Positions 1 through 64,000 of a stretch of DNA of 64,000 nt are shown one piece after another. Made by a program: the position numbers and the translations under genes. The notes beneath the pieces are model-generated. The model saw only the letters and a list, made by a program, of their open reading frames with translations, made no database searches and was not told the DNA's origin. Position 1 is the first letter of the stretch. Each line of letters begins with the position of its first letter. Source of the stretch: an uncultured Bacteroidales bacterium. Its GTDB lineage: Bacteria; Bacteroidota; Bacteroidia; Bacteroidales; VadinHA17. Where the stretch lies: positions 12,941-76,940 of the forward strand of contig CAVXUP010000008.1 of the NCBI GenBank assembly GCA_963765005.1, in the 5' to 3' direction.

Positions 1-244
1 CTCTTATAATAACTAATTAAGTTCTGCCAGGGGACCGTACCTGGTCACTTTCTTTTAAACCGGTAATTTACCCGGTGTAAAGTCATTTTTTTACAAAGGA
101 ATTACCCGGGTTCGGTGTTCCCAGGATTGCTGTATCCGGGATCTAAAAATGTGAATAATGTAAATCCTTTCAGTAATTGTGTAACATCTTACTTTTTTAT
201 TGCAATTAATTTTATGAAATTCATTCAACATGCACCTAAACTGA

Positions 245-934
245 GTGGAAAGTGAAAATCATTTTGTAAAAAGAAGCGGATGGCTGAGAGCCTCCGTACT
301 GGGGGCCAATGATGGCATTCTTTCCACCACCAGCCTCACTATCGGAGTTGCAGCCGCAAGTCTTTCACGCGACCCAATCATACTGGCAACCCTGGCAGGC
401 CTGGTTGCGGGAGCATTGTCAATGGCGGCAGGGGAATATGTTTCTGTAAGTTCGCAGCTGGATGTTGAAACCGAAGATTTAAACAGAGAAAAGAATGAAC
501 TTGCCAGCTCACCGGATAATGAATTAAACGAATTAGCTGCAATATATGAAGCCAGAGGGCTTAAAAGCGAACTGGCAATGGAAGCAGCAAAACAACTTAC
601 TGCTCATAATGCTCTGGAAGCTCACGCAAGAGATGAATTGGGTATTAATGAAATTTCCAGGGCAAAGCCCCTGCAAGCTGCCTTTGCATCTGCAATTTCG
701 TTCATAGCCGGAGGAATATTTCCTCTGTTAATAGCTATTTTTGCACCCCTGAAACAGATGATATTTTTCCAATATGGGTTCTCAATCCTTTTCCTTGCTC
801 TGTCAGGAACCCTTGCAGCAAAAGTCGGAGGATCTTCAATCGGCAAATCTGTATTGAGAATCTGTATCTGGGGGACGATTGCAATGGCAATGTCAGCATT
901 GATAGGGTATTTATTTGGAGTCAGCATGAATTAG
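245..934 (+). CDS. VIT1/CCC1-family iron/manganese transporter
   Basis: 229-aa ORF with GTG start. N-terminal WLRASVLGANDGILSTTSL segment plus C-terminal multi-TM block, typical of the VIT family. Confidence 0.85.
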   Translation: MESENHFVKRSGWLRASVLGANDGILSTTSLTIGVAAASLSRDPIILATLAGLVAGALSMAAGEYVSVSSQLDVETEDLNREKNELASSPDNELNELAAIYEARGLKSELAMEAAKQLTAHNALEAHARDELGINEISRAKPLQAAFASAISFIAGGIFPLLIAIFAPLKQMIFFQYGFSILFLALSGTLAAKVGGSSIGKSVLRICIWGTIAMAMSALIGYLFGVSMN

Positions 935-949
935 GCAAAGAGCCTGTTT

Positions 950-3601
950 TCACACGGCTTTCTTCGAAATTCTGATAAATAGCTTAAGAAACTCATTCAA
1001 AACCAGGGGAGTAAATCCCAGGGCAAAAATAATTCCCCATGCCCTGATATCAGGCATCTGCAAATGAAATGCACTTCTTATTGCCGGTATCCCGACCACA
1101 ACAAGTTGAAGGGCCAGACCTGTCAGAATTGCTCCCACAAGGTATTTATTAGAAAAGATCCCGATCGAGAAAATGGATTTGCGCTCATTCCTGAAAGCCA
1201 GTGAATAAACCAGCTGACCAACCACCAGCACCATGAAAGCCATGGTCCTGGCATATTCAATTATATTTTGTGGCACCTGCTTATTAAAAGGTGAGTATCC
1301 ATGCTCATAATACCCAAAAAAGTAAGCGGAGATGGTCAATGCTCCGATTAAAAATCCCCCGAGCAAAGCACGCATACCGGCGCCGTTTGCAAAGAAACTC
1401 TCTTTTGCAGGACGTGGCTTTTCTTTCATTACATCCGGGTTTCCCGGATCCATACCCAGGGCTATGGCAGGAAGGGAATCGGTGATAAGGTTTATCCACA
1501 ATAGTTGCGTGGCAATCAGAGGGACTTTCCAGCCCAGGATCAGTGCCACGAATATGGTAATCACCTCGCCAAGATTACAGGTGATCAGAAAAATTACGGA
1601 CTTTTTAATGTTATTGTAAATATTTCTTCCCTGCTCGATTGCGGTAACAATTGTTGAAAAATTATCATCAGTGAGAATCATGTCGGAGGCACCTTTTGCA
1701 ACGTCAGTTCCTGTAATGCCCATCGCAACTCCTATATCGGCAGTATTTAATGATGGCGCATCGTTTACACCGTCGCCCGTCATGGAAACAACGTTGCCCC
1801 GGGATTTCAGGGCACGCACAATTCTTACTTTATGTTCGGGGGAGACACGTGCAAAAACATAATAATTATAAATCCTTTCAGAGAATTCCAGTTCAGTAAG
1901 TTCATCGATTTCCAAGCCGGTAATAGTCTGCTCTATTTTTTCTGCAATTCCAAGCTGAAAAGCAATGGCGAAGGCGGTATTCTTATGATCCCCGGTTATC
2001 ATTAGCGTTTTGACCCCGGCTCTTTTTGCTTTTTCAATGGAGTCCTTAACTTCCGCCCTGGGAGGATCGATCATTCCTACCAGGCCAACAAGAATCAGGT
2101 CTTTTTCCATTTCAGACGGGTCAATCGTTCCCTTTACCTGCTTATAAGCTGCTCCGAGTGTGCGCAGAGCCTGATCAGACATAGTAACAGCTGCATCAAG
2201 GTATCTCTTTTTGTGAGCCACGGTTAATGGAATAGTTTTTCCTCCCTCTGAAACCTGAGTGCAGATTTCAATCAGGCTCCCGATGGCGCCTTTCGCATAT
2301 ACCATAAACAGCCCGTTTTCTTCAACCAGTGTTGACATTAACTTGCGGTCAGAATCAAATGCTGATTCATCAATACGCCTGCTGCTGTATTGCAATGTTT
2401 TACGGTCAATCCCCAGCTTGTCGCCCATAACGAGTAAGGCGATTTCGGTTGGATCTCCGGTCCCTTTCCCATTATCATAGCTTGCATCCGAGCAAAGGAT
2501 CATGACTTTTGCCAGAAATTTTAATTCTTCTGAAGTCGTAGATTCCATTCCGACGTTCAAGAAACCTTCATTGGTGAAGCAGCTTGTAACCGTCATTTTA
2601 TTTTGTGTTAAGGTGCCTGTCTTGTCGGAGCAGATAATATTCAGTGAACCCAGGGTTTCAACAGCAGACAGTTTTTTAATGATTGTATTTTTTTTCGACA
2701 GGTTGGTTACGCCAATAGCCAGCACGACTGCCACGATTGCAGCTAATCCCTCGGGTATGGCGGCTACGGCGAGTGAAACCGACATCAGGAACATTTCAGA
2801 CAAATCCCTTCCCTGAAACATTGCAATGATGAAAATCAATACACAGATTACAATTGCAATGATCCCTAAGATTTTTCCAAGTTTATCCAGACGGATTTCC
2901 AATGGGGTTCTCGACTTGACCTCAGTATTAATGATAGAAGCTATCTTACCAATTTCGGTATTCATGCCAGTTCCCACTACCACCCCGAATCCCCTCCCGC
3001 TGGTAATGATTGTCGACATAAAACCTAAGTTTAACCGGTCTCCCAGGGGGGTTTTCAGATCAGTTTGAATAAGGGAAGCGTCTTTTTCTGAGGGAACTGA
3101 TTCGCCTGTTAAAGAGGATTCATCTACCTGAAGATTAATTGATTCAACAAGGCGAATATCTGCAGAAATGATTCTTCCGGTATCAAGGATAAGAATGTCC
3201 CCGGGAACAATTTCTTCAGAATCAATCTCCTTTACTACTCCGTTTCTGCGAACGAGTGCTTTGGGGAATGTTAGTTTCTGAAGGGCTTCAATCGCTTTCC
3301 CGGCTTTGACTTCCTGAACAACACCCAGGAAAGCATTAATATTTATAACCAATAAAATTATAGCTGCATCAACGTACTCCCCCATAAAAATGGTTATAAC
3401 CACTGCTCCCAGCAGGATATAAATCAGCCAGTTTTTCAGCTGTGCAATAAACATCAGGAGTATGCTTTTCTTTTTTTCAGCCAGTAACTTATTCACACCA
3501 TATTTCTCCAATCTGGTTGAGGCTTCTTCGTCAGAAAGGCCATTAGCCTGATCAACGCTTAATTCTTTTAAAACTGCATCTGCTGATTTGGAAAACCACA
3601 T
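950..3601 (-). CDS. P-type cation (Ca2+-type, P2) transporting ATPase
   Basis: 883 aa. Carries LTGESVP, the phosphorylation motif CSDKTGTLT, the hinge MTGDGVNDAPSL, and 10-TM architecture. Confidence 0.95.
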   Translation of the reverse strand: MWFSKSADAVLKELSVDQANGLSDEEASTRLEKYGVNKLLAEKKKSILLMFIAQLKNWLIYILLGAVVITIFMGEYVDAAIILLVININAFLGVVQEVKAGKAIEALQKLTFPKALVRRNGVVKEIDSEEIVPGDILILDTGRIISADIRLVESINLQVDESSLTGESVPSEKDASLIQTDLKTPLGDRLNLGFMSTIITSGRGFGVVVGTGMNTEIGKIASIINTEVKSRTPLEIRLDKLGKILGIIAIVICVLIFIIAMFQGRDLSEMFLMSVSLAVAAIPEGLAAIVAVVLAIGVTNLSKKNTIIKKLSAVETLGSLNIICSDKTGTLTQNKMTVTSCFTNEGFLNVGMESTTSEELKFLAKVMILCSDASYDNGKGTGDPTEIALLVMGDKLGIDRKTLQYSSRRIDESAFDSDRKLMSTLVEENGLFMVYAKGAIGSLIEICTQVSEGGKTIPLTVAHKKRYLDAAVTMSDQALRTLGAAYKQVKGTIDPSEMEKDLILVGLVGMIDPPRAEVKDSIEKAKRAGVKTLMITGDHKNTAFAIAFQLGIAEKIEQTITGLEIDELTELEFSERIYNYYVFARVSPEHKVRIVRALKSRGNVVSMTGDGVNDAPSLNTADIGVAMGITGTDVAKGASDMILTDDNFSTIVTAIEQGRNIYNNIKKSVIFLITCNLGEVITIFVALILGWKVPLIATQLLWINLITDSLPAIALGMDPGNPDVMKEKPRPAKESFFANGAGMRALLGGFLIGALTISAYFFGYYEHGYSPFNKQVPQNIIEYARTMAFMVLVVGQLVYSLAFRNERKSIFSIGIFSNKYLVGAILTGLALQLVVVGIPAIRSAFHLQMPDIRAWGIIFALGFTPLVLNEFLKLFIRISKKAV

Positions 3602-3809
3602 GTTTTGTTTCAGATTGGATTATTAAAATGCAATTTAGGCTCCCGCTGGGAAAAAGCGTTATATAATAATTGCAAAGACTTGCATATTTCATTGACATTT
3701 TGCACCATGGTGGATGTCGCCAGGCGTCAACCTTGCTTCATTACCGGACACTAAGTGCATTTAGGTTGTGATAGTAAGATTCTGAACAAATAATATGAAC
3801 AGAGAATAT

Positions 3810-5333
3810 TTATTCTGAAGTAAATACGACTCTGTATGTTTTGACAACGCCTTTATAATCAAATCGCACAAAAGCCGTTCCGGTTTTCGAGTCAGCCTGA
3901 GTAATTGCAACTTTTACATCACGATCGCTCGCTGATGCCGATACGGCCGGTATTCCGGTTATGTTTGACGGAAGCTTATAAGCAGTCTCATATAGATCAA
4001 GACCGGTAATACCATTGGCATTTGTGGACCTGACCGGAGTTGCGGGCAGCTCCAGGGCCTCTCCGTTGACCCTGATACTTACTGTTGGCACAGCCGGACG
4101 AGTTATTTGCTTTTTCTTTGAACTGAACCCCAATCCGGCTAAGTCGCAAAGACCGCCCGGGTCAGGACTTTCGGCCACAAGGAAAATTGCATGCTTTTTG
4201 TCGAGCTTGTCAACAAACGCTGAAACGTCAATAGTGAATTTTGTTGTTTCCTGTGCAGAATTTGCCGGCACTTTTATTTCACCGATTTTTTTACCCTTCC
4301 AGGTATCATTGTCCCATGGTCCGTCTAACCAGACGCTGACCTTGAATGCGTTTTTTGTCTTAGGAACAAGGAACAGATTAAATGCTGTTTTATTCCCGGG
4401 TTTGGTCCCTTTGAAGGCCTTCAAACCTTTCTTGTCCTTGTCGAGCCCTCCGAAGCCAAAATACTTGTATCCTATAATGTGACCGTTCTCCACATTTGTT
4501 ATGGGCATGTTATTATCCCAGATATCCCACGAATCCTGCTGGCTGTTGAGGCTTGAAAGATAGCAGGCGTACCCCGCGGAATAATATTGATAAGGATCGA
4601 GTCCGTAGATGTGGAAGCCTTCCGAAGTTACTTCAGCGCCTGTATATTCTTTGCCCTGACTATCCTTTGCAGTCCAGGTATTATCCTCCGAATAGGGGTT
4701 ATAGCCTCTGATGGTAACTTTCCCGCCTTCTGCCACCGGCTTTTCATCCCATTTAATCGTGACCGGAGCTACCATCGCCTGGCGTGCATTTCCGAATCCC
4801 CTTGGCGCCCTGTGATAGAACACATACCACTGGTCGTTGATCAGCTCAATGCTGCCATGAGTATTATGTCCCGAATATCTCGTCTGCAGTGTGGATCCGT
4901 CCTGACCCGGCACCACCGCACGTGAATCTACAAGAACGCCGCCGCTTTTCCACGGACCCAGCGGAGAGTCACCAAAGGCGTAACGTAACGCCGAGTTGGT
5001 ACTGCTAAGTCCATATTCAGGTCCTGAGTATCCGCTGTAAACCCAAACATATTTATTACCAACCTTACGAATGGACGCGGCTTCAAAAAAGTTGAACGAA
5101 CCAAGATCCTGATCAGGATAGACACTGGGATAGACTGTCCCTTCGGGGTCTCTGATGACACCGTATCTGGAGCTGGCTGGAATAAAATAGCCAATGGCCT
5201 GGGTTCCCGGTTTGAGCGAATACATTGTTTTCTGATCCAGCTGACCCGCTGACGACCTTTGGAATCCCCAGAAACCGTATGCTCTGAAACCTGTCTCAAA
5301 ATCAGGGTCTTTCAGGATTAGTAACGTATTCAA
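3810..5333 (-). CDS. GH43-family glycoside hydrolase, C-terminal fragment (rest of beta-propeller, CBM6/35-like domain, C-terminal Ig-like domain)
   Basis: The ORF continues the GH43 propeller begun in 5302-5919. It is separated from that ORF only by a 1-nt frame change at the T3 run 5310-5312. The track start is an internal TTG. Confidence 0.85.
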   Translation of the reverse strand: MNTLLILKDPDFETGFRAYGFWGFQRSSAGQLDQKTMYSLKPGTQAIGYFIPASSRYGVIRDPEGTVYPSVYPDQDLGSFNFFEAASIRKVGNKYVWVYSGYSGPEYGLSSTNSALRYAFGDSPLGPWKSGGVLVDSRAVVPGQDGSTLQTRYSGHNTHGSIELINDQWYVFYHRAPRGFGNARQAMVAPVTIKWDEKPVAEGGKVTIRGYNPYSEDNTWTAKDSQGKEYTGAEVTSEGFHIYGLDPYQYYSAGYACYLSSLNSQQDSWDIWDNNMPITNVENGHIIGYKYFGFGGLDKDKKGLKAFKGTKPGNKTAFNLFLVPKTKNAFKVSVWLDGPWDNDTWKGKKIGEIKVPANSAQETTKFTIDVSAFVDKLDKKHAIFLVAESPDPGGLCDLAGLGFSSKKKQITRPAVPTVSIRVNGEALELPATPVRSTNANGITGLDLYETAYKLPSNITGIPAVSASASDRDVKVAITQADSKTGTAFVRFDYKGVVKTYRVVFTSE

Positions 5334-5919
5334 TAAATACTGACGGATCGAATCCCATGGTACTTCCGGGTACAGTACCCATTCCGTCGGCAGTCATGTT
5401 GACTGGGGTAAAGGGACCATCCGGACGGCTTCCTTTGGCCACCATCGCTTCTCTGTTCCGGCCACGGCTGTGCGGGTAGAGGTAGTATTCCTTAGTGCCG
5501 TCTTTTCTTTTTACCTCGACGAGGTCAGGAGCATACATAACATCCCACTGTCCGCTGATCGGGTATGTAAATATTGGTCCTTCATCACGCCAGTCGGACA
5601 AGTCCTCCACAGGTGCCGACCAGGCCCTTATGTCCGGTCCGCAATAACTCTTAAATCTGACATCGTGCGATCCGATAATATAGATGCGGTATTTTCCCGG
5701 TTTGTCGGGATCCTCAAAAACACGCGGCTCTCCGTCGGGCAAATGCTCCCATAGCGGCAGATACGAATTGCCAGATGTACGGTATGTGGGTTTGGCAGAC
5801 CGCGGGTTGTTTTTCGCTTGATTATTGTCTCCTCTCGATTCTTTTACAGATAACACAAGCGTAAACACCAATAATAAAACTATTTGCGACCTTTTCAAAA
5901 CAGATTTAACTTTCCTCAT
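5302..5919 (-). CDS. GH43-family glycoside hydrolase, N-terminal fragment with signal peptide
   Basis: Likely ATG at 5919 (MRKVKSVLKRSQIVLLLVFTLVLS, a signal peptide). The GH43-like blades end prematurely at 5302. Confidence 0.8.
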   Translation of the reverse strand: MRKVKSVLKRSQIVLLLVFTLVLSVKESRGDNNQAKNNPRSAKPTYRTSGNSYLPLWEHLPDGEPRVFEDPDKPGKYRIYIIGSHDVRFKSYCGPDIRAWSAPVEDLSDWRDEGPIFTYPISGQWDVMYAPDLVEVKRKDGTKEYYLYPHSRGRNREAMVAKGSRPDGPFTPVNMTADGMGTVPGSTMGFDPSVFIEYVTNPERP

Positions 5920-6151
5920 TTTAATTTTTTTTACACCGCTTTTCGAATTTGTTTTTAGGAGAACCATGTATTCCTTTAGCGAAATTAATTGAATTGTTGA
6001 ATTGTCGAAACAATATTTTTCACGTATATTTAAATACATGAATAGGAAGTACTTTAAATGACCAGACTGATCAACTTTTATAAAAGAATTACAACTTATA
6101 ATGCAGCTTATTCGTAGTTTAAAATAATAAATTTAAGCAGGAGGCAAACCA

Positions 6152-8638
6152 ATGAAATTATTTAAAGCAGGTACTTCATCAAAAAAAATCCTGGTTATCA
6201 TGGGATTCCTTGCAGGTATAGCAATATTACATTTTGCCTGCAATAAAACCGAAGATTATCCCAGAAAACCAGAGCGACTTGGATCCGGCAAAGTAAAGTG
6301 GGCAGAAACACTGACTCCGGACGGTTGGACTATTGTAACAAATGAAGGCGGGGTTACCCTCGGATATTCAAAGAGTTCCGGGCTTCAGCTTATCCAGGCC
6401 GACAAATATGCCTTCAAAGATCTTAACAGGAACAACCTTCTGGATCAATTTGAAGACTGGCGCGTTGACTTTAAAATAAGAGCCTCAGGCATGGTGAATG
6501 AGATCCCTGTTGATCAGATGATGGGCATGAAAATGAACCCATTCGGTATCGGGAGTGTCAATGCTGAATCATTGGATACTGTCATTAAAAACAGATTGGA
6601 AACAGGCTACAGACAACTACGGGCACCCGGAGCGAATACAACCGGAAAGGTTAAGGCTTCATGGAACAATATGGTACAGGAGTACATAGAATCGCTCGAC
6701 AGTATAGTCTGTATTCCTGCGGTCTGGATTGCCGATCCAAGATCAGGAGACGTATCCGACTGGCCAAGCAACCTTGCAATAGCTGCAACTTTTGATCCTG
6801 AGGTCGGAGCCGAATACGGAAGACTAATGTCAGAAGAATGGAGGGCAATGGGAATATCGATGCAGGTCGCAACACAGATGGACCTGGCTACAGAACCGCG
6901 CTGGAAGAGGATCTCCGGTACCTTCGGCGAAGACCCCGCCCTGTCGGTGGATATGGCCAGAGCAGTAATTAACGCATGGCAATCTACTTATGACACAGCC
7001 GGAAATGATCTGGGCTGGGGCGAACACAGTGTGAACAACCAGATGAAGCACTGGCCCGGAGATGGTGCTGCTGAAGGCGGACGTGAGTCGCATACCCGTG
7101 ATGGGGCATACAACGTATTCCCGGGCGGTCAGTTTTTTACACATCTCCTGCCATTTGTTGCGTGTATGGATTTACCGGGCAAGACTGAAACTGTAACCGC
7201 TGCCATGACAAACTTCTCTGTAGGTATTGAAAAGGATGGTTCGCCTGTTGGTAAGGAGCGCGTTGCATCAAGCTACAGCAAATATAAAATAAACACCATT
7301 TTAAGAGAGAAGTACGGCTGGGATGGCTATATCCTGACAGACTTTGGGATCATTACCGGCAAGAATTTCGGCGTGGAAGATCTGACTCCGGCTGAATGCA
7401 TGTTAGCGATCCTTGAAGCCGGATGCGATGCCTTCGGCGGTGAAGGCAGGTCGGGCAAGAAGGACATAGATCTGGCCATGGAGGCCTATAAGCTCGGAGT
7501 TAAAAAGCTGGGTGAGGAAGCAATGAACGAGCTTATGAGACACTCGACTGAAAGAATCCTGAGAACCCACTTTAACATTGGGATTGTTGACAATCCATAC
7601 CTGAGCATTGAGAAAGCCGAAACAGTTCCAAACAATGCCGAACATAACGCCCGCGGTTACCAGGCGATGCTCAGATCAGTCGTGATGCTGAAGAATACCG
7701 GCGGCATTATTCAACAGTCACCGGAAGGAGCAGGAAAAAAGACAGTGTATATCCCCAGGGTATATTCTGCAGCAACTACAGGTCGGCAAGCAAGTGCAGC
7801 AACTGCCAATCCTGCATTTAATCCCGAAGTGGCCGGAGAGTACTTTAATGTCGTAACTGATGCTCTGGCCGGGAAACTTACAGGCCCGAAGGATGCCGAG
7901 GGCAATCCCACGATATCGCCAAAAGACATCATACGTGCTTCAGCATCAGAAATAGCCAGATGCGACTTCGCCCTTGTCAGAATAAGCAGTCCTCAAAATG
8001 GGAATCCGACCTACATGGGATTCGGAGGCATTGCCACTGACGGCAGTAAATATACATATCTGCCTATTTCACTGCAATATCGACCCTACACAGCAAATTC
8101 AGAATCAGTGCGAAAGGAGTCTATCGGTGGAGATATGATTGAGGTGACAGAGAAATCGCCTGAAGGTTATGGCGATATGAAGTCGCTTGTAAAGGAGAAT
8201 CGGTCATATTTTGGAAAGACTGCTGTCATCAGGAATGAAAGTGATCTGGATCTCGTATTGAATGCCGCATCTGCGGCCAAAAAGGTCATTGTTGCCCTGA
8301 ACGTGTCAAGTCCGATGGTATTCAAGGAATTTGAAAGCAAGGTCGATGCAATCCTTGTGGGATTCGGAGGCGACAGGTCAGCCTATCTGCCCGACAAAGC
8401 ATTCCTTGAGATTATTGCCGGTAAGGCAGAGCCGTCCGGGTTACTGCCACTTCAGATGCCTGCGAATATGGAAACTGTAGAGGCTCAATTCGAGGATGTG
8501 CCGAGAGATATGAAATGTCATGTTGACAGCGACGGCAATACTTATGACTTTGCCTTCGGCCTGAACTGGTCGGGCGTGATCAAAGACATGCGCACTGCAA
8601 AGTATAATGTTGCTCCGATTGTCGGCGAAGTAAAATGA
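6152..8638 (+). CDS. GH3-family glycoside hydrolase (beta-glucosidase/xylosidase-like), lipoprotein
   Basis: 828 aa with a lipobox-like LHFAC. GH3 N-domain signature region TFGEDPALSVDMARAVINAWQ, followed by the alpha/beta sandwich and C-terminal domain. Confidence 0.9.
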   Translation: MKLFKAGTSSKKILVIMGFLAGIAILHFACNKTEDYPRKPERLGSGKVKWAETLTPDGWTIVTNEGGVTLGYSKSSGLQLIQADKYAFKDLNRNNLLDQFEDWRVDFKIRASGMVNEIPVDQMMGMKMNPFGIGSVNAESLDTVIKNRLETGYRQLRAPGANTTGKVKASWNNMVQEYIESLDSIVCIPAVWIADPRSGDVSDWPSNLAIAATFDPEVGAEYGRLMSEEWRAMGISMQVATQMDLATEPRWKRISGTFGEDPALSVDMARAVINAWQSTYDTAGNDLGWGEHSVNNQMKHWPGDGAAEGGRESHTRDGAYNVFPGGQFFTHLLPFVACMDLPGKTETVTAAMTNFSVGIEKDGSPVGKERVASSYSKYKINTILREKYGWDGYILTDFGIITGKNFGVEDLTPAECMLAILEAGCDAFGGEGRSGKKDIDLAMEAYKLGVKKLGEEAMNELMRHSTERILRTHFNIGIVDNPYLSIEKAETVPNNAEHNARGYQAMLRSVVMLKNTGGIIQQSPEGAGKKTVYIPRVYSAATTGRQASAATANPAFNPEVAGEYFNVVTDALAGKLTGPKDAEGNPTISPKDIIRASASEIARCDFALVRISSPQNGNPTYMGFGGIATDGSKYTYLPISLQYRPYTANSESVRKESIGGDMIEVTEKSPEGYGDMKSLVKENRSYFGKTAVIRNESDLDLVLNAASAAKKVIVALNVSSPMVFKEFESKVDAILVGFGGDRSAYLPDKAFLEIIAGKAEPSGLLPLQMPANMETVEAQFEDVPRDMKCHVDSDGNTYDFAFGLNWSGVIKDMRTAKYNVAPIVGEVK

Positions 8639-8678
8639 ACCTGGACAGGCTCTGATAAGGTACAAAGAATTTAAGCCT

Positions 8679-9455
8679 ATGGAAAAATCAGACAATCCCA
8701 AAGCAGCTGATAAAAAAAACCTCCCAATACAAATCAGCAATCTGAAAAAGAAGTTTAAAGACTATTTTTTTGATTTTTTTATGCTCTTTCTGGCGGTCAC
8801 TTTAGGCTTCTTTGTCAATAATCTGAGTGAAACCCGTTCTGACAGGCAAAGGGAAAAGCAATATATGATAAGTCTTGTAAATGATTTAATAGCCGATACA
8901 ACTCAAATCGGGGAAATTCATTCAAGTATCAAAAATCAAATAACCGGAATTGATTCCTTGCTTCGGGTTTTTGAAAACCCGGGTAAAAGGGATTTCATAA
9001 GCAATTTCTACTATTTCGCAGTAAAATATTTAAATTCAGCAACTTTCTTTTCCGGCTCCGACAGAACAATCAGTCAGTTAAAATCCTCAGGAGGATTAAG
9101 GCTCATTCAGAAAATTACGGTATCTGACAGTATAGTGAATTATTACAGTTCAGTAGAAAATGTCAAATATAACACCGAGTTCTGCCTTAAAGAATTCAAT
9201 AAGATATTGGATTATGAGAAGGAAATGATGGATTTCAAATATCTGAGAGTCTATAAAATAGATTCACTTCCTCAAATAAAGGATTTAGAATTGCTGGTAA
9301 ATGAACCGGTTAAAATTAGCCAGTTTTATAATCAGGTGATATCCTATCTCAGCTCATTAATTAACTATAATATTCTCATTAAAGATTTAAAACTTGAAGC
9401 TGAGTCCTTAATGAATTTAGTCAAGGAAAGTTATAATCTTAAAGATGCTTCCTGA
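8679..9455 (+). CDS. Hypothetical N-terminally anchored membrane protein (architecture resembles DUF6090)
   Basis: 258 aa. Basic N-terminus, a single TM (FFDFFMLFLAVTLGFFV), then a soluble helical domain. The family assignment is from memory only. Confidence 0.7.
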   Translation: MEKSDNPKAADKKNLPIQISNLKKKFKDYFFDFFMLFLAVTLGFFVNNLSETRSDRQREKQYMISLVNDLIADTTQIGEIHSSIKNQITGIDSLLRVFENPGKRDFISNFYYFAVKYLNSATFFSGSDRTISQLKSSGGLRLIQKITVSDSIVNYYSSVENVKYNTEFCLKEFNKILDYEKEMMDFKYLRVYKIDSLPQIKDLELLVNEPVKISQFYNQVISYLSSLINYNILIKDLKLEAESLMNLVKESYNLKDAS

Positions 9456-9463
9456 AAATATGA

Positions 9464-9625
9464 GCACACCTAATCACCGGAATAATCTGCGGGTATCGTG
9501 TGGAGGAAATCCAGGATCCGCTAACTCAGAAGGTCCGGTATCTCGATAAACTGGTTGATGAATTAGCGAAAGGGAGGAAGATGGAGAGGATTTTACGTGG
9601 CTCGCAGGATGCCGAAAAACCTTAG
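9464..9625 (+). pseudogene. 3' fragment of a DUF2200-family gene (C-terminal 53 codons only)
   Basis: Frame-2 translation [53 protein letters not shown] matches the conserved C-terminus of DUF2200 proteins as I recall them. It is preceded by an in-frame TGA at 9461-9463 and has no N-terminal part. Confidence 0.6.
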
Positions 9626-9648
9626 GGCCGTTGAGCCGACTAAATGCT

Positions 9649-10578
9649 ATGAATACTAATCTCATCAGTTTAAGAGCACAAAATCTCACAAAGACTTTCA
9701 ATGGTTTTGTTGCCGTAGAGAACCTTTCTGTTGAAATTGGGTTTGGAGAGATATTTGGATTACTTGGACCAAACGGAGCGGGAAAAACAACCTCTATCAG
9801 GATGATTACCGGTCTGTTAAAACCTGATTCAGGAAAAGTTGATTTCAATGTAAAAACCAACAACAAAAATAACGACATACTAAAAGTAGGGCTATGCCCG
9901 CAGGAACTGGTGTTATGGAATAATCTGACATGCCTCGAACAACTTGTTTTTATTGCTGAAATGTATAACGTTCCTGCCCCGGTTGCACGAGGGCGTGCGA
10001 AAATGCTTCTTGAGAAGATCGGCCTTTCTGAAAAAAGTAAAAAACTTGTCAAAACTCTTTCGGGGGGAATGCAGCGAAGAATGAATCTGATAATGGCTCT
10101 GATGCATGATCCGGAGATTCTGATACTTGATGAGCCTGAAGCAGGACTTGATCCACAGAGTCGCGTGATGGTCAGGGATTTCATATACTCATTATCGAAA
10201 ACCAAAACAGTGATTTTCACGACTCATAATATGGATGAGGCAGACCGCATTTGCGATCGGATTGCGATTATGGATCATGGCAAAATACTGATTTCAGATT
10301 CGCCTGAGAACCTTAAACGTAACATCGGGAAAAGAGATAAACTTGAAATCCACTTTTCAGGCCAGGCTATTCAGCTTAATGATATATCTAACCTTGCTGA
10401 TGAAGTTGAATTAAAAGAATCCTCAGTAATATTTAAATCGAAAGCAATAATTGACAGGATCCCATATATACTCGAATCATTGAAAAACAATGGCATTACA
10501 ATTACCGGTATGCATTTGAGTGAGAATACTCTTGAAGATGTATTTATTGCACTAACCGGACGAAAACTAAGAGAATAA
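9649..10578 (+). CDS. ABC transporter ATP-binding protein (ABC-2/drug-exporter type)
   Basis: Walker A GPNGAGKTT, signature LSGGMQRR, Walker B ILILDEP. ATG at 9649; the track start at 9631 is TTG. Confidence 0.92.
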   Translation: MNTNLISLRAQNLTKTFNGFVAVENLSVEIGFGEIFGLLGPNGAGKTTSIRMITGLLKPDSGKVDFNVKTNNKNNDILKVGLCPQELVLWNNLTCLEQLVFIAEMYNVPAPVARGRAKMLLEKIGLSEKSKKLVKTLSGGMQRRMNLIMALMHDPEILILDEPEAGLDPQSRVMVRDFIYSLSKTKTVIFTTHNMDEADRICDRIAIMDHGKILISDSPENLKRNIGKRDKLEIHFSGQAIQLNDISNLADEVELKESSVIFKSKAIIDRIPYILESLKNNGITITGMHLSENTLEDVFIALTGRKLRE

Positions 10579-10581
10579 GCT

Positions 10582-11703
10582 ATGAGGATAATTGCAATAA
10601 TAAAGAAAGCCCTTATAATGCAATTCCGCGATTTTTGGGCATTACTACTCACAATCTTATCAGCACCATTTTTTATCCTGATATACTACCTAATGACTGG
10701 TGGCAGCTCAACTACTTACTCAGTGAATCTCTTTTATGCCGACACATGCAAATCACAATTAATTAAGAATCAACTTATAAGCGAGCTAAAGGCAGTTAAG
10801 TATGCAAATGGGGAAGCAGCATTAAATGTTGTTGAGACAGAAGATACTGTAAGCGTTAAGAATCTGCTTAAAAACCGGAAAGCTGATCTTCTTATTACAA
10901 TCCCCCTGGGATTTGCAGATAGTTTAGTAACAGGCAAGGTTCCCGAATTCGTTATTACCGGTGAGGCAAGCAATCCAAAATACTCTATTGGGACAATCTT
11001 TACAATAACTGCTGTTGAGGCCCTTGTAGAAAAGGTTACAGGAAACAAACCATTATATACTTTCCGGGAGAGATTCATGGGCAATTCCATGACAAAATCG
11101 GAATTTGATATTTATGCTCCGGGAATATTTATTTTTTCAATAATAATGCTTATACTTTCTGCATCCCTCTCATTAATCAGAGATATTGAAGACAAGACAA
11201 TGATTAGACTGAAACTCTCTAAAATGACGGTCTTCGACTATCTTCTGGGCAATTCTCTGGTTCAGTGGGTAATTGGCGTCATATCTTTCGGACTGACGAT
11301 GTGGCTGGCAATCCTTCTTGGATTCAACAGTCAGGGTTCAACCATTCTGATTTTAGTAGTTTGCTCATTAACAATTCTTTCAATAATAGCTATCTGTCTT
11401 ATCCTTGTTTCATTCTGCAGAAATGCAACGATGGTCATGATTGTTGGCAATTTCCCGCTTTTTATTCTTATGTTTTTTACCGGGGCTATGATACCACTTC
11501 CCCGGAATGAAATATTTACTGGTTTTGCGTTAAACGACATACTTCCGCCCACACATGCTGTAATAGCGCTGAATAAAATATTTACTTTTGGGGCAGGCCT
11601 GCAAGAGATCCGTTATGAATTACTTATGCTTGGAATGCTGACGGTTTTATACTATTCAATCGGGGTCTGGCTTTTTAGAAGGAACCATATGTTAAAAGCA
11701 TGA
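10582..11703 (+). CDS. ABC-2 type transporter permease
   Basis: 373 aa. One N-terminal TM, a large extracytoplasmic loop and 5 C-terminal TMs. Starts 4 nt after the ATPase stop. Confidence 0.85.
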   Translation: MRIIAIIKKALIMQFRDFWALLLTILSAPFFILIYYLMTGGSSTTYSVNLFYADTCKSQLIKNQLISELKAVKYANGEAALNVVETEDTVSVKNLLKNRKADLLITIPLGFADSLVTGKVPEFVITGEASNPKYSIGTIFTITAVEALVEKVTGNKPLYTFRERFMGNSMTKSEFDIYAPGIFIFSIIMLILSASLSLIRDIEDKTMIRLKLSKMTVFDYLLGNSLVQWVIGVISFGLTMWLAILLGFNSQGSTILILVVCSLTILSIIAICLILVSFCRNATMVMIVGNFPLFILMFFTGAMIPLPRNEIFTGFALNDILPPTHAVIALNKIFTFGAGLQEIRYELLMLGMLTVLYYSIGVWLFRRNHMLKA

Positions 11704-11749
11704 CCTGATTCTGGACCAGATACATTAATACACTAAAAAATAATACCTT

Positions 11750-11824
11750 ATGGAAGACTTTTGCAATCCAAAATCTACTGGCAAAAAATACATTCCAAAA
11801 CAAATCAGCAATCTGAAAAAGTAG
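11750..11824 (+). pseudogene. 5' stub (24 codons then TAG) of a paralog of the 8679-9455 gene
   Basis: A codon-by-codon manual alignment to 8679-8765 gives 69/87 identical nt. This includes a 22-nt exact core, acaaatcagcaatctgaaaaag (8729-8750 = 11800-11821). Confidence 0.75.
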
Positions 11825-11856
11825 CTTAAAGACTTTATGAGTCTTGTCATAAGAAC

Positions 11857-12942
11857 ATGGACAATATTCAAGCTCTCAACAAACCAAATACATATAAGGA
11901 AATGAAGAACACGCCAACTTTCGCGGAAAAGGTTAAAAAATCTGCAGCGCTGACATTTTTAAGGCTCCCGATTCCGATCATCAGACTATTAATAGGGAAG
12001 CCGATCCTGATAGATGGTCAGACTATGGATCCGCTTGTGCAGTTTATGGTGAAATTTTTTGTCGACCATAAAGATGGCGACTTGCATGCAACAGAAGAGT
12101 TACGCAGAGAATTCGACATCCAGGGCAATTGGTTTTCACATAATCCGGAACCTTCCATTTCCATTACAGGATGGACCGTAAATGGGCCAAATGGTAATAT
12201 TCCTTGCGACATATATCGTCCCGCGAAACTGGCGGTAAAGGATGCTCCTGCCCTGGTATATTATCATGGCGGCGGATACGTGTCTGGTTCATTGGTATCG
12301 CACAGGAATCTCTGCCGGCAATTGGCCTTTGAAGTAAACTGTGCGATTGTGGCGGTAGATTACAGATTGGCACCCGAAAATAAATTTCCAATAGGGATAA
12401 ATGATTGCCTGGCTGCATATGATGCTGTTGTCCGACAAGCCAGGGAACTGGGTTTTGATCCAGGACGTATCTCTGTAGGAGGTGATAGTGCAGGAGGCAA
12501 TGCTTCTGCCGTTATTGCTCAGCAAAGGAAGTTGTCAGCCTTTCCACCAAAATTTCAAGCGCTATGGGTACCATGGTTAGACATGAGTAAACAAACCCGA
12601 TCATATGAACTAATGGGCGAAGGCTTCTTTCTGGAAAAGAAACAAATGGAATGGTACACCGCACATTATTTGCGTTCTGAAGAAGACGGGTTAAATCCAT
12701 TGGCTTCTCCATTGCTGGGAAATGTGGAAGGTGTATGTCCTGCTGCCGTATTTTCAGCCGGATTCGACCCGCTTCGGGATGAAGGCAAAGACTATGTTGA
12801 AAAATTAAAAGCAGCAGGTGTGCCTACCCATTACAGACTCTATGAAAGCGTGGTTCATCCCTTTGTTAATGTTGCAGGAAAGATACCAATTGCCCGAAAA
12901 GCATTTGATGAAGCAATCACAATTCTTAAAGAAAATATTTAA
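11857..12942 (+). CDS. Alpha/beta-hydrolase esterase/lipase, hormone-sensitive-lipase family (family IV)
   Basis: HGGG oxyanion motif (YYHGGGYVSGS) and GDSAGGN nucleophile elbow. Confidence 0.9.
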   Translation: MDNIQALNKPNTYKEMKNTPTFAEKVKKSAALTFLRLPIPIIRLLIGKPILIDGQTMDPLVQFMVKFFVDHKDGDLHATEELRREFDIQGNWFSHNPEPSISITGWTVNGPNGNIPCDIYRPAKLAVKDAPALVYYHGGGYVSGSLVSHRNLCRQLAFEVNCAIVAVDYRLAPENKFPIGINDCLAAYDAVVRQARELGFDPGRISVGGDSAGGNASAVIAQQRKLSAFPPKFQALWVPWLDMSKQTRSYELMGEGFFLEKKQMEWYTAHYLRSEEDGLNPLASPLLGNVEGVCPAAVFSAGFDPLRDEGKDYVEKLKAAGVPTHYRLYESVVHPFVNVAGKIPIARKAFDEAITILKENI

Positions 12943-13028
12943 AGTCATAAATTACTGCCTGGCAGGTGGTATCTGATGTATTTCCGGAGATTTTTCACAT
13001 ATTAATACCTTGGTAAATAATTTGAAAT

Positions 13029-13091
13029 ATGAGTACACATGACCAGCGTATCGCAAAAATGAATTTCACTTCGGGATATCCACAATCATGA
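13029..13091 (+). pseudogene. 5' stub (20 codons) resembling the N-terminus of DUF2200 proteins
   Basis: MSTHDQRIAKMNFTSGYPQS*. The RIAKM.F.S.YP pattern matches the recalled DUF2200 N-terminus. The stop overlaps the next gene's ATG (ATGA at 13088-13091). Confidence 0.5.
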
Positions 13092-13768
13092 AAACGGAGA
13101 TCATATCTTTTAACCTGGGAGTCACAACCTGTCATCTTCTAATCGGCAAAGATATCGTTATGATAGATGCCGGGATGCCGGGAAAACTGAAGCTCTTTAA
13201 AAAAATCCTTTCGGAACACAAGATCGATCCTTCGCGCATTAAACTGATTGTACTTACTCACTCCCATTTCGACCATTGCGGCACTGCGAAGGAGATAAGG
13301 GAACTCACCGGCGCAAAAATTGCACTTCATGAAAGTGAAAGGGAATGCGTTGAAAGCACTAAAGTATTAATACCTAGAGGAGTCAATCTCAAAGGGAAAA
13401 TTACACTGCCCTTAGTCTTTACATTCAAAATTCCATTCCCGAAGTTCAGTCCGGACATTATTCTCGGTTATGATCCGTATCCGCTTTCCGAATATGGAAT
13501 AGACGGCAGGATTATTCATACACCCGGACACACAGTCGGTTCGATGAGTGTACTGCTTGACACGGGAGAAGCTTTTGTCGGATGCATGGCCCATGACGGA
13601 TTCCCATTCAGATTCAGTCCCGGATTGCCGATCTATGCCCAGGATATTGAAGCAATTAAAGCAAACTGGAGAATACTTATCGACAAAGGGATAACTCATG
13701 TCTATCCCGGGCATGGCAGGGCATTCCCTGTTTCTGTAATGAAAAAAATACTTAGCTATCCCGGTTGA
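13088..13768 (+). CDS. MBL-fold metallo-hydrolase
   Basis: THSHFDHCG (HxHxDH) metal-binding motif; 226 aa. Confidence 0.9.
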   Translation: MKTEIISFNLGVTTCHLLIGKDIVMIDAGMPGKLKLFKKILSEHKIDPSRIKLIVLTHSHFDHCGTAKEIRELTGAKIALHESERECVESTKVLIPRGVNLKGKITLPLVFTFKIPFPKFSPDIILGYDPYPLSEYGIDGRIIHTPGHTVGSMSVLLDTGEAFVGCMAHDGFPFRFSPGLPIYAQDIEAIKANWRILIDKGITHVYPGHGRAFPVSVMKKILSYPG

Positions 13769-13879
13769 AACCAGTTAAAATCTCAATCACTTGCGCCATT
13801 TGACTAATAATTCTGCGATGCGACAGAGAATCACGGAGAAGTAACTAAAACGAAAACAATTATATTTAATTTCAATTCT

Positions 13880-13915
13880 ATGAGCAGGGGATTTGTTAAA
13901 GAAGAAGAAAATTGA
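13880..13915 (+). pseudogene. 5' stub (11 codons, MSRGFVKEEEN*) of a GreA/GreB-like gene
   Basis: 13877-13905 matches 15071-15099 at 28/29 nt. The latter is the start of the GreA-like gene. Confidence 0.8.
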
Positions 13916-13925
13916 TAATTATTAA

Positions 13926-14441
13926 ATGAATATTACTTTTATAACAAACGATCAACTATACAAACAAGTTATTGAGCCCATAGCATCGGCCTCCTCCTTC
14001 GTTTGGATAGGTACTGCTGATATAAAGGATTTGCATGTTCATCACAAAAACAGAGTCGAATCCTTCCTAAGCGTACTTGACAGCCTGTTGAATAGAAAAG
14101 TAGCCATACGTCTTTTACATGCAAAAGAACCCGGACCCATTTTTAGAAAAAGCTTTGACAAGTATCCCTTGTTATGGAAAAATATGGAAAGGCAATTATG
14201 CCCTAGGGTACATTTCAAACACATCATAATTGATGGTAAATTTGCTTATTCCGGTTCAGCAAATTTAACAGGTGCCGGCCTGGGGATTAAAAGCCCGAAT
14301 ACCCGTAACTTTGAATCAGGCTTTATCACAACAGATCCGGAAATTGTGAAGGCAATCATGAAACAATTTGACGAAGTCTGGATGGGAAAGTACTGCAAAG
14401 AATGCAAAAGAAAAGACTATTGCCACGATCCGATAATCTGA
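13926..14441 (+). CDS. Single-HKD phospholipase D-family protein (Nuc-like nuclease fold) with C-terminal Cys/His cluster
   Basis: HFKHIIID plus GSANLT (the HxKxxxxD...GSxN motif). 171 aa, no signal peptide. C-terminus CKECKRKDYCH. Confidence 0.85.
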   Translation: MNITFITNDQLYKQVIEPIASASSFVWIGTADIKDLHVHHKNRVESFLSVLDSLLNRKVAIRLLHAKEPGPIFRKSFDKYPLLWKNMERQLCPRVHFKHIIIDGKFAYSGSANLTGAGLGIKSPNTRNFESGFITTDPEIVKAIMKQFDEVWMGKYCKECKRKDYCHDPII

Positions 14442-14508
14442 CCCTGAAAAACCTTAGTTAACCGTATCTTAATGTACCAGGCCTATATTACTTTTAATTA
14501 TTTATGCC

Positions 14509-15018
14509 ATGGAAACAGCAAAAACACATGACAACTTCCCGGTCTGGATTGTATTGCTGTCCAGCCTGTTTTCATTCTTAATCTACCTTTCAGGTTTTGT
14601 CATTACTTTCAGCTTAAATGCGATTGCTGCTTGTCTGTATCTGGTATACATACTGGTTCTTGAGTTCAGATTACTTGGCTCCCATTGTGTCAACTGCTAC
14701 TATTGGGGCAAGACCTGCGGTTTTGGCAAAGGCAGGCTGAGTTCTTTGTTCTTTAAGAGAGGGGATCCATCAAAATTTTGTGAAAAAAGCTTGCGCTGGC
14801 AGGATATGATTCCTGACTTATTAGTTTTCCTTATTCCACTCCTGATAGCAATTGCTTTAATGATAATCCGATTCAATCTCATCATTCTGTTTGCAACAAT
14901 CGTACTAATTGCTCTGACAACAGCCGGAAATGGCTTTATTCGCGGCAACCTGACGTGCAAATATTGCAGGCAGAGAGAAATCGGGTGCCCGGCAGAACAG
15001 TTATTCCGTAAAAAATAA
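14509..15018 (+). CDS. Hypothetical 4-TM membrane protein with two Cys clusters
   Basis: 169 aa. Two TM pairs flank HCVNCYYWGKTCGFGKG, and the C-terminus carries CKYCRQREIGCP. No family recognised. Confidence 0.7.
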   Translation: METAKTHDNFPVWIVLLSSLFSFLIYLSGFVITFSLNAIAACLYLVYILVLEFRLLGSHCVNCYYWGKTCGFGKGRLSSLFFKRGDPSKFCEKSLRWQDMIPDLLVFLIPLLIAIALMIIRFNLIILFATIVLIALTTAGNGFIRGNLTCKYCRQREIGCPAEQLFRKK

Positions 15019-15073
15019 ATTGTCCTCTCCGTTGCGCGGACAAAAGAAAAAAAATGATTAAATATCCAAATCT

Positions 15074-15575
15074 ATGAGCAGAGGATTTGTTAAAGAAGAC
15101 GATCAGGAAGAAGTTCCAATGGTACCTCGAAGGGCATATTTACCGGAAGGAGTGACAAACTTTGTAACCCCAAATGGGTATGAATCAACTATTGGCTGAG
15201 AAACAGATGCTGACCGATGAAAAAAACAATCTGAATAATGCCAATGAGAATGAGAAACGAATTGCATTAAACTATATTAATGCAAAATTACAACTATTGA
15301 ATAACAGAATTGCTGAAGCCAAAATAGTTAATCCAAATGAGCAACCTCAAAATGAAATAAGATTCGGTGCAATTATAACTCTCAAAACAGAAGCATCTGA
15401 AAATATTCAGACTTTTCAAATTGTCGGCGTTGATGAAGCAGATATTTCCAAAGGGAAAGTCTCCTTTATATCACCTATTGCCAGGGTATTAATAAATAAA
15501 AAAACCGGAGACATAGTTAGTTTAAAACAGGCCGGAAAAGATATTGTTTTTGAAATTAGTAAGCATATCCTATAA
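15074..15575 (+). pseudogene. GreA/GreB-family transcription factor-like gene, interrupted by a +1 frameshift at GGG 15176-15178
   Basis: 15074-15199 encodes MSRGFVKEDDQEEVPMVPRRAYLPEGVTNFVTPNG..., then stops. 15174-15575 encodes the coiled coil plus the GreA C-terminal domain (FQIVGVDEADISKGKVSFISPIARVLINKKTGD). Removing one G restores VTPNGMNQLLAEK. Confidence 0.8.
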
Positions 15576-15625
15576 CCAATCAGTTAAAGAGAATTAAAAG
15601 ACCGGTTGCATCAGGATTGATAGTT

Positions 15626-16075
15626 ATGAAAATTTTGAAAACTCACTATATGAAAAGATTATCTGGATTCTTTTTCCTCGTTTTAGTTGTGCTTATCCTA
15701 TCCTGTGATAAAAAAGAAACATCTCCTTTTGGACTTAATTGCGAAAACCTTAAAAATGGAATCATTACCTCCGATGAGGACCTTATTGGTACAGAAATAT
15801 CAAAACTGATTCAGGATTTAGTTCCAAAGCCGACTACAGATGACAGTATCGGGCACATTGCAAATTTTGAACTGCTATTTGAGAGACTAAGACCCTGTGG
15901 CGAAACAAGCGCACAGATTGTCTGTTATGGATGTGGTGAAATAAATCCGCAAATTACAGAATTGGTAATCATGACCTACTCAGGTAATCAGCAATACGTT
16001 CAGGTAATTGACATTATTTGCCAGAGAGACAGTGTTCTTGCTTACAGAGGCATACATGATGATAACAGTAAATGA
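15626..16075 (+). CDS. Hypothetical lipoprotein
   Basis: Signal peptide with lipobox (FFFLVLVVLILSC). The start could be 15626 or 15650; the track start at 15617 is TTG. Confidence 0.65.
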   Translation: MKILKTHYMKRLSGFFFLVLVVLILSCDKKETSPFGLNCENLKNGIITSDEDLIGTEISKLIQDLVPKPTTDDSIGHIANFELLFERLRPCGETSAQIVCYGCGEINPQITELVIMTYSGNQQYVQVIDIICQRDSVLAYRGIHDDNSK

Positions 16076-16153
16076 AACAACACCTAGCACTCATGCCACG
16101 ACCTTGTCAATTAGGCTTCATGCAGTATAATCCCAAAAAAAAGTGATACCCAA

Positions 16154-16663
16154 ATGCCTGCTTCTTATAGATTTCAAAATATTCCACGGTCGAGAATTGC
16201 AACATTTGACATTTTTGCAATTGGACTAAGGAAGCATCATATTGTGGCTATGCTCGAATTCGATGTTACTGAAAGCAGGTCCAGACTCAGGAACCTGAGA
16301 AAAAATGGAGCTACTGTTTCATTTAATGCATGGCTAATAAAAGTTATTGGAATGGTCTTGCATAAACATTCTGAAGCGGCAGCATATCTTTATAACAAAA
16401 AGAAACTCATTATCTTCAATGACATCAATATCTCTTTAATTGTAGAAAAGAAAATCGGTGATGCTAAAGTTCCGATACCAATGGTCATCGAAAAGACAAA
16501 CGAAAAATCAGCACTCGAAATAACTAAAGAGATTGAAATAGCCAAAAACCAGGGCCTTACAACTCATGACATCGTACTCAAAAAACAATCAACCTCATAT
16601 GAAAGATTGTACTACCAGCTTCCAGGATTTCTGAGAAGACTTTTTGGAGAATCTTGCTGCTAA
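16154..16663 (+). CDS. 2-oxoacid dehydrogenase acyltransferase (E2) catalytic-domain protein, N-terminal fragment
   Basis: Contiguous with 16654-16956 if one T is added to the T5 run 16641-16645 (LRRLFWRILLLNPKAAF). No lipoyl or E3-binding domain is present. Confidence 0.75.
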   Translation: MPASYRFQNIPRSRIATFDIFAIGLRKHHIVAMLEFDVTESRSRLRNLRKNGATVSFNAWLIKVIGMVLHKHSEAAAYLYNKKKLIIFNDINISLIVEKKIGDAKVPIPMVIEKTNEKSALEITKEIEIAKNQGLTTHDIVLKKQSTSYERLYYQLPGFLRRLFGESCC

Positions 16664-16956
16664 ATCCCAAAGCAGCATTCAGGACTATGGGTAACGTGGC
16701 GGTTACATCAGTTGGGATGATGGGTAAAATTAACGGGTGGTTTATTCACAAATCAGTTCATCCTGTTTCTTTTGGAGTAGGGTCTGTCATTAAGAAACCT
16801 GTTGTTTTTGAAAATGAGGTAAAAATCAGGGAAATCCTGAACATGACTATCCTGGTTGACCATGACGTTGTTGATGGAGCCCCGATGGTAAGGTTTCTTG
16901 ACGATTTGACAGACTATGTAGAGAATGGAAAGGAAATAGACAACGTTTTCGTATAA
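16654..16956 (+). CDS. 2-oxoacid dehydrogenase acyltransferase (E2) catalytic-domain protein, C-terminal fragment
   Basis: Contains the catalytic DHDVVDG motif (family DHRxxDG). Confidence 0.8.
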   Translation: MLLNPKAAFRTMGNVAVTSVGMMGKINGWFIHKSVHPVSFGVGSVIKKPVVFENEVKIREILNMTILVDHDVVDGAPMVRFLDDLTDYVENGKEIDNVFV

Positions 16957-17021
16957 AACGGATTCACTGTATGCAGTGAACAATTTCAGGCCAAAATCCT
17001 TTATAATAGAAAACCAAAACT

Positions 17022-17447
17022 ATGGCAGAATTAAAAACAAAACTAAACACTGCGGACGTTAGTGAATTTATCAACTCGTTTGCCGATACGGATCAAAAGC
17101 GTAAGGACAGTTTTGAGTTACTGAAACTGATGCAGGATTATACAGGATTTGAACCAAAAATGTGGGGGGCTTCCATTATAGGATTTGGCAGCTATCATTA
17201 CAAATCGGAGAGAAGCAGCCAGGAAGGCGACTGGCCATTGGTTGGATTTTCGCCCCGAAAGGCAGCTATCTCGCTTTATGTATACACTGCACTCAAAGAG
17301 CATGAATATCTCCTTGAGGGCTTGGGAAAGTTTAAAATGGGTAAAGCCTGCATCTACATTAAAAAATTATCTGATATCGACCAGGAGTCACTCAAAAAAA
17401 TAATGAAGGCAACAATTGATTATTTACAATCGAGGTATGGGAAATAA
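17022..17447 (+). CDS. DUF1801 (YdhG-like) domain protein
   Basis: 141 aa. VSEFINSF...KMWGASIIGFGSYHYK...ISLYV pattern of DUF1801. Confidence 0.75.
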   Translation: MAELKTKLNTADVSEFINSFADTDQKRKDSFELLKLMQDYTGFEPKMWGASIIGFGSYHYKSERSSQEGDWPLVGFSPRKAAISLYVYTALKEHEYLLEGLGKFKMGKACIYIKKLSDIDQESLKKIMKATIDYLQSRYGK

Positions 17448-17567
17448 TGCAAAGCCATGCAGATCCTTTCTCCTTGCCCGCAGATCGATCGTGACAAGCA
17501 ATAACCAGATAAAAATTTAGAATTTTAGTTAAAGGATATTTCTTAAATTGACTGAAAATTTCAAATA

Positions 17568-18815
17568 ATGAAAAACGCGATTGTCAAATTCACCGTTCTG
17601 ATAGTGCTGGCTATTACTTATGCCTGTTCATCTGGCGTTAAAACACCTCCTAAGGAAGTGAAACCAGTTGAAAGTGATTATTATGTGGCGGCATATATCT
17701 GGCCGTCGTGCCATAACGATTCATTAGCCCTGAAGAAGCTGTGGCCTGAAGGCACCGGCGAATGGGAAGTGATCAAAAAGGGCAATCCCCGTTTCGAAGG
17801 ACATTACCAGCCCCGTCAGCCGCTCTGGGGCTACGAACTGGACAATGATCCGAAAGTCGTGGAGAAATGGATTGATGCGGCCACTGACCACGGTGTAAAT
17901 GTCTTCGTCTACGACTGGTACTGGTACGAAGGAGGCCCTTTCCTCGAAAGCGCCCTGAATGATGGCTTCCTGAAAGCAAAGAACAACGAAAAAATGCAAT
18001 TTTATGTAATGTGGGCAAACCACGATGTAAAATACAATTACTGGAACTATCACCTTTACAAGGACAACACCGATATCCTGTGGAACGCCAAAGTGGACTG
18101 GGAAAACTATAAAATAATCGTTGACAGGATAATCAACCAGTATTTCAAGAGACCAAACTATTTTAAGGTAAATGGCGAACCCTTATTTTCGATCTTCAGC
18201 GTGCCAAAACTGCTTGAAAGCTTTGGAGGCAGTGCGGAAGAAGCACGCAAAGCTCTTGATTACTTCCGCGAGGAAGTGAAAAAGGCAGGATTCCCCGGCT
18301 TGCATATCCAGTGGAACCAGGGCGGCGGCTCTGTTATGTCGGAAGCGGCAGCCGGCCAGTTTGTCAACAATGTGAAGACTATGGGTTTCAACAGTGTTGC
18401 AATGTACAATATGGGCGGCCGCGTTGAAGATTATATTTCTTACGGAACCAATTCCGTAAAGATCCGGGAACAAATGGACGCCATCCTCGATGTACCGGTC
18501 TTTCCCTGCGTGTCGATCGGATGGGACGATACCCCGCGTTTCCCCGGGAAAGGGATTCAGGATGTAGTTCATTACAACAACACTCCACAAAGTTTTGCAA
18601 CGCTTCTCTCCAAAGCAAAAAAATATGCCGACAGTCATCCCGAACAGCCAAAACTGATTACAATCAACGCATGGAACGAATGGGTGGAAGGCAGTTACCT
18701 GCTGCCCGACATGCTCAATGGCTTCGGCTATCTGGAAGCAGTGAAGGAGGTTATCTTGACGATAAATACGACAGGTATTAAAAACAGAAAAGCATGCCAA
18801 CAGGTAAATCCATAA
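17568..18815 (+). CDS. WbsX / GH99-like domain lipoprotein
   Basis: Lipobox ITYAC. YVAAYIWPSCHND...GHYQPRQPLWGYELDNDPKVVEKWIDAATDHGVNVFVYDWYWY is typical of the WbsX-like family. Confidence 0.75.
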   Translation: MKNAIVKFTVLIVLAITYACSSGVKTPPKEVKPVESDYYVAAYIWPSCHNDSLALKKLWPEGTGEWEVIKKGNPRFEGHYQPRQPLWGYELDNDPKVVEKWIDAATDHGVNVFVYDWYWYEGGPFLESALNDGFLKAKNNEKMQFYVMWANHDVKYNYWNYHLYKDNTDILWNAKVDWENYKIIVDRIINQYFKRPNYFKVNGEPLFSIFSVPKLLESFGGSAEEARKALDYFREEVKKAGFPGLHIQWNQGGGSVMSEAAAGQFVNNVKTMGFNSVAMYNMGGRVEDYISYGTNSVKIREQMDAILDVPVFPCVSIGWDDTPRFPGKGIQDVVHYNNTPQSFATLLSKAKKYADSHPEQPKLITINAWNEWVEGSYLLPDMLNGFGYLEAVKEVILTINTTGIKNRKACQQVNP

Positions 18816-19372
18816 AAGAACTGTCACCAGAACAACGTGATGAACTTATCAGAATCCTGAAAGCCCGTTTTGAGAAAAACACAATCCGTCATACAGGTCT
18901 TGATTGGGTTGAAGTAATGGCAAAGCTTAACTCACCATTAAACCGGGAAAAACTAAGGTCAGTCGCTGAAATGGAAAGAACCGGCGGTGAGCCTGATGTT
19001 GTTGGTTTTGATAAAAAGACCGGTGAATATATTTTTTACGATTGTTCAGCTGAGAGTCCGGCAGGCCGCAGAAGTCTCTGCTACGACAGTGAAGCGCTGG
19101 AATCGAGAAAAGAGAATAAGCCAAAAGACAGCGCTCTGGGTATGGCTGCCGCAATGGGTATTGATCTTTTAACTGAGGAACAATACCGCGAATTGCAGAA
19201 GCTTGGGAATTTCGACACAAAAACCTCGAGTTGGGTGAAAACACCTCCGGAGATCAGAATACCTGGCGGCGCAATCTTTTGCGATCGCCGGTACAACCAG
19301 GTCTTCGTGTATCACAATGGTGCAGAATCATACTATGCTGCCAGGGGGTTTCGCGGCTCGCTAAGGGTCTGA
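18794..19372 (+). CDS. DUF4256 domain protein
   Basis: MERTGGEPDVVGFDKKTGEYIFYDCSAESPAGRRSLCYD and the C-terminal YHNGAESYYAARGFRGSLRV match the recalled DUF4256 consensus. Overlaps the upstream gene by 22 nt. Confidence 0.8.
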   Translation: MPTGKSIKELSPEQRDELIRILKARFEKNTIRHTGLDWVEVMAKLNSPLNREKLRSVAEMERTGGEPDVVGFDKKTGEYIFYDCSAESPAGRRSLCYDSEALESRKENKPKDSALGMAAAMGIDLLTEEQYRELQKLGNFDTKTSSWVKTPPEIRIPGGAIFCDRRYNQVFVYHNGAESYYAARGFRGSLRV

Positions 19373-19388
19373 TCAAATAGAGAGAGGT

Positions 19389-19790
19389 TTATTCAGATAG
19401 CCTGCTTTTGCTATCAGGAGTGCTTACTGTTGATACAATGAAACCCATAACAACAGTTCCAATGACTCCGATTATCACGACAATCACTTTTATTGCAAAG
19501 GGATTGATAAGGAAAATGCACGAGAGAGCTATCATAAGCCACATGATGCCGATTGAAATCAGCTTGGCCCTCCTTGTCATTCCTTTCTTCGTATGAAGAT
19601 CTGAAATATAAGCACCGATGAATTTATTAGCTGTCAGTTTCTGATACAGTTTATCTGAACTTTTAATATACAAGCCGGCAGTAAGCAAAAAAAAGGGTGT
19701 TGAGGGCAAGCCCGGGACAACAATGCCGATTATTCCTATAGTCAGCGAGAGCGTACCCAGGACAATAAGCAATATTTTAATCAGATTCAT
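19389..19790 (-). CDS. DUF454 (YbaN-like) inner-membrane protein
   Basis: Start at ATG 19790 (MNLIKILLIVLGTLSLTIGIIGIVVPGLPSTPFFLLTAG). The track ORF extends upstream with an implausible leader. Confidence 0.8.
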   Translation of the reverse strand: MNLIKILLIVLGTLSLTIGIIGIVVPGLPSTPFFLLTAGLYIKSSDKLYQKLTANKFIGAYISDLHTKKGMTRRAKLISIGIMWLMIALSCIFLINPFAIKVIVVIIGVIGTVVMGFIVSTVSTPDSKSRLSE

Positions 19791-20004
19791 TTTCTGTTTT
19801 TTGGCTATTATGATTATGAAAATGATTTGCAGTGAGATCTTCAATCCTGAAATCAAGTATTGCTCTAAACAAATTTCTGGCAATTTAATCATTTTAGCGT
19901 CAGGATAACCGATGGCTGAAAATAAACAGAGACACAGGCGGATTGTCAGGTAAAATCTGCTTAAAATATAAGCCAGCAACAAAACACGATACAGGATTAT
20001 ACCC

Positions 20005-20012
20005 TATATTTG
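20005..20012 (+). promoter_or_regulatory. Candidate Bacteroidota -7 promoter box (TATATTTG)
   Basis: Matches TAnnTTTG 49 nt upstream of the rsgA ATG. No clear -33 TTG. Confidence 0.25.
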
Positions 20013-20060
20013 ATATTGAATGATTCACATTTTAAAATTTCACGAAATAAAGAGCAGATA

Positions 20061-21125
20061 ATGCAACTGGAAGACTTAGGCTATAATAATTCACTTGAGA
20101 AATTCAGAACAGACAATAACCTGTGCGAATTTGAGATTGGAAGGGTTATTGCTGAACATAAGGAAAGATATACTGTAAAAACAAATCTGGGTGAATTTGA
20201 AGCAGAGATTACAGGCAATTTAAGGTTTACTGCAAAAAGCCGGGAGGATTTTCCTGCTGTAGGTGACTGGGTGGCACTCACAACGTATGAATCCGATTTT
20301 GCAATTATTCATAAAATCCTGCCCAGGTTTTCAATAATCAAACGGCAGGCAGTAGGGCAATTTGGGGAGGTCCAGATAATCGCGGCAAATATAGATTACG
20401 CTTTTCTGGTTCAGGCTGTCGACAGGGATTTCAATATAAACAGGCTTGAAAGATACCTTACAATTTGCAATTCATCGGCAGTTGCCCCTATAATCCTGAT
20501 CACCAAGACTGATTTAATAGATCAGGATCAGCTTTCTGAGATTCTGGAGTCAATAAAGGTCAGGATAAAAGACGTGCCTGTTATTGCAATAAGCAACGAG
20601 TCACACGAGGGGTACGAAACAATAAGGGCAACAATCGAAAAAGGGAAAACTTATTGTTTACTGGGTTCTTCAGGTGTCGGGAAATCCACCTTGCTGAATA
20701 ATCTTTCAGGCCTCTCTTTGATGAAAACAGACACTATCAGCAATAGTACAAACAAAGGCCGACATGTTACAAGCCACAGGGAATTGATCATTCTTGAAAA
20801 TGGAGGTATAATTGTTGACAATCCGGGTATGAAAGAAGTTGGAATTGTTGATAAGTCTGGTGGATTGGAAGCTACTTTTGACGTGATTATCACCATTTCC
20901 CGGTCATGTAAATTCAAAGATTGCACTCACACCAGCGAAACCGGATGTTCTGTTCTTGAGGCTGTTGAAAATGGAGAAATAGACAGGGCTTCCTACGAGA
21001 ATTATCTTAAAATGGAAAGAGAGAAAGCCCATTTTGAATCGACAGTTGCGGAGAGAAAAAGGAAAGAGAAGATTTTTGGGAAAATAATCAAGGATTATAA
21101 TAAGAAAAACATAAAACAAAGATAG
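20061..21125 (+). CDS. rsgA: Ribosome small-subunit-dependent GTPase A
   Basis: OB-fold N-terminus, circularly permuted GTPase with GSSGVGKSTLLN, and a C-terminal zinc knuckle CKFKDCTHTSETGC. Confidence 0.92.
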   Translation: MQLEDLGYNNSLEKFRTDNNLCEFEIGRVIAEHKERYTVKTNLGEFEAEITGNLRFTAKSREDFPAVGDWVALTTYESDFAIIHKILPRFSIIKRQAVGQFGEVQIIAANIDYAFLVQAVDRDFNINRLERYLTICNSSAVAPIILITKTDLIDQDQLSEILESIKVRIKDVPVIAISNESHEGYETIRATIEKGKTYCLLGSSGVGKSTLLNNLSGLSLMKTDTISNSTNKGRHVTSHRELIILENGGIIVDNPGMKEVGIVDKSGGLEATFDVIITISRSCKFKDCTHTSETGCSVLEAVENGEIDRASYENYLKMEREKAHFESTVAERKRKEKIFGKIIKDYNKKNIKQR

Positions 21126-21160
21126 AATCAGGCACAACTCCTTGAATAAAAAATATTGGA

Positions 21161-21781
21161 ATGCAGACAAGACTATCCATTTTTATAACATTCTTATTGC
21201 TCTGTTTATCTTGCAATACGGTTTCTGAAAAAGAGTCGACTTCTTTTCTCAGGATATCCGAAAACAGAAGATATCTGACTACTGAAAACGGCAAACCATT
21301 TTTCTGGCTGGGCGATACAGGATGGCTGCTCTTTACAAAACTTACACGCGAAGAGGCAGAAAAATACTTTGAAGACAGGCGTCAGAAGGGATTCAATGTG
21401 ATACAGATTATGGTGCTGCATAATGTAAGTAAGGCAGTAAATGTTTACGGAGATTCTGCACTTGTAAACCAGAATATTGATCAGCCATTAACAACATCCG
21501 GAAATTCGTCTGATAACCCTGAACAATATGATTACTGGGACCATGTTGATTACCTTATAAACCTGGCCGGGGAAAAAGGTTTATATATGGCCCTTGTGCC
21601 TGTGTGGGGCTCCAACATCAGGAGCGGCAGGATAAGCAGTGAAAAAGCAGGAAAATATGCAGCCTGGCTTGCAGCAAGGTATAAGGACAAGTCAAATGTC
21701 ATCTGGCTGAACGGCGGCGATATTAAAGGCAGTGATTCAACAGCCATATGGAAAACTATAGGTCTACTATACGACAAGTAA
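21161..21781 (+). CDS. GH140-like (DUF4038 apiosidase-like) glycoside hydrolase, fragment 1 of 3
   Basis: Signal peptide plus ENGKPFFWLGDTGWLLF...RRQKGFNVIQIMVL. The frame breaks near 21761-21765. Confidence 0.8.
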   Translation: MQTRLSIFITFLLLCLSCNTVSEKESTSFLRISENRRYLTTENGKPFFWLGDTGWLLFTKLTREEAEKYFEDRRQKGFNVIQIMVLHNVSKAVNVYGDSALVNQNIDQPLTTSGNSSDNPEQYDYWDHVDYLINLAGEKGLYMALVPVWGSNIRSGRISSEKAGKYAAWLAARYKDKSNVIWLNGGDIKGSDSTAIWKTIGLLYDK

Positions 21782-22005
21782 GTCCGGATCAGCTCATTAC
21801 CTTTCATCCCTTCGGCCGGACACAATCATCAGAATGGTTCCATAACGAAACATGGCTCGATTTCAATATGTTTCAATCGGGCCACCGCAGGTACGATCAG
21901 GATACTTCAGGACTGGCTTACGGGGAAGATAACTGGAAATATGCTGTTGATGATTATGGTAAAACGCCGATTAAAGCCAACTCTCGATGGAGAACCTTCA
22001 TATGA
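21748..22005 (+). CDS. GH140-like glycoside hydrolase, fragment 2 of 3
   Basis: Continues the DUF4038 domain (ITFHPFGRTQSSEWFHNETWLDFNMFQSGH). The frame breaks again at the A3 run 21973-21975. Confidence 0.75.
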   Translation: MENYRSTIRQVSPDQLITFHPFGRTQSSEWFHNETWLDFNMFQSGHRRYDQDTSGLAYGEDNWKYAVDDYGKTPIKANSRWRTFI

Positions 22006-22552
22006 AGGCATTCCACAGGGTCTTCACGATCCGGCTCAGCCATACTGGACCGACTCAGATATCCGGCGTTACGCTTACTGGTCGGTATTTGCAGGTGGTT
22101 GCGGTTTTACCTATGGTCACAATGCCATAATGCAATTTCATAAGGAAGGCGATAAGGAATCCTCATACGGTGTTAAAGAAACCTGGGACACTGCTTTGAA
22201 CGCTCCGGGAGCATCTCAGATGAGATATCTGAAAGAGCTTATGCTTTCCCGGTCATATTTTGACAGGATCCCGGCGCAGGATCTTATTTCAGGCAGCCAG
22301 GGGGAAAAGTATGATTATCTTGCTGCGACGAGAGGCAAAGATTATGCTTTTATTTACACCTGCAACGGCAGTGTTTTGAATATTGACCTTGGAAAAACCA
22401 ATCTTCCGGGAATTAAAGCCTCATGGTATAATCCCAGGGATGGGAAATTTAATGATATCGGCGAGTTTAAAGCTGAAGGAATTAAAACTTTTGATCCGCC
22501 CGGAGACAGATCCCCAGGTAATGACTGGGTACTTGTACTGGATCGCAATTAA
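21941..22552 (+). CDS. GH140-like glycoside hydrolase, fragment 3 of 3 (includes a C-terminal collagenase-like binding domain)
   Basis: LDGEPSYEGIP...YAYWSVFAGGCGFTYGHN plus the C-terminal ASWYNPRDGKF...NDWVLVLD. Confidence 0.78.
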   Translation: MLLMIMVKRRLKPTLDGEPSYEGIPQGLHDPAQPYWTDSDIRRYAYWSVFAGGCGFTYGHNAIMQFHKEGDKESSYGVKETWDTALNAPGASQMRYLKELMLSRSYFDRIPAQDLISGSQGEKYDYLAATRGKDYAFIYTCNGSVLNIDLGKTNLPGIKASWYNPRDGKFNDIGEFKAEGIKTFDPPGDRSPGNDWVLVLDRN

Positions 22553-22558
22553 ACAATA

Positions 22559-22591
22559 GGAAGACGGAAGACCGAAGACCGAAGACCGAAG
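22559..22591. repeat. Tandem 7-mer array (GGAAGAC/CGAAGAC, about 4.7 copies)
   Basis: Read directly as ggaagac ggaagac cgaagac cgaagac cgaag. Begins 6 nt after the GH140 stop and is followed by tattttt. Confidence 0.9.
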
Positions 22592-22638
22592 TATTTTTAG
22601 ACGTTTATGAATTAGTCAGGCTATCCAATAAAATAAAA

Positions 22639-23031
22639 ATGAAAAAATATTTATCTATCTGTTTTCTCCTGTTTTTCGCGACAACTTCCTGGTCACAGAA
22701 AAGTCAGAAAAACGTATCCTCTTCAGGCAAAACAGTTAAAGAGCACATTCGCCTTCCAGAACCAATCGACCCTCAGATAGTACAGGATCAGGATGACATG
22801 ACGTGGAATGATTATCATCCAATCCCGGGCAAAAACTGGGCAGACCCTTCACTTGTTCCGGAACGTAAATTCAGGATGGCACTTGTTGCAGTTGACTTCC
22901 CCGATCAGCCTTTCGTAATAACTCTTCCGAAGAATTCAGATCTTTTCGGCAACCCGCAGATTGATCCTGTTAAAAGAGAGAGATGTCGCGAAATTCTATT
23001 CCGCGTTCTGGCTCACGCCATCGGCGGTTAA
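22639..23031 (+). CDS. Secreted HExxH zinc metalloprotease (InhA/M6-like?), N-terminal fragment
   Basis: Signal peptide. The frame breaks at the A4 run 22972-22975, and the sequence continues in 22961-24649. Confidence 0.7.
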   Translation: MKKYLSICFLLFFATTSWSQKSQKNVSSSGKTVKEHIRLPEPIDPQIVQDQDDMTWNDYHPIPGKNWADPSLVPERKFRMALVAVDFPDQPFVITLPKNSDLFGNPQIDPVKRERCREILFRVLAHAIGG

Positions 23032-24649
23032 TCACGGACAAACAATCAATGGCTACTGGATGGAACAGTCACGCGGTAAGTTTGGCATTACAGTGCTCGA
23101 CGCATTCGGCCCCTACCGTATGCCAAAAAATCTCTGGGAATACGGTCTTAATGAGCATAACCAGAATAATTCAACCCCTGACGGAACAAAAGCTTCATCA
23201 AGGATGGAACCCGATGTTGATGCACTGTGGAAAGAAGCAGAAGGAGATCTTAAAAAGCAATATGATGCAATACTGAGGATCTATGCCGGTTATGACGAAA
23301 CAGGAGTATGGCAGGAATTTGGCGAGATGAAATTCTTATCCAAGAGAAAATATTCCTGTTCGAATGGGGTAATCCCTGATACTTCAAAGCCACGATGGAT
23401 CCCAACAAGGTATGTTCCGTGGACATCTTGGAAAGCCGGACAGATGCAGTGGGGACTCTCTTCGATACGACAGGGTGAAAACTCCGGAACAATAACTCAT
23501 GAGTTGGGACACTTCGCATTCAGGACCGGGGACAACAATAACAATCCGTATATTCAGCCATACAGGAGGGTCGGTTCCGGACCCTGGGATATGATGGACA
23601 GGGGATCGTTCAACGGCCCCGGGGGTCCGCATATGCGCTGGGTTGTGCCTGCTACTATGGGTGCAGCGATGCCGGCAGGACTGATGCTCAGAAACAGAAT
23701 TGCAAATGGCTTTCTGACCCGGAACCAGGTATTGACAATAAGCCGTGACAGTCTGGCTAAAACCGGATCAGTTGTAGCAACCATTACTGCGAGGGCTGTA
23801 GAGCCTGCGGAAGATGAATATGCCGGGATAATTGTCAGGCTTGACGGCGCTGAACCACACGACAGGACTCCTGCAGATGATCCTGCTGTAAACCCTCTTT
23901 CTCCGGGAATCCCAAATTATGATTTCTATTCACTTGAAACAGTGCAGAGAATCGGCTATGATTCTTTTTGCCCCGACAACGGAGTGCTTCTTGCAAAAAA
24001 CAAGGATAAGGAGAGCCGGAACGGAGGACCGAACGGGTTTAACTGCTTTAACTGGGTCATAGATGCACATCCGGAAGACATAAACATTGTCGACTATAAA
24101 AAGCCGGATGGAAGCCTGGTAATGAGAACCGTCGCCGACTACAGGCAGTTAAATGACGCCTTGTTCCATGCAGGCAATAACTCAGGCAGTCAGTTTGAAT
24201 ATACTGATGTTCCGAACAGGCTGCAATTTTATATTATCAACCTTAAAAAGAATCCTGAAGGTATAATTTCCTACAAGATCGGGATAAGATCCCTTGATGG
24301 AGCTGGTCCGCAAAAGCGTGATGTAAGAATTACTCCTCCTTCATCTGCAAAAATGAAGGATCCCGAGGAATATTTTGTTTATACAGTAACAAATAGCGGT
24401 GAAACTTTGAAAACAAATCCTTTAAATAATATCGACATTTACCGCTTGTCTGTTTCTATTGAAGGTGACGGCTGGAATGCTCAATTGTCAAACAGTTTGA
24501 CCTCCATCATGCCGGGAGCCTCAGAAAAAATTCCGGTATATATTTCACACGACAAAACTTGCACCGGCACAGCAAAAGTGACATTCACGGCACGATCAGA
24601 AAACGATTCCACAATATCTGCTTCATCCTCATTTCTTATCAAAAAGTGA
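22961..24649 (+). CDS. Secreted HExxH zinc metalloprotease, C-terminal fragment
   Basis: TITHELGHFAF zinc-binding motif. The family assignment (M6-like) is tentative. Confidence 0.7.
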   Translation: MILLKERDVAKFYSAFWLTPSAVNHGQTINGYWMEQSRGKFGITVLDAFGPYRMPKNLWEYGLNEHNQNNSTPDGTKASSRMEPDVDALWKEAEGDLKKQYDAILRIYAGYDETGVWQEFGEMKFLSKRKYSCSNGVIPDTSKPRWIPTRYVPWTSWKAGQMQWGLSSIRQGENSGTITHELGHFAFRTGDNNNNPYIQPYRRVGSGPWDMMDRGSFNGPGGPHMRWVVPATMGAAMPAGLMLRNRIANGFLTRNQVLTISRDSLAKTGSVVATITARAVEPAEDEYAGIIVRLDGAEPHDRTPADDPAVNPLSPGIPNYDFYSLETVQRIGYDSFCPDNGVLLAKNKDKESRNGGPNGFNCFNWVIDAHPEDINIVDYKKPDGSLVMRTVADYRQLNDALFHAGNNSGSQFEYTDVPNRLQFYIINLKKNPEGIISYKIGIRSLDGAGPQKRDVRITPPSSAKMKDPEEYFVYTVTNSGETLKTNPLNNIDIYRLSVSIEGDGWNAQLSNSLTSIMPGASEKIPVYISHDKTCTGTAKVTFTARSENDSTISASSSFLIKK

Positions 24650-24662
24650 ATAAATTCCGCAT

Positions 24663-24953
24663 TCAAAAAATTGATTCTATAAGTTTTTCTGCACTTCTTC
24701 TTATATCAAAATTCACTGAAAGTATTTTCTTCCGCTCTGAAATCATCTCTTCAGTAAACGGAATATTCATTAATGAATGAATTTTAGTTATGATTTCAGA
24801 GTCAGAATCTGCTATATGGCACAAGTTACTAAGCAAAGCGTTTTCTCCGATAACAGAATTTACAATACAATGCCTGCCTGCGTAAAGTGCCATTAAAAAC
24901 TTAATCTTAAATCCGTTTGATGATATTAGCGGGCAGAAGATTAATCTGTGCAT
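24663..24953 (-). CDS. GT1/GT4-type glycosyltransferase, C-terminal fragment
   Basis: FKIKFLMALYAGRHCIVN is the conserved C-terminal GT-B block. It joins 24907-25779 if one T is removed from the run 24915-24917. Confidence 0.7.
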   Translation of the reverse strand: MHRLIFCPLISSNGFKIKFLMALYAGRHCIVNSVIGENALLSNLCHIADSDSEIITKIHSLMNIPFTEEMISERKKILSVNFDIRRSAEKLIESIF

Positions 24954-25779
24954 TTTTAATAAGTTCTGTCATCTGATCATTATCCGGATCAGAAATCAGC
25001 GAAATATTTGGATAACCGGCTACCTTCAGCTTAATATATTCTGGAGGATCTTTTCCTGCAATAACACATTTATAAGGAATTCTGGAAAAAACATCAGAGA
25101 TTAATGAGTCTGAAATCAGCGCATTCTCATTTACTGATAAATCCCCGTGATAGATTACGTACTCTCCTGTTCCTGTTAAATTTACCGGTTCACCAAAAGG
25201 GTGAAAAGGAGCTATGTAAACGGAGTTCTGATATTTACTTTTGAAATAAACCTGATCATTGAATGATAAAGGGAAGATATGATCTGCGGCTTTCAATATT
25301 TTTTCGAACTTTCTCAGCCTGGCTGATTCCATAAGGAAATAGAACCTTTTCAGAGGATTCCGTTCATTATCTGAAAGTGACATATAATAATCGTGTTCTA
25401 TATTATGAAGCCGCACAGTTTTTTTCCTGTCTGATAATAGCTTATGTTTAAGATAATAAGCCGTATGCAGTCCATCGAAAAGTATAGGATAATCATTGAT
25501 GAGCAGATTTGCCAATAATTGCTCAGACCGGCGGCTTGATACAATATACGGAACGGATGATAATTGATTTATCAGGCCTGGTTTCCTTGGGTAGAAGTTT
25601 ATTGTTTCACATATTGATTCAAGCTCTTCAGGATATTTACGGCCGTATTCAAAACAATGCAAATGGATTCGGATGCCAAGATCGTGCAGCGATCTGATCC
25701 GGTAATAGGTATCAATCATTCCACCATAATCTGGCGGAAAAGGGATGTTCAAAGTGATAATATTGAGATTAAAATTCAT
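24907..25779 (-). CDS. GT1/GT4-type glycosyltransferase, N-terminal fragment
   Basis: MNFNLNIITLNIPFPPDYGGMIDTYYRIRSLHDLGIRIHLHCF. Confidence 0.72.
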   Translation of the reverse strand: MNFNLNIITLNIPFPPDYGGMIDTYYRIRSLHDLGIRIHLHCFEYGRKYPEELESICETINFYPRKPGLINQLSSVPYIVSSRRSEQLLANLLINDYPILFDGLHTAYYLKHKLLSDRKKTVRLHNIEHDYYMSLSDNERNPLKRFYFLMESARLRKFEKILKAADHIFPLSFNDQVYFKSKYQNSVYIAPFHPFGEPVNLTGTGEYVIYHGDLSVNENALISDSLISDVFSRIPYKCVIAGKDPPEYIKLKVAGYPNISLISDPDNDQMTELIKNAQINLLPANIIKRI

Positions 25780-25920
25780 TGCGATTTCAAGTTCCGGCTG
25801 ATATAATTACACTAAATTTATAGATAATTAATATAATGAATTCTGTAAAAATAGAAATAACTAAGCTGGTAAAGCAAATAAGCTAACCTTGAAATTGAAA
25901 ACATTTATTTTAAATGTCTT

Positions 25921-26586
25921 ATGAAGGGCACACTAATTATTACAATTCTTCTATATGGCACGTTGCTTTACGGCCAGTCTGATTCGCTTGAAAAAGCAAT
26001 ATTGTTTGATAAACTCAAATCGAAAGAAATAAGGCAGGACGTTTTTGCAGAGACCCTGACGAAGTGGAAAGAGGTAATGCAGGAAATAGGTGGCTATCCG
26101 GATATACCACTGGACCAGAACAAACAGGCACATTATAACTTCCTATATGAATTTCCTGCCATGTTAAAAGATAAGCTTTTTGCAAGGACCCTTGAGTGGC
26201 TCGCAATAAACTATGGACTGGTTCCTGCATACATGTATTCAAATCTGGAAGACGGGAAAATAATTTTCAGGAACAATGTTAACCTGGTTACCGGCAATGC
26301 CTGTACTTACACATCAGTTATTACGATAAGAAATGAGAAAATCCTGATGGAAATTATCAACATAGGGTATCAGTCGTTTTACGAAGGCCATTATTCAAAT
26401 GATACATGGGTGCCCGAAAAAACGATTGATTTCGGGATTAACCAGGTTTATCCGATAATCCTGAAAAAACCTGCATCGTGGTACTCGAATATAAGCATCC
26501 TTAGGGCTACAAACGCGTTTTTCAAGACTGAAAAGGTAAATCTCCTTGATTACATATCAACTTATGACAATACTTACGGGTTCTGA
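25921..26586 (+). CDS. Hypothetical secreted protein (possibly DUF4468-like)
   Basis: 221 aa with a signal peptide. No motif recognised with certainty. Confidence 0.6.
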   Translation: MKGTLIITILLYGTLLYGQSDSLEKAILFDKLKSKEIRQDVFAETLTKWKEVMQEIGGYPDIPLDQNKQAHYNFLYEFPAMLKDKLFARTLEWLAINYGLVPAYMYSNLEDGKIIFRNNVNLVTGNACTYTSVITIRNEKILMEIINIGYQSFYEGHYSNDTWVPEKTIDFGINQVYPIILKKPASWYSNISILRATNAFFKTEKVNLLDYISTYDNTYGF

Positions 26587-26612
26587 CGTGACCTTCACTT
26601 AACTGATCGCAG

Positions 26613-27215
26613 ATGAGTATTGTAAATCAGAAAGACATTAATCGTCTTCTTAAAACTGACAGGTTATTTGAATCAATCCATGAAAGGTTTGGTCCTCCCC
26701 CGGACTGGACAAGACCCCGGGGATTCATTTCATTATCAAGGATAATACTTGAGCAGAACGTTAGCCTGGCTTCTGCATATGCACATTTTCTCAAACTCGA
26801 GGGTTATCTTTCTGAATTTACACCTGCCAGTATTCTCCGGCTTTCCGATGAGGAGATGAGATATTGTCATATCAGCCGTCAGAAAGCAACATATCTCCGG
26901 GCACTGTCGACTGCAATTACTGCCAAGTCCATTGAACTTGAAACACTGCCGGGACTGAATGAACCGGAAGTAAGAAAGAAGCTTACTGCAATCAAAGGCA
27001 TTGGTGACTGGACAGCTGATATTTATTTGATGTTTTGCCTTCAGTCGCGAGACATTTTCCCGATAGGAGATATCGCAATTGTAAATACTGTTAAGGAATT
27101 GACTGATGCCAGAACCAAAGAAGAGATTGTTTCGCTTGCCGGAAAATGGAAACCACTCCGGTCTCTGGGAACCTATTTTTTGTGGCACTATTACTTAAGC
27201 AAAAGAAAAAAATAA
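26613..27215 (+). CDS. DNA-3-methyladenine glycosylase II-like HhH-GPD protein
   Basis: HhH motif IKGIGDWTADIYLMF followed by the catalytic Asp context FPIGDIAI. Confidence 0.85.
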   Translation: MSIVNQKDINRLLKTDRLFESIHERFGPPPDWTRPRGFISLSRIILEQNVSLASAYAHFLKLEGYLSEFTPASILRLSDEEMRYCHISRQKATYLRALSTAITAKSIELETLPGLNEPEVRKKLTAIKGIGDWTADIYLMFCLQSRDIFPIGDIAIVNTVKELTDARTKEEIVSLAGKWKPLRSLGTYFLWHYYLSKRKK

Positions 27216-27265
27216 TTGAAGTGCCAATTATGCATTGCCGGTTTATTCTTAACTTTATAACAACC

Positions 27266-29038
27266 ATGAAATTGGCATACAAATATTTAATAGTATCAGT
27301 ACTTACAGGAATTCTGATCCTTTCAAATTCCTGTACTGAGGAATTTCTCACGAGAGAACCTCCCGGAGTTGTGGCAGGCTCTGTACTCCTGACCCCTGAC
27401 GGCATTGAAGCACTTCTTGTCGGGACTTACGGGGCTATAAGGGGGACGAGCCGCTTCGGAGGCGCCATGGGAACCGACTGGACCTACGGCAGCATCGCCT
27501 CCGATGATTGTTATGCCGGGACCAGCGCTGGAAGCTCATCTGACTATATTCATCTTGAGAGGTATGATCTTATGCCTGACAGCCCTTACCTGAGAGAAAG
27601 ATGGCGCGACTGCTACAACGGTATAGCCAGGGCAAATGCAACGCTTGAGAATCTTTCCGAAATCAGGAAAAAGGGAGCTGTCATCCCTGAGGCCAGAGCA
27701 TTACAGATAGAGGCAGAAGCAAGGTTCCTGAGAGCCTGGTTTCATTTTCAGGCAAACAAAATTTTTGAAAGAATCCCTTACATTAAGACCCCTGCCGAGT
27801 TAAGCCCCTTGCTCCCCGAGGAGGTGCCAAACACCGATCCGGCATGGGATGGAATCGAAGAGGACCTGACTTTCGCCATCGATAATCTGCCAGTCACCAA
27901 CCGGCCCGGGGAACCAGGCAGAGCTGATAAATATGCTGCAGAAGCAGTTAAGGCTCATGTTCACATGTTTCAGAAAGAGTTCAGCAAGGCAAAGGCGCTG
28001 CTTGATGACATTATTCTCAACGGAGGGTTTGAACTTGCTGACAATTTCTACGACAATTACGACATGACTCATGAGAATAATGTCGAGTCGATTTTCGAAA
28101 TCCAGGCATCAACAACTTCCACATCGAATTCATCTCTTGGGCTCTCCGGTTGTGTCTTCCACCAGAAGGGTCCTGCGAGTTGCGGAGGATGGGGATTTTT
28201 TCAGCCATCACAATGTCTGTTCGAAGCATTCCAGGTAACTCCCGGCGGATTACCGGTTATAGAGATTGAAAACCGCGAGCCGCTTACGAATGACATGGGT
28301 ATAGGAAGTACCGGAACCTTTATACCTACTTCTCATCTTCTCGATCCACGTGTTGACTGGACAATAGCACGACGCGGGATTGATTTTCTGGGCTGGGGCA
28401 TTCATCCGGGAAATTCATGGATAAGGGAACAAGATTACGGAGGGCCTTATATGACCAAAAAATTCATGCACTTCAAATCCGAGCAAAGTCTTAATTTATC
28501 AGGATCAGGTTTTGATAACGGCAAGAATTACAGGATCTATCGCCTTGCAAATATTCTGCTATGGCGAGCTGAGATTGCTGTTGAAGAAAATGATTACGAG
28601 CTTGCCAGGACACTTGTGAACAGGGTCAGGGAAAGGGCAAAAAACAGCAAGCCAGTAATGGGTCTTTGCACCAGCTATTCAAATCTTGAGAACAATCCAG
28701 CAGTAGATTATACAAAGCCTGCAGCGAACTATAAAGTTGAGCCCTATGCACCGGGGCATCCTGCATTTACATCGCAGAGTGAGGCGCGAAAAGCCGTGAG
28801 AATGGAGATCAGGCTGGAATTTGCAACTGAAGGGAATCGCTTTTTCGATCTGCGTCGCTGGGGTATTGACAATGAGGTCATTAACGACTATATCGCACGC
28901 GATTCAAAATTCAGGAAATACCTGAAAGGCGCTGTCTATGATCCTGAAAAAAATGACTACTGGCCGTTGCCGATCGACCAGGTAAAGTTTCAGAAAGATG
29001 TACTGGTACAGGATTCCTCCTATATGCAGAAAATTTAG
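27266..29038 (+). CDS. RagB/SusD-family nutrient-binding outer-membrane lipoprotein
   Basis: Lipobox LSNSC at ATG 27266. TPR-like SusD blocks: EARFLRAWFHFQ, YRLANILLWRAE, RLEFATEGNRFFDLRRWG. The track start at 27146 overlaps alkA and is rejected. Confidence 0.92.
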   Translation: MKLAYKYLIVSVLTGILILSNSCTEEFLTREPPGVVAGSVLLTPDGIEALLVGTYGAIRGTSRFGGAMGTDWTYGSIASDDCYAGTSAGSSSDYIHLERYDLMPDSPYLRERWRDCYNGIARANATLENLSEIRKKGAVIPEARALQIEAEARFLRAWFHFQANKIFERIPYIKTPAELSPLLPEEVPNTDPAWDGIEEDLTFAIDNLPVTNRPGEPGRADKYAAEAVKAHVHMFQKEFSKAKALLDDIILNGGFELADNFYDNYDMTHENNVESIFEIQASTTSTSNSSLGLSGCVFHQKGPASCGGWGFFQPSQCLFEAFQVTPGGLPVIEIENREPLTNDMGIGSTGTFIPTSHLLDPRVDWTIARRGIDFLGWGIHPGNSWIREQDYGGPYMTKKFMHFKSEQSLNLSGSGFDNGKNYRIYRLANILLWRAEIAVEENDYELARTLVNRVRERAKNSKPVMGLCTSYSNLENNPAVDYTKPAANYKVEPYAPGHPAFTSQSEARKAVRMEIRLEFATEGNRFFDLRRWGIDNEVINDYIARDSKFRKYLKGAVYDPEKNDYWPLPIDQVKFQKDVLVQDSSYMQKI

Positions 29039-29150
29039 ACGCACGACGCAGGGCACACGACAAACGACGCACGACACAGGGCATACGATGCAGGAATAAC
29101 GACACAGGGCGAGCAACGTGGATCGTGTGTCGTGAGCCGTGCATCCTGCG
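29039..29150. repeat. Degenerate oligo-repeat patch (ACGAC[GA]CAGGG / CACGAC units) whose last ~28 nt are inverted
   Basis: Read directly as ...acgacgcaggg...acgacacaggg...acgatgcagga...acgacacaggg... then tcgtgtgtcgtgagccgtgcatcctgcg. Starts 1 nt after the SusD stop. Confidence 0.8.
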
Positions 29151-29175
29151 AAAAAACAAATTACGAATCGGATAT

Positions 29176-29733
29176 ATGAAACCTATATATTTTTCAGATC
29201 AGTCAGCCTTCAGAAAGTGGCTCGAGAAAAACCATAAAAAAGAAAAGGAACTTATTGTAGGCTTTTACAAGAAGGAGAGCGGCAAGCTTAACATGACATG
29301 GTCACAGTCTGTCGATCAGGCTCTTTGTTTTGGATGGATCGACGGGATCAGAAGATCGATAGATAAGGACAGCTACTGTATACGCTTTACTCCACGAAGG
29401 ACTACAAGTGTATGGAGTAAGGTAAACATAAACAAGGTTGAAGAGCTGACAAAGAAGGGCTTAATGCAACCTGCAGGGCTTGAAATATACAAACTCAGGA
29501 AAGAAGAAAAGTCAGGGATCTTCAGTTACGAAAGCGAGGCTAAACAACTTGAAAAGGATTTTGAAAACAGGTTCAAGGCATGTAAAAGTGCCTGGGAGTT
29601 TTTTACACATCAAGCCCCTTCTTATCAAAAAATGATTATTCACTGGATACTCGCTGCCAAGCAGGAAGCAACAAAGGCAAGACGACTCGAAAAGGTTATT
29701 GCTGAAAGCGAAAAGCAGAAGCGGATATTCTGA
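29176..29733 (+). CDS. YdeI/OmpD-associated family protein
   Basis: FRKWLEKNH...GFYKKESGK..MTWSQSVDQALCFGWIDGIRRSIDKDSYCIRFTPRRTTSVWS is the family signature. ATG at 29176. Confidence 0.85.
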   Translation: MKPIYFSDQSAFRKWLEKNHKKEKELIVGFYKKESGKLNMTWSQSVDQALCFGWIDGIRRSIDKDSYCIRFTPRRTTSVWSKVNINKVEELTKKGLMQPAGLEIYKLRKEEKSGIFSYESEAKQLEKDFENRFKACKSAWEFFTHQAPSYQKMIIHWILAAKQEATKARRLEKVIAESEKQKRIF

Positions 29734-29765
29734 GCGAAATGACTGCTATCCTGATAAATTGGTCA

Positions 29766-29810
29766 GGCACACGACACACGACGCACGACATACGGCACGC
29801 GACACACGGC
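29766..29810. repeat. CACGAC-type oligo-repeat patch
   Basis: ggcacacgacacacgacgcacgacatacggcacgcgacacacggc. Its cacgacacacga (29769-29780) is the exact reverse complement of tcgtgtgtcgtg (29123-29134). Confidence 0.8.
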
Positions 29811-29827
29811 AAAAGGCTTATGCGTTA

Positions 29828-31183
29828 TTATCTCCTGACTTGTCCAGGAAAGACAGCCAGGCTCTCGTGACCTCCAGCATCGACAGCCTGGATGCCAAAG
29901 AAGTAGTTGTCCTTTGAATACGGAATGGTAATTTCATTCCCCGTGACAAATATCTTCCTTTCCCACAGAGGCTGATATGTTTCCCTCATAAGTATGTAAT
30001 AACCTGCAGGCTTGACGCCTTTCGCAGGGGATTCCCACTTCAAAGTTGTCTTGTTTGTAAGTCCTGCGGTAACGATCCCGCAGTTCACCGGCTCACAGGG
30101 AGCCAGTGCAAGCGAAGCAATTGTAGAAAGGTTGATGCCGGCATTCTTTCTTACATATTCATAGTCGACAGATTCCGGGAGGTCTCCAAGCTGGACCCCG
30201 TTTACAATTTCCGGAATCTTATGAGTCCGGTCGTAGTTCTCGTTGTATTCGCAGATCCTGACTGCGGTGAAGCCCTCCTGGCAGAAAGGCGAATGGTCGC
30301 CGCCACGGCCAAACCTGTCATTCCTGAAGACAAGAGTTACATTGAGCTGATCAACATATTTCTCCCCGGTTTCCTTTATATAACGTGCAAGCTGCCTTGC
30401 TTTGCTGTCATTCTCCCCGGAAGAAAATTTCCTTAATGTAGCCATCTGTTCCGTTTCGTATGCCGGAACTCCTTCGCTGAAAACCCTTACCCTCATGTTA
30501 TCATTAAGCAGCGTCTCGCTCGAACCGCTGTTTCCTATCATATCGTTGTTGAGCATTGCGATAATATTCCATTTCTCCTCCTTTGCCTTTGCGGCCATAT
30601 GTTTTGCTCCATAAAGACCATGCTCCTCGCCCGAAACTGCCATAAATACTATAGTAGCAGAGAATTTCTGAGGCGACATTATCCTTATCATCTCCAGGAT
30701 TGCCGCGATACCCGATCCGTCGTCGTTTGCGCCGGGGGCATAGCTTGTGCTGTCGTTGTCGAGGGCGGCCCTTGAATCGAGGTGGGCACTGATCAGGATC
30801 TTCCTGTCATCGGAAGGGTCAGTACCCTTAAGTGTGGCAACTACATTCTTCAGTTTCACCGGCTTGCTAATTCTCTGTCCGGGTCCGCCGACTGAGTATT
30901 CTTCAAATTTAACTTCAAGCCTTCCTCCGGAAGAGGGAATGCTTTTCTCCATCTCCGATTTTATCCAGTTCCAGGAAGCTCCGATCCCTTTTGCAGGATC
31001 AGTCTGAACACTCAGGTTGTGACGTGTATGAAAGCTCACAAGTTTCCGGACATGCTGTTCTATCCTTTCAGCTGAGATCTCATCAACCATCTTTTTTATC
31101 TCCGGATCGCGGTTTATTATTGTCTGTCCTCCAGCCGCATTTATCAGTGCCGAGAATATCAAAATAGAAAGTGACTTTTTCAT
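29828..31183 (-). CDS. M28-family aminopeptidase with signal peptide and C-terminal Fn3-like domain
   Basis: APGANDDGSGIAAILE and SGEEHGLYGAKH metal-ligand blocks. The ATG at 31183 overlaps the upstream stop (ATGA). Confidence 0.88.
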   Translation of the reverse strand: MKKSLSILIFSALINAAGGQTIINRDPEIKKMVDEISAERIEQHVRKLVSFHTRHNLSVQTDPAKGIGASWNWIKSEMEKSIPSSGGRLEVKFEEYSVGGPGQRISKPVKLKNVVATLKGTDPSDDRKILISAHLDSRAALDNDSTSYAPGANDDGSGIAAILEMIRIMSPQKFSATIVFMAVSGEEHGLYGAKHMAAKAKEEKWNIIAMLNNDMIGNSGSSETLLNDNMRVRVFSEGVPAYETEQMATLRKFSSGENDSKARQLARYIKETGEKYVDQLNVTLVFRNDRFGRGGDHSPFCQEGFTAVRICEYNENYDRTHKIPEIVNGVQLGDLPESVDYEYVRKNAGINLSTIASLALAPCEPVNCGIVTAGLTNKTTLKWESPAKGVKPAGYYILMRETYQPLWERKIFVTGNEITIPYSKDNYFFGIQAVDAGGHESLAVFPGQVRR

Positions 31184-32565
31184 GAGCAAACTGCTTCGAC
31201 TTCTTTTATGCTTTTTGGAATTGCCTTGCCGAGGACCTTGTGACCCTTTTCGGTAATGAGGACATCATCCTCGAGCCGGATGCCGCCGATTGACATATAC
31301 TTATCGAGTTTGCTGTAATTGATGAAGTCTTTGTATTTGCCTTCCGATTTCCATCTTTCGATGAGTTCAGGGATGAAATAGCATCCCGGTTCAATAGTAA
31401 GGACATGTCCGGGTTTGTAGGGAAGTGCAAAACGGAGGTAAGCAGTTCCAAACTGGTCGCTCCTCTTAACCTCTTCGTTGTATCCGATATAATTTTCTCC
31501 AAGACTTTCCATATCGTGAACATCGAGGCCCATCATGTGTCCAAGGCCATGAGGCATGAAAAGAGTGTGTGCACCTGCTGCCACTGCCTCATCGATATCT
31601 CCTTTCATCAGTCCCAGAGCTTTCATCTCCTCAGCAATTATTCTGCAAGCCATGAAATGCGTATCGCGGTTCGACATCCCTGGTTTCATTGCTTTTATAC
31701 ATTCGGTATTTGCTTTATAGACAATCTCGTAAATCTCTTTCTGCTGGGTGCTGAATTTTCCGCCGACAGGAGTGGTACGGGTAATGTCGCTGGCATAATG
31801 CAGATTTGTTTCAGCGCCTGCATCGGTTACCAGCATTTTACCCTTCTTTAAAACATTTCCATGGGCATGATTATGCAGTGTCTGACCGTTTATGCTGAGA
31901 ATTATAGGAAAGGAAGTTCCGCCGCCTTTTGAAAGGGCTATACCCTCAAGAGTGCCAAAGATTTCCTGTTCCCTGATCCCGGGTTTGCACATTTTCATGG
32001 CGGTGACATGCATCTCATATGCAATATCCACAGCATTTTCTATCTCGTCAATTTCTATCTTTTCCTTTATCGACCTCAATGAGATCACCGCCTTAATAAG
32101 CTCAACAGAAGCAAGGGTCTTCATCTGGCAAGGGTTTTCCTTGAGAAGTGAGCCCAGGGTCATTTTCGATTCTCCCCGGTATGGCGGAAGAAAATGGATC
32201 TTTCTTTTCTTCGACAAGGCATCCTTAATCACTTCTTCGAGCTTCGAAAGCGGAGCTGAATCCGTGACGGCACATTTGAGAGCCAGCTCCTTTACTGTCG
32301 GTTGCGGTCCCATCCATATTATGTCATCTATATCGTAGTCGTTCCCAAAGACAATGTCTTTTCCGGAATCGAAATCCATCAAAGCCACAAAATCCGGATG
32401 GTCAAGTCCGAAAAAATAGAGGAAATCACTATCCTGACGGAAGTGATATGTGTTTGCAGGGTAATTCATAGGGGCTTCTACATTCCCGATGAATAATGCA
32501 AGACCGGATTTCATTAGTGAGTGCAGCTTTGCACGTCGTCCTTTATATACCTCCGCTTTAAACAT
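31180..32565 (-). CDS. pepP: Xaa-Pro aminopeptidase (M24B)
   Basis: AMP_N domain plus HGLGHMMGLDVHD and the LTIEPG / IRLEDD metal-ligand blocks. Confidence 0.9.
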   Translation of the reverse strand: MFKAEVYKGRRAKLHSLMKSGLALFIGNVEAPMNYPANTYHFRQDSDFLYFFGLDHPDFVALMDFDSGKDIVFGNDYDIDDIIWMGPQPTVKELALKCAVTDSAPLSKLEEVIKDALSKKRKIHFLPPYRGESKMTLGSLLKENPCQMKTLASVELIKAVISLRSIKEKIEIDEIENAVDIAYEMHVTAMKMCKPGIREQEIFGTLEGIALSKGGGTSFPIILSINGQTLHNHAHGNVLKKGKMLVTDAGAETNLHYASDITRTTPVGGKFSTQQKEIYEIVYKANTECIKAMKPGMSNRDTHFMACRIIAEEMKALGLMKGDIDEAVAAGAHTLFMPHGLGHMMGLDVHDMESLGENYIGYNEEVKRSDQFGTAYLRFALPYKPGHVLTIEPGCYFIPELIERWKSEGKYKDFINYSKLDKYMSIGGIRLEDDVLITEKGHKVLGKAIPKSIKEVEAVCS

Positions 32566-32822
32566 AACAGTCGTTTTAAGTTATTGCTGATTAAAGCCTC
32601 TAAGTTAACACCCGTAAAAGTCAGAAGCAACGAAATCGCAGAAAAATAAAACTGTTATTGGCAGAATTTCTGCGCTTCAGGATTATCAAAATTAAATCCT
32701 TTTTTAAAAATTCTGTAAAATTCTATGATTCAGGCTAAAAAAATGCGAATAGGATTTGTTATTAACAAATTATTATTATATTCGCAATGGTTTCAACATC
32801 TTATTAACAACCTGATCCCGTC

Positions 32823-33554
32823 ATGCCGTACAGAAGATTGCCCAACACCGACACAGCCCGAATCAGGGCCATTAAGAATGCAATAGATAAGGGAAAGGAG
32901 CTTCCTCCTCATAAACTGGCATTCTCATCAAAAACACTTGTAAGGCTCCAGAGAATACTTCCGATGTTCGAAAACAACATTATAGTTTACCGGCAATCTC
33001 TTTTGTCGCAGAGCAAGAAATCGAAGGACTACAATGAAATTTCAAAGAAGGCAAGGATCTATCTGACTCATTTCATTAAGGTGATGAATATGGCGATCCA
33101 CCGAGGTGAACTTCCTGCTGAAACAAGGGCATTTTACGGACTGGCAACAAACGATGCCACTGTTCCGGCGCTCTATACAGAGAATGAGTTGCTGAGCTGG
33201 GGAAAAAGAATTATCGACGGTGAGGAGTTCAGGATAAGAAAAGGCGGCAGTCCGATAACCAATCCGACAATTGCAGTTGTCAAGATAAGATTTGAGCATT
33301 TCATCGATTCATGGACATATTATAATACTTTGGCAAAAAGGACATTCGATCTCACTGAAAAGAATAATACCCTGAGGAAGGAGGCTGATGAATCAATCCT
33401 GCAGCTCTGGAATGAGGTCGAGAATTTTCACAGCAGCCTCACCGAGGATGAAAGGAAGAAGCAGTGCGAGGAGTATGGCGTCGTATATTTCTACAGGAGG
33501 AACGAACTTGAAAAGGCAGGAGTCTCTGAGGTTCAGAGCCAGCTGTGGTCCTGA
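32823..33554 (+). CDS. Conserved hypothetical protein
   Basis: 243 aa, no TM or signal peptide, no family recognised. Confidence 0.6.
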   Translation: MPYRRLPNTDTARIRAIKNAIDKGKELPPHKLAFSSKTLVRLQRILPMFENNIIVYRQSLLSQSKKSKDYNEISKKARIYLTHFIKVMNMAIHRGELPAETRAFYGLATNDATVPALYTENELLSWGKRIIDGEEFRIRKGGSPITNPTIAVVKIRFEHFIDSWTYYNTLAKRTFDLTEKNNTLRKEADESILQLWNEVENFHSSLTEDERKKQCEEYGVVYFYRRNELEKAGVSEVQSQLWS

Positions 33555-34514
33555 TCACTTCGCTGACAAATCACCGTTTCCCCGAGTTGACTGATTAAAT
33601 GCTGTCCCACGCGACCGTATAAGGGCAAGAATAACAAGAGATACTGCAACCGGCAGTATCAATCCAAAAAGATCTTTACCCGTCAGTGCCCCTGAGTCCT
33701 GGTTGTATCCTTCCCAGCCATACAGATAAGCACCTGCAGTAGGAACAGCATTATTGACAAAATGGGCAATAATGGGAAGCCAGAGCGATCCGCTCCACAG
33801 ATACAGGTATCCGAATGCAAGTCCCAGAATTAATCGCGGAAGGAATCCATAGAACTGGAAATGAACAAAACTGAAAAAGAAAGCAGTTATCCATACAGCA
33901 AGCCAGCCCTTTCTTAAGGCAGCTGAAAGGATCCTCTGCAGCACTCCCCTGAAAATAAGTTCCTCTCCCAACGCCGGAAGGATTGCAATAACAAGAAGAT
34001 TCAATGCCATCATACCGGCAGAATCCTGCTTCATCAGAATGTCGAAGATCCGGCTTATGCTATCCTCCTTCTCGTTAATCCATGTGTCGACCCCCGAAAG
34101 CCACTGCGGCAGATTCATTTCCGAATTAAGACGACCTGTAAAAGATGTTATAGGAAATAGGGTAAAGGCCAGAATAACTACAAGGATGACGTCGGCTGCA
34201 GAAGGCAGGCTTAAGTCGTTATTGATTCCCGTCAAGGACGGCTTCATGAGATAGCGTATTATAATGCCGGGAATTATGAAGAGCGATACCTGCTGAACTA
34301 TTAAAAGGTAGCGCAGCAATGCTATCTCATTTTTGCCTGGCGAAGGACTAAACCCATCAGGGAACTGAATATCTACGTCATAAATCGCAATACCTGCGAC
34401 AGAAAGGGCTGTCATAAGAGCCATTCCGGCAACCGAAACAATAAGGAATGAAATACCAAGCTGAACAATTGGTGACCGCTCACTAAAGGATAGATAGCCC
34501 TTGTTATCGCCCAT
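33555..34514 (-). CDS. CPBP-family intramembrane glutamic endopeptidase
   Basis: EELIFRGVLQ, FSFVHFQ and HFVNN motifs. ATG at 34514; the longer track ORF overlaps the dusB start. Confidence 0.85.
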   Translation of the reverse strand: MGDNKGYLSFSERSPIVQLGISFLIVSVAGMALMTALSVAGIAIYDVDIQFPDGFSPSPGKNEIALLRYLLIVQQVSLFIIPGIIIRYLMKPSLTGINNDLSLPSAADVILVVILAFTLFPITSFTGRLNSEMNLPQWLSGVDTWINEKEDSISRIFDILMKQDSAGMMALNLLVIAILPALGEELIFRGVLQRILSAALRKGWLAVWITAFFFSFVHFQFYGFLPRLILGLAFGYLYLWSGSLWLPIIAHFVNNAVPTAGAYLYGWEGYNQDSGALTGKDLFGLILPVAVSLVILALIRSRGTAFNQSTRGNGDLSAK

Positions 34515-34566
34515 TTTACTATTTTTGCACTCAAAGTTATCAATTACCTGATTAAAATATACACTA

Positions 34567-35580
34567 TTGACAATAGGCAGCATTAATCTCCCGGCTTTCC
34601 CTCTTTTTCTGGCACCCATGGAAGACATCACAGATCCATCATTCAGGATGGTATGCAAGGCCAACGGGGCTGATTTCATGTATACAGAATTCATCTCTTC
34701 CGACGGACTTATCAGGGACGGGGAGAAGAGTGTAAAAAAGCTCGACATTTATGACAGGGAAAGACCAATAGGCATACAGCTTTACGGACATCTTATTGAT
34801 GCCATGGTTGAGTCTGCACTTATTGCAGAGGAGGCAGGTCCTGAACTTATAGATATAAATTTCGGCTGTCCGGTAAGGAAAATTGCAAACCGCGGTGCCG
34901 GAGCCGGGATGCTCAGGAACATCCCGCTGATGATTGAGATGACTCAGGCTATAGTAAGAGCGGTGAAGCTTCCTGTAACAGTAAAAACAAGGCTCGGCTG
35001 GGATGATGACAGTAAAATAATTGTCGAGGTGGCTGAACGGCTTCAGGATACAGGCATCAAGGCGTTGACAATCCATGGCAGGACACGTGCTCAGCTATAC
35101 AAAGGTTCAGCCGACTGGACACTCATTGGTGAAGTGAAGAATAATCCCAGGATGAAAATCCCGATTATAGGGAATGGCGACATCGACGGGCCCCTGAAAG
35201 CAAAGGAGATGTTCGACAGGTATGGAGTTGACGGGATAATGATTGGCCGGGCTACAGTGGGAAGGCCATGGATATTCAAAGAGATCAGGCACTATCTCGA
35301 TAGTGGTGAGTTACTCCCCGAGCCGTCGGTAAGCGAGAAAGCCGACCTTGCAATCTTTCACCTCGACAGATCGCTCGAATACAAGGAGGGTAAAAGGGCC
35401 ATTTATGAAATGCGCCGGCACCTGTCGAATTATTTCAAGGGTCTTCCGCATTTCAGGGAGACACGGCTGAAACTGCTGACTGCACCGGAGGCGGAGGATA
35501 TTAAGATCATCATTGAAGAGATCAGGCAGAAATGGGGCGATTTCAGAACTGATGACAAATCATCAATCTATAACCTGTAG
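34567..35580 (+). CDS. dusB: tRNA-dihydrouridine synthase B
   Basis: LAPMEDITDPSFR, the TIM-barrel FMN site and the C-terminal helical domain. TTG start at 34567. Confidence 0.92.
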   Translation: MTIGSINLPAFPLFLAPMEDITDPSFRMVCKANGADFMYTEFISSDGLIRDGEKSVKKLDIYDRERPIGIQLYGHLIDAMVESALIAEEAGPELIDINFGCPVRKIANRGAGAGMLRNIPLMIEMTQAIVRAVKLPVTVKTRLGWDDDSKIIVEVAERLQDTGIKALTIHGRTRAQLYKGSADWTLIGEVKNNPRMKIPIIGNGDIDGPLKAKEMFDRYGVDGIMIGRATVGRPWIFKEIRHYLDSGELLPEPSVSEKADLAIFHLDRSLEYKEGKRAIYEMRRHLSNYFKGLPHFRETRLKLLTAPEAEDIKIIIEEIRQKWGDFRTDDKSSIYNL

Positions 35581-35585
35581 GGAAG

Positions 35586-36515
35586 CTATTCTTTGATTCT
35601 CTCAAACAGCACTGAAAATTTTCCCCATTTGAATATTCTGGCAAGCAGCAGAACAAAAATCATTCCTGTAACAAGCAGTGCGGCGAACTCAGTCCAGGGA
35701 TAGATTGAATGCTGCTCAAACAGTGCCTGGGTTTGAAGAGCTGAGGCTTTGTTGGTTACCATAATGCAGAGGAAAATATTATTTGCAGTATGAGCTCCCA
35801 TGGCTGCTTCAATACCGTCGTCGAGTATTGTTATAATTCCAAAAATCAGTCCGAAAAGAATATATTGCGGCATCATTGTGAAAAAACCAAATTCCTTTAC
35901 CTCCGGATTAAATGCATGCATCAGGCCAAAGAGCAGAGATGTCATCAACAAGGGAAACCACCTGTAAGTCACGAGTACTGAGAAACCCTGCATCAGATAA
36001 CCCCTGAACAGGATCTCCTCAAATGCCGCCTGAAAAGGAATGAATAATATGGAAATTACTGAAAGAATTATAAGTGAGGCTGTTGCATTATTAAGGCTGA
36101 AGTTAGCGGGATCGAACTTCATATAAACAAAGAAATAGATGGCGCCTAAAACAAGCCAGATAAGTCCCGAGATAAAAAACCTGTTCCATCTGATCCTGCC
36201 GGTCCCGTTTATTGTGGTTTTTATTGTCCTGTAATTAAGAGGCTTTACAAGAAATAAGAATGCCGCAAGCCCTGCTATAAAAGGAAAGAGCAATATCATA
36301 AGCAGCATATTCATATTGAGACCGAGGACGCTATAGTCATTCGGATTTGCAGCAAGCTGGGCAAAAATCCCGGGATTTGACGCTGATTTGGCAAAAAGTG
36401 CAACTATCAATGGAAGGGCTCCTATGGTATTTGAAGCAAGAAGGACTGCCACTATCATTACAACATATCTCCAGAGGCTGTTTTTGCCTGAAAAGGCCGA
36501 TTCAAGATGGTTCAT
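35586..36515 (-). CDS. CPBP-family intramembrane glutamic endopeptidase (second copy)
   Basis: EEILFRGYLMQ, FGLMHAFNPE and HTANN motifs. Confidence 0.85.
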   Translation of the reverse strand: MNHLESAFSGKNSLWRYVVMIVAVLLASNTIGALPLIVALFAKSASNPGIFAQLAANPNDYSVLGLNMNMLLMILLFPFIAGLAAFLFLVKPLNYRTIKTTINGTGRIRWNRFFISGLIWLVLGAIYFFVYMKFDPANFSLNNATASLIILSVISILFIPFQAAFEEILFRGYLMQGFSVLVTYRWFPLLMTSLLFGLMHAFNPEVKEFGFFTMMPQYILFGLIFGIITILDDGIEAAMGAHTANNIFLCIMVTNKASALQTQALFEQHSIYPWTEFAALLVTGMIFVLLLARIFKWGKFSVLFERIKE

Positions 36516-36529
36516 AATTATTTGCTTAT

Positions 36530-38107
36530 TCAGAATTCGGAAACGGAGCGCTTGGGATGATCGATTGAATAATGCAGGCCTATGCTCTCCTGCCTGTCGC
36601 GGGCCATTTTTATTATAACATATCCAATATTAATGAGGTTTCTTAACTCGCAGATTTTCTTTGAAATAAGAGAACGTTTAAAGAGGCTCTCATTTTCTTT
36701 GTATATGATTTCGAGCCTGATAAGTGCCCTTTCGAGCCTGAGGTCAGACCTTACAATGCCGACATAATTGCTCATTATCATCTGAACTTCCCTGAAGTTT
36801 TGGGTAACAAGCACCATCTCCTCAAGGTGGGTGGTTCCCTTGTAGTCCCAGTCGGGGATCTTCTCCTCGTATTTCATCTCCCTGAGTCGTTCACCGGCAT
36901 GAATAGCTGCCCTGTGAGCATAAACTGCAGCCTCAATAAGCGAGTTTGAAGCCAGCCTGTTGGCCCCGTGCAAACCAGTTGAAGAGGCTTCACCCAGGGC
37001 ATAAAGACGGTAAATATTGCTCTGTCCGTCCATGTCAACCTTTATCCCGCCGCATGAATAATGGGCGGCAGGAACAACCGGGATAAGATCTTTTGTTATA
37101 TCGATGCCACGGGCCATGCAGTGTTCATACACATTCGGGAAATGGTCAATTAGTCCGCTGGAATCAAGGTGGGTGCAATCGAGCCAGACATGGTCATCAC
37201 CCCAGATCTTCATCTCGTTGTCGATTGCCCTTGCAACAATATCGCGCGGAGCAAGCGATCCACGGCTGTCGTACCTGTTCATGAATTTTTCGCCGGCTAT
37301 GTTCATCAGCTGGGCTCCATAGCCCCGCAAAGCTTCGGTAATAAGAAATGAAGGCCGGGTTTTGGGATCGTAGAGGGAGGTGGGATGAAACTGCACGAAC
37401 TCCATATTTTCTATTGTCCCCTTGGCCCTGTAAACCATTGCCACTCCATCGCCTGTCGCAATCTCAGGGTTTGTGGTTGTCATATAAACATTACCCATGC
37501 CCCCTGTGGCTATGACTGTAATCCTCGAAAGGAAGGTGATGACCTTCTGGTTCATAAGATCGGCAACATAGGCCCCGAAGCACTTTATATCGGGGTTATT
37601 CTTTTTCAGTACCTCTCCAAGGTGGTGCTGGGTAAGGATCTCTATTGCAAAATGATTCTCGAATATTTCAATATTGGGATCTTTCCGTACCTGCTCCACA
37701 AGGCTCTTCTGGATAGCCTCTCCTGTCTTGTCCTTGTGATGAAGGATTCGGTGCTCGGTGTGCCCGCCCTCCTTTGCAAGATCGTAGGTACCATCTTCTT
37801 TCCTGTCGAACGAGACTCCCAGCTCAATAAGGTCCTTAATCCTTTCAGGAGCCTCCTCAACAACCATTCTTACAACCTCTTCATTGCAGAAACCATCTCC
37901 CGCAATAAGAGTGTCCTTAATATGCTTTTCAAAATTATCAGGTTCACTGAATACTGCTGCAATGCCGCCCTGAGCGTACTTAGTGTTGGAATCGCCGATA
38001 CCTGCCTTGGTAACAACTGCCACCTTTCCGAACTTGGAAGCCTTAAGTGCAAATGAGAGACCGGCGATGCCGGAACCAATAACAAGAAAATCTGTTCTCT
38101 TTTTCAT
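36530..38107 (-). CDS. nadB: L-aspartate oxidase
   Basis: FAD fold DFLVIGSGIAGLSFAL and succinate dehydrogenase/fumarate reductase flavoprotein-like blocks. ATG at 38107; the track start at 38119 is TTG. Confidence 0.92.
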   Translation of the reverse strand: MKKRTDFLVIGSGIAGLSFALKASKFGKVAVVTKAGIGDSNTKYAQGGIAAVFSEPDNFEKHIKDTLIAGDGFCNEEVVRMVVEEAPERIKDLIELGVSFDRKEDGTYDLAKEGGHTEHRILHHKDKTGEAIQKSLVEQVRKDPNIEIFENHFAIEILTQHHLGEVLKKNNPDIKCFGAYVADLMNQKVITFLSRITVIATGGMGNVYMTTTNPEIATGDGVAMVYRAKGTIENMEFVQFHPTSLYDPKTRPSFLITEALRGYGAQLMNIAGEKFMNRYDSRGSLAPRDIVARAIDNEMKIWGDDHVWLDCTHLDSSGLIDHFPNVYEHCMARGIDITKDLIPVVPAAHYSCGGIKVDMDGQSNIYRLYALGEASSTGLHGANRLASNSLIEAAVYAHRAAIHAGERLREMKYEEKIPDWDYKGTTHLEEMVLVTQNFREVQMIMSNYVGIVRSDLRLERALIRLEIIYKENESLFKRSLISKKICELRNLINIGYVIIKMARDRQESIGLHYSIDHPKRSVSEF

Positions 38108-38145
38108 AAGTGCGAACAAAACAAAGGGTAAATATACGAATAGTA

Positions 38146-38192
38146 AGGAGTTTGGAGTGACTAGAGTGAGCTAAAGTTTGGAGTTGGTGAGC
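38146..38192. repeat. Weak oligo-repeat patch (agtttggagt twice; gagtgac/gagtgagc/ggtgagc)
   Basis: Read directly in the divergent nadB/glyQS intergenic region. Degenerate. Confidence 0.4.
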
Positions 38193-38221
38193 CGGCAGGG
38201 TGATACCTCATTCCTGAAACC

Positions 38222-38252
38222 TTGTAAAACAGAAGTTTTTGAATTACTTTTG
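38222..38252 (+). promoter_or_regulatory. Candidate Bacteroidota sigma-AB promoter for glyQS (-33 TTG, -7 TACTTTTG)
   Basis: TTG at 38222-38224, a 20-nt spacer, then TAnnTTTG at 38245-38252, which lies 29 nt upstream of the ATG. Confidence 0.45.
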
Positions 38253-38280
38253 CCTTCCGTTAAAGTAACACAAAACAATT

Positions 38281-39831
38281 ATGGCTCAGGAAGATGTTTT
38301 CAGGAAACTGGTTGCACACTGTAAGGAATACGGGTATGTTTTTCCCTCAAGTGAGATCTATGACGGCTTAAGCGCAGTGTATGATTATGGTCAATATGGT
38401 GTTGAACTCAAAAACAATATAAAGAAATACTGGTGGGACAGCATGGTCCTTCTCAATGACAATATTGTAGGACTCGACTCGGCAATATTCATGCATCCCA
38501 CTATCTGGAAGGCATCAGGACATGTCGATGCATTCAATGATCCGCTTATTGACAACAAGGACTCAAAAAAGAGATACCGCGCCGATGTTCTTATCGAAGA
38601 GCACCTTGCAAAGATCGAGGACAAGATCACCAAGGAGGTTGAAAAGGCAAGGGAGCGATTCGGTGAGGCTTTTGATGAGAAGAAATTCAGGGAAACAAAC
38701 CCGAGGGTTGTCGCTAACCAGGCAAAGATTGATGAAATTTCTTCAAGGTTTGCGAAGGCTCTTAACGAAACCGACCTTCCTGAGATCAAGCAGATAATTA
38801 TAGATAATGAAATTGTCTGTCCGATTTCCGGAACCCGTAACTGGACCGATGTCAGGCAATTCAACCTGATGTTCTCAACAGAGATGGGATCGACCTCGGA
38901 AGGCGCAAGCAAAATTTATCTTCGTCCCGAGACAGCCCAGGGGATCTTTGTCAATTTTCTTAATGTCCAGAAGACCGGGAGGATGAAGCTTCCGTTCGGA
39001 ATTGCCCAGATCGGGAAAGCCTTCAGAAACGAGATTGTTGCCAGGCAGTTTATCTTCAGGATGCGGGAGTTTGAGCAGATGGAGATGCAGTTCTTTGTTC
39101 AGCCGGGAACAGAACTCGGTTGGTTTGCCAGATGGAAGGAAATAAGGATGAAGTGGCATCAGGCTCTCGGCTTCGGCAGCGAAAACTATCGTTTCCACGA
39201 CCATGTGAAACTTGCTCACTATGCCAACGCAGCGACAGATATCGAATTCCGTTTCCCGTTCGGGTTCAAGGAGGTTGAAGGGATACATTCGAGAACCGAT
39301 TATGATCTGAAACAACATCAGGAGTACAGCGGAAAGAAGATGCAATATTTCGATCCCGAAAAAGGAGAATCATATGTGCCATTTGTAATTGAAACATCTA
39401 TCGGCGTTGACAGGATGTTCCTTCAGGTGATTTCCGCAGCATATTGCGAAGAGGAGCTTAAGAAGGAGGACGGAACAACCGACACAAGGGTTGTTCTCCG
39501 GCTTCCATCCTTCCTTGCACCGGTAAAGCTTGCTGTAATGCCTCTTGTCAAGAAGGACGGTCTTCCCGAGATCGCCGAAAAGATTGTGCATGACCTGAAG
39601 TTTGACTTTAACTGCCAGTACGACGACAAGGATTCTATAGGCAGGCGATACAGGAGACAGGATGCCATCGGAACACCATATTGCATTACTATAGATCATC
39701 AGACTATCGAAGACAACAGCGTCACTATCAGATATCGCGACTCGATGGAACAGGAGCGCGTAAGTATTGAGAAACTTCAGTCGATCATAAAAGAAAAAGT
39801 CTCTATTCAAAGCTTGCTTAAAAAGCTGTAG
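38281..39831 (+). CDS. glyQS: Glycine--tRNA ligase (homodimeric class II)
   Basis: 516 aa with class II motifs and a C-terminal anticodon-binding domain. The stop TAG lies inside the first unit of the 9-mer array. Confidence 0.95.
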   Translation: MAQEDVFRKLVAHCKEYGYVFPSSEIYDGLSAVYDYGQYGVELKNNIKKYWWDSMVLLNDNIVGLDSAIFMHPTIWKASGHVDAFNDPLIDNKDSKKRYRADVLIEEHLAKIEDKITKEVEKARERFGEAFDEKKFRETNPRVVANQAKIDEISSRFAKALNETDLPEIKQIIIDNEIVCPISGTRNWTDVRQFNLMFSTEMGSTSEGASKIYLRPETAQGIFVNFLNVQKTGRMKLPFGIAQIGKAFRNEIVARQFIFRMREFEQMEMQFFVQPGTELGWFARWKEIRMKWHQALGFGSENYRFHDHVKLAHYANAATDIEFRFPFGFKEVEGIHSRTDYDLKQHQEYSGKKMQYFDPEKGESYVPFVIETSIGVDRMFLQVISAAYCEEELKKEDGTTDTRVVLRLPSFLAPVKLAVMPLVKKDGLPEIAEKIVHDLKFDFNCQYDDKDSIGRRYRRQDAIGTPYCITIDHQTIEDNSVTIRYRDSMEQERVSIEKLQSIIKEKVSIQSLLKKL

Positions 39832-39860
39832 AGGCTGTAGAGGCTGTAAAGGCTGTAGAG
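39825..39860. repeat. Tandem 9-mer array (GCTGTAGAG, 4 copies)
   Basis: gctgtagag gctgtagag gctgtaaag gctgtagag. Supplies four in-frame stop codons after glyQS. Confidence 0.92.
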
Positions 39861-39890
39861 GGAAGAAGTGGTAAATTAAAATCAGTGAGA

Positions 39891-40247
39891 ATGGCCCATC
39901 CATGGAAAGATCTGATTGTGTGGCAAAAAGCTCATAAATTTGTACTTGAAATTTACAAGTTAACAGATAGTTTTCCTGAAAAAGAAAGATTTGGATTGAT
40001 TCAGCAAATCAGAAAATCGTCTGCCTCAACTGCAGCAAATATTGTTGAAGGAAAATCAAAAAATACTGATAAGGAATTTTTAGCTTTCCTTTATAATTCA
40101 CGAGGTTCACTGGAAGAAACACGCTATCATTTACTTCTTTCAAAAGACTTAGGTTATATCAAAGAAAATGATTATGATTCATTGGAACAACTTGCAACAG
40201 AAGTCAGTTTCCTTCTAAATAAACTTATCTCATCCATAACAAGATGA
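39891..40247 (+). CDS. Four-helix-bundle protein (23S rRNA intervening-sequence protein / Avd family)
   Basis: WKDLIVWQKAHKFVLEIYKLTDSFPEKERFGLIQQIRKSSASTAANIVEG...SRGSLEETRYHLLLSKDLGYI is the family pattern. Confidence 0.88.
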   Translation: MAHPWKDLIVWQKAHKFVLEIYKLTDSFPEKERFGLIQQIRKSSASTAANIVEGKSKNTDKEFLAFLYNSRGSLEETRYHLLLSKDLGYIKENDYDSLEQLATEVSFLLNKLISSITR

Positions 40248-41635
40248 CCTCCTCAAAGCATCATAATAACTCTTCTCAAAAACAATCAGTCCCAGCCGAT
40301 CCTATATCTTCCGGACCCTCCTCCGCTTCTACAGCCTCTACCGCCTTTACCGCCTCTACAGCTATTCCTTCCTCCAAGGTCCTGATAGTCACGTACTATT
40401 GGCCACCAAGCGGCGGAGCGGGAGTTCAGCGTTGGCTCAAGTTCTCGAAATACCTTCCTGAATTCGGATGGGAGCCTGTAATTCTCACAATAGATCCCGA
40501 TTTTGCAGCTTATCCTGTAACTGACAGTTCCCTTGCTTCAGATGTGCCGGAAAACCTCAGAGTATTTAAGACAAGGGCAACTGATTATTTCAGCATCTAT
40601 AAAAAGGACAGGTCAAAAATCCCCTCGGCCGGTTTCGCAAATAGTGTAAATAATACACTTACAGGGAAAATTATGAGATTCATCAGGGGGAATTTCTTTA
40701 TTCCCGACCCGAGAAAAGGGTGGAACAGCTTTGCTTTCAAAAAAGCCTGTGAACTGATCTCTTCTGAAGGCATCAAACATGTAATCACTACAAGTCCCCC
40801 TCACTCCACTCAGCTCATTGGCCTCAGGCTAAAGAAAAAGTTTCCGGGAATAAAATGGATTACAGATCTGCGCGATCCCTGGACAGACATCTACTATTAT
40901 GAGCAGTTCTACCCTACCCTGCTGTCGAAATTCATTGATTCGCGTCTTGAAAAAAAAGTGCTTAAAAATGCCGACACAATAATCACAGTGGGAGAAACTC
41001 TGAAAAAGCACTTCGCAGCAAAAGAGCCTGAAGCTGAGAGGAAGACCACTGTGATTCACAATGGTTTTGATGAAGAAGATTTCAAAGAAATAAAGGCAGC
41101 CGCCCCTTCGCGATTCACCCTGACTTACGTCGGAACTCTCTCTGATATCTACCCGGTGGAAGGACTGCTGGAAGCATTAAAAAAACTACAGTCTGAAGGA
41201 ATTGATTTTATTCTGCGTTTTGTCGGGACAGTATCACCGAATTCGATGGCACTGATAAAGTCATCGCTTCCGGAAAAAAATATTGAATTTATCCCATATG
41301 CAAAACACAATGAAGCCATCCGTCATATGGCGAACTCGTCTATTCTTTTGTTAATAATACCTTCGCATAAAAGCAATAAAAGCATAATAACAGGGAAACT
41401 GTTTGAGTACCTGGGTTCAGGGAGACCGGTCCTTTGCATAGGGCCTTCCGACGGTGATGCCGCACACATAATTGAACTGTCAGCCGGGGGAAGAACAGTT
41501 GATTATTATAATTCCAAAGCTGCCGGTTCTTATATACGAGAGATAATGAATAAAAGCTATTCTGTTCAGAATTCAGGAAAAATCAGATTCTCTAGGAGGA
41601 ATATAACAGGTCAGCTGGCGGAGGTGATCCGGTAG
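40244..41635 (+). CDS. GT4-family glycosyltransferase with an atypical 44-aa Ser/Thr/Ala-rich N-terminal extension
   Basis: The conserved N-terminus KVLIVTYYWPPSGGAGVQRWLKF starts at codon 45. The ATG at 40244 overlaps the four-helix-bundle stop (ATGA). Confidence 0.85.
   Translation: MTSSKHHNNSSQKQSVPADPISSGPSSASTASTAFTASTAIPSSKVLIVTYYWPPSGGAGVQRWLKFSKYLPEFGWEPVILTIDPDFAAYPVTDSSLASDVPENLRVFKTRATDYFSIYKKDRSKIPSAGFANSVNNTLTGKIMRFIRGNFFIPDPRKGWNSFAFKKACELISSEGIKHVITTSPPHSTQLIGLRLKKKFPGIKWITDLRDPWTDIYYYEQFYPTLLSKFIDSRLEKKVLKNADTIITVGETLKKHFAAKEPEAERKTTVIHNGFDEEDFKEIKAAAPSRFTLTYVGTLSDIYPVEGLLEALKKLQSEGIDFILRFVGTVSPNSMALIKSSLPEKNIEFIPYAKHNEAIRHMANSSILLLIIPSHKSNKSIITGKLFEYLGSGRPVLCIGPSDGDAAHIIELSAGGRTVDYYNSKAAGSYIREIMNKSYSVQNSGKIRFSRRNITGQLAEVIR
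40319..40363. repeat. Tandem 9-mer array, 5 copies, inverted orientation (CTCTACAGC type)
   Basis: ctcctccgc ttctacagc ctctaccgc ctttaccgc ctctacagc. Lies inside the 5' coding region of the GT4 gene, where it is translated as ASTASTAFTASTA. Confidence 0.9.
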
Positions 41636-41665
41636 CAAGACAAATTTTCGAAAAAGTTTTCAAAG

Positions 41666-42868
41666 ATGAACATCGGAGTTGTTGTTGACAATGAGCTTAA
41701 TGATGACAAAAGGGTTCTCAGGGAGATCTCGATCCTGAAGGACAACGGATTTAAAATCTTTGTCCTGTGCTTTGGCTTCGACGGCAAAGCGTACCCCGAA
41801 ATTGAAGGAGTAAATGTTACGAGGATCAGAATCAGCAGAAAGCATAAGAACACTCTCTTCTTTTTCCAGAACACAATTGCGCTTTATGCGGCTCTCTGGA
41901 GCTCTGAAATAAGAAAATTCATTGAACTGAACAGAATTGATCTGATTCATGCTCATGACCTTTATATGTCGGAAGCTGCCTATACAGGAATTAAAAAAAG
42001 CAAAAAAAGCATACCACTAATCCTTGACCTTCATGAGAATTATCCCTTTGCTGTCCGGACCTATAACTGGACCAAAGGGTTTTTAAGAAGCCTGATTTCG
42101 CGTCCTAAAAAATGGAGCTCGCTCGAGGCCCGGTACCTCAGCTGCCCCGACAGGATAATTGTGCTAAGCCGGGAATTCGGCGAAGATCTTCGTACACGAT
42201 ATGATTTTCTGACCCCTGAAAAAATATGGCCGTTCCCCAATGTTCCCGATCTTGAACATATGGAGAGTTTCCCTGTCGACAGCTCGCTGGTGAAATTTAA
42301 AAAGAAGGCTCCGGTTTTGTTTTACTTCGGGGTTATTGCCGAACGCAGAGGGATTTTTGAGGCTCTTGATGCTTTCAGTCAGGTAATTGCCGGAGGTCAT
42401 AAGGCACAGTTCCTTGCAATCGGGCCGATTGACAAAAAAGACCGGGAAAGATTTGAAAGCTATCTTAGCATTCCTTCTCTTAAAGAATTGATAATCTACA
42501 TACCGTGGATAAACCTGTCGGAACTTCCTTCATACCTCGATGCCAGCGATATCTGCCTTGCCCCCTTTCACAAAAACCCACAGCATGAGTCAGGCGTAGC
42601 AAATAAGATTTACGACTATATGCTGGGAAGCAGACCCATAATTGCATCAGACTGCAGGCCGCAAAAAAACCTTATTGAAAGACATCAGTGCGGCATTGTT
42701 TACAATAACCTGTCTGAATTTCACGATTCTCTTGTTAAGCTGCTTGATGATGAATCGCTCAGACGAAAAATGGGAGAGAACGGGTACAGGGCTGTCATAA
42801 GTCACTATAATACAAAAATTGTGAAGGATGACCTTTTATCTTGTTACAAAGGGTTAACCGGTGAATAA
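41666..42868 (+). CDS. GT4-family glycosyltransferase
   Basis: GT-B fold with the C-terminal E...GVANKIYDYM block. Confidence 0.85.
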   Translation: MNIGVVVDNELNDDKRVLREISILKDNGFKIFVLCFGFDGKAYPEIEGVNVTRIRISRKHKNTLFFFQNTIALYAALWSSEIRKFIELNRIDLIHAHDLYMSEAAYTGIKKSKKSIPLILDLHENYPFAVRTYNWTKGFLRSLISRPKKWSSLEARYLSCPDRIIVLSREFGEDLRTRYDFLTPEKIWPFPNVPDLEHMESFPVDSSLVKFKKKAPVLFYFGVIAERRGIFEALDAFSQVIAGGHKAQFLAIGPIDKKDRERFESYLSIPSLKELIIYIPWINLSELPSYLDASDICLAPFHKNPQHESGVANKIYDYMLGSRPIIASDCRPQKNLIERHQCGIVYNNLSEFHDSLVKLLDDESLRRKMGENGYRAVISHYNTKIVKDDLLSCYKGLTGE

Positions 42869-42880
42869 AAAAAGCAGTTA

Positions 42881-44014
42881 ATGAAGATCTTAATCCTCAC
42901 TCACTCCTATCCCGACTCCGTTCAGAAATGGCGGGGAATTTTCATAAGGGAACAGGCAGAAGCTCTGAGCAGCATTCACGAAGTGACAGTTGTCTATTTC
43001 AGGGTTGACTATTCAGTGTTTGCTCCTTTCTCCGGTTACAGCTTTGTGAAGAAAGAAAGAGGCAGGCTGACTGAATTTGAGGTAACAACAACAAGGTCGC
43101 TTCCGGTGATAACCCAGCTCAAATACTTAAAGGATACCTGCCGTTTCGTTGAAAAAGAGATCCTTAAAACTTCAAAGCCGGATATAATTCACTCGCATCT
43201 CTCCTACCCGGCAGGAATTCTTGGGGTTATAATTGGCAGGAGAAAAAAAATTCCATCGGTTCTTACTGAACATACCTGGATCAAAAAGTATTTCAGAAGC
43301 TTAATACATAAAAGATGTGTTCTTCATGCCCTGAAAAACTCTGATATTGTTATTGCAGTGAGTGAGGCTTTGAAGGAGGATATTCTCAGCTATGGGGGAA
43401 AAAATGCAGAAGTAGTGCCAAATGTGATTGATACTGACAAATTTCCCCTTTCCGGAAAGGGAGGTGGAAAGACCCTGAATCTTGGAATACTTGGCGGGAT
43501 GAGCAACTACAGGAAGGGGCTTGACATTTTGCTGCAGGCAGTTGCGCTGGTTCAAAACCCGGATGTTATTGTTCACATCGGAGGTGACGGAACTCTGCTT
43601 ACAACATTCAGAAAGCTGGCCGCTGAACTGGGAATAGAAAAAAAATGCATCTTCTACGGTGAGATTTTGCAGACCGACCTTGTGAAATTTTATTCAAAAC
43701 TTGATCTATTTGTCCTGGCAAGCCGTGATGAGACCTTTGGGGTCGTTGTTGTGGAAGCAATGGCATCAGGGCTTCCGGTTATCGCGACAAGATGCGGCGG
43801 ACCGGAGGAGATCATTACAAAGGAGACCGGGCTTCTTGTTGAAAAGGAAAATCCGGCTGAATTAGCTAAGGCAATAGATTATATCTCGGAAACCATCGGG
43901 ACTTATGACCACAACTCAATAAGAAAATATGCTGTTGAAAAGTATGGACAGAAAGCCTTTGTTGAGAAGATGACAAGGCATTATGGAGAAATTTTCTTCA
44001 GTTGTCAGATTTAA
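42881..44014 (+). CDS. GT4-family glycosyltransferase
   Basis: ETFGVVVVEAMASGLPVIATRCGGPEEII (EX7E region). Confidence 0.9.
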   Translation: MKILILTHSYPDSVQKWRGIFIREQAEALSSIHEVTVVYFRVDYSVFAPFSGYSFVKKERGRLTEFEVTTTRSLPVITQLKYLKDTCRFVEKEILKTSKPDIIHSHLSYPAGILGVIIGRRKKIPSVLTEHTWIKKYFRSLIHKRCVLHALKNSDIVIAVSEALKEDILSYGGKNAEVVPNVIDTDKFPLSGKGGGKTLNLGILGGMSNYRKGLDILLQAVALVQNPDVIVHIGGDGTLLTTFRKLAAELGIEKKCIFYGEILQTDLVKFYSKLDLFVLASRDETFGVVVVEAMASGLPVIATRCGGPEEIITKETGLLVEKENPAELAKAIDYISETIGTYDHNSIRKYAVEKYGQKAFVEKMTRHYGEIFFSCQI

Positions 44015-44176
44015 TTATTCTGACTGCTAATAATTAACGAGTGCTCTGCTCCTTTGAAGGAGGAGTACCCCAAGAATACTCATCCAATTTTCTGATAAAT
44101 CTAGGTTCCTCTTCAGCTGAAGATTGCTATTCTTTGAAATCTTCTCAGCGTGTCCAAAAGGTGGACTTTGTTGCGA

Positions 44177-44953
44177 TTAAATGCTTTTCAGCAGAGCAAA
44201 ATAGTTTGTCCCGTAGATTTTGCCGGCAAGGGTTTTATTTGAAAGTTTGACTAAGTCTTCCAGCGAATAGAAGACTGTCCAGAAGATCCTCAGCGGAAGT
44301 GGTTTGGCTTTTACTCTTTTTGACCTGTTCCGTTTATATGCTTCATACACTTTTTTGTCAAAAAAGGCTATAGAAGTAAAGCTGTTTACAATCTCAAACC
44401 CGGCCTCCTTCACAAGATTCTCCGCCATGGCCCTGTCGTAGCACCGGAGATGGCCCGAAGGATCTGATTCTCCGTACTGCCGGTTTCTTGTATTAAATGA
44501 CTTTTCAAGCGGAAGGTTCAGTACCACATGGGAAGAGATCCCTTTTACGGATCTCATGAAAGCCAGATCGTCGGGGATATGCTCAACAATATCAGAAAGG
44601 ACAACAAGCGAAAATTTCGCTCCTGCTGTTTTGTCTTCCTTAACGAATTCTTCCACTGTTCCCCTGAAGAAATGGCACTCAGGCCACATTGTCGAGGCCG
44701 TTTTAATATTTTCAGTTGAAATATCCACCCCGGTCCTGTTGCTTATCTTCAGAGTGCCGGCAATTCTGTTAAGCAGTACGCCGAATGCGCACCCAACCTC
44801 AAGGATCTCACTGAAAACCAACCCTTCGGGTATCACCCTCACAAGCTCCTGCACTTTCCATCCGACAGCGGCATCGTAATACTCGCGGCTCGCAGGATCA
44901 TTGCGGAATGCTATATAATCCGGCTGATTATCGTAGAATTTTTCAAAATCCAT
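44177..44953 (-). CDS. Class I SAM-dependent methyltransferase
   Basis: Motif I ILEVGCAFG, and post-I DIS. Confidence 0.82.
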   Translation of the reverse strand: MDFEKFYDNQPDYIAFRNDPASREYYDAAVGWKVQELVRVIPEGLVFSEILEVGCAFGVLLNRIAGTLKISNRTGVDISTENIKTASTMWPECHFFRGTVEEFVKEDKTAGAKFSLVVLSDIVEHIPDDLAFMRSVKGISSHVVLNLPLEKSFNTRNRQYGESDPSGHLRCYDRAMAENLVKEAGFEIVNSFTSIAFFDKKVYEAYKRNRSKRVKAKPLPLRIFWTVFYSLEDLVKLSNKTLAGKIYGTNYFALLKSI

Positions 44954-44954
44954 G

Positions 44955-45674
44955 CTAGGGTTTCCTTTTTAAAATATATACAAGGGCTCTTCCTTTTTTC
45001 GGGCCCGACATGAAGGGATAGAATAGCAGGAGTATTGAATTCCGCAGAAGCGAAAAAAGAGAAAATCCTGACAGATGTATGAGCGGCAAGGTTCCGGCGT
45101 GACCTTTTTTCAAGACAGTGAGGCCCAGCTTATCGAACATGTTCTCGAGCTGAATAAATGAAAGGGGGGTTATATGGCCATGTACAAAATCAGGTTTTTC
45201 GAAGGCTAAAAGCGATCCCCTCATAAAGAAACGGAGCCTTGAGGCAAAATTCGAGATATTGGGAGTGCTGAGAACTATGATCCCTTCTTCTTTAATAAGC
45301 GACATGCAGTCGCTTACATATTTCCAGGGATTCTGAAGATGTTCGAGGATCTCCATTGCCACCAGCAGGTCATATTTTTCTGTGAAAGCCTGATTGCCGA
45401 TATCCTTGTCGAGATCGAGAGTAATCTTTCTGTTCACAACTGCCTTAATCTGGTCAGTGTTTATATCGCAGCCATCTACAGTCATGCCTGCATCGATAAG
45501 CCTCTGGGAAAAGGCCCCTTCGCCACAGCCGAAATCAAGAATTTTCATGCCTTTTTTCAGGTATGGTTCCATCAGATCGAAGATATCGCTGTGAAGACCG
45601 TGTGCAGCCATCACCCTAATACCCTTGTAGTCAGGCGGTTTAAGTTCCCCTATCTTAATAAGCATAGTTGACAC
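44955..45674 (-). CDS. Class I SAM-dependent methyltransferase
   Basis: Motif I ILDFGCGEGAF. Confidence 0.82.
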   Translation of the reverse strand: MSTMLIKIGELKPPDYKGIRVMAAHGLHSDIFDLMEPYLKKGMKILDFGCGEGAFSQRLIDAGMTVDGCDINTDQIKAVVNRKITLDLDKDIGNQAFTEKYDLLVAMEILEHLQNPWKYVSDCMSLIKEEGIIVLSTPNISNFASRLRFFMRGSLLAFEKPDFVHGHITPLSFIQLENMFDKLGLTVLKKGHAGTLPLIHLSGFSLFSLLRNSILLLFYPFMSGPKKGRALVYILKRKP

Positions 45675-45798
45675 AGAAAATTGATAGGCTGTAAAAGTAC
45701 AAAAACTAAGGTAAATAGTATCTTCGTAATGATTTTGAAAATTACTGCTGAACCATCAGTAATAACGAGGGTCAGGGCTTTTCAGGAAGAGAAACAGA

Positions 45799-47322
45799 AT
45801 GCTGAAGTCGATAAAAGTATCATTAAAGGACACCCTTATCTACGGCCTTGGAAACATTGCTGTAAAGGTGGTTGGTTTGATATTGATACCCTGGACAACG
45901 AATCCGAAGTTCCTGCCAATGGATGATTTCGGGGTACTTGGCATACTTGAGATCTCAGCCCTTGTACTTACAGCCTGCATGGCTTCGGCCTTACCCCAGA
46001 GTCTTACACGATGGTTCTGGGATAAAAAGTATAAAGAGAATCAGAAGGGAATATTTTTTATGACCTTCGCCACGCAGGTGCTTGTCTCTGTAGTTTTCTG
46101 CCTTTTGCTTATTCCTCTGTCCGACACCTTTTCAGTTATCCTGTTTCAAAAAACCGACTGGTCGAAGGCTATAACATTTGTAATAATTGCCTCAAGCATC
46201 CAGTCGGTAAATAACATAATAAACACCCTGATGAGGCTGCAGTCAAGGTCAGTGCTTTATTCCTTTACCAATCTCTTCAAACTGACATCTGTTTTATCTC
46301 TCACCCTCTACTTCATTATTTCAAAAAAGATGGGCATCGAGGGCATCTATCTTGCCCAGGTGATAGGCAATTCACTTGTGGTACTTTTTCTTCTTGGTTA
46401 CACTATCAAAAACTCAATAGTTTATTTCGATAAAAAGGTTTTCCGGGAAATGAATCTCTACGGCTTCCCTCTTTTCCTTGCCAATATTTCTGCCGTCCTT
46501 CTTAATGTTATAGACAGGTTTTCTCTTAATTCACTTGACCTTCTAAAATCTGTTGCCTTATATACTCTTGCCTTTAAGATCACAAGCGTCCTGAAACTTG
46601 TGATTGTCGATTCAATGAAGCTTGCAATCGGTCCCATGATGTTTAAGAAACTGGATGATCCGGACAACAAGAGATTCTATTCGAAGGTGCTTTTATATTC
46701 ATCTTTTGTACTGATGTTTGCGATTATCGGCATCTCTATGTTTTCGTATGAAGTAGTTAAGGTGATGGCAAAATCGAGAGAATTCTGGGAGGCAGTGGCC
46801 ATAATTCCAATACTGGCTATCTCTGTCTTCTTTGTCAATATGAAGGATATCACAATCTATGGTTTGCATTTTGAGAAAAAGACAAGGATCATCGGGATGA
46901 TAGTTGTCGCTTCTACAATAATCGGGCTGGCATTTAACATGATGCTGATTCCTGTTCTTGGAATTACCGGTGCTGCGCTGGCGACATTGCTTTCGCAGGT
47001 TTTTTACTGGTATGCCTGCCACTATTTTGCGCAGAGATCGTATTTTATACCTTATGAATCAGGAAAAATAGTGACAATACTTGTTGCAGGCACGGTTTTG
47101 TCATTTTCAAGCCTTCTTCTGAATGATATTGAGCTGCTTCCAAGACTGCTGCTGAAAACTGCAGGGATTATAAGCTTTCCATTCATCCTTTACCTGTTTC
47201 ATTTCTATGAACCGGCAGAGCTACAGGCCATCCGCGGCTTTGCAAGAAAATGGAAAAATCTTAAAGATTTTCGGAAGAACCTCAATTCTCTTAAGGGAAT
47301 AAGAGACGATTTATCCCTGTAA
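45799..47322 (+). CDS. wzx: Oligosaccharide flippase (MOP/Wzx family)
   Basis: 507 aa with about 14 TMs and the polysaccharide-biosynthesis-protein pattern. Confidence 0.82.
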   Translation: MLKSIKVSLKDTLIYGLGNIAVKVVGLILIPWTTNPKFLPMDDFGVLGILEISALVLTACMASALPQSLTRWFWDKKYKENQKGIFFMTFATQVLVSVVFCLLLIPLSDTFSVILFQKTDWSKAITFVIIASSIQSVNNIINTLMRLQSRSVLYSFTNLFKLTSVLSLTLYFIISKKMGIEGIYLAQVIGNSLVVLFLLGYTIKNSIVYFDKKVFREMNLYGFPLFLANISAVLLNVIDRFSLNSLDLLKSVALYTLAFKITSVLKLVIVDSMKLAIGPMMFKKLDDPDNKRFYSKVLLYSSFVLMFAIIGISMFSYEVVKVMAKSREFWEAVAIIPILAISVFFVNMKDITIYGLHFEKKTRIIGMIVVASTIIGLAFNMMLIPVLGITGAALATLLSQVFYWYACHYFAQRSYFIPYESGKIVTILVAGTVLSFSSLLLNDIELLPRLLLKTAGIISFPFILYLFHFYEPAELQAIRGFARKWKNLKDFRKNLNSLKGIRDDLSL

Positions 47323-47365
47323 ATACATATTTTTGTCATTCTTAAAGCACCTTAATATCATTGTG

Positions 47366-47596
47366 ATGCAACTTAAAGAAAAACTTCAGCCTTATCTGCC
47401 TCATCTGACAGCAGTTTTTGTTTTCATCATTATATCTTTCGTTTACTTCTACCCTGTACTTGAGGGGAAGATCCTGAAGGCAAACGATTCGACAGTTTCA
47501 AAAATAAATTCAAAGGAGATAATCGACTTCAGGGAGAAAAACGGTCGGGAACCCTATGGACAAACTCTATATTCAGCGGGATGCCTGCCTACCTGA
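47366..47596 (+). CDS. YfhO-family membrane glycosyltransferase, N-terminal fragment
   Basis: Continues in 47581-49830 if one C is added to the CCC run 47552-47554 (GREPLWTNSIFSGMPAYLIS). Confidence 0.75.
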   Translation: MQLKEKLQPYLPHLTAVFVFIIISFVYFYPVLEGKILKANDSTVSKINSKEIIDFREKNGREPYGQTLYSAGCLPT

Positions 47597-49830
47597 TCTC
47601 GACCCGTTATCCCGGAAACCTTTTTAAAAATGTCGATACCGTTCTGAGAGTATTCAAAATGCCGGTATCAGTTCTTTTCGTATCAATGCTTGGATTCTAC
47701 CTCCTGCTTCTTATATTCGGAGTCAATCCCTGGCTCGCCATCACAGGGGCCATTGCCTATGGATTCTCGTCGTTTTTCTTTCAGATCATTGCAGCCGGCC
47801 ATAACACCCAGGCAATTGCCCTTGCTTACATGCCGCCGCTTATAGGAGGAGTTTATTATGCATACAGGAAGGATGCCATAAAAGGGGCTTTAATTACTGC
47901 ATTTGCACTTGCTCTCGAGATCATGGCCAACCATGTTCAGATTACCTATTATGCTTTGCTCTGCCTGCTTGTTTTCGGTATTGTTGAATTTATATTCTCC
48001 TACAGGAACAAGACAATGGCAAATTTTCTCAGGACTACTGCAATTCTGATTGTGCCGGTAATTATTGCAGTCGGAATTAACTTTGCAAGTCTTTATACAA
48101 CCTGGGAGTATGGAAAGTATTCGATAAGAGGCAAATCAGATCTTACTCATAACAACCGGAGCATAACGTCGGGGCTTGATAAAAACTATATCCTGTTCTG
48201 GAGTTACGGAGTTGATGAGACATTCAATCTTCTTATTCCCAACTATAAGGGAGGCTCAAGCAAACCTTTCGACAAGCAGTCGGAAACAGCTAAGGTTCTT
48301 ACCCGTAACGGAAATCCCCAGGCTGTCGATCAATTCCAGAAATACTGGGGAACCCAGCCTGGTACCGAGGGACCACATTATGTCGGGGCAATAGTCTTTT
48401 TTCTGTTCATACTTGGACTCGCCCTGATAAAAGGTCCGGAGAAATGGTGGCTGCTCGCTGCTACAATCTTATCGCTGATGCTTGCCTGGGGGAAAAATTT
48501 CCTGCCAGTGTCAAATTTCTTTATTGACTTTTTCCCGGGTTATAATAAGTTCAGGGCAGTTACAATGACGCTTGTGATAGCAGGTTTCTGCATGCCGCTC
48601 CTTGGAATTCTCGCACTCAGGGATATTTTTAACGGAACTCTTACGAAGAATCTGGTAATGAAAGGTTTGAAGATAGCAACCGGAGTTACAGGCGGCTTCC
48701 TTCTTCTTGTGCTTATCATCCCCGGGATTGCAGGCTCTTTTCTCGGATCCTATGAAACGGGTGGAGAGCTGCCTGCATGGCTTACTACAGCCCTTATCGA
48801 CGACAGAAAAAACCTGCTCAAAAGCGATGCTTTCAGGTCGCTTGCATTCATTCTGCTCTCAGCAGGAGTAATAGTTGCCTTTATCTTCGACAAGCTCAAA
48901 AAGGGACCGGCTATACTGATTATCACTCTACTTATACTTTTCGATCTCTGGTCGGCAGGCAAGAGGTATTTAAATGCTGACAGATTTGTCAAACCTTCGA
49001 TTGTTCAGAAATCTTTTGCTGCAACTGCAGCCGACGCTGCCATACTTCAGGACAAATCGTATTACAGGGTTTTCAACCGGAACGGCGCTACCTTCAGTGA
49101 CAATACACCTACATCATATTTTCACAAATCAATAGGCGGATATCATGGAGCAAAACTGAAGAGGTACCAGGAGTTTATCGACACTTCGCTTATCAGGAAT
49201 TTTGACCTTATTGACGCTGTAGGAAGCAATGCTTCGAGTATCGAGGAATTCCAGTCTGTATTCAAGAGCACAATTGCCCTTAACATGCTTAATGCAAAGT
49301 ACCTGATCTATAGTCCCGATGCTCCGCCTCTCGTTAACCCTTACGCTCTCGGAAATGCCTGGTTCGCCGGAAAAGCAGTTATGGTTCAGAATGCAAATGA
49401 GGAGATCTCTTATATGAACCGCTTTGACCCGTCCGCAGAGGCAATAATTGACAAGGTATTCAGTGACCAGGTAAGCAAAACAGCATATCCTGTGCTTGAG
49501 GGCGAGAAAATTGAGTTTGTAAGCTACCAGCCCGACGAGCTGGTATATAAATATACAGCAAAAGAGGAGAAACTTGCTGTCTTTTCCGAGATCTATTATC
49601 CTGCGGGATGGGAGTGTTTTATTGACGGCAAGGAGAGCAGGCATTTTAGAACTGATTATATCCTGAGAGGGATGATCTTACCTCCGGGAGATCATGAAGT
49701 CATATTCAGGTTCAGGCCATCTTCATATATCAATGGTAACAGGATCTCCCTGGCAAGTTCTGTGCTGCTGATACTTCTTGCGGCAGGATATTTTTTCACG
49801 GAGAACAGGCGTAAATCTAAGGCTGCCTAG
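47581..49830 (+). CDS. YfhO-family membrane glycosyltransferase, main fragment
   Basis: 749 aa, polytopic, with a large C-terminal extracytoplasmic domain. Confidence 0.8.
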   Translation: MPAYLISTRYPGNLFKNVDTVLRVFKMPVSVLFVSMLGFYLLLLIFGVNPWLAITGAIAYGFSSFFFQIIAAGHNTQAIALAYMPPLIGGVYYAYRKDAIKGALITAFALALEIMANHVQITYYALLCLLVFGIVEFIFSYRNKTMANFLRTTAILIVPVIIAVGINFASLYTTWEYGKYSIRGKSDLTHNNRSITSGLDKNYILFWSYGVDETFNLLIPNYKGGSSKPFDKQSETAKVLTRNGNPQAVDQFQKYWGTQPGTEGPHYVGAIVFFLFILGLALIKGPEKWWLLAATILSLMLAWGKNFLPVSNFFIDFFPGYNKFRAVTMTLVIAGFCMPLLGILALRDIFNGTLTKNLVMKGLKIATGVTGGFLLLVLIIPGIAGSFLGSYETGGELPAWLTTALIDDRKNLLKSDAFRSLAFILLSAGVIVAFIFDKLKKGPAILIITLLILFDLWSAGKRYLNADRFVKPSIVQKSFAATAADAAILQDKSYYRVFNRNGATFSDNTPTSYFHKSIGGYHGAKLKRYQEFIDTSLIRNFDLIDAVGSNASSIEEFQSVFKSTIALNMLNAKYLIYSPDAPPLVNPYALGNAWFAGKAVMVQNANEEISYMNRFDPSAEAIIDKVFSDQVSKTAYPVLEGEKIEFVSYQPDELVYKYTAKEEKLAVFSEIYYPAGWECFIDGKESRHFRTDYILRGMILPPGDHEVIFRFRPSSYINGNRISLASSVLLILLAAGYFFTENRRKSKAA

Positions 49831-49831
49831 A

Positions 49832-50728
49832 ATGGTGCATCACTCTGTGTGTCCTCTGTGCTCATCTGAGAAGATCACACTTTATTTAAAGTGCAACGAT
49901 CATTTTCTCAGCGCTGAAGAATTTGACCTCTGGCGCTGTTCCGCCTGCGGATTCAGGTTCACTCAGGATTACCCTGAGGAGAGCCTCATTGGAAGGTATT
50001 ATGAATCGGAGGATTATATTTCACACAGTTCAGCAAAGAGGAATCTCTCTGAAAAGATCTACCACCTGGCCCGGGGCATAATGCTCAGGAGAAAGAGGGC
50101 AATAACAGAAACCCGGACAGGTCTGAAGAAAGGGTTGCTTCTTGATATCGGAAGCGGCACCGGACATTACGCTGCAGAGATGAAAAAGGGCGGCTGGATT
50201 GTGAAAGCGGTTGAGATAAATGAGAAAGCCCGTGATTTCTCGATAAATAATTTTGATCTTGATGTTATATCTCCGGAAGCCATTTCGGCGCTGAAGGATG
50301 AGAGCTTCGACTGCATAACGCTGTGGCATGTGCTGGAACACTTTCACGACCCGTTCATGTATGGCCGGGAGATATTCCGGCTCTTAAAACCAGGAGGGAT
50401 TTCAATTGTAGCCTTACCTAACAGCGGCTCATCTGATGCAGAGAATTTTGGCAGTTACTGGGCAGCATATGACGTACCAAGGCATCTGTGGCATTTCAAT
50501 CCTGCCAGCTTCAGCACTTTTTCGGAAAAAGCCGGATTTTCGCTGCAGGAGATTATCTCTCTTCCGCTTGATGTCTTCTATATATCTTATCTCAGCCAGA
50601 AATATAAGGGAACCCCGGCCCCATTTATAATTGGAATTATCAGAGCCCTGCCATGGGCAATTCACTCGCTCTTTAAAAGGGAGAAAAGCAGCTCGCTGAT
50701 CTATATCCTCCGGAAACCTGATAAATAG
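49832..50728 (+). CDS. SAM-dependent methyltransferase with N-terminal CxxC...CxxC zinc ribbon
   Basis: CPLCSS...CSACGF followed by motif I LLDIGSGTGHY. ATG at 49832, 1 nt after the YfhO stop. Confidence 0.85.
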   Translation: MVHHSVCPLCSSEKITLYLKCNDHFLSAEEFDLWRCSACGFRFTQDYPEESLIGRYYESEDYISHSSAKRNLSEKIYHLARGIMLRRKRAITETRTGLKKGLLLDIGSGTGHYAAEMKKGGWIVKAVEINEKARDFSINNFDLDVISPEAISALKDESFDCITLWHVLEHFHDPFMYGREIFRLLKPGGISIVALPNSGSSDAENFGSYWAAYDVPRHLWHFNPASFSTFSEKAGFSLQEIISLPLDVFYISYLSQKYKGTPAPFIIGIIRALPWAIHSLFKREKSSSLIYILRKPDK

Positions 50729-50732
50729 CCCC

Positions 50733-51710
50733 CTAGTATCTATCCAGCCACCTGTACCTGCGGGTATTATCGCCGAGTTTAAGGGCAAGGGTTATTTCGT
50801 GGGTACCGTAAGTTACCTTCTGGATCTCCTGAAGAGTAAAGTCGAAGGAATAACCGAAAAAGAACTTCTCATATTTGAAACCAATATTGCCAATAATCGC
50901 GCCAGCTGTGCGGTATGACAAACCCGCCCATAGATTCTGGTCGTAGATATATGTGAATCCGATATCTGCCATCGGCTTAAGCTGCTCAGACATAACAAGA
51001 AGTATTGACGGCTGCAGTTCCGTCTTTATGCCCGACTCGAAACTATAGGTCCCGAAGAGATAATAGTGCCGTTCCATCTGGTAATTATCATAGGTGGCAT
51101 CGGCAATTTTGGCTGCGCCTTCAAAAAGCTGCTCCACAGAAAAACCTGCAGAATACCTTTCATTCAGCAGGTAAGCGCCAAAGGCCATATCAGGCACGAA
51201 CATTCCCCGCCGCAGCTCATCATTCAGCCAGGGCTCATTCGGATCCTCAAAGTCGATCTGGGTTTCATCGATCTTGAAATGATACCCTGTTAAAGCGAGA
51301 CCCATAGAGAACTGAGTAGCATCCTTCAGCCTCAGATGATAGGCATAGGTAGCCTGAAATCCTGTGCGCTGAATAAGGCCGTTCCTGTCGCTGAATACAT
51401 AGCCTCCCAATCCTACCCTGCCACTATAGGCAGGCCGGAAAAAGTTGTTATTGATTTTTGTTTCTTTCAGAATGTAACTTCTTTTGAGAATCCTGGCCTG
51501 GCCGCTGAAGGAAAATGTCCTGGGAGCGCCTGTGTATCCTACCCACTGCTCACGGGCAGTCATATTGAAGCTTGTATAACCATCACTCCCTGCAACTGCA
51601 GGATTTATCATGAACTTGTTAAAGAGATACTGACTGTATATGGGAAGCTGCTGCCCGGAAGCCAGGCTTCCTGCCAGAAGACAAAGTAATATGAAAGTCA
51701 GTTTTCTCAC
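50733..51710 (-). CDS. PorP/SprF-family type IX secretion system membrane protein
   Basis: QQLPIYSQYLFNKFMINPAVAGSDGYTSFNMTAREQWVGYTGAPRTFSFSG is the PorP/SprF family start. Lies directly downstream of the adhesin CTD. Confidence 0.9.
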   Translation of the reverse strand: MRKLTFILLCLLAGSLASGQQLPIYSQYLFNKFMINPAVAGSDGYTSFNMTAREQWVGYTGAPRTFSFSGQARILKRSYILKETKINNNFFRPAYSGRVGLGGYVFSDRNGLIQRTGFQATYAYHLRLKDATQFSMGLALTGYHFKIDETQIDFEDPNEPWLNDELRRGMFVPDMAFGAYLLNERYSAGFSVEQLFEGAAKIADATYDNYQMERHYYLFGTYSFESGIKTELQPSILLVMSEQLKPMADIGFTYIYDQNLWAGLSYRTAGAIIGNIGFKYEKFFFGYSFDFTLQEIQKVTYGTHEITLALKLGDNTRRYRWLDRY

Positions 51711-51727
51711 TCTGTTAATACAATTAT

Positions 51728-54700
51728 CTACTTGACTATTGTTATGTTTCCCACAATTATCCTTCCTCCCCTGTGAACATCAATCATATAATGGTACGAA
51801 TCGATCGGCAGCACTTTGCCGCCGCTTCTGCCATCCCATGGTTTCGGATATCCCTTTTCTGACACCCATATTGTTGCGCCCCACCTGTTAATCACCTTTA
51901 CCTCCATCTCAGGATAGAGATCGGAGTTCTCAATATTCCAGACATCATTTATAAGATCACCATTTGGTGATATTGCATTATGTATGATAAGGCAGGTTTC
52001 GTTGATCGCTTTCACAAACAGAGAGTCTGTTGCCGTACACCCATTGAAATCAGTTACAATTACGCTGAAGTCTCCCTCTGCAACAGCCGGAAGGTTCTGG
52101 GTTGACGAATTATCAGACCATTTGTAAGTATAATCGGTGCTGATAACTCCTCCTGTCACAGCCAGCTGAATTGCGCCATCCGGCCTGTCGGGGCATGAAG
52201 GATCAATAACACTGAAAGCAAGCCTTATTGAATCAGGCTGTATCAGGGTCACTGATGAAGCGGCACTGCAGTTATTTGCATCTGACACAATTAGATCGTA
52301 TTGCCCTGCCGGAAGACCAGTTCGTATCTGATCGGTATTTCCGTCGGACCAGTAGTAAGATATTGCTCCTGCGAAATTCTCAGTCTCGACTGCTATTGTG
52401 CCTGTGCTGTCGCCCATGCAGTTTAGATTGAATCCGCCGTCGTTACTTTCGGAAAGTATGAATTTAATCTCAGGAATACCAGGCTCATCGAGTGTAATGG
52501 TATCTGTAACAGTACAATATTTCGAATCGAGAATCGTCAGATAGTAGTCACCTGCCTTAAGCCCGGTAATGTTCCTTTCTGTGGATGTGAATCCCGTTGA
52601 GCTTGTCCAGTTGTATACAAACGGAGCCGTACCGCTTGACGGGGTAATATCTATGGTACCATTGGAAAGTCCTGTACAGCTGATGGCATACCCATTATAG
52701 TCGGAGGGTAAATAGTCAAACAATAAATCAGGCGGTCTGTTGACTCTTGCAGAATCCCTGCCGGTACATCCATTTGCATCGGTAATATCCACAATATGAT
52801 AACCTTCGGTAAGACCTGTAATTTTATCAGCCGTCGATCCGTTAAGCCAATGGTAGGTGTAAGGACCGACACCTCCTGCTCCTGTGACACTCAACTCTCC
52901 ATCGTTGGCACCTGCAGACTGACATGTAATATCCGTTACATCAAAGATTCCGGTTATAGGCGCAGGCTGAGTCAGGGTTATGTAGTTGACTATTTCACAA
53001 CTATTGGAGTCCTGGACAGCTATTCTGTATGTACCTGCAGTTAGAGCCACCTGATCCTTGTGACCAGGAACTATTCCTGAACCATCGCTTGTTGTCCATA
53101 TGTAAGTGTAGGTTCCGCCTGTTCCACCAGAAGCAGAAATATAAATTCCGCCCGTTCCGCCCGGACAACTGATATTAAATGGCCCGTTGGGAACCGGAGA
53201 TGGTGTAACAGTTACTGTGATCACCGGAGGTTCGGTAAGAGTGTAGGTATCAACAGGCAGCTTTATACATCCGGTATTATCTCTTACTGTGACAGTGTAT
53301 GTGCCAGCTTTTATACCTGAAATATCTTCAAGTGTTGATGTAAATCCGTCGGGACCTGTCCAGGAATAGAACAGAGGCGCAACACCTCCGTTAATTGTAA
53401 TATTGATGTATCCGTCATTCCCTCCGTTGCACGATACATTTGTATTGCCATGAGCGCTTCTTGAAATCACGGCAGGGCTGGCAGTCATACCCGGGAGTTC
53501 TGTAAGTGTAACACTGTCGAGGTCCGCCACACATCCAAGCACATCAAATACCCTTATATAGTATTTCCCGGCAGGGACGCTGTCAAGAAGCGCTTCATTG
53601 GAACTTACTCCGAGAGGCAATCCTGTTGCTGCGGACCACTGGTAGATATAACCGCCGTTGCCCCCTGAAGGAATGGCAAGTGAGGAGCCGTTACTGTATC
53701 CAAGACATGAGACATTTGTATTCTGGAACTGGATTGTAATAGGATCAGGTTCGAGAAGTTCGGCATTCTCGAAAAACTCGCAGCCGTTTGCATCAATTAT
53801 GCGGATCCGATAGCTTCCAGACCTGAGATTATTGTAGATCTTATAGGTATTTGGATTTGAAGGATTAAAGTTGCCAGAAAATACTCCACTTCCAATAACA
53901 TCAGTACTATTGTAAATTACCCAGAACTGGTACGGAGGAGATATACCTGCCGAAACCTGAGCTCTGAGCGACCCGTCACTGAATCCCGGACAGGAGATAT
54001 GGTTATTGAGCGGAGGTATAGGACTCGGGAAGATCCTGGGCCTCGCAGGGATCTGTGTAATGGTTTTGTCGAGAGAATCCCTGCACATATTATTATCGGT
54101 AACAACCACATGATACGGGCCCTGGTTAAGGTAATAGATCTCCACATCATTGCTCTGGAATCCGACAGGTCCTGTCCACCTCACCTGGTAAGGGTCTGCT
54201 CCTTTTGTAAGAATAACCTTTAGGGCGGCAAGACCTGCAGTCAGATCGCAGGTGAATGATTTAAGTTCGTCTATCCTCTTCAACGTTTTTGGATGTACCT
54301 GAACTTCTGAAGTAAATATCCTTCCCGGTTTACATGCAGGTCCGTTTACAACTCTTGGAATGATATTATACAATACAGAACTTACACTGTCAATGCGTGA
54401 TCCTTCAGCAATATTTTTATAACTGTAACCCATCTTATGTCCGGGATCAAGATCATTTTTAGGATCTGAGTTGCCAATAATATCACCGGGCACTCCGGTA
54501 AATCTTACAGTATAATCGAATTTTATCGTTCCGGATGTCATGAAGGTAGGCGATTTGAGCTCAATATCAGTAATGCCGCCGCTGCAGATAACCGGCATCA
54601 GGTTAACAGGTGTTGCCCTGGGTGTTGGATTTACAGTTACCCTGACATTTTCTGCAGGACCATCGGCGCAGCCAAGAGGACTGACAGGAACAAGCCGGTA

Positions 54701-56563
54701 AGTAACTATACGGAAAGTATCCGTCAGGTTAGCCAGCTTGTCAGTAATATACTGATCGTTAAGCAGACCGCTTGTCGGAGAGGTATAGCCTGTGACAAGC
54801 CCTGATGAAGTTACTGTATATTTAAAGCTTATTGCTCCCGTAGTGAATATGCTCGGACTCTGAAGCCGGATACTTGTGTTTGTGCTGTCGCACTGAGGGG
54901 CAGGATCGACAGGAACAGGGAAAATTCTCGGCTGCGGATTGATCCGGACAGTCAGCGAGAATGGAATTCCCAGAGCACATTCGGGTCCTGAATCTCCCGG
55001 CCGGATATGCGGGGTAAAATTGTAGATAATATTGCCCACAACATCATTGCTGTTGACAATAATATCGGTGAGTGCAGCAACCCCTGTGGCTGTCTGATTT
55101 GTAAGACCTGCTGAAAGGGTACCCGTTATACCTCCGGGATAAACAACCGGATCGAGATTGTAATACCATGTTGCGCCAGGATTGACAATATTCAGATTTG
55201 TGATGTCAAACGTGGCAGGCTGCTCGTAGCACAATTCCAGATCAGCGTCTACAAGGATCCTGGGTCTTGGGTTTATTTTTATTTCCAAAAACACTTCTAC
55301 TCCATCTGCACAATCATCGTCGCCGTCTCCGGGTCGTATATGCGGAATAAATCTGTATCCTACTGTCTGCACGTCATTTGTTGTGTTGACAATATTATCA
55401 GTAAGTGCTCCGATACCAGTGGCGGTCTGGTCTGTCAGACCTGTCGGCCAGCTGCCGGTGACTCCCAAAGGATAGGTTGTTTCTATATCGTAGTACCAGG
55501 TAGTTCCGGTATTGACTATGTTCAGCTTGGTGATATCAAATTTTGCAGGTCCATCATAGCATAACTCCGTATCAGTAGTGACGGCGATCTTTGGCTGCGG
55601 GTTGATGACTACCTCGACGGTAATCGCAACGCCTGTTTCACATTCATCCCCTCCGTCGCCCGGACGTATATGTGGAATGAACTTATAGGTAACAGTCTTA
55701 TAGTCATTGGTAGTGTTTACAAGATTATCAGTAAGTGCTCCAATACCGGTAGCGGTCTGATCGGTGAGACCCGTCGGCCAGCTGCCGGTGACTCCCAAAG
55801 GATAGGTTGTTTCTACATCGTAGTACCAGGTAGTTCCGGTATTGACTGTATTCAGCTTGGTGATATCGAATACAGCAGACCCTGTATAACAAAGCTCAGG
55901 ATCAGTGGTGACTGCTATCTTTGGCTGCGGGTTGATGACGATATCGATGGTAACCTCAACGCCTGCTTCACATTCGTCCCCTCCGTCGCCCGGACGTATA
56001 TGAGGAATGAACTTGTAGGTAACAGTCTTAAAGTCATTTGTAGTGTTTACAAGATTATCAGTAAGTGCTCCAATACCAGTGGCGGTCTGGTCTGTCAGAC
56101 CTGTCGGCCAGCTGCCGGTGACTCCCAAAGGATAGGTTGTTTCTATATCGTAGTACCAGGTAGTTCCGGTATTGACTATGTTCAGCTTGGTGATATCAAA
56201 TTTTGCAGGTCCATCATAGCATAACTCCGTATCAGTAGTGACTGCGATCTTTGGCTGCGGGTTGATCACTATCTCGACGGTAATCTCAACGCCTGCTTCA
56301 CATTCGTCCCCTCCGTCGCCCGGACGTATATGTGGAATGAACTTATAGGTAACAGTCTTAAAGTCATTGGTAGTGTTTACAAGATTATCAGTAAGTGCTC
56401 CAATACCGGTAGCGGTCTGATTGATTAACCCTGCCGACAGGGTACCGCTAACGCCCAAAGGATAAACAACAGGTGCCAGATCGTAGTACCAGGTAGTTCC
56501 GGTATTGACTCGTATTGACTGTTCAGATTTGTGATATCGAATACCGCAGACCCTGTATAACAA
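51728..56563 (-). CDS. Giant SprB-like T9SS adhesin, C-terminal fragment (110-aa modules, diverged PKD-like modules, about 10 SprB repeats, type-B CTD)
   Basis: CTD: NAISPNGDLINDVWNI...VINRWGATIW...WDGRSGGKVLPIDSYHYMI. SprB repeats of the type CNGGNDGYINITINGG...YSWTGPDGFTS...AGTYTVTVRDNTGC. Confidence 0.9.
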   Translation of the reverse strand: MLYRVCGIRYHKSEQSIRVNTGTTWYYDLAPVVYPLGVSGTLSAGLINQTATGIGALTDNLVNTTNDFKTVTYKFIPHIRPGDGGDECEAGVEITVEIVINPQPKIAVTTDTELCYDGPAKFDITKLNIVNTGTTWYYDIETTYPLGVTGSWPTGLTDQTATGIGALTDNLVNTTNDFKTVTYKFIPHIRPGDGGDECEAGVEVTIDIVINPQPKIAVTTDPELCYTGSAVFDITKLNTVNTGTTWYYDVETTYPLGVTGSWPTGLTDQTATGIGALTDNLVNTTNDYKTVTYKFIPHIRPGDGGDECETGVAITVEVVINPQPKIAVTTDTELCYDGPAKFDITKLNIVNTGTTWYYDIETTYPLGVTGSWPTGLTDQTATGIGALTDNIVNTTNDVQTVGYRFIPHIRPGDGDDDCADGVEVFLEIKINPRPRILVDADLELCYEQPATFDITNLNIVNPGATWYYNLDPVVYPGGITGTLSAGLTNQTATGVAALTDIIVNSNDVVGNIIYNFTPHIRPGDSGPECALGIPFSLTVRINPQPRIFPVPVDPAPQCDSTNTSIRLQSPSIFTTGAISFKYTVTSSGLVTGYTSPTSGLLNDQYITDKLANLTDTFRIVTYRLVPVSPLGCADGPAENVRVTVNPTPRATPVNLMPVICSGGITDIELKSPTFMTSGTIKFDYTVRFTGVPGDIIGNSDPKNDLDPGHKMGYSYKNIAEGSRIDSVSSVLYNIIPRVVNGPACKPGRIFTSEVQVHPKTLKRIDELKSFTCDLTAGLAALKVILTKGADPYQVRWTGPVGFQSNDVEIYYLNQGPYHVVVTDNNMCRDSLDKTITQIPARPRIFPSPIPPLNNHISCPGFSDGSLRAQVSAGISPPYQFWVIYNSTDVIGSGVFSGNFNPSNPNTYKIYNNLRSGSYRIRIIDANGCEFFENAELLEPDPITIQFQNTNVSCLGYSNGSSLAIPSGGNGGYIYQWSAATGLPLGVSSNEALLDSVPAGKYYIRVFDVLGCVADLDSVTLTELPGMTASPAVISRSAHGNTNVSCNGGNDGYINITINGGVAPLFYSWTGPDGFTSTLEDISGIKAGTYTVTVRDNTGCIKLPVDTYTLTEPPVITVTVTPSPVPNGPFNISCPGGTGGIYISASGGTGGTYTYIWTTSDGSGIVPGHKDQVALTAGTYRIAVQDSNSCEIVNYITLTQPAPITGIFDVTDITCQSAGANDGELSVTGAGGVGPYTYHWLNGSTADKITGLTEGYHIVDITDANGCTGRDSARVNRPPDLLFDYLPSDYNGYAISCTGLSNGTIDITPSSGTAPFVYNWTSSTGFTSTERNITGLKAGDYYLTILDSKYCTVTDTITLDEPGIPEIKFILSESNDGGFNLNCMGDSTGTIAVETENFAGAISYYWSDGNTDQIRTGLPAGQYDLIVSDANNCSAASSVTLIQPDSIRLAFSVIDPSCPDRPDGAIQLAVTGGVISTDYTYKWSDNSSTQNLPAVAEGDFSVIVTDFNGCTATDSLFVKAINETCLIIHNAISPNGDLINDVWNIENSDLYPEMEVKVINRWGATIWVSEKGYPKPWDGRSGGKVLPIDSYHYMIDVHRGGRIIVGNITIVK
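52020..54260 (-). repeat. SprB-repeat region (about 10 diverged units of roughly 75-85 aa)
   Basis: Recurrent C.G..DG.I......G..PY.Y.W........T...I..L.AG.Y.V.V.D..GC pattern. Confidence 0.75.
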
Positions 56564-56799
56564 AGCTCAGGATCAGTGGTGACCGCTATCTTTGGCTGAG
56601 GGTTGATGACTACCTCGATAGTAACCTCAACGCCTGCTTCACATTCGTCCCCTCCGTCGCCCGGACGTATATGTGGAATGAACTTATAGGTAACAGTCTT
56701 AAAGTCATTGGTCGTGTTGACTAGATTATCTGTAAGCGCTGCAATACCGGTGGCGGTCTGATCGGTGAGACCCGTCGGCCAGCTGCCGGTGACTCCCAA
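56425..56799 (-). CDS. Giant adhesin, internal fragment (one 110-aa module)
   Basis: Same module sequence as its neighbours. Separated from them by indels at 56511-56522 and 57097-57116. Confidence 0.8.
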   Translation of the reverse strand: MGVTGSWPTGLTDQTATGIAALTDNLVNTTNDFKTVTYKFIPHIRPGDGGDECEAGVEVTIEVVINPQPKIAVTTDPELCYTGSAVFDITNLNSQYESIPELPGTTIWHLLFILWALAVPCRQG

Positions 56800-56915
56800 A
56801 GGATAGGTTGTTTCTACATCGTAGTACCAGGTAGTTCCGGTATTGACTGTATTCAGATTTGTGATATCGAATACCGCAGACCCTGTATAACAAAGCTCAG
56901 GATCAGTGGTGACCG

Positions 56916-58778
56916 CTATCTTTGGCTGAGGGTTGATGACGATCTCGATGGTAACCTCAACGCCTGTTTCACATTCGTCCCCTCCGTCGCCCGGACGTAT
57001 ATGTGGAATGAACTTATAGGTAACAGTCTTAAAGTCATTGGTCGTGTTGACAAGATTATCAGTAAGTGCTGCAATACCGGTGGCGGTCTGGTCTGTGGCC
57101 AGACCTGTCGGCCAGCGGTGACTCCCAAAGGATAGGTTGTTTCTATATCGTAGTACCAGGTAGTTCCGGTATTGACTATGTTCAGCTTGGTGATATCAAA
57201 TTTTGCAGGTCCATCATAGCATAACTCCGTATCAGTAGTGACTGCGATCTTTGGCTGCGGGTTGATCACTATCTCGACGGTAATCTCAACGCCTGTTTCA
57301 CATTCATCCCCTCCGTCGCCCGGACGTATATGTGGAATGAACTTATAGGTAACAGTCTTAAAGTCATTGGTCGTGTTGACTAGATTATCTGTAAGCGCTG
57401 CAATACCGGTGGCGGTCTGATCGGTGAGACCCGTCGGCCAGCTGCCGGTGACTCCCAAAGGATAGGTTGTTTCTACATCGTAGTACCAGGTAGTTCCGGT
57501 ATTGACTGTATTCAGCTTTGTGATATCGAATACCGCAGACCCTGTATAACAAAGCTCAGGATCAGTGGTGACCGCTATCTTTGGCTGCGGGTTGATGACG
57601 ATCTCGATGGTAACCTCAACGCCTGTTTCACATTCGTCCCCTCCGTCGCCCGGACGTATATGAGGAATGAACTTATAGGTAACAGTCTTAAAGTCATTTG
57701 TAGTGTTTACAAGATTATCAGTAAGTGCTCCGATACCAGTGGCGGTCTGGTCTGTCAGACCTGTCGGCCAGCTGCCGGTGACTCCCAAAGGATAGGTTGT
57801 TTCTATATCGTAGTACCAGGTAGTTCCGGTATTGACTATGTTCAGCTTGGTGATATCAAATTTTGCAGGTCCATCATAGCATAACTCCGTATCAGTAGTG
57901 ACTGCGATCTTTGGCTGCGGGTTGATGACTACCTCGACGGTAATCTCAACGCCTGTTTCACATTCGTCCCCTCCGTCGCCCGGACGTATATGTGGAATGA
58001 ACTTATAGGTAACAGTCTTAAAGTCATTGGTCGTGTTGACTAGATTATCAGTAAGTGCTGCAATACCGGTGGCGGTCTGATCGGTGAGACCCGTCGGCCA
58101 GCTGCCGGTGACTCCCAAAGGATAGGTTGTTTCTACATCGTAGTACCAGGTAGTTCCGGTATTGACTATGTTCAGCTTTGTGATATCGAATACCGCAGAC
58201 CCTGTATAACAAAGCTCAGGATCAGTGGTGACTGCCATCTTTGGCTGAGGGTTGATGACGATCTCGATGGTAACCTCAACGCCTGTTTCACATTCGTCCC
58301 CTCCGTCGCCCGGACGTATATGAGGAATGAACTTATAGGTAACAGTCTTAAAGTCATTTGTAGTGTTGACTAGATTATCAGTAAGCGCTGCAATACCGGT
58401 GGCGGTCTGATCGGTGAGACCCGTCGGCCAGCTGCCGGTGACTCCCAAAGGATAGGTTGTTTCTATATCGTAGTACCAGGTAGTTCCGGTATTGACTATG
58501 TTCAGCTTGGTGATATCAAATTTTGCAGGTCCATCATAGCATAACTCCGTATCAGTAGTGACTGCGATCTTTGGCTGCGGGTTGATCACTATCTCGACGG
58601 TAATCTCAACGCCTGTTTCACATTCATCCCCTCCGTCGCCCGGACGTATATGTGGAATGAACTTATAGGTAACAGTCTTAAAGTCATTGGTCGTGTTTAC
58701 AAGATTATCAGTAAGTGCTCCAATACCGGTAGCGGTCTGATTGATTAACCCTGCCGACAGGGTACCGCTAACGCCCAA
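56916..58778 (-). CDS. Giant adhesin, internal fragment (about 5.5 modules)
   Basis: Near-identical 110-aa modules. The 3' tail of this ORF is out-of-frame read-through after 57116. Confidence 0.8.
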   Translation of the reverse strand: MGVSGTLSAGLINQTATGIGALTDNLVNTTNDFKTVTYKFIPHIRPGDGGDECETGVEITVEIVINPQPKIAVTTDTELCYDGPAKFDITKLNIVNTGTTWYYDIETTYPLGVTGSWPTGLTDQTATGIAALTDNLVNTTNDFKTVTYKFIPHIRPGDGGDECETGVEVTIEIVINPQPKMAVTTDPELCYTGSAVFDITKLNIVNTGTTWYYDVETTYPLGVTGSWPTGLTDQTATGIAALTDNLVNTTNDFKTVTYKFIPHIRPGDGGDECETGVEITVEVVINPQPKIAVTTDTELCYDGPAKFDITKLNIVNTGTTWYYDIETTYPLGVTGSWPTGLTDQTATGIGALTDNLVNTTNDFKTVTYKFIPHIRPGDGGDECETGVEVTIEIVINPQPKIAVTTDPELCYTGSAVFDITKLNTVNTGTTWYYDVETTYPLGVTGSWPTGLTDQTATGIAALTDNLVNTTNDFKTVTYKFIPHIRPGDGGDECETGVEITVEIVINPQPKIAVTTDTELCYDGPAKFDITKLNIVNTGTTWYYDIETTYPLGVTAGRQVWPQTRPPPVLQHLLIILSTRPMTLRLLPISSFHIYVRATEGTNVKQALRLPSRSSSTLSQR

Positions 58779-61700
58779 AGGATAAACAACAGGTGCCAGA
58801 TCGTAGTACCAGGTAGTTCCGGTATTGACTGTATTCAGATTTTGTGATATCGAATACAGCAGACCCTGTATAACAAAGCTCAGGATCAGTGGTGACCGCT
58901 ATCTTTGGCTGAGGGTTGATGACTACCTCGATGGTAACCTCAACGCCTGCTTCACATTCGTCCCCTCCGTCGCCCGGACGTATATGAGGAATGAACTTAT
59001 AGGTAACAGTCTTAAAGTCATTTGTCGTGTTGACTAGATTATCTGTAAGCGCTGCAATACCGGTGGCGGTCTGATCGGTGAGACCCGTCGGCCAGCTGCC
59101 GGTGACTCCCAAAGGATAGGTTGTTTCTACATCGTAGTACCAGGTAGTTCCGGTATTGACTGTATTCAGATTTGTGATATCGAATACCGCAGACCCTGTA
59201 TAACAAAGCTCGGGATCAGAGACGACGTTGATACTAGGCTGTGGATTGATCCAGATATCGACAGTTATAGCAGCACCTGAACATTGATTGTTTCCGTTAC
59301 CGTCGATGCTCCATGGAATAATATTGTAAGTTATCTTCCTGGCAACAGGTGTGGTATTTACCAGGGTCTGAACAAGAGGAGAAGCGATAGGATTACCTGT
59401 AAGGTTGTCGCTGTAACCTGTGATATCTCCGATTCCGTTAAGATCTGTTACCGTCCAGGTGTAACGCATCCCATTCTTTGTGGTATTTGCTGTTGAAACA
59501 ATGATATTTGTTGAAGTATTATCACAGATCTCATCTCCGGGTGCGGTAATAACAAGTACAGGTTCCACCCATATTATCTGCTGCTTGTCAACTATGTTAC
59601 CATTACCATCTTCAAGCCTCCAGGTACGGGTTATGAAACCTGCGTTTGAACAATTGAACGGGTTGGATTCAATATCACTAAATATAAATGCCTGTATTCC
59701 GGCTGCGCAATTATCTGATTCATCCGTAACATCACCGGTAACAGCAATGGTTTTATCAAACGAACAATCAGGATTGCGGCAGATAATTATGTCAGCAGGT
59801 ACGGTAAATGAAGGATCCTCATCATCAGTAACAGTAACGGTCTGATTACAGTCTGCTGTCAGTCCGCTTCCGTCAGTTACAGTCCAGGTGACTGTTGTTA
59901 TCCCTATCGGGAAAAGATATGTAACAGGATCTATTATTACTGCTCCAACCCTTGCAACCACGCTTGCAACACTGCAGTTATCGGAGGTCACCGGAGTGCC
60001 AAGCGGTACTGTCGTAGTGCAGTTGCCTGTACCATCATCAGAGGTCTCTGCTGTCACATTGAGAGGACAGACTATAGTCGGATTTTCATCATCAGTCACT
60101 GTCACTGTCTGATCACAGCTTGTTGTATTCCCGCTTCCGTCGGTTACTATCCAGGTAATTGTTGTTACACCTATCGGGAAGAGATAGCTGGCAGGAACGA
60201 TTGTTGTTCCACCTACCTGGGCAACCACGCTGGCTATGCTGCAGTTATCTGACGTGACCGGCAGTCCAAGAGCAGCGGTTGTTGTACAGTTGCCTGTTCC
60301 GTCGGCTGATGTAACTGTAACAACATTTGCCGGACATGTTATTGCCGGATCTTCATCATCAGTGATTGTAACTGTCTGGTTGCAGCTTGCTGTATTGCCG
60401 CTTCCGTCTGTTACTATCCAGGTAACTGTTGTGACTCCTATCGGGAAGAGATATGTTGCAGGATCAATAGTTGACCCGCCAACCTGTGCAACAACGCCTG
60501 CCACACTGCAGTTGTCGCCGGTAACAGGTGCTCCAAGAGCTGCTGTAGTTGTACAATTGCCGGCTCCGTCAGCTGATGTGACTGTTACAACATTTGCAGG
60601 ACAGGCAATTGTCGGGTTTTCATTGTCAGTAACTGTAACGGTCTGGTTGCAGGTAGCTGTGTTGCCGCTTGCATCTGTTGCAATCCATGCTACTGTTGTT
60701 ACTCCTATGGGGAACTGATAAGTTAACGGATTGATAGTAGCACCTCCTACCTGGGCAATAACACTTGACACGCTGCAATTATCGCTTGCAACATAAACGC
60801 CAGGAGGTATAATTGTGGTGCAGTTGCCTGTCCCATCTGCTGAGGTTACAGTAATCACATCAGCCGGGCAGGTGAGAACCGGGTTCTCATCATCAGTCAC
60901 TGTAACTGTCTGATTACAGGTTGCTGTCCGCCCGCTGCCGTCTGTAACAATCCAGGTGACTGTGGTAACTCCAATGGGGAAGAGATGAGTTGCCGGAGTA
61001 ATTGTTACTCCTCCAACCTGCGCCACTATGCCTGCAACACTGCAGTTATCGGTAGTAACAGGTGCTCCGAGAACAGCGGTTGTAGTACAGTTGCCGGTTC
61101 CGTCAGCAGAGGTTGTTGTCACAACATTTGCAGGACATGCAATTGTCGGGTCCTCATCATCAGTCACAGTCACTTTCTGATTGCAGTTTGCTGTGCGGCC
61201 GCTGCCGTCTGTGACTATCCAGTTCACTGTAGTTACACCTATCGGGAAGAGATAAGTTGCCGGGTTAATAGTTGCACCCCCAACCTGAGCTACCACACCT
61301 GCGACACTGCAATTATCTCCGGTAACAGGGGCACCCAGTACAGCTGTAGTTGTGCAGTTGCCGGTTCCGTTTGCTGAAGTGACGGTAACAACATCTGCAG
61401 GACAGGATATTGTCGGGTTCTCATCGTCGGTAACTGTTACAGTCTGGTTGCATGATACTGTATTTCCGCTTCCATCAATGACGATCCAGTTTACTGTAGT
61501 TATTCCTATCGGGAAGAGGTAGGTTGCAGGATCAATTGCTGAACCGCCAACCTGTGCCACAACACTTGCAACACTGCAGTTATCGGCTGTTACAGGAGTT
61601 CCGATCGATGCTGTTGTCGTGCAGTTTCCGGCACCATCGGCGGAAGTGACCGTAACAATACCGGGCTGACAAACAATCGTCGGATTCTCATCATCAGTTA

Positions 61701-64000
61701 CTGTAACCGACTGGGTACAGCTTGCGGTACGACCGCTGCCGTCTGTAACTATCCAGGTCACCGGGGTTGTTCCGATCGGGAAGAGATATGTTGCAGGATC
61801 TATTGTTGCTCCTCCGACCTGTGCAACAACACCTGCAACGCTGCAGTTATCGGTAGTAACAGGTGCTCCGAGAACAGCCGTGGTGGTGCAGTTGCCCGTG
61901 CCATTTGCTGATGTGACTGTGACAACATCTGCCGGACAGGCAATTGTCGGATCCTCGTCATCAGTCACGGTCACTTTCTGATTGCAGTTTGCAGTACGGC
62001 CGCTTCCGTCGGTGACTATCCAGTTGACTGTAGTTTCACCTATCGGGAAGAGATATGTTGCAGGATCAATTGTTAAGCCGCCAACCTGTGCCACCACGCC
62101 GGCAACGCTGCAGTTGTCGCTGGTAACTGGTACCCCTAAAACAGCCGTGGTGGTGCAGTTGCCGGTTCCGTTTGCTGATGTGACAGTAGCAACATCTGCA
62201 GGACAGGTTATTGCCGGGTTTTCGTCATCCGTCACTGTTACTGTCTGGGTGCAACTTGCTGTCAGTCCGCTGCCGTCTGTAACTATCCAGGTGACTGTGG
62301 TAACTCCAATGGGGAAGAGATGAGTTGCAGGTGTAATTGTTACTCCTCCAACCTGCGCCACTACGCCTGCAACACTGCAGTTATCGGTAGTAACAGGTGT
62401 CCCGAGAACTGCTGTTGTTGTGCAGTCGCCTGAACCATTTGCAGATGTAACTGTTGCTACGTTAGCCGGACAGGCTATCGTCGGATCCTCATCATCGGTT
62501 ACGGTAACGGTCTGGTCGCAGCTTGCTGTATTGCCGCTGCCATCAGTCACTGTCCAGGTAACAGTAGTAACACCTATCGGGAAGAGATAGGTTCCAGGAT
62601 CAATTACAGTGACGCCAACCTTTGCCACTATTCCTGCCACACTGCAGTTGTCACCTGTTACAGGTATGCCAAGTACTGCAGTAGTAGTACAGTTTCCTGC
62701 TCCATTTGCAGAGGTTGTGGTTGCTACATTTGCGGGACAGGTGATTGTCGGGTTAACATCATCAATGACCGTTACTTTAAAAGTACAGGATGCAGAATTT
62801 CCTGCAGCATCATATACCTTCCAGATGACGAATGTAATTCCCGGGTTGAATGTTACACCTGCAAGAGACGTACCGCTAGTCTCCCCGAGTGTTGTTACAC
62901 CGGAAAGCTGATATGTAGTATTTGTTATTGCGCAGTTGTCGGAAGATGATATAAGGTCAAATTCAATACCGCTGACAATATATGTACATCCGTTGTTAGT
63001 CCCTGCAGTCTGGTCGCCGGGACAAACTATCAAAGGAGGATCATCATCATTAACCGTAACAGTAAAGCTGCAGGCAGAAGAGTTACCGGCTGCATCAAAT
63101 ACCCTCCATGTTACTGTTGTAACTCCTTTATTGAACGAAACACCTGCAAGGGTTGAGCCCGGAGTGGCTCCGACAACTGTAGCGCCTGCCAGCTGATATG
63201 ATGCATTTGTAACCCCGCAGTTGTCACTTGTGAGAGCCGGATCAAATTCATTTCCGGCAACCTTATATGAACAAGCGTCATTGGTGCCTACAATCTGGTC
63301 AGATACACATGTGACTGAAGGATTGTCATCATCATTTACAGTAACCGTGAAACTGCAGCTGGCCGAATTCCCGACTGAATCATAAACTTTCCAGGTAACA
63401 GTGGTCACACCTGAATTGAAGGTTTTGCCTGCAAGTGAGGTACCGCTTGTTTCTGCGCTGGTTGTTGCTCCCGCCAGCTGATAAGTTGTATTGATTATCC
63501 CGCAGTTGTCGGAAGAACCTGTAAGATTAAATTCATTTCCGGCAACAACATAGGTGCATCCTGTATTGGTGCCTACAACCTGGTCGGCAACACAGGTGAG
63601 CACAGGGCTGACATTATCAGTTACCGTGACGGTGAAGCTGCATGATGAAGAATTTCCGGCTGCATCATATGCCCTCCAGGTCACTGTTGTTATCCCGTTA
63701 TTGAAAATGACTCCGGCAAGTGTTGATCCGCTTGTCTCTCCTATTATTGTAGCGCCTGTAAGCTGGTATGAAGTAGTTGTAACCGAGCAGTTGTCTGAAG
63801 ATCCGGTAAAGTTAAATTCGGTTCCGGCCACAACATAGGTACATCCCAGGTTCGACCCCACTGACTGGTTGGCAATACATGCAAGGACAGGATTGTCATC
63901 ATCATTGACTGTAACTGTAAAACTGCAAGTGGATGAGTTGCCCGCTGCATCAAAAACTTTCCATGTAACTGTTGTAACTCCACTGTTAAAAACGATTCCC
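58768..64000 (-). CDS. Giant adhesin, N-proximal fragment (HYR arrays), open at the window edge
   Basis: The frame stays open from 63861 to 63999; I translated GIVFNSGVTTVTWKVFDAAGNSSTCSFTVTVNDDDNPVLACIANQS. The true start therefore lies beyond 64000. Confidence 0.88.
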   Translation of the reverse strand, partial: GIVFNSGVTTVTWKVFDAAGNSSTCSFTVTVNDDDNPVLACIANQSVGSNLGCTYVVAGTEFNFTGSSDNCSVTTTSYQLTGATIIGETSGSTLAGVIFNNGITTVTWRAYDAAGNSSSCSFTVTVTDNVSPVLTCVADQVVGTNTGCTYVVAGNEFNLTGSSDNCGIINTTYQLAGATTSAETSGTSLAGKTFNSGVTTVTWKVYDSVGNSASCSFTVTVNDDDNPSVTCVSDQIVGTNDACSYKVAGNEFDPALTSDNCGVTNASYQLAGATVVGATPGSTLAGVSFNKGVTTVTWRVFDAAGNSSACSFTVTVNDDDPPLIVCPGDQTAGTNNGCTYIVSGIEFDLISSSDNCAITNTTYQLSGVTTLGETSGTSLAGVTFNPGITFVIWKVYDAAGNSASCTFKVTVIDDVNPTITCPANVATTTSANGAGNCTTTAVLGIPVTGDNCSVAGIVAKVGVTVIDPGTYLFPIGVTTVTWTVTDGSGNTASCDQTVTVTDDEDPTIACPANVATVTSANGSGDCTTTAVLGTPVTTDNCSVAGVVAQVGGVTITPATHLFPIGVTTVTWIVTDGSGLTASCTQTVTVTDDENPAITCPADVATVTSANGTGNCTTTAVLGVPVTSDNCSVAGVVAQVGGLTIDPATYLFPIGETTVNWIVTDGSGRTANCNQKVTVTDDEDPTIACPADVVTVTSANGTGNCTTTAVLGAPVTTDNCSVAGVVAQVGGATIDPATYLFPIGTTPVTWIVTDGSGRTASCTQSVTVTDDENPTIVCQPGIVTVTSADGAGNCTTTASIGTPVTADNCSVASVVAQVGGSAIDPATYLFPIGITTVNWIVIDGSGNTVSCNQTVTVTDDENPTISCPADVVTVTSANGTGNCTTTAVLGAPVTGDNCSVAGVVAQVGGATINPATYLFPIGVTTVNWIVTDGSGRTANCNQKVTVTDDEDPTIACPANVVTTTSADGTGNCTTTAVLGAPVTTDNCSVAGIVAQVGGVTITPATHLFPIGVTTVTWIVTDGSGRTATCNQTVTVTDDENPVLTCPADVITVTSADGTGNCTTIIPPGVYVASDNCSVSSVIAQVGGATINPLTYQFPIGVTTVAWIATDASGNTATCNQTVTVTDNENPTIACPANVVTVTSADGAGNCTTTAALGAPVTGDNCSVAGVVAQVGGSTIDPATYLFPIGVTTVTWIVTDGSGNTASCNQTVTITDDEDPAITCPANVVTVTSADGTGNCTTTAALGLPVTSDNCSIASVVAQVGGTTIVPASYLFPIGVTTITWIVTDGSGNTTSCDQTVTVTDDENPTIVCPLNVTAETSDDGTGNCTTTVPLGTPVTSDNCSVASVVARVGAVIIDPVTYLFPIGITTVTWTVTDGSGLTADCNQTVTVTDDEDPSFTVPADIIICRNPDCSFDKTIAVTGDVTDESDNCAAGIQAFIFSDIESNPFNCSNAGFITRTWRLEDGNGNIVDKQQIIWVEPVLVITAPGDEICDNTSTNIIVSTANTTKNGMRYTWTVTDLNGIGDITGYSDNLTGNPIASPLVQTLVNTTPVARKITYNIIPWSIDGNGNNQCSGAAITVDIWINPQPSINVVSDPELCYTGSAVFDITNLNTVNTGTTWYYDVETTYPLGVTGSWPTGLTDQTATGIAALTDNLVNTTNDFKTVTYKFIPHIRPGDGGDECEAGVEVTIEVVINPQPKIAVTTDPELCYTGSAVFDITKSEYSQYRNYLVLRSGTCCLSFGR
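59815..62775 (-). repeat. Array of 11 HYR-like domains, period 267 nt (89 aa)
   Basis: VTVTDDE[DN]PTI.CPA.V.TVTSA.G.GNCTTTA.LG.PVT.DNCSVAGVVAQVGG..I.PATYLFPIG.TTV.W.VTDGSG.TA.C. The landmark catcatcagt occurs at 60087 and 60354, which is 267 nt apart. Confidence 0.88.
62775..64000 (-). repeat. Array of at least 4.5 HYR-like domains of a second type, period 285 nt (95 aa)
   Basis: C..DQ.VGTN.GCTY.V.G.EF....SDNC......YQL.GAT...TSG.SLAG..FN.G.TTVTW.V.DAAGNS..CSFTVTV.D. Confidence 0.85.

Follow-up and report, generated by a model that had tools for sequence, protein, structure and literature searches.

Gene stubs in a compact Bacteroidales gene array as probable scars of block gain and loss

Why should three neighbouring accessory genes each lie directly behind the first codons of an unrelated gene? 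The stretch of DNA that we analysed (64 kb, hereafter the window) carries, at 8.7-19.4 kb, a run of co-directional small accessory genes separated by spacers of 4-160 nt, and within this run an esterase, an MBL-fold hydrolase and a PLD-like gene each follow such a stub. A preliminary description saw in this recurrence a systematic process, either insertion just inside the 5' ends of genes or promoter capture. To understand how the stubs arose, the window was compared with related loci, designated here by L numbers.

The three short ORFs were recovered exactly as described: 11750-11824 translates as MEDFCNPKSTGKKYIPKQISNLKK followed by a stop codon; 13029-13091 translates as MSTHDQRIAKMNFTSGYPQS and a stop, which overlaps the MBL ATG at 13088 as ATGA; and 13880-13915 translates as MSRGFVKEEEN and a stop, leaving a 10-nt gap before the PLD ATG at 13926. 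All three are true homologues of gene 5' ends, well beyond chance: 11750-11824 matches the start of 8679-9455 (tblastn over 29 codons, E 3.8e-7), the second stub aligns start to start with a complete DUF2200 protein of L163 (12/18 identities, E 3e-8), and the third matches 15071-15099 at 28/29 nt (E 8e-9). These statistics rule out chance ORFs, and the downstream genes do now lie directly behind foreign 5' regions. The features concerned are the following.

8679-9455, plus strand: gene A, an intact gene for a 258-aa membrane protein, parent family of stub 1
9460-9625, plus strand: DUF2200 pseudogene with an internal deletion, in which the start ATGAGCACAC is joined, out of frame, to the last ~50 codons (9464-9625)
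11735-11836, plus strand: stub 1, from a diverged member of the A family: 15 nt of upstream sequence and 29 codons, interrupted by TAG at 11822-11824
11837-11855, plus strand: native 3' flank of A-family genes, TGAGTCTTGTCATAAGAAC, directly behind stub 1
11857-12942, plus strand: esterase (Abhydrolase_3, hormone-sensitive-lipase type; Pfam E 1e-65)
13029-13083, plus strand: stub 2, the first 18 codons of DUF2200, with the ORF running to 13091
13848-13908, plus strand: stub 3, 32 nt of upstream sequence and ~10 codons of a GreA-like gene, with the ORF running to 13915
15074-15575, plus strand: GreA-like gene C, complete in length, with a frameshift near 15176 that splits it into ORFs 15074-15199 and 15174-15575

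A 96%-identical relative, L155, has the order A-esterase-DUF2200 remnant-GreA and lacks the ABC transporter, the MBL gene and the PLD gene. The window thus holds two extra blocks, 9456-11836 and 13084-15057, and blastn places the breakpoints against L155 at 9455/9456, 11836/11837, 13083/13084 and ~15057. Block 1 is defined by L155 position 867, which aligns with both 9455 and 11837, and the L155 counterpart of block 2 is 48 nt long. A third block is defined against L086 and L087, where WbsX lies directly behind GreA (blastn).

9456-11836, plus strand: extra block 1, with the DUF2200 relic, an ABC ATPase (10578 being the end of its ORF, which starts at 9631), an ABC-2 permease (10582-11703) and stub 1; absent from L155
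13084-15057, plus strand: extra block 2, with the MBL-fold hydrolase (13088-13768), a spacer, stub 3, the PLD-like gene (13926-14441) and a membrane protein gene (14509-15018)
15559-17562, plus strand: extra block 3, with a lipoprotein-like ORF, a split 2-oxoacid_dh fragment and DUF1801
17568-21125, no single strand assigned: far-side genes, WbsX-like, DUF4256, DUF454 (minus strand) and RsgA, found beside A or C in relatives

Among relatives, the interval from A to DUF4256/RsgA holds 0.26 kb, ~2 kb or 9.3 kb of different genes; L164 has the order A-attC-DUF4256 and L167 the order A-GATase-APH-86aa-RsgA. Remnants are not confined to 5' ends: 3' remnants occur at window 9464-9625, as a DUF2200 fragment flanking HigBA in L161 and as a GreA fragment in L118. 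In L004, a 5' stub of the MBL gene lies 2.2 kb upstream of an intact MBL gene. Within the region itself, the GreA-like, 2-oxoacid_dh and apiosidase genes are frameshifted.

For stub 2, the L155 orthologue, MGTHDQRIAKMTFTSVYPLYLSKVEKILLG followed by a stop codon, matches Pfam DUF2200 (PF09966) over positions 1-20 (E 1.2e-3), and its homology to the window stops at 13083. Stub 2 by itself is too short for hmmscan; lengthened with L155 residues it reached E 0.055 against the DUF2200 profile. As L155 has stub 2 without the MBL gene, the stub is older than that gene, which was joined 4 nt ahead of its own ATG, after DUF2200 codon 18. Insertion just inside the 5' end of a gene, as first proposed, thus describes the MBL joint when compared with L155, but it is not supported as a general process. 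In none of 25 related loci is the MBL gene syntenic with the window. The relic at 9460-9625 (PF09966, E 9e-22, profile positions 68-111 of 111) has a start context that matches that of stub 2 (repeat D5); together with window 13029-13083 and the L155 mini-gene, it makes three independent DUF2200 relics with differing deletions. A C-terminal DUF2200 relic on the plus strand behind the MBL gene was considered and found unsupported. On the minus strand, 13764-13814 could hold an inverted DUF2200 fragment (RIISQMAQVIEILTGFN versus residues 29-45), but this is an unconfirmed lead, given a window-level E of 0.76 and no Pfam match.

Stub 1 forms part of a 100-nt direct repeat with 8664-8763 (D1, 76% identity). 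Its homology to A continues beyond the TAG, which is an AAG>TAG change, as far as 11836; its N-terminus agrees with the A-family pattern PKQI..LKKK.KD, and the truncation falls just ahead of the invariant A-family segment FFDFFMLFLAV. Gene A itself is 96.7% identical at the nucleotide level to L155 90-867. The parent of this stub had been labelled DUF6090-like, a name that is not supported: neither 8679-9455 nor its listed homologues match DUF6090 in Pfam, a search of 8679-9455 against Pfam and NCBIfam gave no match even at E 10, none of 152 gene A homologues carries a Pfam domain, and an exact-protein look-up returned no record. The flank TGAGTCTTGTCATAAGAAC comes after the A stop codon in L155, L164 and L167; in the window it does not follow full-length A. 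From these alignments, stub 1 is best described as a probable A paralogue lacking codons 30-258; it is the right-hand edge of extra block 1 and not an insertion target. That block 1 as one insertion should fall exactly at the stop codon of A and end in an A paralogue is a coincidence, and the alternative, deletion of the body of the paralogue (A'), requires extra steps. Two other routes were rejected: a Campbell-type single crossover would put the stub ahead of the full gene, whereas here it lies behind it, and deletion via a TTAAAGA repeat in A predicts a junction that differs from the actual sequence. The esterase start had been placed at the ATG at 11857, which is unlikely, since nearly all close homologues are 346 aa long and L155 has a stop codon in the extension; 11902 is the probable start, and homology to L173 starts at 11881.

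Stub 3 belongs to a 61-nt imperfect direct repeat with 15042-15102 (D2, 77-82% identity), which includes the 32 nt upstream, and it shares a rare AGG third codon with the GreA-like gene of L155. When the frameshift is repaired, gene C matches Pfam GreA_GreB (E 5e-19) and 80 metagenome homologues match its residues 1-161; it is only 86% identical to the L155 copy at the nucleotide level. The 28/29 core of D2 lies within a stretch that is conserved in all 80 GreA homologues and is therefore uninformative on a shared att core. The GreA 5' end was also considered as an unusually conserved recombination site, and this was rejected: its synonymous entropy is only moderately lower (0.49 vs 0.89, with the first codons fixed by the search pattern used), as is typical of gene starts. 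The PLD protein had no record in an exact-protein look-up. Stub 3 seems to be a displaced or co-imported GreA 5' end inside block 2, with the PLD and membrane protein genes between the repeat copies.

Taking into consideration these three cases, we think it probable that the stubs are non-functional scars from blocks gained and lost in a hypervariable array on an ordinary Bacteroidales chromosome. Three foreign or rearranged blocks would have been spliced in at, or a few nucleotides from, ORF boundaries, resident genes would also have been internally deleted, and each stub would be all that a joint of this kind left of a gene: in stub 2 the MBL block would have cut a resident DUF2200 gene after codon 18, and stub 1 would be the right end of the ABC-transporter block, in truncated form. 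Joining is likely to have been illegitimate, at AT-rich gene boundaries, one side often being anchored by homology in a conserved neighbour gene (homology-facilitated illegitimate recombination, HFIR); deletional compaction would have come next, and selection would have retained only outcomes with the useful ORFs intact and transcribed. HFIR is a rare process, and to our knowledge natural transformation is not established for this bacterial group. Identity is 76-82% between the repeat copies but 96-97% between the flanking genes and L155, which indicates that each pair includes one copy from another lineage; D1 and D2 fit the remnant expected of HFIR, beside an intact divergent copy and with inserted DNA between. 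Searches with ABC-permease, A and esterase homologues found no donor arrangement (ABC-ABC-A' or PLD-membrane-GreA). The joints show no more than 5-6 nt of microhomology, which is ambiguous, and a candidate TATGAG at both ends of block 1 hinges on an indel of 5 nt with respect to L155. Repeatedly, a breakpoint lies only 0-20 nt from a start or stop codon. We attribute this to very short spacers and selection, although a more specific cause could exist.

Where the blocks came from is suggested by relatives in which the same families are integron cassettes. Gene A is an attC-flanked cassette in L164-L166, attC-like sites also flank gene C (L160) and the MBL gene (L001/L012), and in L172 an attC-like site lies behind the ABC pair; the attC-like ends seen in related metagenome contigs read xCTAACACGGACAATAAAGG ... 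CCTTTATTGCCGGGCCGTTAGGY. The A and GreA cassettes have conserved leaders of 65-115 nt. The array in the window consists of co-directional, compact, functionally unrelated ORFs that recur elsewhere as cassettes. A fuzzy search of the window array found no attC ends of the L160/L164 type, and in folding, nine window spacers did not outdo their shuffled versions (z -1.7 to +1.5), whereas the L160 sites gave z -2.6 and -2.7. The window has the appearance of a compacted array that has no attC sites and was drawn from the cassette pool of its relatives.

The strongest competitor to the scar reading is selected promoter capture, in which promoterless cassette ORFs were fixed and expressed once deletions or joins had placed them after another gene's promoter, leader and first codons, the stub being kept for its role in driving the gene behind it and in translational coupling. 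We regard it as possible but unlikely. The ATGA overlap of stub 2 and the 10-nt gap behind stub 3 speak for it, and the A/GreA leaders are partly kept upstream of the stubs; in L016-L019, which represent four different contexts, an MBL homologue is also preceded by a stub of a TIR gene, with a stop codon 4 nt ahead of its ATG in L016-L018. However, the TIR stub of L016 is disrupted, that of L024 has decayed and that of L019 is frame-shifted. The reading frame of stub 1 is interrupted by a stop codon, and 77 nt separate its end from the probable esterase start; the L155 esterase, ~64 nt behind an intact A gene, needs no stub. Relative to L155, stub 2 has three nonsynonymous and one synonymous codon changes, and evolves faster than the esterase. 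The internal TAG of stub 1, which lies inside the homology, and the 3:1 ratio in stub 2 indicate that the stubs decay neutrally, and they speak against a regulatory uORF or leader peptide. No exact match to the Bacteroidetes -7 motif TAnnTTTG was found upstream of any stub or array gene, a sigma-70 promoter scan gave no more hits than shuffles, and no Rfam families or tRNA targets were found. In a co-directional array with no terminator excess, read-through suffices. Under the scar reading, the downstream genes may be read either from the region upstream of a stub or by such read-through, so that some promoter capture is possible within it.

A bolder version, which we hold to be doubtful, makes stub fusion a recurrent selected route for the domestication of integron cassette genes. 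The few cassettes that bear a conserved leader and promoter of their own (the A family, GreA-like and TIR genes) may repeatedly be cut to promoter and stub, joined a few nucleotides ahead of a promoterless cassette ORF; the three cases in the window would be examples, as would L004 and the TIR-stub-MBL units found in L016-L019. If true, stub fusion would fix a cassette ORF in the chromosome in the absence of attC and turn on its expression.

Much less probable is a dedicated mobile system (a site-specific recombinase, a transposon, or an integron integrase acting at secondary sites) that inserts single-gene cargo inside gene 5' ends. The joints do lie very near ORF starts (MBL, -4 nt; PLD, -18 nt), relatives carry these genes as cassettes, and partial gene-end duplications flank the inserts, as attL/attR would. 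But the repeats are imperfect (76-84% identity), and the DNA between them carries no integrase: the 1.2-kb insert encodes only the PLD and membrane proteins, and the 3.1-kb insert only A, the DUF2200 relic and the ABC genes. No intI, tyrosine recombinase or transposase was found among the Pfam-scanned ORFs of the window, and no GTT-type or other common motif at the three joints, in agreement with the preliminary description. The window spacers have neither attC-like ends nor hairpins, and the window MBL gene lacks the ~70-nt cassette leader present in L012. The systematic 5'-targeted process that had been suggested is unsupported: stub 2 occurs without MBL in L155 and predates it, stub 1 is a block edge, 3' remnants occur too, and the stubs decay neutrally.

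An assembly artefact, strains joined at short shared sequences into a chimeric metagenome contig, is hardly credible: the contig does come from an uncultured organism and the frameshifted genes might be sequencing errors, but an independent Logan assembly of ERR12035938 repeats the spacings across all three stubs (permease-154 nt-esterase, esterase-146 nt-MBL, MBL-158 nt-PLD), L155, from another sample, has stub 2 at the same place, and the joints lie off the shared repeat cores, where a graph mis-join would need coincidence.

Base composition adds little. The stretch had been suspected of being compositionally distinct, and it is on the low side (39.2% GC at 9456-17567 versus 43.9% for the window), but by only ~1.2 sd (sd 3.8% over 1-kb windows); GH3, put at well above 50% GC, was computed at 48%.

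The region is a well-resolved example of flexible-array remodelling, in which blocks, cuts and decay can be read to the nucleotide via L155. It also indicates that integron-cassette genes of related Bacteroidales can end in compact attC-less arrays, which bears on their chromosomal fixation. A new insertion mechanism is not revealed here, and annotation pipelines should treat the stubs as pseudogene fragments.

Among known systems, the window resembles integron arrays and CALINs, the latter being clusters of attC sites lacking an integrase (PMC8618304), in its co-directional, small, unrelated and mostly promoterless accessory genes, and in families (A, GreA-like, MBL, the ABC pair) that are attC-flanked in relatives. 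Unlike these, it has no attC-like ends, structured spacers or intI, its joints lie off GTTRRRY cores, its cassette leaders are truncated, and its spacers measure 4-160 nt. An intI gene is required beside a complete integron, not beside a CALIN. Integration hotspots and minimal mobile elements hold variable genes between conserved flanks, swapped by homologous recombination. The window is like them in that A and DUF4256/RsgA bracket different gene content in relatives, but its flanks are themselves mobile, A being a cassette in L164, and the truncated genes left behind indicate that the exchanges were not clean double crossovers. A third comparison is with orphan arrays, in which HFIR yields displaced gene remnants, as in the T6SS effector-immunity arrays of Vibrio cholerae and in Rhs/CDI orphan arrays (PMC5361080). 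Those carry toxin-immunity cargo and 3' remnants, whereas in the window the cargo consists of unrelated accessory enzymes, and remnants of 5' as well as 3' ends occur. The likeness lies in the architecture: a conserved gene would serve as the homology anchor while the other end of the incoming DNA is joined illegitimately, the displaced end of the resident gene persists beside an intact copy, and successive events would build a co-directional array whose duplicates diverge as donor and recipient do.

The preliminary description had placed three short ORFs, taken for start-proximal gene relics, directly 5' of three accessory genes that match Abhydrolase_3 (esterase), Lactamase_B (MBL-fold hydrolase) and PLDc_2 (PLD-like) in Pfam. 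Their coordinates are exact and all three are genuinely homologous to gene starts, which confirms the observation; a fourth relic had been missed.

11750–11824, + strand: stub 1, ahead of the esterase gene, encoding MEDFCNPKSTGKKYIPKQISNLKK and a stop
13029–13091, + strand: stub 2, encoding MSTHDQRIAKMNFTSGYPQS and a stop, in an ATGA overlap with the MBL start at 13088
13880–13915, + strand: stub 3, encoding MSRGFVKEEEN and a stop, with the PLD ATG at 13926, 10 nt beyond
9460–9625, + strand: DUF2200 pseudogene, directly 3' of the stop codon of gene A and before the ABC ATPase gene

Stub 1 is homologous to codons 1–29 of A, a 258-aa membrane-protein gene at 8679–9455 (tblastn E 3.8e-7), with which it forms a 100-nt direct repeat of 76% identity; the homology continues past the TAG (an AAG>TAG change) up to 11836. 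A itself has no Pfam or NCBIfam match, so its former 'DUF6090-like' label lacks support. Together with its 32 upstream bases, stub 3 repeats over 61 nt the beginning of C, the GreA-like gene at 15074 (core 28/29 identical, E 8e-9). No full-length parent of stub 2 is present in the window; the stub can be aligned, both starts coinciding, to a real DUF2200 protein from a related contig, L163 (12/18 identities, E 3e-8), and its orthologue in a close relative, L155, matches Pfam DUF2200 positions 1–20 (E 1.2e-3). In the fourth relic, a DUF2200 start, ATGAGCACAC, is joined out of frame to the final ~50 DUF2200 codons (Pfam E 9e-22, profile 68–111 of 111). On the minus strand at 13764–13814, right after the MBL stop, the peptide RIISQMAQVIEILTGFN resembles DUF2200 residues 29–45 (QVIEWLTGF motif), with no Pfam match and a window-level E of 0.76; if real, this likeness would mean an inversion inside the old DUF2200 gene.

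L155 (Ga0105099_10035476) is a metagenome contig with 96–97% identity to the window across A and the esterase gene, and its gene order is A, esterase, DUF2200 mini-remnant, GreA-like. The gaps in its alignment therefore define two blocks of window DNA absent from L155; a third is seen against other relatives.

L155 90–867: window 8678–9455
L155 867–2112: window 11837–13083
L155 2161–2585: window 15058–15485, 86% identity
9456–11836: block 1, with the DUF2200 relic, ABC ATPase, ABC-2 permease and stub 1
13084–15057: block 2, with MBL, stub 3, PLD and a membrane protein
15559–17562: block 3, between GreA and WbsX, which adjoin in L086 and L087; homology to these restarts 5 nt ahead of the WbsX ATG

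Stub 1 is the right-hand end of block 1 and not an insertion target; next comes TGAGTCTTGTCATAAGAAC, the native 3' flank found after the A stop in L155, L164 and L167, and the intact A of the window leads directly into the DUF2200 start context. At the position of stub 2, L155 encodes MGTHDQRIAKMTFTSVYPLYLSKVEKILLG and a stop, the product of another internal deletion in this DUF2200 gene, and homology between L155 and the window ends 4 nt ahead of the MBL ATG; because L155 has this orthologue, stub 2 predates the MBL join. Between the intact GreA of the window and that of L155, identity is only 86%, and stub 3 and the L155 GreA have in common a rare AGG third codon, present in 2 of about 80 homologues, which suggests that stub 3 may be the resident 5' end, displaced when the intact GreA was imported with the PLD and membrane genes.

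The stubs are in decay. Stub 1 has an internal stop codon, and between stub 2 and L155, 5 of 54 nt have changed (three nonsynonymous codons, one synonymous), a faster divergence than that of the neighbouring esterase gene. The true esterase start is most likely 11902, since nearly all close homologues are 346 aa long and L155 has a stop in the 15-codon extension. This N-terminal extension (11857–11901) is probably untranslated as part of the enzyme, homologues beginning at the equivalent of 11902; in L155, it has an in-frame stop, and the upstream ATG opens a separate short ORF in ATGA overlap with the esterase start. Three further genes are broken, either as true pseudogenes or by homopolymer sequencing errors.

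15074–15575: GreA-like C, split by a frameshift near 15176 (GG>GGG run); the repaired protein aligns over residues 1–161 with 80 intact metagenome homologues
16154–16956: 2-oxoacid_dh catalytic-domain fragment, split into two ORFs
21161–22552: apiosidase-like gene, split, with a 160-nt gap

It is possible that the downstream genes inherit promoters and leaders from the stubs, as proposed earlier, an idea that would fit the ATGA overlap of stub 2 with MBL and the position of an MBL homologue behind a TIR-gene stub in four differing contexts (L016–L019), with a stop codon 4 nt before its ATG in L016–L018.

L016:9475–9611; L017:9884–10000; L018:1625–1741; L019:9885–10000; L024:~9900–10000: TIR stub (~30 codons, M.SIIPGYEYDIFISYRQKDNKGDRWVSEF) directly 5' of MBL homologues

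However, the TIR stub is disrupted in L016, frame-shifted in L019 and decayed in L024, which shows that its peptide is not conserved, and the exact Bacteroidetes -7 motif (TAnnTTTG) is absent within 100–120 nt upstream of any stub or array gene. Given this absence, and terminator-like sites no commoner in the array than in shuffles, read-through transcription is enough to account for expression. Conservation of the TIR stub is higher in its central 60 nt than that of MBL, which may reflect gene conversion from TIR paralogues.

A systematic process acting on 5' ends had also been proposed; that part of the interpretation is not supported, although the stubs themselves stand as real gene-start relics. 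The evidence against it is the presence of 3' remnants, the lack of a common joint motif, stub decay and the absence of the -7 motif. Among the 3' remnants are the DUF2200 relic (window 9464–9625), a 100-nt DUF2200 remnant in L161 (3929–4028 vs 4787–4886; 84% identity) that follows an inserted HigBA pair, and a GreA remnant in L118 (347–507 vs 3943–4140; 86% identity) located 3.6 kb past the intact gene. L004 offers a 5' case resembling stub 3, about 130 nt of upstream sequence and 17 codons of MBL lying 2.2 kb before the intact gene (7633–7813 vs 9870–10050). These partial gene-end duplications flank inserted genes, e.g., FMN reductase or the HigBA pair, in the same architecture as stub 3–PLD–GreA. 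The three joints (GACTTT|ATGAGTC, ATCCAC|AATCATG and AAGAAGA|AGAAAATTG) differ, with a GTT core in 0/3, and the earlier failure to see a common junction motif is thus borne out. Self-comparison of 164 sequences (1.63 Mb) gave 143 direct and 11 inverted short repeats (28–400 nt, 0.2–8 kb apart), an excess largely from attC arrays and co-directional paralogues. In the GreA-like genes of L081–L160, the first 45 nt (15 codons, MSRGFVKEDDQEE..) have reduced synonymous diversity (codon entropy at conserved residues 0.49 vs 0.89 in the rest), partly an effect of the search pattern. An assembly chimera is very unlikely, since the independent Logan assembly of ERR12035938 has the same spacings (permease–154 nt–esterase, esterase–146 nt–MBL, MBL–158 nt–PLD) and the joints fall outside common repeat cores.

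The window is ordinary chromosome, which also encodes a P-type ATPase, SusD, peptidases, L-aspartate oxidase, a tRNA synthetase, glycosyltransferases and PorP/SprF; no tRNA, Rfam match or, as previously noted, recombinase was found in it. Adjoining the PorP/SprF gene on the minus strand (51728–63861) are giant repetitive ORFs (1611, 620 and 1697 aa) with ~330-nt repeat units that turn up in more than one reading frame, probably one very large, frameshift-broken gene for a type IX secretion cargo or adhesin. The suspected compositional difference amounts to about 1.2 sd, the variable stretch having 39.2% GC against 43.9% for the window, and GH3, thought to be well above 50%, has 48%. The neighbourhood is fluid. 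MBL homologues (54–77% identity) lie in unrelated gene contexts in 25/25 loci examined and GreA-like homologues have differing flanking genes almost everywhere, with PLD downstream in L089 and L126 and WbsX on one side in L086/L087 and the other in L099/L145. DUF4256 follows A after 0.26 kb in L164, and GATase-APH-86aa-RsgA follows it in L167; the window has 9.3 kb between A and DUF4256/RsgA.

In several metagenome and MAG contigs of relatives, the same gene families are bounded by attC-like sites (100–560 nt) with the consensus xCTAACACGGACAATAAAGG ... CCTTTATTGCCGGGCCGTTAGGY, which includes R'' (RYYYAAC) and R' (GTTRRRY); the sites show significant folding (z -2.6 and -2.7 in L160).

L160 (680–4210): attC-bounded GreA-like gene
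L164–L166 (L164 5041–6205): attC-bounded A
L001, L012: attC-bounded MBL
L172 (1470–2080): attC-bounded ABC pair
L150: further attC-like sites of this consensus

These look like large sedentary integron or CALIN (attC clusters without integrase) arrays of Bacteroidales-like genomes; integrons and CALINs are known from Bacteroidota (PMC8618304). A GC-rich palindrome (CCTGCCTGCC...GGCAGGCAGG) is repeated within the sites (L164:6151; L172:1862) and interrupts the TIR stub of L016 (9508–9529); just past the esterase stop (12955–12965), the window carries no more than a short form (CTGCCTGGCAG). Neither the window nor L155 has attC-like sites, a fuzzy search for both ends being negative across the array, and the nine array spacers fold no better than shuffles. 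Window genes lack most of the cassette leader, MBL retaining <=8 native bases 5' of its ATG vs about 76 in L012. The array thus resembles a compacted derivative of that cassette gene pool, one without attC sites.

We read the stubs as ordinary, if instructive, scars of recombination and deletion in a cassette-derived variable array. A signature recurs in which an inserted block is flanked by an imperfect direct repeat (60–180 nt, 76–86% identity) across the start or stop of a gene that is intact in one copy and truncated in the other; the identity between the two copies is much lower than that of the flanks to near relatives. The likely mechanism, by inference, is homology-facilitated illegitimate recombination, which predicts this signature; incoming DNA would pair via a conserved gene, and its other end would be joined illegitimately nearby, displacing the resident gene end. 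Deletional compaction would afterwards trim unselected DNA, as the three differing DUF2200 deletions show directly; that in L155 is bounded by two copies of TGGAGAAG. The array spacers are only 4–160 nt, so a joint that spares both neighbours has to fall a few bases at most from a start or stop codon, and joints not preserving both neighbours leave stubs. Block 1 could have arisen in one step, as a fragment with an A paralogue at its end inserted at the A stop codon, or by import of a complete A' and later loss of codons 30–258; no donor locus was found among the related contigs searched. Homology-facilitated illegitimate recombination has also been put forward for orphan arrays at T6SS and Rhs loci (PMC5361080), whose displaced effector ends resemble the displaced gene ends of the window.

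Follow-up and report, generated by a model that had tools for sequence, protein, structure and literature searches.

Does the short ydeI-like gene in a 64,000-nt stretch of an uncultured Bacteroidales genome (44% GC; hereafter the window, meaning the whole stretch that was analyzed) move as the cargo of a repeat-bounded cassette, or did repeats arrive at the junctions of a gene that was already in place? The question arises from an earlier note on this DNA, which proposed that ydeI is enclosed by inverted repeats embedded in tandem arrays. We addressed it by examining the repeats themselves, their predicted RNA fold, the same junctions in related genomes, and the wider population of short-unit arrays in this group of bacteria.

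Repeat patches on both sides of ydeI

The ydeI-like ORF (29176-29733, plus strand, 558 nt) is as originally described and belongs to the YdeI/OmdA family (Pfam PF13376, 8e-16). Upstream of it on the plus strand is a SusD/RagB-like gene (27146-29038; Pfam SusD_RagB, 6e-36), which ends with the stop codon TAG at 29036-29038, and downstream is a gene for an M28 peptidase (29828-31189, minus strand; Pfam Peptidase_M28, 3e-32) that is convergent with ydeI. The intervening spacers are 137 nt (SusD-ydeI, 29039-29175) and 94 nt (ydeI-M28, 29734-29827). No SusC-like gene precedes the SusD-like gene; within 26613-29038, the ORF ahead of it encodes an HhH-GPD glycosylase-family protein. Among database proteins, P0001 is 100% identical to the window's YdeI and P0002 is the closest homologue; exact-protein look-ups with the window's YdeI and with P0001 returned nothing.

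CACGAC-type patches were indeed found in both spacers. TRF identified a degenerate heptamer/14-mer array in which CACGACR units alternate with CAGGGCA at 29038-29110 (plus strand; periods 7, 14, and 21), beginning at the G of the SusD stop codon, and a second heptamer array in the same orientation at 29766-29811 (plus strand; periods 7 and 14); the period-7 copy numbers of the two patches are 5.4 and 5.9. The first array is followed by an inverted segment of the GTCGTG type at 29117-29150. Both patches are non-coding, being located between a stop and a start codon or between two stop codons. They are also not due to chance: with two or fewer mismatches allowed, CACGACACACGA has 12 occurrences in the window versus 2.4 expected, a number that none of 100 shuffles reached, and 10 of the 12 matches fall inside the two patches. 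The CACGAC family has two copies in the 64-kb window, both at ydeI, and none elsewhere. A low-complexity scan of the whole window flagged the two ydeI patches, the GlyRS-side array of a second site at 39.8 kb, and two AT-rich stretches. The spacers also hold non-repetitive sequence (29151-29175 and 29734-29765), for which no match was found in the related loci compared.

A local hairpin and a direct copy

The exact 12-nt inverted match reported across ydeI is real, with one half, tcgtgtgtcgtg, at 29123-29134, although the other half, cacgacacacga in the downstream array, is at 29770-29781 rather than at 29769-29780 as first given; the inverted relation across the gene reaches 22 nt at 86% complementarity. 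This relation, together with a real gene-plus-inverted-array unit 10 kb away, favors the reading of ydeI as cassette cargo. However, the inverted segment at 29117-29150 pairs best with the adjacent array at 29040-29073, forming arms of 34 nt that are 79% complementary, and thus already belongs to a local hairpin. The strongest match between the two patches is direct and not inverted, with 24 of 25 positions identical between 29052-29076 and 29766-29790. Upstream of ydeI, then, an array and its own inverted copy together make a quasi-palindrome, and the layout of the locus is A - A' - ydeI - A, not the A - ydeI - A' of an enclosed gene. Because the site consists of a local hairpin and direct-copy arrays, its design also differs from that of the site at 39825-40363, with which it had been equated and where purely inverted arrays surround a four-helix-bundle gene.

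A stem at this locus had been anticipated from the earlier note, and RNA folding does predict one; it is local (29040-29073 with 29117-29150) and does not extend across ydeI. The predicted folding energy of the segment 29030-29180 is -44.2 kcal/mol (z -4.0) for the plus strand, and that of the upstream hairpin is -51.1 kcal/mol (z -5.3) for the minus strand. A fold of the whole 801-nt region retained the local upstream hairpin and left the downstream array essentially unpaired, and the downstream spacer had no structure of its own when both strands were folded (z +0.7 and +1.3). Long-range pairing across ydeI is improbable, given competition from the local hairpin.

Directly 3' of the hairpin is a run of six A residues at 29151. 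There is no T run in either ydeI spacer, and so the combination of a GC-rich stem and a U-tract that characterizes an intrinsic terminator was not found; a terminator scan also identified none at the hairpin, the sigma-70 part of that scan being uninformative for Bacteroidetes promoters. A search of Rfam 15 with the window and seven related loci returned nothing at gathering score, only chance-level matches with E-values up to 10. Readings of the patches as Z-DNA or as phase-variation (inversion) elements were considered and dropped, as neither had support.

The ydeI junctions in related genomes

A metagenome scan with YdeI as the query produced four close loci; DNA identity of YdeI to the window was 85.8% in L082, 83.0% in L083, and 80.8% in L084, all of which have ydeI at the same SusD junction. 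In L082 the same SusD end is followed by a CACGAC/GTCGTG hairpin whose proportions are reversed relative to those in the window, the left arm measuring 31 nt and the right one containing ~10 TCGTGNG units, and no CACGAC array was found downstream of ydeI. In L083 the SusD stop is separated by 2 nt from the ydeI start codon, with no array. In L084 the SusD-ydeI spacer is 21 nt, also with no array, and the ydeI stop abuts the stop of the convergent M28 gene (TGA TTA; 0 nt versus 94 nt in the window). Among the loci compared, the upstream hairpin is common only to the window and L082, with its arms completely remodelled, and repeat copy number or presence differs among the window, L082, L083, and L084. 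The orientation of ydeI relative to SusD is identical in these four, and so the change of orientation that defines an inverton was not observed.

As L083 and L084 have the SusD-ydeI junction without arrays, ydeI is resident and the arrays appear to be later insertions. The alignments show that a compact SusD-ydeI-M28 order exists without arrays and indicate that the window gained 137 nt upstream of ydeI (relative to the 2 nt of L083 and 21 nt of L084) and 94 nt downstream of it (relative to L084). Because only the closest relative has the upstream hairpin, it is parsimonious to suppose a single gain in the lineage of the window and L082, the polarity of gain rather than loss being parsimony over four sequences.

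These comparisons weigh heavily against the proposal that ydeI is the cargo of a cassette with inverted repeats in tandem arrays, moved or processed as a unit. One half of the test suggested for that proposal was whether relatives carry ydeI at this site without the arrays, and L083 and L084 do so, L084 also having ydeI abut the M28 gene. The presence and absence pattern is not that of a unit either, since ydeI and the arrays are not gained or lost as one, L082 having the upstream patch only. In addition, the attC core patterns GTTRRRY and RYYYAAC are absent from both ydeI spacers, and no tyrosine recombinase (IntI) or other recombinase was identified among those ORFs between 13 and 51 kb that were scanned with Pfam. 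We consider the cassette reading extremely improbable; as far as these sequences indicate, ydeI is not mobile cargo, and its site does not represent a new cassette mechanism.

At greater distance, neither YdeI nor this SusD was found at the site in any of 80 syntenic species-level relatives that were recovered via the nearby Dus gene; these are species representatives with a best Dus identity to the window of 88%. The strand of the M28 gene in the window and L084, where its start ATG overlaps the PepP stop (ATGA), is opposite to that in the Dus-syntenic relatives. In the latter, the M28 gene follows sdhB (L001, L003, L005, L008, L023, L027, L032, L036, L039, L051, and L056) and is convergent with PepP, except in L027, which had no PepP match. 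This strand difference represents a lineage-specific inversion or rearrangement.

The gene-and-array unit at 39825-40363

The site to which the ydeI locus had been likened is at the junction of the genes for GlyRS and a GT4 glycosyltransferase. It has an array of four GCTGTAGAG units (39825-39861, plus strand; TRF), with the GlyRS stop codon coming from the first unit, followed by a gene for a four-helix-bundle/23S rRNA IVS protein (IVP; 39891-40247, plus strand; Pfam PF05635, 6e-39) and an inverted 9-nt array (40323-40359, plus strand). The ATG of the GT4 glycosyltransferase is at 40244 and overlaps the stop of the IVP gene, and the inverted array encodes, in frame, the N-terminal extension of this enzyme. 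In ~50 relatives the GlyRS stop is 1-2 nt from the GT4 start (...AAAAAGCTTTTTAAAATGAAT...), and the PF05635 gene and inverted arrays are absent; they are present together in at least seven species, these being the window and six others (L003 15361-15976, L023 15467-15989, L069 8657-9250, and L127, L129, and L133 at ~2890-3490). The left flank in these units is composed of GCTNTARAG units, the first supplying the GlyRS stop, and the right flank of inverted units translated in frame as an AS[KT]AS glycosyltransferase extension, and the ATGA overlap between the glycosyltransferase ATG and the stop of the four-helix-bundle gene is found in six of the seven species. Hence at this site, unlike at ydeI, the gene and arrays travel together as a genuine unit. 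The idea that the two sites represent a general mechanism survives in part: their occurrence is not coincidental, both being members of a population of short-unit junction arrays found throughout the clade, and the 39825-40363 site is a true unit, but there is no bracketing at ydeI.

A test for co-variation of left and right arrays among these units gave no evidence of species-specific compensatory change, cognate arrays being no more complementary than mismatched pairings (the observed score was equalled in 794 of 5040 permutations), and the NJ tree of GlyRS DNA was star-like and gave no count of cassette gains or losses. A literature search on the IVS protein in Bacteroidetes returned nothing relevant. 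The same 9-mer, GCTNTARAG, follows sdhA in L011 without a four-helix-bundle gene, which links the 39825-40363 cassette to the general array population.

A different insert, of ~220 nt and with no ORF, is present at the GlyRS-GT4 junction of L016 (15230-15470). It is bounded on the left by two copies of GACTGAGG, which supply the GlyRS stop TGA, and on the right by three copies of AGGAATG, which supply the GT start ATG, giving MRNDIINRKVLII...; its interior is GC-rich and looks structured.

Short-unit arrays at gene junctions of related Bacteroidales

In ~1.5 Mb of related uncultured Bacteroidales loci, TRF identified 161 arrays with units of 6-12 nt, of which 128 are non-coding. Relative to a stop codon, 33 arrays start between -12 and +3 nt and 46 start within 10 nt, the latter amounting to about a third of the 128 non-coding arrays. 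Approximately a dozen arrays, detected by TRF plus local alignment, are inverted pairs with loops of 10-55 nt, that is, hairpins of tandem oligomers, with folding energies of -41 to -74 kcal/mol and units that are unrelated to one another (CCTCTGTGTT, AAAGTGACT, CGCAAAGTA, GGCACAG, and AGTCTTGC). Single-linkage clustering of array k-mers gave one cluster only and served as a listing.

The spacer between Dus and CAAX2 is ~20 nt in most species and has different hairpins in L001 and L023, which have unrelated units and were inserted independently. The sdhA-sdhB spacer varies from 7 to 389 nt across 49 species, and nearly all of those longer than 50 nt open with an array at the stop codon (units GGCGTAAA, GGCATAAC, GTCGTGCA, GGCACAG, GAAGACC, and others), with the stop codon in several species inside the first unit. 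This operon-internal spacer consists almost wholly of arrays of 7-9-nt units (for example in L027 5183-5340, L033 4186-4273, L050 6678-6795, and L052 6766-6862), that of L027 comprising ~20 copies of GGCGTAAC. Among the long sdhA-sdhB spacers 11 of 34 fold at z < -3 and about half have no excess structure, and therefore we consider the arrays to be primary and the hairpins a frequent subset.

Individual unit families recur at different junctions. L048 has arrays of GTCGTGCA/TGCACGAC at two sites separated by 3.5 kb, and such arrays are also present between sdhA and sdhB in L021, L050, L060, and L077. In L048 the two arrays (2445-2492 and 5985-6032) are inverted and flank an sdhC-sdhA segment; they would constitute another apparent bracket arising from two junction arrays of one family. 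In L005, GACTCACGACAAACTACGCACGAC directly follows the stop codon TAA of an unrelated gene. CACGAC[AG] heptamer arrays of three or more copies were also found in 20 viral contigs (L134-L153, 34-65% GC), and those in L136, L139, and L145 are directly after a stop codon. Because of this occurrence in viral contigs of varied GC, CACGAC[AG] is considered a recurrent simple-sequence type.

The window has a third junction array, GAAGACC in 4.6 copies with no inverted partner (22560-22591, plus strand; TRF), directly after a stop codon TAG at 22557-22559, and related GACCGAA arrays are between sdhA and sdhB in L036 and L039. An apiosidase-like gene in the window is divided between two ORFs, 21161-21781 and 21941-22552 (Pfam PF13204 positions 1-169 and 226-319), and is either a pseudogene or the product of an assembly indel. 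Very long tandem repeats are present at 55373-59219 (330 nt, 11.6 copies) and 59819-62764 (267 nt, 11 copies), within giant minus-strand ORFs beside a PorP/SprF gene (50733-51710); these ORFs probably encode repeat-domain surface proteins that are type IX secreted.

One class of array hairpins, with units of the CACAGAG/CGCAAAG/CACGGAG type, has a conserved end, TTGAAAAAGTCAAAATCCATTAACC, in L023, L027, L036, L039, L064, and L071, and ATCCATTAACC has 7 occurrences versus 0.76 expected. The motif (TTGAAAAAGTC)AAAATCCATTAACC adjoins hairpins of this type in several species (L023 11027-11174; L027 ~7560 and 20407; L036 8873; L039 5221; L064 16458; L071 7113). The L023 element is a nested palindrome with the ends GGGGCTGT...ACAGCCCC and looks MITE-like.

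It is feasible, although we think it unlikely, that the ydeI patches are themselves copies of a REP/BIME- or MITE-like hairpin element, mobile but non-autonomous, inserted after stop codons by an enzyme encoded elsewhere and having the tandem units as part of the element. Consistent with this, comparison with empty sites shows clean insertions, the same unit families are found in different species and at junctions that are not orthologous, the window has two copies of one family 0.6 kb from each other, and a related class of array hairpins has a conserved end in six species. That end motif, however, is absent from the CACGAC patches, and comparison with the empty sites revealed neither the target-site duplication nor the conserved termini of a MITE at either ydeI junction. 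Unit number and arm lengths are totally different between the window and L082, the family is nowhere else in the window, and the same heptamer is found in unrelated viral genomes. Furthermore, no transposase or integrase was identified among the Pfam-scanned ORFs from 13 to 51 kb, and about half of the long sdhA-sdhB spacers consist of arrays without a hairpin.

Origin and likely effect of the arrays

With moderate confidence, we take slippage combined with short-range template switching as the leading explanation, followed by a REP/MITE-like mobile element. It seems fairly probable that short-unit (7-nt) repeats of the STRR/LSSR type (short tandemly repeated repetitive sequences of cyanobacteria/long simple sequence repeats) colonized both junctions flanking a resident ydeI by these two processes. 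The compact SusD-ydeI-M28 order would have existed first and arrays would have invaded its two junctions afterwards, seeded at or next to a stop codon, where duplications spare the upstream protein, and growing or shrinking by replication slippage. Template switching over a short range, or local copying, may account for the inverted arm and the second copy and would also keep the hairpin arms alike. Heptamers are the commonest unit of long SSRs in prokaryotes, and heptamer arrays of Bacteroidetes are missing from close relatives (PMC4679880); hairpins are created and maintained by template switching (PMC8794818, PMC7202029). Against pure in-situ slippage from random seeds is the presence of similar units at non-orthologous junctions in different species, which may point to copying from one site to another or to a common constraint.

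As the gap between the SusD stop and ydeI is 2-21 nt in L083 and L084, susD and ydeI would be co-transcribed there and are probably translationally coupled. The susD-ydeI transcript of the window would have a stable intercistronic stem-loop, with no U-tract, between the two cistrons. By analogy with REPs (repetitive extragenic palindromic elements) inside E. coli operons, this stem-loop is most likely a 3'-exonuclease barrier or decoupler and not a terminator. The message upstream of it would be shielded from 3' exonucleases, and expression of ydeI would be reduced or decoupled. The downstream patch appears simply to separate two stop codons that abut in L084.

Selection for the sequence of the arrays, rather than their generation by slippage, is the basis of another reading, namely that they are cis-elements (protein binding sites or processing signals) that set the expression of neighboring cistrons. 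The arrays would then be multivalent sites for a clade-specific RNA- or DNA-binding protein, with the array the functional unit and the hairpin secondary. In many species, the arrays at stop codons and ahead of start codons belong to a limited set of recurring unit families; GCTNTARAG is kept around the four-helix-bundle gene in seven species (whose GlyRS proteins are 87-93% identical to that of the window) and is also found after sdhA in L011; and MacGregor proposed the same role for TAACTGA arrays (PMC4679880). Yet many relatives have no array at the same junctions, both unit sequence and copy number are highly variable, and the proposal is drawn from sequence patterns, its binding protein being hypothetical. 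We regard selected cis-elements as quite improbable.

A broader and doubtful possibility is that lineage-wide arrays and hairpins abutting stop codons, actively generated at junctions or copied between them, are intercistronic RNA modules that insulate, stabilize, or process transcripts, with the ydeI patches as ordinary members. If so, such modules would supply new stop and start codons when splitting overlapping genes, and the variant with a four-helix-bundle (rRNA-IVS-type) gene in its loop would correspond, in mRNA, to the intervening sequences of ribosomal RNA.

The broader significance of these arrays is that, in a poorly known Bacteroidales lineage, gene junctions of 0-20 nt have repeatedly been expanded to 100-400 nt by stop-codon arrays, which often make strong hairpins and sometimes provide the stop or start codons of the genes they separate. 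The clade represents a natural experiment on the birth of intergenic DNA, operon decoupling, and RNA hairpins, and annotators should be warned that gene ends and N-terminal extensions in it may be repeat-derived.

Comparison with known systems

The best reading of the ydeI patches is that they are junction repeats with likeness to both STRRs/LSSRs and REPs. Long simple sequence repeats were reportedly described by Mrazek et al. in 2007 (summarized in PMC4679880), and the STRR heptamer arrays of cyanobacteria are said to have been described by Mazel et al. in 1990. Arrays of TAACTGA are known from Beggiatoaceae, Cyanobacteria, and Bacteroidetes (PMC4679880). The clade arrays resemble these in being tandem 7-nt units, intergenic and often adjoining stop or start codons, in having copy numbers that vary between close relatives, and in that the spacers of relatives are shorter and repeat-free; the ydeI patches have the three or more head-to-tail copies of a 5-11-nt unit, the non-coding location, and the variability between relatives of STRRs. 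They differ from STRRs/LSSRs in that the arrays of the clade are often paired with an inverted copy to produce long hairpins, start at the stop codon itself, and occur in uncultured Bacteroidales with many different unit families.

REP/BIME sequences (PMC3733652) are, like the upstream patch, imperfect palindromes of extragenic DNA, located within operons or between convergently oriented genes, that have no U-tract and a plausible role as 3'-end mRNA stabilizers or decouplers. The ydeI stem-loop is such a palindrome, with 34-nt arms (z -4.0/-5.3) that are longer than those of a typical REP. However, REPs are conserved units of 20-40 nt that are present in hundreds of copies and linked to RAYTs in enterobacteria and pseudomonads, whereas the ydeI arms are built of tandem heptamers and the sequence in the clade differs from site to site. 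No RAYT was identified in the scanned ORFs of the window. Neither of the REP head tetranucleotides (GTAG/CGTC, PMC3733652) is on the plus strand of the ydeI spacers, and GACG (CGTC on the minus strand) occurs within ydeI units at 29045, 29066, and 29780 and not at a defined end.

The BrickBuilt MITE of Porphyromonas gingivalis (PMC4596501) is similarly an intergenic Bacteroidales sequence with tandem repeats and inverted-repeat ends, although it has a 23-nt unit, a leader and tail, and 19 near-identical copies, as opposed to the 7-nt units and lack of conserved ends of the ydeI patches. Quasipalindrome template-switch mutagenesis (PMC7202029, PMC8794818), in which one arm is copied from the other, would yield an inverted array copy such as that upstream of ydeI; it is a mutational process and not an element, and its action at ydeI is suggested by the pattern.

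Integron cassettes (an ORF plus attC) share with this locus a short ORF followed by an imperfect inverted repeat, but the ydeI site has no attC cores, no integrase in the scanned ORFs, and no cassette array, and relatives have the gene without the repeats. In the intervening sequences of 23S rRNA, an ORF for the IVS protein is in the loop of a long stem. The 39825-40363 site, and only that site, is comparable to these in having a PF05635 gene within complementary flanks that may form a long stem; it differs in that its gene is in an mRNA operon junction and not in rRNA, and in that its right flank codes for part of the glycosyltransferase that follows.

Follow-up and report, generated by a model that had tools for sequence, protein, structure and literature searches.

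Introduction

How does a small gene of the family found inside 23S rRNA intervening sequences (IVSs) come to lie between two protein genes of an uncultured Bacteroidales bacterium, and what do the inverted tandem arrays on either side of it do there? We know of no function of the four-helix-bundle (FHB) or '23S rRNA IVS protein' family outside diversity-generating retroelements (DGRs), and the family is large, with 17,430 cluster representatives at 50% identity matching it (E up to 1e-3). The locus studied here lies in a stretch of 64,000 nt, which is called the window below, and comprises the following features:

38281..39831, + strand: glyQS, glycine--tRNA ligase, 516 aa (NF003211, E 2.3e-200)
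39825..39860, + strand: left arm, four tandem 9-mers (GCTGTAGAG twice, GCTGTAAAG, GCTGTAGAG)
39832..40375, + strand: inserted segment of ~544 bp, its extent judged against empty sites
39834..39861, + strand: 5' half of a predicted long-range stem (inverted repeat, 93% complementary)
39891..40247, + strand: FHB gene, 118 aa (PF05635, TIGR02436)
40244..40378, + strand: acquired N-terminal extension of a glycosyltransferase (GT), the sole in-frame start being its ATG
40318..40362, + strand: right arm, five reverse-complement 9-mers
40335..40362, + strand: 3' half of the predicted stem, within the GT reading frame
40379..41635, + strand: conserved core of the GT, of the GT4 family (VLIVTYYWPP..; Pfam Glyco_transf_4 and Glycos_transf_1; alignment)
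41666-42868 and 42881-44014: two further GT genes 3' of the first

The upstream neighbours of the locus include two minus-strand ORFs. A first-pass annotation had described an array-bracketed FHB ORF between protein genes, and the arrays, the arms and the family matches confirm this layout. Its left array, given as four copies of GCTGTAGAG at 39825-39860, holds with the third unit read as GCTGTAAAG, while its right array (40319-40363) was placed one base off.

An insertion between glyQS and a glycosyltransferase operon

The junction is empty in 71 of the 73 evaluable loci with a GT homologue (metagenome contigs, L079-L158). There the glyQS stop is followed after 0-2 nt by the ATG of the GT, and the junction reads AAAAAGCTTTAAGATGAATAAGGTT... 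The segment between glyQS and the GT is an insertion, as had been proposed, and it replaces this ancestral spacer together with the ATG-AAx of the GT. The cassette is present with the same synteny in 14 filled relatives (L001-L012, L075, L133). Identity of the FHB protein tracks that of glycine--tRNA ligase (Spearman rho 0.87, Mantel p 0.0005), and the cassette has passed vertically down a minority of lineages. It is missing from nearer relatives of several filled lineages and is therefore dispensable; if there was a single insertion, several losses must have followed.

The FHB protein is conserved and under selection

The protein matches PF05635 with 132.8 bits (cut-off 33.8, E 6.7e-39) over profile positions 1-106 of 106, and TIGR02436 with 126.4 bits (cut-off 24, E 5.2e-37). 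Its closest solved structure is XCC0516 (PDB 2gsc, E 1.2e-15), which is described as a homopentamer (Lin 2006, as reported in a citing paper). The family motif GxxRxxxSxxxNxxE (Lin 2006, as quoted by Zhang 2013) is found in the protein, which contains GLIQQIRKSSASTAANIVEG. The N-termini of the orthologues all read MAHPWKDL or MPHPWKDL, with one MGHPWKDL, and because all begin at this conserved N-terminus the length is 118 aa, rather than the 119 aa first given. An alternative GTG start at 39885 would give 120 aa. No defence family was matched among the PADLOC models at E up to 0.01. Among the orthologues dN/dS is 0.04-0.17 at dS of 1-3.7, values that place the FHB protein under purifying selection. 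The arrays have been retained even though silent sites are saturated (dS above 1).

The arms are predicted to pair with each other and are in phase with both neighbours

Tandem Repeats Finder (TRF) reports the left array with a period of 9, 4.1 copies and a score of 67, and a degenerate unit, GCTTAAAAA, lies directly 5' of it at 39816-39824. The units of the right array are CTCCTCCGC, TTCTACAGC, CTCTACCGC, CTTTACCGC and CTCTACAGC, the first having three mismatches against the last. The arms are complementary over 39 nt at 87%, over 28 nt at 93% (39834-39861 with 40335-40362) and over 47 nt at 74%, in agreement with an earlier count of about 31 matches in 36 positions. The window contains 18 matches to the 9-mer at up to one mismatch, where 8.85 are expected. 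None of 100 shuffles has as many, and 7 of the 18 fall in the two arrays. The window also holds heptamer arrays that have no link to an FHB gene.

Folding of 39800-40400, a check put forward in the first-pass annotation, places the long stem in both the minimum free energy (MFE) and the centroid structure (z -2.96; 0 of 20 shuffles as stable). The predicted stem consists of 11+8+7 bp separated by two single mismatches, with about 8 more inner pairs. In some filled relatives (L010-L012 and L007) the arms are just ~75% complementary or less.

Both arms are part of host reading frames. The left array begins inside glyQS: its first 7 nt double as the last 7 nt of the gene, TAG stop included, and each of its units provides an in-frame glyQS stop, the tail ..SLLKKL* being followed by RL*RL*RL*; the three further stops noted at first pass are seen in this translation. 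On the other side, the GT ORF now begins at ATG 40244 and overlaps the FHB stop as ATGA, an arrangement absent from the first-pass annotation. The right array is translated within this ORF, where it encodes ..SASTASTAFTASTA.. in an extension that reads ..SASTASTAFTASTAIPSSK. The ATGA start is found in 11 of the 14 filled loci (this one plus 10 of its 13 relatives); the remaining three have no such start and retain an ATG just past the arm, so that the two starts are mutually exclusive, 11 vs 3. In this clade glyQS is terminated by the left arm, and the right arm, once translated, forms the N-terminal extension of the GT. The 9-nt period is special to the glyQS cassette clade and leaves the reading frames on both sides intact: with the arms re-phased to 9 nt, one of them ends an essential gene and the other serves as coding sequence of its neighbour.

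Inverted arrays are a hallmark of the FHB family

A survey of 78 FHB homologues from many phyla, with 66 to 73 evaluable loci per test, took up the question of whether members of the family are generally bracketed in this way, and they are: inverted arrays of 7-, 8- or 9-nt units flank most of the 78. Arm complementarity is above that of every shuffle in 57/73 loci (median score 17 vs 8.5), TRF arrays are found on both sides in 48/70, and arrays of period 7-9 are 24-fold enriched within 150 nt of an FHB gene. In 38 loci the gene is enclosed by a pair of arrays of the same period whose units are reverse complements with at most one mismatch. In most relatives the unit is a 7-mer. Its core, YAGRA, is kept across phyla, leaving positions 6-7 free, and the arms have a median length of 34 nt, or about five heptamers, on both sides. 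The number of copies differs greatly between arrays and goes up to 37 in one glyQS cassette (L011). Of the two configurations that the arms could take, a single one is used, the inward-reading orientation being fixed. The inverted-array bracket is a hallmark of the FHB family, and we found no description of this repeat-wrapped layout in the literature.

Arm duplexes are also more stable than those of shuffled sequences (median energy -64.6 vs -47.5). The sense-strand duplex is slightly the more stable in 45/71 loci. On that strand the mismatches between the arms are not enriched in G·U wobble pairs (66 vs 65 in total; 11 vs 15 among the best arms). A mirrored order of the variable unit positions was not detected, in a test that was underpowered. 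The neighbours on both sides are co-directional in 52/66 loci, and the arrays abut the upstream stop codon and the downstream ATG, usually in co-directional operons. Unrelated loci of many phyla show the same architecture, as do conjugative plasmids of cyanobacteria, Nostoc punctiforme pNPUN01 providing a clear example. Mini hairpins with the same unit type and no ORF are found in the same operons. Arrays without the gene had initially been regarded as evidence against an IVS-type element; they do exist, but as short hairpin derivatives they fit the IVS picture and do not refute it.

A proposed IVS-type hairpin cassette and its alternatives

The explanation that we favour, and to which we give about even credence, is an old IVS-type hairpin cassette that is co-transcribed and whose arms pair into a stem acting on the junction RNA. 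The cassette, a promoter-less FHB gene enclosed by two inverted short-unit arrays, was inserted where 0-2 nt had separated the stop codon of glyQS from the ATG that opens the GT operon in an uncultured Bacteroidales lineage. It would be transcribed together with these neighbours, and the stem formed by its arms, of 26 bp or more, would loop out the FHB gene and rejoin the host stop and start regions. This stem may be a substrate of RNase III, or may otherwise modulate translation or stability across the junction. The FHB gene is probably translated, and translation of the GT would now be coupled to it. By analogy with rRNA IVSs, we infer that the glyQS and GT mRNAs may be processed by RNase III, or uncoupled, at this locus. 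With the GT start placed in the loop and the right arm within its reading frame, a cut in the stem would leave the GT coding region without its start codon, an effect beyond the mere uncoupling of two mRNAs.

A plain stem does not account for the conservation of the YAGRA core or for the single arm configuration in use, both of which point to sequence-specific recognition. The arms could instead be arrays of protein-binding sites, with a pentameric FHB protein, or another conserved factor, binding about five YAGRA units, one per subunit. The target would be the protein's own transcript or DNA, and its binding there would either autoregulate translation or act in competition with the stem. The free positions 6-7, the arm length of about five heptamers on both sides, the lack of G·U bias and the reported homopentamer of the nearest solved homologue (2GSC; Lin 2006, via a citing paper) are all consistent with this, as is the growth of the spacer from 2 to 4 nt between 7-mer and 9-mer units with the core TAGAG unchanged. 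The family is furthermore related to Avd, a protein that binds nucleic acid and reverse transcriptase (RT). However, the 8-mer units TAAGAAGT of two Bacteroidales loci fit the core poorly, the ORF-less mini hairpins are compatible with action in trans but do not require it, and Coxiella keeps its IVS though the protein seems not to be made. Pairing explains the inverted arrangement and the matched unit types more simply, and we consider binding sites an unlikely primary role for the arms.

A DNA-level origin of the arms is likewise improbable in our view. Here they would be the terminal inverted repeats of an element that moves or once moved, present as relics at the glyQS-GT locus, with the FHB cassettes as the gene-carrying form and the ORF-less hairpins as derivatives, comparable to transposon/MITE or RAYT/REPIN pairs. 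The recurrence of the architecture at unrelated loci across phyla and on conjugative plasmids argues for such an element, and a fixed inward-reading orientation is expected of transposon ends. The unbiased mismatches and the mini elements with the same unit in the same operons agree with it, a second mini element with a different 7-mer unit occupies the glyQS|GT junction in L099, and the empty-site sequence TAGGATG/TAAGATG resembles one array unit. FHB genes have also been reported within cas operons and among strain-specific genes. Against this, the cassette itself contains no transposase or recombinase, though an enzyme acting in trans may exist, no direct duplication of the target site was seen at the filled-versus-empty boundary, and viral contigs gave no close relatives. 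At the glyQS-GT locus the cassette has long co-diverged with its host, and the survival of the arrays beyond silent-site saturation speaks against relics and for a function at present or for constant renewal.

It is very improbable that the arrays are functionless, slippage-prone microsatellites that flank the gene by accident. Their copy number is variable, arrays of heptamers occur commonly between prokaryotic genes (Mori et al. 2019, PMC6344855) and others lie unlinked in the window, but the 24-fold enrichment beside FHB genes, the same-period reverse-complement sides in 38 loci, the core and configuration conserved across phyla and the persistence of the arrays at dS above 1 disfavour this reading. 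That the FHB gene is an Avd component or remnant of a DGR is hardly credible, as the matches to bAvd (PF22296, 35.4 bits) and NF033474 (36 bits) fall below the curated cut-offs of 40 and 80 bits, a PHROG match ('Avd protein of DGR', E 1.6e-9) is weak too, and the inserted segment, judged against empty sites, consists of arms and one ORF with no RT, template repeat (TR) or variable repeat (VR) between glyQS and GT neighbours.

Beyond the IVS-type hairpin cassette at this locus, a broader and rather doubtful synthesis may be offered, in which FHB genes and inverted YAGRA arrays form a widespread, self-contained hairpin-element system. The FHB pentamer would read some five tandem units, as RNA or DNA, and gene-carrying cassettes and ORF-less hairpins would be autonomous and non-autonomous forms. 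Spread to operon junctions and rRNA loops would yield a substantial share of unexplained heptamer arrays, the 23S IVS being the rRNA-resident case. If true, this would account for many tandem heptamers, reported to be the commonest intergenic repeat of prokaryotes.

A stereotyped cassette, made of inverted arrays with a conserved core and wedged from stop to start, houses most close FHB relatives in many phyla. It links rRNA IVSs, the scattered 'four helix bundle protein' genes of operons, including cas operons, and at least a part of the abundant intergenic heptamers. For model strains such as Nostoc punctiforme it raises the hypotheses of RNase III processing of the stem, of protein-repeat binding and of clean cassette loss.

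Comparison with known systems

The closest comparison is with the 23S rRNA IVSs of Leptospira and Coxiella burnetii, whose S23p/FHB ORF belongs to the same PF05635 family (Ralph & McClelland 1993; PMC4990558). In Coxiella the arms form a 28-bp stem that is cut by RNase III (Warrier et al. 2016, PMC4990558), cleavage that is demonstrated there and only inferred for the glyQS cassette. The 5' arm of that IVS is AGAAGA followed by two to three copies of GACAGAT, the number varying by strain (PMC4990558), and in register the heptamer is CAGATGA, which fits the YAGRANN consensus of the FHB-family arrays. These 5'-arm heptamers, the shared gene family and the inverted terminal arms bear out the assignment to an IVS-type element made at first pass. 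Both elements have one small ORF and terminal inverted repeats (with an IVS stem of ~28 bp), and both are sporadic, being present or absent among relatives. The glyQS cassette differs in its 9-nt unit, against 7 nt in Coxiella, in both arms overlapping host frames (the glyQS stop and the GT extension), and in its place at a protein-gene junction in an operon, outside rRNA; no conserved rRNA motifs were found at L001-L078, and an Rfam search of 39300-40900 returned nothing. The Coxiella ORF is reported to be decaying and probably untranslated, with the IVS nevertheless kept (PMC4990558), whereas the FHB protein of the glyQS-GT locus is under strong purifying selection.

Period-7 arrays are abundant between genes in Nostoc, as cyanobacterial STRRs, and in many other taxa, with their function stated to be unknown (Mori et al. 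2019, PMC6344855). Those heptamers are described alone, while the FHB-linked arrays are inverted pairs enclosing an FHB gene or a short loop. Hairpin elements of other kinds have inverted arms at gene junctions, a stem in the mRNA and forms with and without a gene, as does the cassette. They include the Correia elements of Neisseria, which are cut by RNase III, ERIC/IRU, and REP/BIME-REPIN with RAYT, intergenic repeats that are co-transcribed with operons. The FHB gene between its arrays recalls RAYT genes flanked by their own repeats, but the Correia, ERIC and REP elements are unique palindromes where the FHB arms are tandem arrays of 7-9 nt. The cassette is also set apart from these elements by its cargo, a four-helix-bundle protein in which no catalytic motif is known, and by a distribution that spans phyla.

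Avd, the DGR accessory protein, shares the four-helix-bundle fold and a distant sequence similarity with the FHB protein, and like 2GSC it is described as a pentamer (for 2GSC, Lin 2006 via a citing paper). Avd systems have an RT and template/variable repeats, unlike the inserted glyQS-GT segment. We know of no report of Avd genes flanked by inverted short-unit arrays. The TRAP protein of Bacillus is a ring-shaped homo-oligomer of 11 subunits that binds (G/U)AG repeats. Its fold is unrelated to that of FHB proteins, for which five subunits are proposed, but a ring homo-oligomer that meets tandem short RNA repeats, each with a conserved core and a free spacer, may be a fitting analogy for how an FHB protein could read its arrays.

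The cassette between glyQS and the glycosyltransferase operon

A four-helix-bundle (FHB) gene flanked by inverted arrays had been described in the first-pass annotation between glyQS, the GlyRS gene, and a glycosyltransferase (GT) gene. This description was borne out, with only the right array shifted by one base. The features at the window locus are as follows.

39825-39860, + strand: left array, units GCTGTAGAG, GCTGTAGAG, GCTGTAAAG, GCTGTAGAG (TRF period 9, score 67)
~39832-40375, + strand: inserted segment, from comparison of filled and empty junctions
39891-40247, + strand: FHB ORF, 118 aa from ATG, full-length PF05635/TIGR02436 member
40318-40362, + strand: right array of five reverse-complement units, of which the innermost one (40318-40326, on the FHB gene side) is degenerate

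The FHB gene is the sole ORF between the two arrays, or arms, which are complementary at 87% over 39 nt and at 93% over 28 nt. With at most one mismatch allowed, there are 18 matches to the 9-mer in the window (8.85 expected), and 7 of these 18 lie inside the two arrays. The cassette is preceded by glyQS (NF003211, E 2.3e-200) and followed by three GT4-type glycosyltransferase genes. The nearest solved relative of the protein is XCC0516 (PDB 2GSC), a four-helix bundle that is a homopentamer according to the literature. Look-ups by exact sequence gave no record for either the FHB or the GlyRS protein, PADLOC gave no match to the FHB protein, and Rfam at permissive E-values gave none anywhere across the element. 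Sigma-70 promoters and intrinsic terminators were absent from the + strand inside the cassette in a scan with a tool ill-suited to Bacteroidota. There is no second FHB copy within the window; a weak tblastn match at 29305-29394 was rejected as one, being antisense inside a YdeI/OmdA-family ORF on the + strand.

Insertion into a 0-2-nt gap

Scanning metagenome contigs with a GT-core alignment gave 80 loci, with the junction visible in 73. In 71 of these it is empty: glyQS ends in ..LLKKL* and the GT gene starts 0-2 nt later, with the consensus AAAAAGCTTTAAGATGAATAAGGTT (K K L stop, M N K V). One locus, L133, is filled. A scan for FHB proteins with one genome per species added 13 further filled loci (L001-L012 and L075), which have the order glyQS-arm-FHB-arm-GT in common. 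In L075 (2998-3174) the FHB ORF is fragmented in its glyQS/GT context, with the 9-mer arrays on both sides and the GT frame from its ATGA start kept. One of the 73 junctions carries a different, ORF-less 7-mer hairpin (L099, 180-330): the glyQS TAG is followed by TGCTAGG TGCTGGG TGCTGGT.., a loop of ~40 nt and CCAGGAA CCAGGAC CCAGAAC, an arm configuration opposite to that of all FHB cassettes.

Arms embedded in host reading frames

In all filled loci with a readable glyQS tail the glyQS stop is the TAG or TAA of the first left-arm unit, and each left-arm unit repeats this stop in frame (L*RL*RL*). On the other side, the only in-frame GT start in 11 of the 14 filled loci is an ATG that overlaps with the stop codon of the FHB gene (ATGA), and in those 11 the GT frame is open through the right arm, encoding ASK/AST/AFT repeats. 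The other three (L004, L005 and L008) are without the overlapping ATG and keep an ATG-AAx-(K)VLI start just 3' of the arm. This complementary distribution of starts speaks for a right arm that has become coding sequence in most lineages, the window's among them.

Among the loci compared, the 9-nt period is confined to this clade, and slippage in 9-nt steps leaves both frames intact. The unit, GCTNTARAG, is identical to the final 7 nt of glyQS with AG added. The arrays may have been seeded from the target sequence, or they may have been homogenised from a coding-constrained first unit with the right arm following; under either origin the two arms co-evolve. In two filled loci (L011, 2629-2957; L012, 2714-2958) the left arms have grown to 27-37 units (245-329 nt) and the right arms have 3-7 units; with GCGGTAGAG as the left unit and GCTTTAGAG as the counterpart of the right one, each unit has two mismatches. 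In L003 (3462-5924) the GT frame continues for 820 aa, and the first two glycosyltransferases appear fused.

Some gene calls (P0001, P0006 and P0014) join the FHB domain to a type IV prepilin (PF07963) encoded downstream, with a low-complexity linker between them and the frame kept. The junction is ..NNTQNKG|FTLIELI... Here too the region between both domains is read through, and a prepilin peptidase would be expected to remove everything before the G|F site.

Inverted arrays as a family trait

We sampled 78 FHB homologues (35-82% identity) from Bacteroidota, Ignavibacteriota, Planctomycetota, Cyanobacteriota, Acidobacteriota, Verrucomicrobiota, CPR and Proteobacteria; none of the 78 lies in rRNA. 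The reverse-complement score between upstream and downstream flanks exceeded every shuffle in 57 of 73 loci; its median was 17, and that of the direct, cross-locus and shuffled controls was 8.5. TRF arrays flank both sides in 48 of 70 loci, and arrays of period 7-9 make up 20.7% of the sequence up to 150 nt from the FHB gene and 0.87% elsewhere. In 38 loci the gene is enclosed by a same-period pair with reverse-complementary units (at most one mismatch). The heptamers give the logo Y(0.92) A(0.93) G(0.95) R(0.89) A(0.87) N N, and median arm length is 34 nt on either side.

A single arm configuration is used: ~70% of units read YAGRA, the conserved core, inward 5'->3' on each strand, and the opposite sense is essentially never seen. 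This was rejected as a 'polarity relative to gene' because an inverted pair reads alike from both strands; what does not vary is the choice between the two configurations. In 52 of 66 loci the FHB gene has co-directional genes on both sides. The start of the left arm falls ~-10 to +13 nt from the stop codon upstream, and in many cases the right arm ends precisely on the ATG downstream. A clear case is the plasmid pNPUN01, where TAA-a-[TCAGGAG/TCAGAAT x8]-aa-ATG..FHB..TGA lies inside [ATTCTGA CTCCTGA..]-aatt-ATG.

pNPUN01 (Nostoc punctiforme PCC 73102) FHB cassette: gene 1617-1982; arms ~1559-1614 and ~1964-2000

The bracket is not universal, since L159 (Nostoc sp. PCC 7120 plasmid alpha, NC_003276 3776-4126), an FHB gene between transposase genes, has a clear downstream array (CTTCTGC/CCTCTGC units) and no recognisable upstream one. 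No close FHB relatives were found in viral contigs.

Function of the arms

An effect of the stem on mRNA processing had been proposed. The stem itself is predicted: a long-range pairing of 39834-39861 with 40335-40362 appears in both the MFE and centroid folds (z -2.96). Across the family, duplex energies beat shuffles (median z -3.2), and in 45 of 71 loci the sense strand has a slight edge in stability over the antisense. The processing step needs qualification. The cassette would be co-transcribed with the operon and looped out by its paired arms, and RNase III cleavage or translational effects could then follow at the stem base. Arm mismatches show no excess of G·U wobble in any subset, as a test for RNA-level selection, and an underpowered test found no signal of mirrored order among variable unit positions. 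Arm complementarity is relaxed in part of the clade, and at the window locus cleavage of the stem would detach the GT gene from its start codon. The lack of G·U bias, the detached GT start and the relaxed complementarity, together with the conserved core and fixed configuration, cast doubt on a purely RNA-stem function, and so two alternatives keep appreciable weight.

One is that the arms are tandem binding sites for a pentameric FHB protein; candidate targets, as RNA or DNA, are (CAGGAGU)5 and (GCUGUAGAG)4, and about five units may serve each pentamer. The other is that they serve at the DNA level, as terminal repeats of a mobile element some of whose derivatives lack the gene. ORF-less hairpins with arms as in FHB cassettes and loops of 50-85 nt do occur at neighbouring junctions, and resemble short ORF-less IVSs (rRNA intervening sequences) or MITE-like derivatives. 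Four, with canonical CAGGAGT-type arms, lie at neighbouring gene junctions of loci that also have an FHB cassette.

L160: 836-954
L057: 4310-4424
L072: 2117-2230
L067: 3795-3928

Two Nostoc mini-hairpin loops have a common inner palindrome, TGAATAgg..ccTATTCA. An origin from a diversity-generating retroelement was rejected, as the segment is without RT, TR and VR and models of the accessory protein Avd score below cut-offs.

History at the glyQS|GT site

FHB identity (55-84%) follows GlyRS identity (74-92%) across 12 filled loci (Spearman 0.87, Mantel p 0.0005), more closely than GT identity does (0.68), and FHB is better conserved than the adjoining GT. FHB dN/dS is 0.04-0.17 with dS of 1-3.7; where the cassette is kept, the protein is constrained, and the arrays persist despite saturated silent sites. 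The cassette is dispensable, because filled loci have empty relatives closer than their nearest filled ones (L002 is 86% identical to the former and 76% to the latter).

The most economical history has the cassette inserted once, long ago, then passed down vertically and lost cleanly several times, perhaps by replication bypass of the hairpin. The neighbour-joining tree is star-like and poorly resolved, and allelic replacement, in which homologous recombination co-transfers flanking DNA, may account for the pattern instead of descent with losses. Repeated site-specific homing, as a source of the scattered filled sites, is disfavoured by the FHB/GlyRS co-divergence.

Other repeats in the window

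A second array-bracketed small gene, of the YdeI/OmdA family (29173-29733, +; PF13376, E 8e-16), differs from the FHB cassette in geometry and unit. Its heptamer arrays (29038-29110 and 29766-29811; units GACGCAC/CACGACA) are direct, not inverted. One occupies the space between this gene and a SusD-like gene, whose stop at 29038 is the array start; the other occupies the space up to a minus-strand M28 peptidase gene. A solitary GAAGACC x4.6 array (22560-22591) lies between ORFs 21941-22552 and 22639-23031, with no inverted partner in the window. Two long tandem repeats are presumed to be repeat-domain coding sequence.

55373-59219: period 330 nt x11.6, 86% matches
59819-62764: period 267 nt x11.0, 73% matches

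Relation to rRNA intervening sequences

Our literature searches turned up no account of FHB genes outside rRNA being flanked by inverted arrays; the nearest matches were the Coxiella heptamers, co-occurrence with cas operons and the general heptamer-repeat puzzle. FHB genes have been found inserted inside cas operons (Zhang 2013), and tandem heptamers are the most abundant intergenic repeat of prokaryotes, with 'no clear clue' to their function (Mori 2019, PMC6344855). The family-wide inverted-array bracket thus appears unreported, and is readily testable.

The 23S IVS of Coxiella has a 28-bp terminal stem, which RNase III cuts, and encodes an FHB-family protein; its 5' arm consists of AGAAGA and two or three tandem GACAGAT heptamers, their number varying between strains (Warrier et al. 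2016, PMC4990558). Read in register, this heptamer is CAGATGA, which fits the YAGRANN consensus of FHB cassettes. From these sequence likenesses, the rRNA IVS seems to be this cassette type in one of its habitats. This precedent, the empty sites and the family-wide architecture support the earlier proposal of an IVS-like element between protein genes, and we place the window locus as an IVS/FHB cassette that resides outside rRNA and whose arms have been re-phased to fit host reading frames.

Follow-up and report, generated by a model that had tools for sequence, protein, structure and literature searches.

A higher-order repeat array in a giant type IX secretion adhesin gene of an uncultured Bacteroidales bacterium, and the probable origin of its frame breaks in consensus errors

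RESULTS

A giant T9SS cargo gene and its downstream partner

The window analyzed here comprises 64,000 nucleotides from an uncultured Bacteroidales bacterium. The source contig measures 600,209 bp (in NCBI and ENA) and appears to stem from a long-read-type technology. The locus is built from the following features:

51728..64000, minus strand: gene for a giant type IX secretion system (T9SS) cargo protein, an SprB-like adhesin (ORF list, Pfam, and indel repair)
51731..51985, minus strand: T9SS type-B C-terminal sorting domain (TIGR04131, PF13585 CHU_C)
59819..62764, minus strand: 11 HYR-domain copies repeating every 267 nt, in frame (TRF, about 73% matches)
50733..51710, minus strand: gene for the cognate PorP/SprF-family outer-membrane protein (PF11751, TIGR03519), 17 nt downstream of the stop codon of the adhesin gene

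The adhesin gene exceeds 12.3 kb, and because the frame remains open up to window position 63999, its 5' end lies outside the window. As assembled, it consists of four ORFs (58768..>63999, 56916..58778, about 57100..56425, and 51728..56563), three frame breaks splitting the gene such that the N-terminal region and the C-terminal domain (CTD) are not part of one continuous ORF. Pfam assigned HYR domains (15 stretches, E = 2e-82), PKD_5 domains, SprB repeats (PF13573, 5 stretches, E = 9.3e-40), and a CHU_C domain (PF13585, E = 5.9e-16), the last coinciding with the type-B sorting domain, which scored 51.8 bits with TIGR04131 (cut-off 35). The downstream gene product was recognized by PF11751 (E = 1.2e-69) and TIGR03519 (245 bits, cut-off 90.55); in an exact look-up, one Logan contig (ERR15459710) carried the identical protein. 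The synteny of the adhesin and PorP/SprF genes is kept in the relatives L001, L004, L008, and L010. From its domains, the adhesin would be exported by the T9SS via its type-B CTD, and the PorP/SprF protein encoded downstream would hold it on the cell surface.

A comparable arrangement is known from SprB/SprF of Flavobacterium johnsoniae, where a likewise giant and repetitive surface protein, which carries SprB repeats and a type-B CTD of the T9SS, is followed by a PorP/SprF gene; SprF is reported to be required for secretion of SprB and to bind it (PMC9143113). The adhesin described here differs in that HYR units and a near-identical PKD_5 array lie upstream of the SprB repeats, and nothing points to a part in gliding; its assembled ORF is broken, and the likeness to SprB is one of domains and gene arrangement.

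Twelve PKD_5-type modules with nested periods

The array and the modules next to it are organized as follows:

55253..59226, minus strand: array of 12 PKD_5-type modules, M1 to M12, of 330 nt (110 aa) each (TRF, Pfam, difference matrix)
56914..59226, minus strand: super-repeat (higher-order repeat) copy 1, M1 to M7, 2313 nt (difference matrix)
55253..56913, minus strand: super-repeat copy 2, partial, M8 to M12 (difference matrix)
54590..55252, minus strand: older, diverged modules M13 and M14 (amino acid identity to M4)

TRF resolved a period of 330 nt in 11.6 copies, spanning 55373-59219. On the minus strand, the junction motifs start at 59226, 58896, 58562, 58232, 57902, and 57572 for M1 to M6 and at 57242, 56913, 56583, 56242, 55912, and 55582 for M7 to M12. 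The original prediction had read two junction types in the order B B A B A B A / B B A B A, and this order as well as both junction strings that it quoted proved correct. Three module types result, namely A (M3, M5, M7, M10, and M12), B (M1, M4, M6, M8, and M11), and a variant, B' (M2 and M9). All modules have a length of 330 nt except M2 (334), M7 (329), and M9 (341); without their indels, M2 and M9 have 333 nt each, i.e., one codon beyond the other modules, as had been proposed for B'.

When M12, whose 3' third diverges, is left out, the mean number of differences per module pair is 41.5 at a shift of one module, 27.0 at a shift of two, 26.8 at a shift of five, and 9.5 at a shift of seven, so that copies seven modules apart are more alike than neighboring modules. 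On the basis of these mean differences, the periods of 330, 660, and 2313 nt are all real, and the suggestion that an adhesin carries a modular array with nested periods is borne out. Between the super-repeat copies, M1/M8 differ at 7 sites, M2/M9 at 4 (after repair), M3/M10 at 14, and M4/M11 at 13, and M10 is nearer to M5 than to M3. The identity noted earlier between 58721-58830 and 56401-56510 extends to an exact match of 138 nt (56373-56510, at an offset of 2320). The longest exact repeats in the array reach 262 nt, the modules being 87-99% identical; in protein, the array copies are 79-98% identical to M4, a value that falls to 55% for M13 (54920-55252) and 32% for M14 (54590-54919).

The modules score 63.4 and 83.5 bits with PF19406 (cut-off 25), well above the gathering score of PKD_5, a PKD-like family of Bacteroidota surface proteins. 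Two Cys residues, C8 and C91, are conserved as a pair; compared with the family at large, the modules form a sub-type of 110-111 aa. An AlphaFold2 model of M3 to M5 features three all-β domains, predicted as β-sandwiches, with a pLDDT of 81.5, and was matched by Foldseek to tandem Ig/FN3-like domains. Among the 50 PDB matches listed, the grappling-hook protein GhpA of Aureispira (PDB 9flv), a bacterial surface filament likewise composed of tandem β-sandwich domains, ranked only 32nd by E-value and had the highest query TM-score (0.43) and the lowest rmsd (7.4); at 12% sequence identity, the resemblance is at the level of the fold. Twelve such domains in tandem make up the repetitive stalk of the giant SprB-like adhesin.

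Differences between A and B modules give dN/dS values of 0.13-0.35, modules downstream of the first break included, and the array is under purifying selection. Its nested periods (330 nt, A/B 660 nt, 7-module 2313 nt) constitute a higher-order repeat, which unequal crossing-over and gene conversion in a multi-module register may have built; within a genome the modules are homogenized, and between genomes they diverge. Higher-order repeats are known from centromeric alpha-satellite DNA, and ice-binding and RTX adhesins contain many identical Ig-like repeats. The present array resembles these systems in having a multi-monomer period that is better conserved than neighboring monomers, in evolving in concert, and in copy numbers that vary among relatives. 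It differs from them in being coding and in frame (330 = 3 x 110), in its purifying selection, and in comprising only 1.7 copies of a 7-module unit.

Three frame breaks, two of them next to the B' patch

The frame breaks and the sequence patch that defines B' are located as follows:

58740..58799, minus strand: patch that sets B' apart, in M2 (DLAPVVYPLGVSGTLSAGLINQ, with one extra codon), 60-nt exact match
56420..56479, minus strand: B' variant patch in M9, same as in M2, 60-nt exact match
58840..58843, minus strand: frame break 1 (+1) in M2, coding-strand AAA to AAAA
57097..57116, minus strand: frame break 2 (net -1) in M7, -4/+3
56511..56522, minus strand: frame break 3 (net +8) in M9, -2/+10

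All three indels lie where the original prediction had placed them, and its view that the breaks are linked to the repeat is supported. An exact copy of the 60-nt patch is present at two places in the window; the sequence shares about 70% identity with the degenerate module M13 on the flank and about 58% with the B modules. Break 1 is positioned 41 nt upstream of the patch, the shifted frame reaching a stop at 58768. At break 2, GGCA/GCAG is lost and GCC is gained 17 nt further on, yielding the quasi-repeat CTGGCC(G)ACAG. Break 3, 32-43 nt upstream of the patch, combines the loss of TA with a 10-nt quasi-duplication of (C/G)AGTCAATAC, which sits between AATAC direct repeats. Two of the three sites bear out the claim of frame breaks at homologous positions in the super-repeat: breaks 1 and 3 both fall in B' modules within columns 53-73 (chance of coincidence about 0.025), whereas the break in M7 has no counterpart one super-repeat away.

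With shifts of +1, -1, and +8, the three breaks add up to +8, which rules out a compensated frameshift. No simple-sequence tract was found at the breaks, break 1 being a change from A3 to A4 only and the other two sites complex indels. Across the break stretch, M1 and M8 are the same as M9 and differ from M2 at one site (column 38), yet both are unbroken; context-specific base-calling or methylation errors were therefore rejected as a source of the M2-M9 coincidence. The indels lie at or beside columns that are variable between modules, with P ranging from 0.012 to 0.13 depending on the tolerance, and because of this dependence the co-location is not relied on.

Repair of the three indel clusters alone results in a single ORF of 4087 codons with no internal stop. 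Modules M2 and M4 to M9 contain 0-1 private substitutions against five elementary indel events. Outside the array, intact ORFs cover 95% of the other approximately 60 kb of the window; candidates for split genes there proved to be separate, complete genes. The chance that all three breaks would fall into the array is 2e-4 under a uniform distribution across the window and 0.034 under one across the gene.

Related arrays

The relative L004, situated on a 557-kb long-read-style contig (ERZ25039549 contig_64379, a name of the "contig_N" type; region of about 296-306 kb in record coordinates), carries a 29-module array with a 5-module super-repeat of its own in 5.8 copies, m21 being equal to m26. 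Its breaks are confined to the array and the flanking genes are intact; 11 insertions stand against one deletion, and there is no stop in 3190 codons. In several of the insertions, the two alleles of a site that varies between copies stand one after the other. Specifically, the type-e modules m5 and m10 are broken at exactly the same column, and this recurrent break site is a copy-variable position (T or A) at which the insertion holds both alleles. Such allele stacking, with both inter-copy alleles in one indel, is not evident at the three break sites of the window.

Protein identity of modules amounts to 76-98% within a genome and 55-64% between genomes. The nearest module relatives from the first module search (50-70% amino acid identity) were a dozen metagenomic fragments with fragmented ORFs only, on contigs named "contig_N" or "ctg...l", several of which are noisy along their whole length. 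Among more distant homologues are contigs from short reads whose ends fall at or close to the array or that have N gaps inside it. The module searches yielded fragments throughout and no relative with an intact array. Two further relatives, L005 and L010 (roughly 94% identical), differ by whole-module gaps of 334 nt, which lends indirect support to the copy-number variation that the original prediction had considered. Their comparison was considered as a gauge of technical errors and discarded, the approximately 5% substitutions reflecting real divergence; L011, about 91% identical to both, is equally unusable for this purpose. A search with the unique adhesin segment against genome and metagenome contigs did not find a same-species locus over the array (only relatives at 32-45% protein identity), no other record was found for the frameshifted 124-aa ORF, and a text search on the accession numbers found no paper.

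DISCUSSION

The locus joins a periodic array within a giant adhesin gene to damage by indels only and clean flanks, and the same pattern is present in a relative. We favor a reading in which the higher-order repeat array is real and errors remain in its consensus sequence, to which we assign a probability of roughly 0.65. The frame breaks most likely do not reflect biology; rather, they probably represent errors that consensus building or polishing left in what appears to be a long-read-type (meta)genome assembly. In polished long-read assemblies, residual errors concentrate in repeats (PMC8812927), and the window resembles the cases in that Polypolish paper in that the damage is confined to repeat copies, consists of indels and not of substitutions, and spares unique sequence; it differs in that the paper deals with isolate genomes and mostly homopolymer errors, whereas two of the three sites in the window are complex. 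Errors of this kind would persist in a near-identical array, at clustered positions that vary between module copies, while unique flanks would be corrected. If consensus errors are the cause, the unbroken alleles are expected to be AAA, GGCAGCTGG...TCTGACAG, and CTGAATACAGTCAATACC for breaks 1, 2, and 3, respectively.

Several observations sit uneasily with consensus errors. The array is just 4 kb long, and many long reads should span it; both B' modules are broken, although the unique 60-nt patch should anchor them best; the M9 quasi-duplication and the M7 quasi-repeat resemble classical footprints of slippage or template switching; the clear allele stacking of L004 is not evident at the window's breaks; and the co-location of indels and variable columns is only weakly significant. 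As to the coincidence in M2 and M9, we hypothesize that reads from a sub-population whose array is one 2313-nt super-repeat longer or shorter may place gap edges at these modules and so corrupt the consensus.

The same footprints speak for the strongest alternative, which we consider possible but clearly less probable: the indels would be genuine, and the lineage or its dominant sub-population would have very recently lost the adhesin gene through slippage or template switching within the array. A quasi-tandem duplication of 9-10 nt flanked by AATAC direct repeats (M9) and an insertion that makes a local quasi-repeat (M7) are typical of such events. Coverage was probably good, given the high quality of the flanks, and the patch uniquely anchors the B' modules; two distinct indels within about 20 nt of one module position could mark a mutational hotspot (P of about 0.025). 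Against this stands the nature of the damage. Neutral decay that gives three frameshift clusters should leave many substitutions and some nonsense codons, since substitutions usually exceed indels in bacteria; the five indel events in about 3.3 kb are accompanied by next to no private substitutions, the repaired ORF is free of stops, and the dN/dS values are low (as given above). Moreover, the unrelated assembly L004 repeats the indel-only, array-only pattern with its 11:1 insertion bias. Bacterial pseudogenes are usually described as having a deletion bias, and the bias in L004 runs in the opposite direction.

It is improbable that assembly produced the super-repeat, through a mis-join or a wrongly duplicated segment that gave rise to the second B-B' pair, or that a collapse conceals further modules. 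Arrays with such long exact repeats and such similar modules are hard to assemble, and homologous short-read arrays contain N gaps or lie at contig ends. The super-repeat copies are, however, not identical, differing at scattered sites (for M1/M8, M3/M10, and M4/M11 as listed above, with M10 nearer to M5); L004 has independently its own 5-module super-repeat; and unique sequence of the same ORF flanks the array on both sides in the correct order. The original prediction had named collapse and mis-join as candidate assembly faults, and no sign of either emerged. An artefact is the best-supported reading of the breaks, the likelier fault being an error of consensus building or polishing, local to three sites.

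It is about equally improbable that the breaks are both genuine and recurrent, i.e., that a tract-free indel hotspot upstream of the B' patch repeatedly knocks out the T9SS adhesin in wild populations, which might be restored by gene conversion from intact sister modules, with the breaks of L004 arising by the same process. Least probable is functional on/off switching, which had also been put forward and would here act at a hotspot close to the B' patch on its upstream side: surface adhesins are a class often subject to phase variation, and the breaks at homologous super-repeat points and at the identical column of m5 and m10 in L004 would fit, but there is no simple-sequence tract to slip, two of the indels are complex multi-event changes, no single reversible step restores the frame from a net shift of +8, M1 and M8 are unbroken despite nearly the same sequence, and the recurrent site in L004 is a T/A copy variant whose insertion holds both alleles.

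The finding is thus largely an ordinary one, the breaks being more likely consensus errors than a biological switch. If they were real, they would represent a very recent loss of the adhesin or a new mode of switching, which the evidence does not favor; a recurrent hotspot would mean on/off variation of an adhesin based on a repeat array in environmental Bacteroidota. For the organism, the consequence lies in annotation: a gene caller would report the giant adhesin as four fragments or as a pseudogene, with the result that the number of T9SS cargo proteins and the repertoire of surface proteins would be given wrongly. The same fragmentation is found in every related assembly examined. The array itself, with a 7-module unit here and a 5-module unit in the relative, is a clean, small example of how a bacterial coding array can be organized into higher-order repeats and evolve in concert.

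A repetitive adhesin gene in an SprB-SprF arrangement

The array lies within an adhesin gene exceeding 12.3 kb, as its reading frame remains open at 63999.

Features of the adhesin gene and its array
51728 to past the window end, minus strand: adhesin gene containing the array (from ORFs, frame open at the edge)
59226, 58896, 58562, 58232, 57902, 57572, 57242, 56913, 56583, 56242, 55912, 55582, minus strand: starts of modules M1 to M12
58740-58799 and 56420-56479, minus strand: B' patch of 60 nt, identical in M2 and M9

The gene comprises at least 15 HYR units, a PKD_5-type array, the older, diverged modules M13 and M14, five SprB repeats, and a T9SS type-B C-terminal domain (TIGR04131, 51.8 bits; cutoff, 35). 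The HYR part (59819-63999, minus strand) includes a 267-nt array of 11 copies with about 73% matches, and more HYR-like units reach to the edge of the window. The array modules match PF19406 (PKD_5) at 63 to 84 bits (cutoff, 25), and the AlphaFold model of M3 to M5 (pLDDT, 81.5) features three all-beta sandwich domains, for which Foldseek found tandem Ig/FN3-like proteins, among them the GhpA surface filament of Aureispira. A PorP/SprF-family gene (TIGR03519, 245 bits) starts 17 nt downstream; with an adhesin gene encoding a type-B C-terminal domain adjoining it, the pair represents the SprB-SprF arrangement, in which type-B cargo requires a cognate PorP-like protein that binds SprB (PMC9143113). 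The gene order adhesin, PorP/SprF, methyltransferase, YfhO-like is kept in distant relatives. Going by the names of proteins clustering with those of the window, the 600,209-bp source contig probably belongs to the Marinilabiliales or Bacteroidales. The locus adjoins a glycosyltransferase/polysaccharide-type cluster (38281-50728; GT4 genes, YfhO-like membrane protein, methyltransferases), inside which a small 23S-rRNA-intervening-sequence/bAvd-like protein is encoded (39885-40247).

Nested periodicity and its evolution

TRF reported a 330-nt period with 11.6 copies at 55373-59219. Cutting at the conserved junction delimited 12 modules, all of 330 nt except M2 (334 nt), M7 (329 nt), and M9 (341 nt), and reproduced exactly the originally proposed junction order, B B A B A B A B B A B A from M1 to M12. 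M2 and M9 constitute a third type, B', with an indel-free length of 333 nt each; the B' patch is closer to the flanking old module M13 (about 70%) than to B modules (about 58%). After minimal repair, and with M12 left out, module pairs differed on average at 41.5 sites at a shift of one module, 27.0 at two, 26.8 at five, and 9.5 at seven. The periods of 330, 660, and 2313 nt are therefore all real, in line with the original prediction, whose 110-nt identity between super-repeat copies in fact extends to 138 nt. The super-repeat is imperfect: M10 differs from M5 at 5 sites and from M3 at 14, and mosaicism on a fine scale is seen in M7, which we take as signs of gene conversion. A/B differences in the window show dN/dS values of 0.13 to 0.35, and thus the modules evolved as protein. 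Long antisense ORFs recur in both repeat arrays at 55-63 kb, including one at 55670-56224 (plus strand); they look like mechanical shadows of repeated coding sequence rather than genes.

A gene of this kind is also present on a relative's contig, L004 (556,985 bp), where 29 modules of 330 nt (m1 to m29, L004 6189-15770) follow a strict five-module super-repeat (1650 nt, 5.8 copies), some copies being identical (m21 = m26). Module protein identity is 76 to 98% within each near-identical array but only 55 to 64% between the two genomes, a pattern of concerted evolution with lineage-specific super-repeats. The related contigs L005 and L010 (about 94% nucleotide identity over an alignment of about 16 kb) are separated by gaps of 334, 334, and 267 nt, all whole PKD_5 or HYR units, pointing to module copy-number change between lineages. 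L010 also holds twenty-five 267-nt HYR units of 97% identity in a single frame (3687-10374; ORF 2949..10061), with many frame breaks elsewhere throughout the contig; a rough estimate of rates suggests that, in this noisy assembly, near-identical copies are cleaner than unique sequence. In protein searches with array modules, the window ORF P0003 was absent from the first, although the query is 95 to 100% identical to it, and present in the second; a word-based candidate filter evidently can miss top matches for highly repetitive queries.

Frame breaks in the array

The three breaks lie where originally reported.

Frame breaks, all on the minus strand
58840-58843: break 1 (M2), AAA to AAAA
57097-57116: break 2 (M7), -4 and +3
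56511-56522: break 3 (M9), -2 and +10

Their proposed placement at homologous points of the super-repeat holds for M2 and M9 (columns 53 to 73 of both B' modules, 32 to 43 nt upstream of the B' patch; chance of coincidence, about 0.025) and not for M7, which has no partner.

On balance of the evidence for and against, we favor consensus error (probability, roughly 0.65). Repairing the three indel clusters alone yields a single 4087-codon ORF without stop; 95% of the other ~60 kb of the window lies under intact ORFs, and the overlapping ORF pairs checked there are separate complete genes. M2 and M4 to M9 carry 0 or 1 private substitutions versus five elementary indel events. Since substitutions usually exceed indels, neutral decay lasting long enough for three frameshift clusters to build up would be expected to introduce substitutions and nonsense codons as well. 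In L004 the flanking genes are intact and all seven frame-shifted modules (m5, m6, m7, m10, m11, m15, and m17) lie within the array, with 11 insertions, 1 deletion, and, once the indels alone are repaired, 0 stops in 3190 codons. At several insertions, the two alleles of a variant between copies stand one after the other (GAT-GGGG or GAC-GGCG becoming GACTGGGG, GGT-TGTC or GGT-AGTT becoming GGTATGTC, CAG-CC or CGA-CC becoming CAGACC), the look of a consensus from a mixed pile-up. The most identical copies, m18 to m28, contain no breaks. Errors left after polishing cluster in repeats (PMC8812927). The closest module relatives (50 to 70% amino acid identity) all come from contigs with long-read-assembler-style names, several being frame-shifted throughout.

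More distant homologues from short-read assemblies end at or near the array or have N gaps inside. In L001 (a fen Bacteroidales MAG; 99.86% identical across 11 kb to the JGI contig L003), both frame breaks (~4050 and ~5060) fall at short N gaps on either side of its 306-nt module array; L003 begins inside that array (4-1658). A closely related contig of JGI sample 3300075153, with the same gene order, ends 1167 residues into the adhesin from the C terminus, at about window position 55,231 beside the M12/M13 boundary; the database homologue P0040 (87% amino acid identity) begins within M14, and many others are partial C-terminal fragments of 1030 to 1370 residues.

Against consensus error, the sequencing technology behind the source contig is itself inferred, the array spans just 4 kb, both B' modules are affected though best anchored, no allele stacking is apparent at the window's three sites, and indels co-locate weakly with variable columns (P = 0.012 to 0.13). 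In addition, the quasi-duplication in M9, set between AATAC direct repeats, and the quasi-repeat in M7 have the appearance of true products of slippage or template switching. Real mutation of recent date, perhaps in a sub-population, is thus a lesser possibility, disfavored by indels without matching substitutions or nonsense codons. The suspicion of an assembly artefact probably holds in the form of consensus error, and not for gross mis-join or collapse, which is improbable given the scattered differences between the super-repeat copies and the relative's own super-repeat. The suggested on/off switching is improbable too: the break sites have no simple-sequence tract, two are complex, the three shifts sum to +8, and over the affected stretch M1 and M8, identical to M9 and one site off M2, are intact.

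The original observation was sound and the periodic structure is real; unequal recombination would be expected to produce it in a repetitive adhesin gene, here one of a known kind. The frame breaks probably have a technical origin. The array offers a tidy case of higher-order repeats within bacterial coding sequence and a practical warning for the annotation of such genes.
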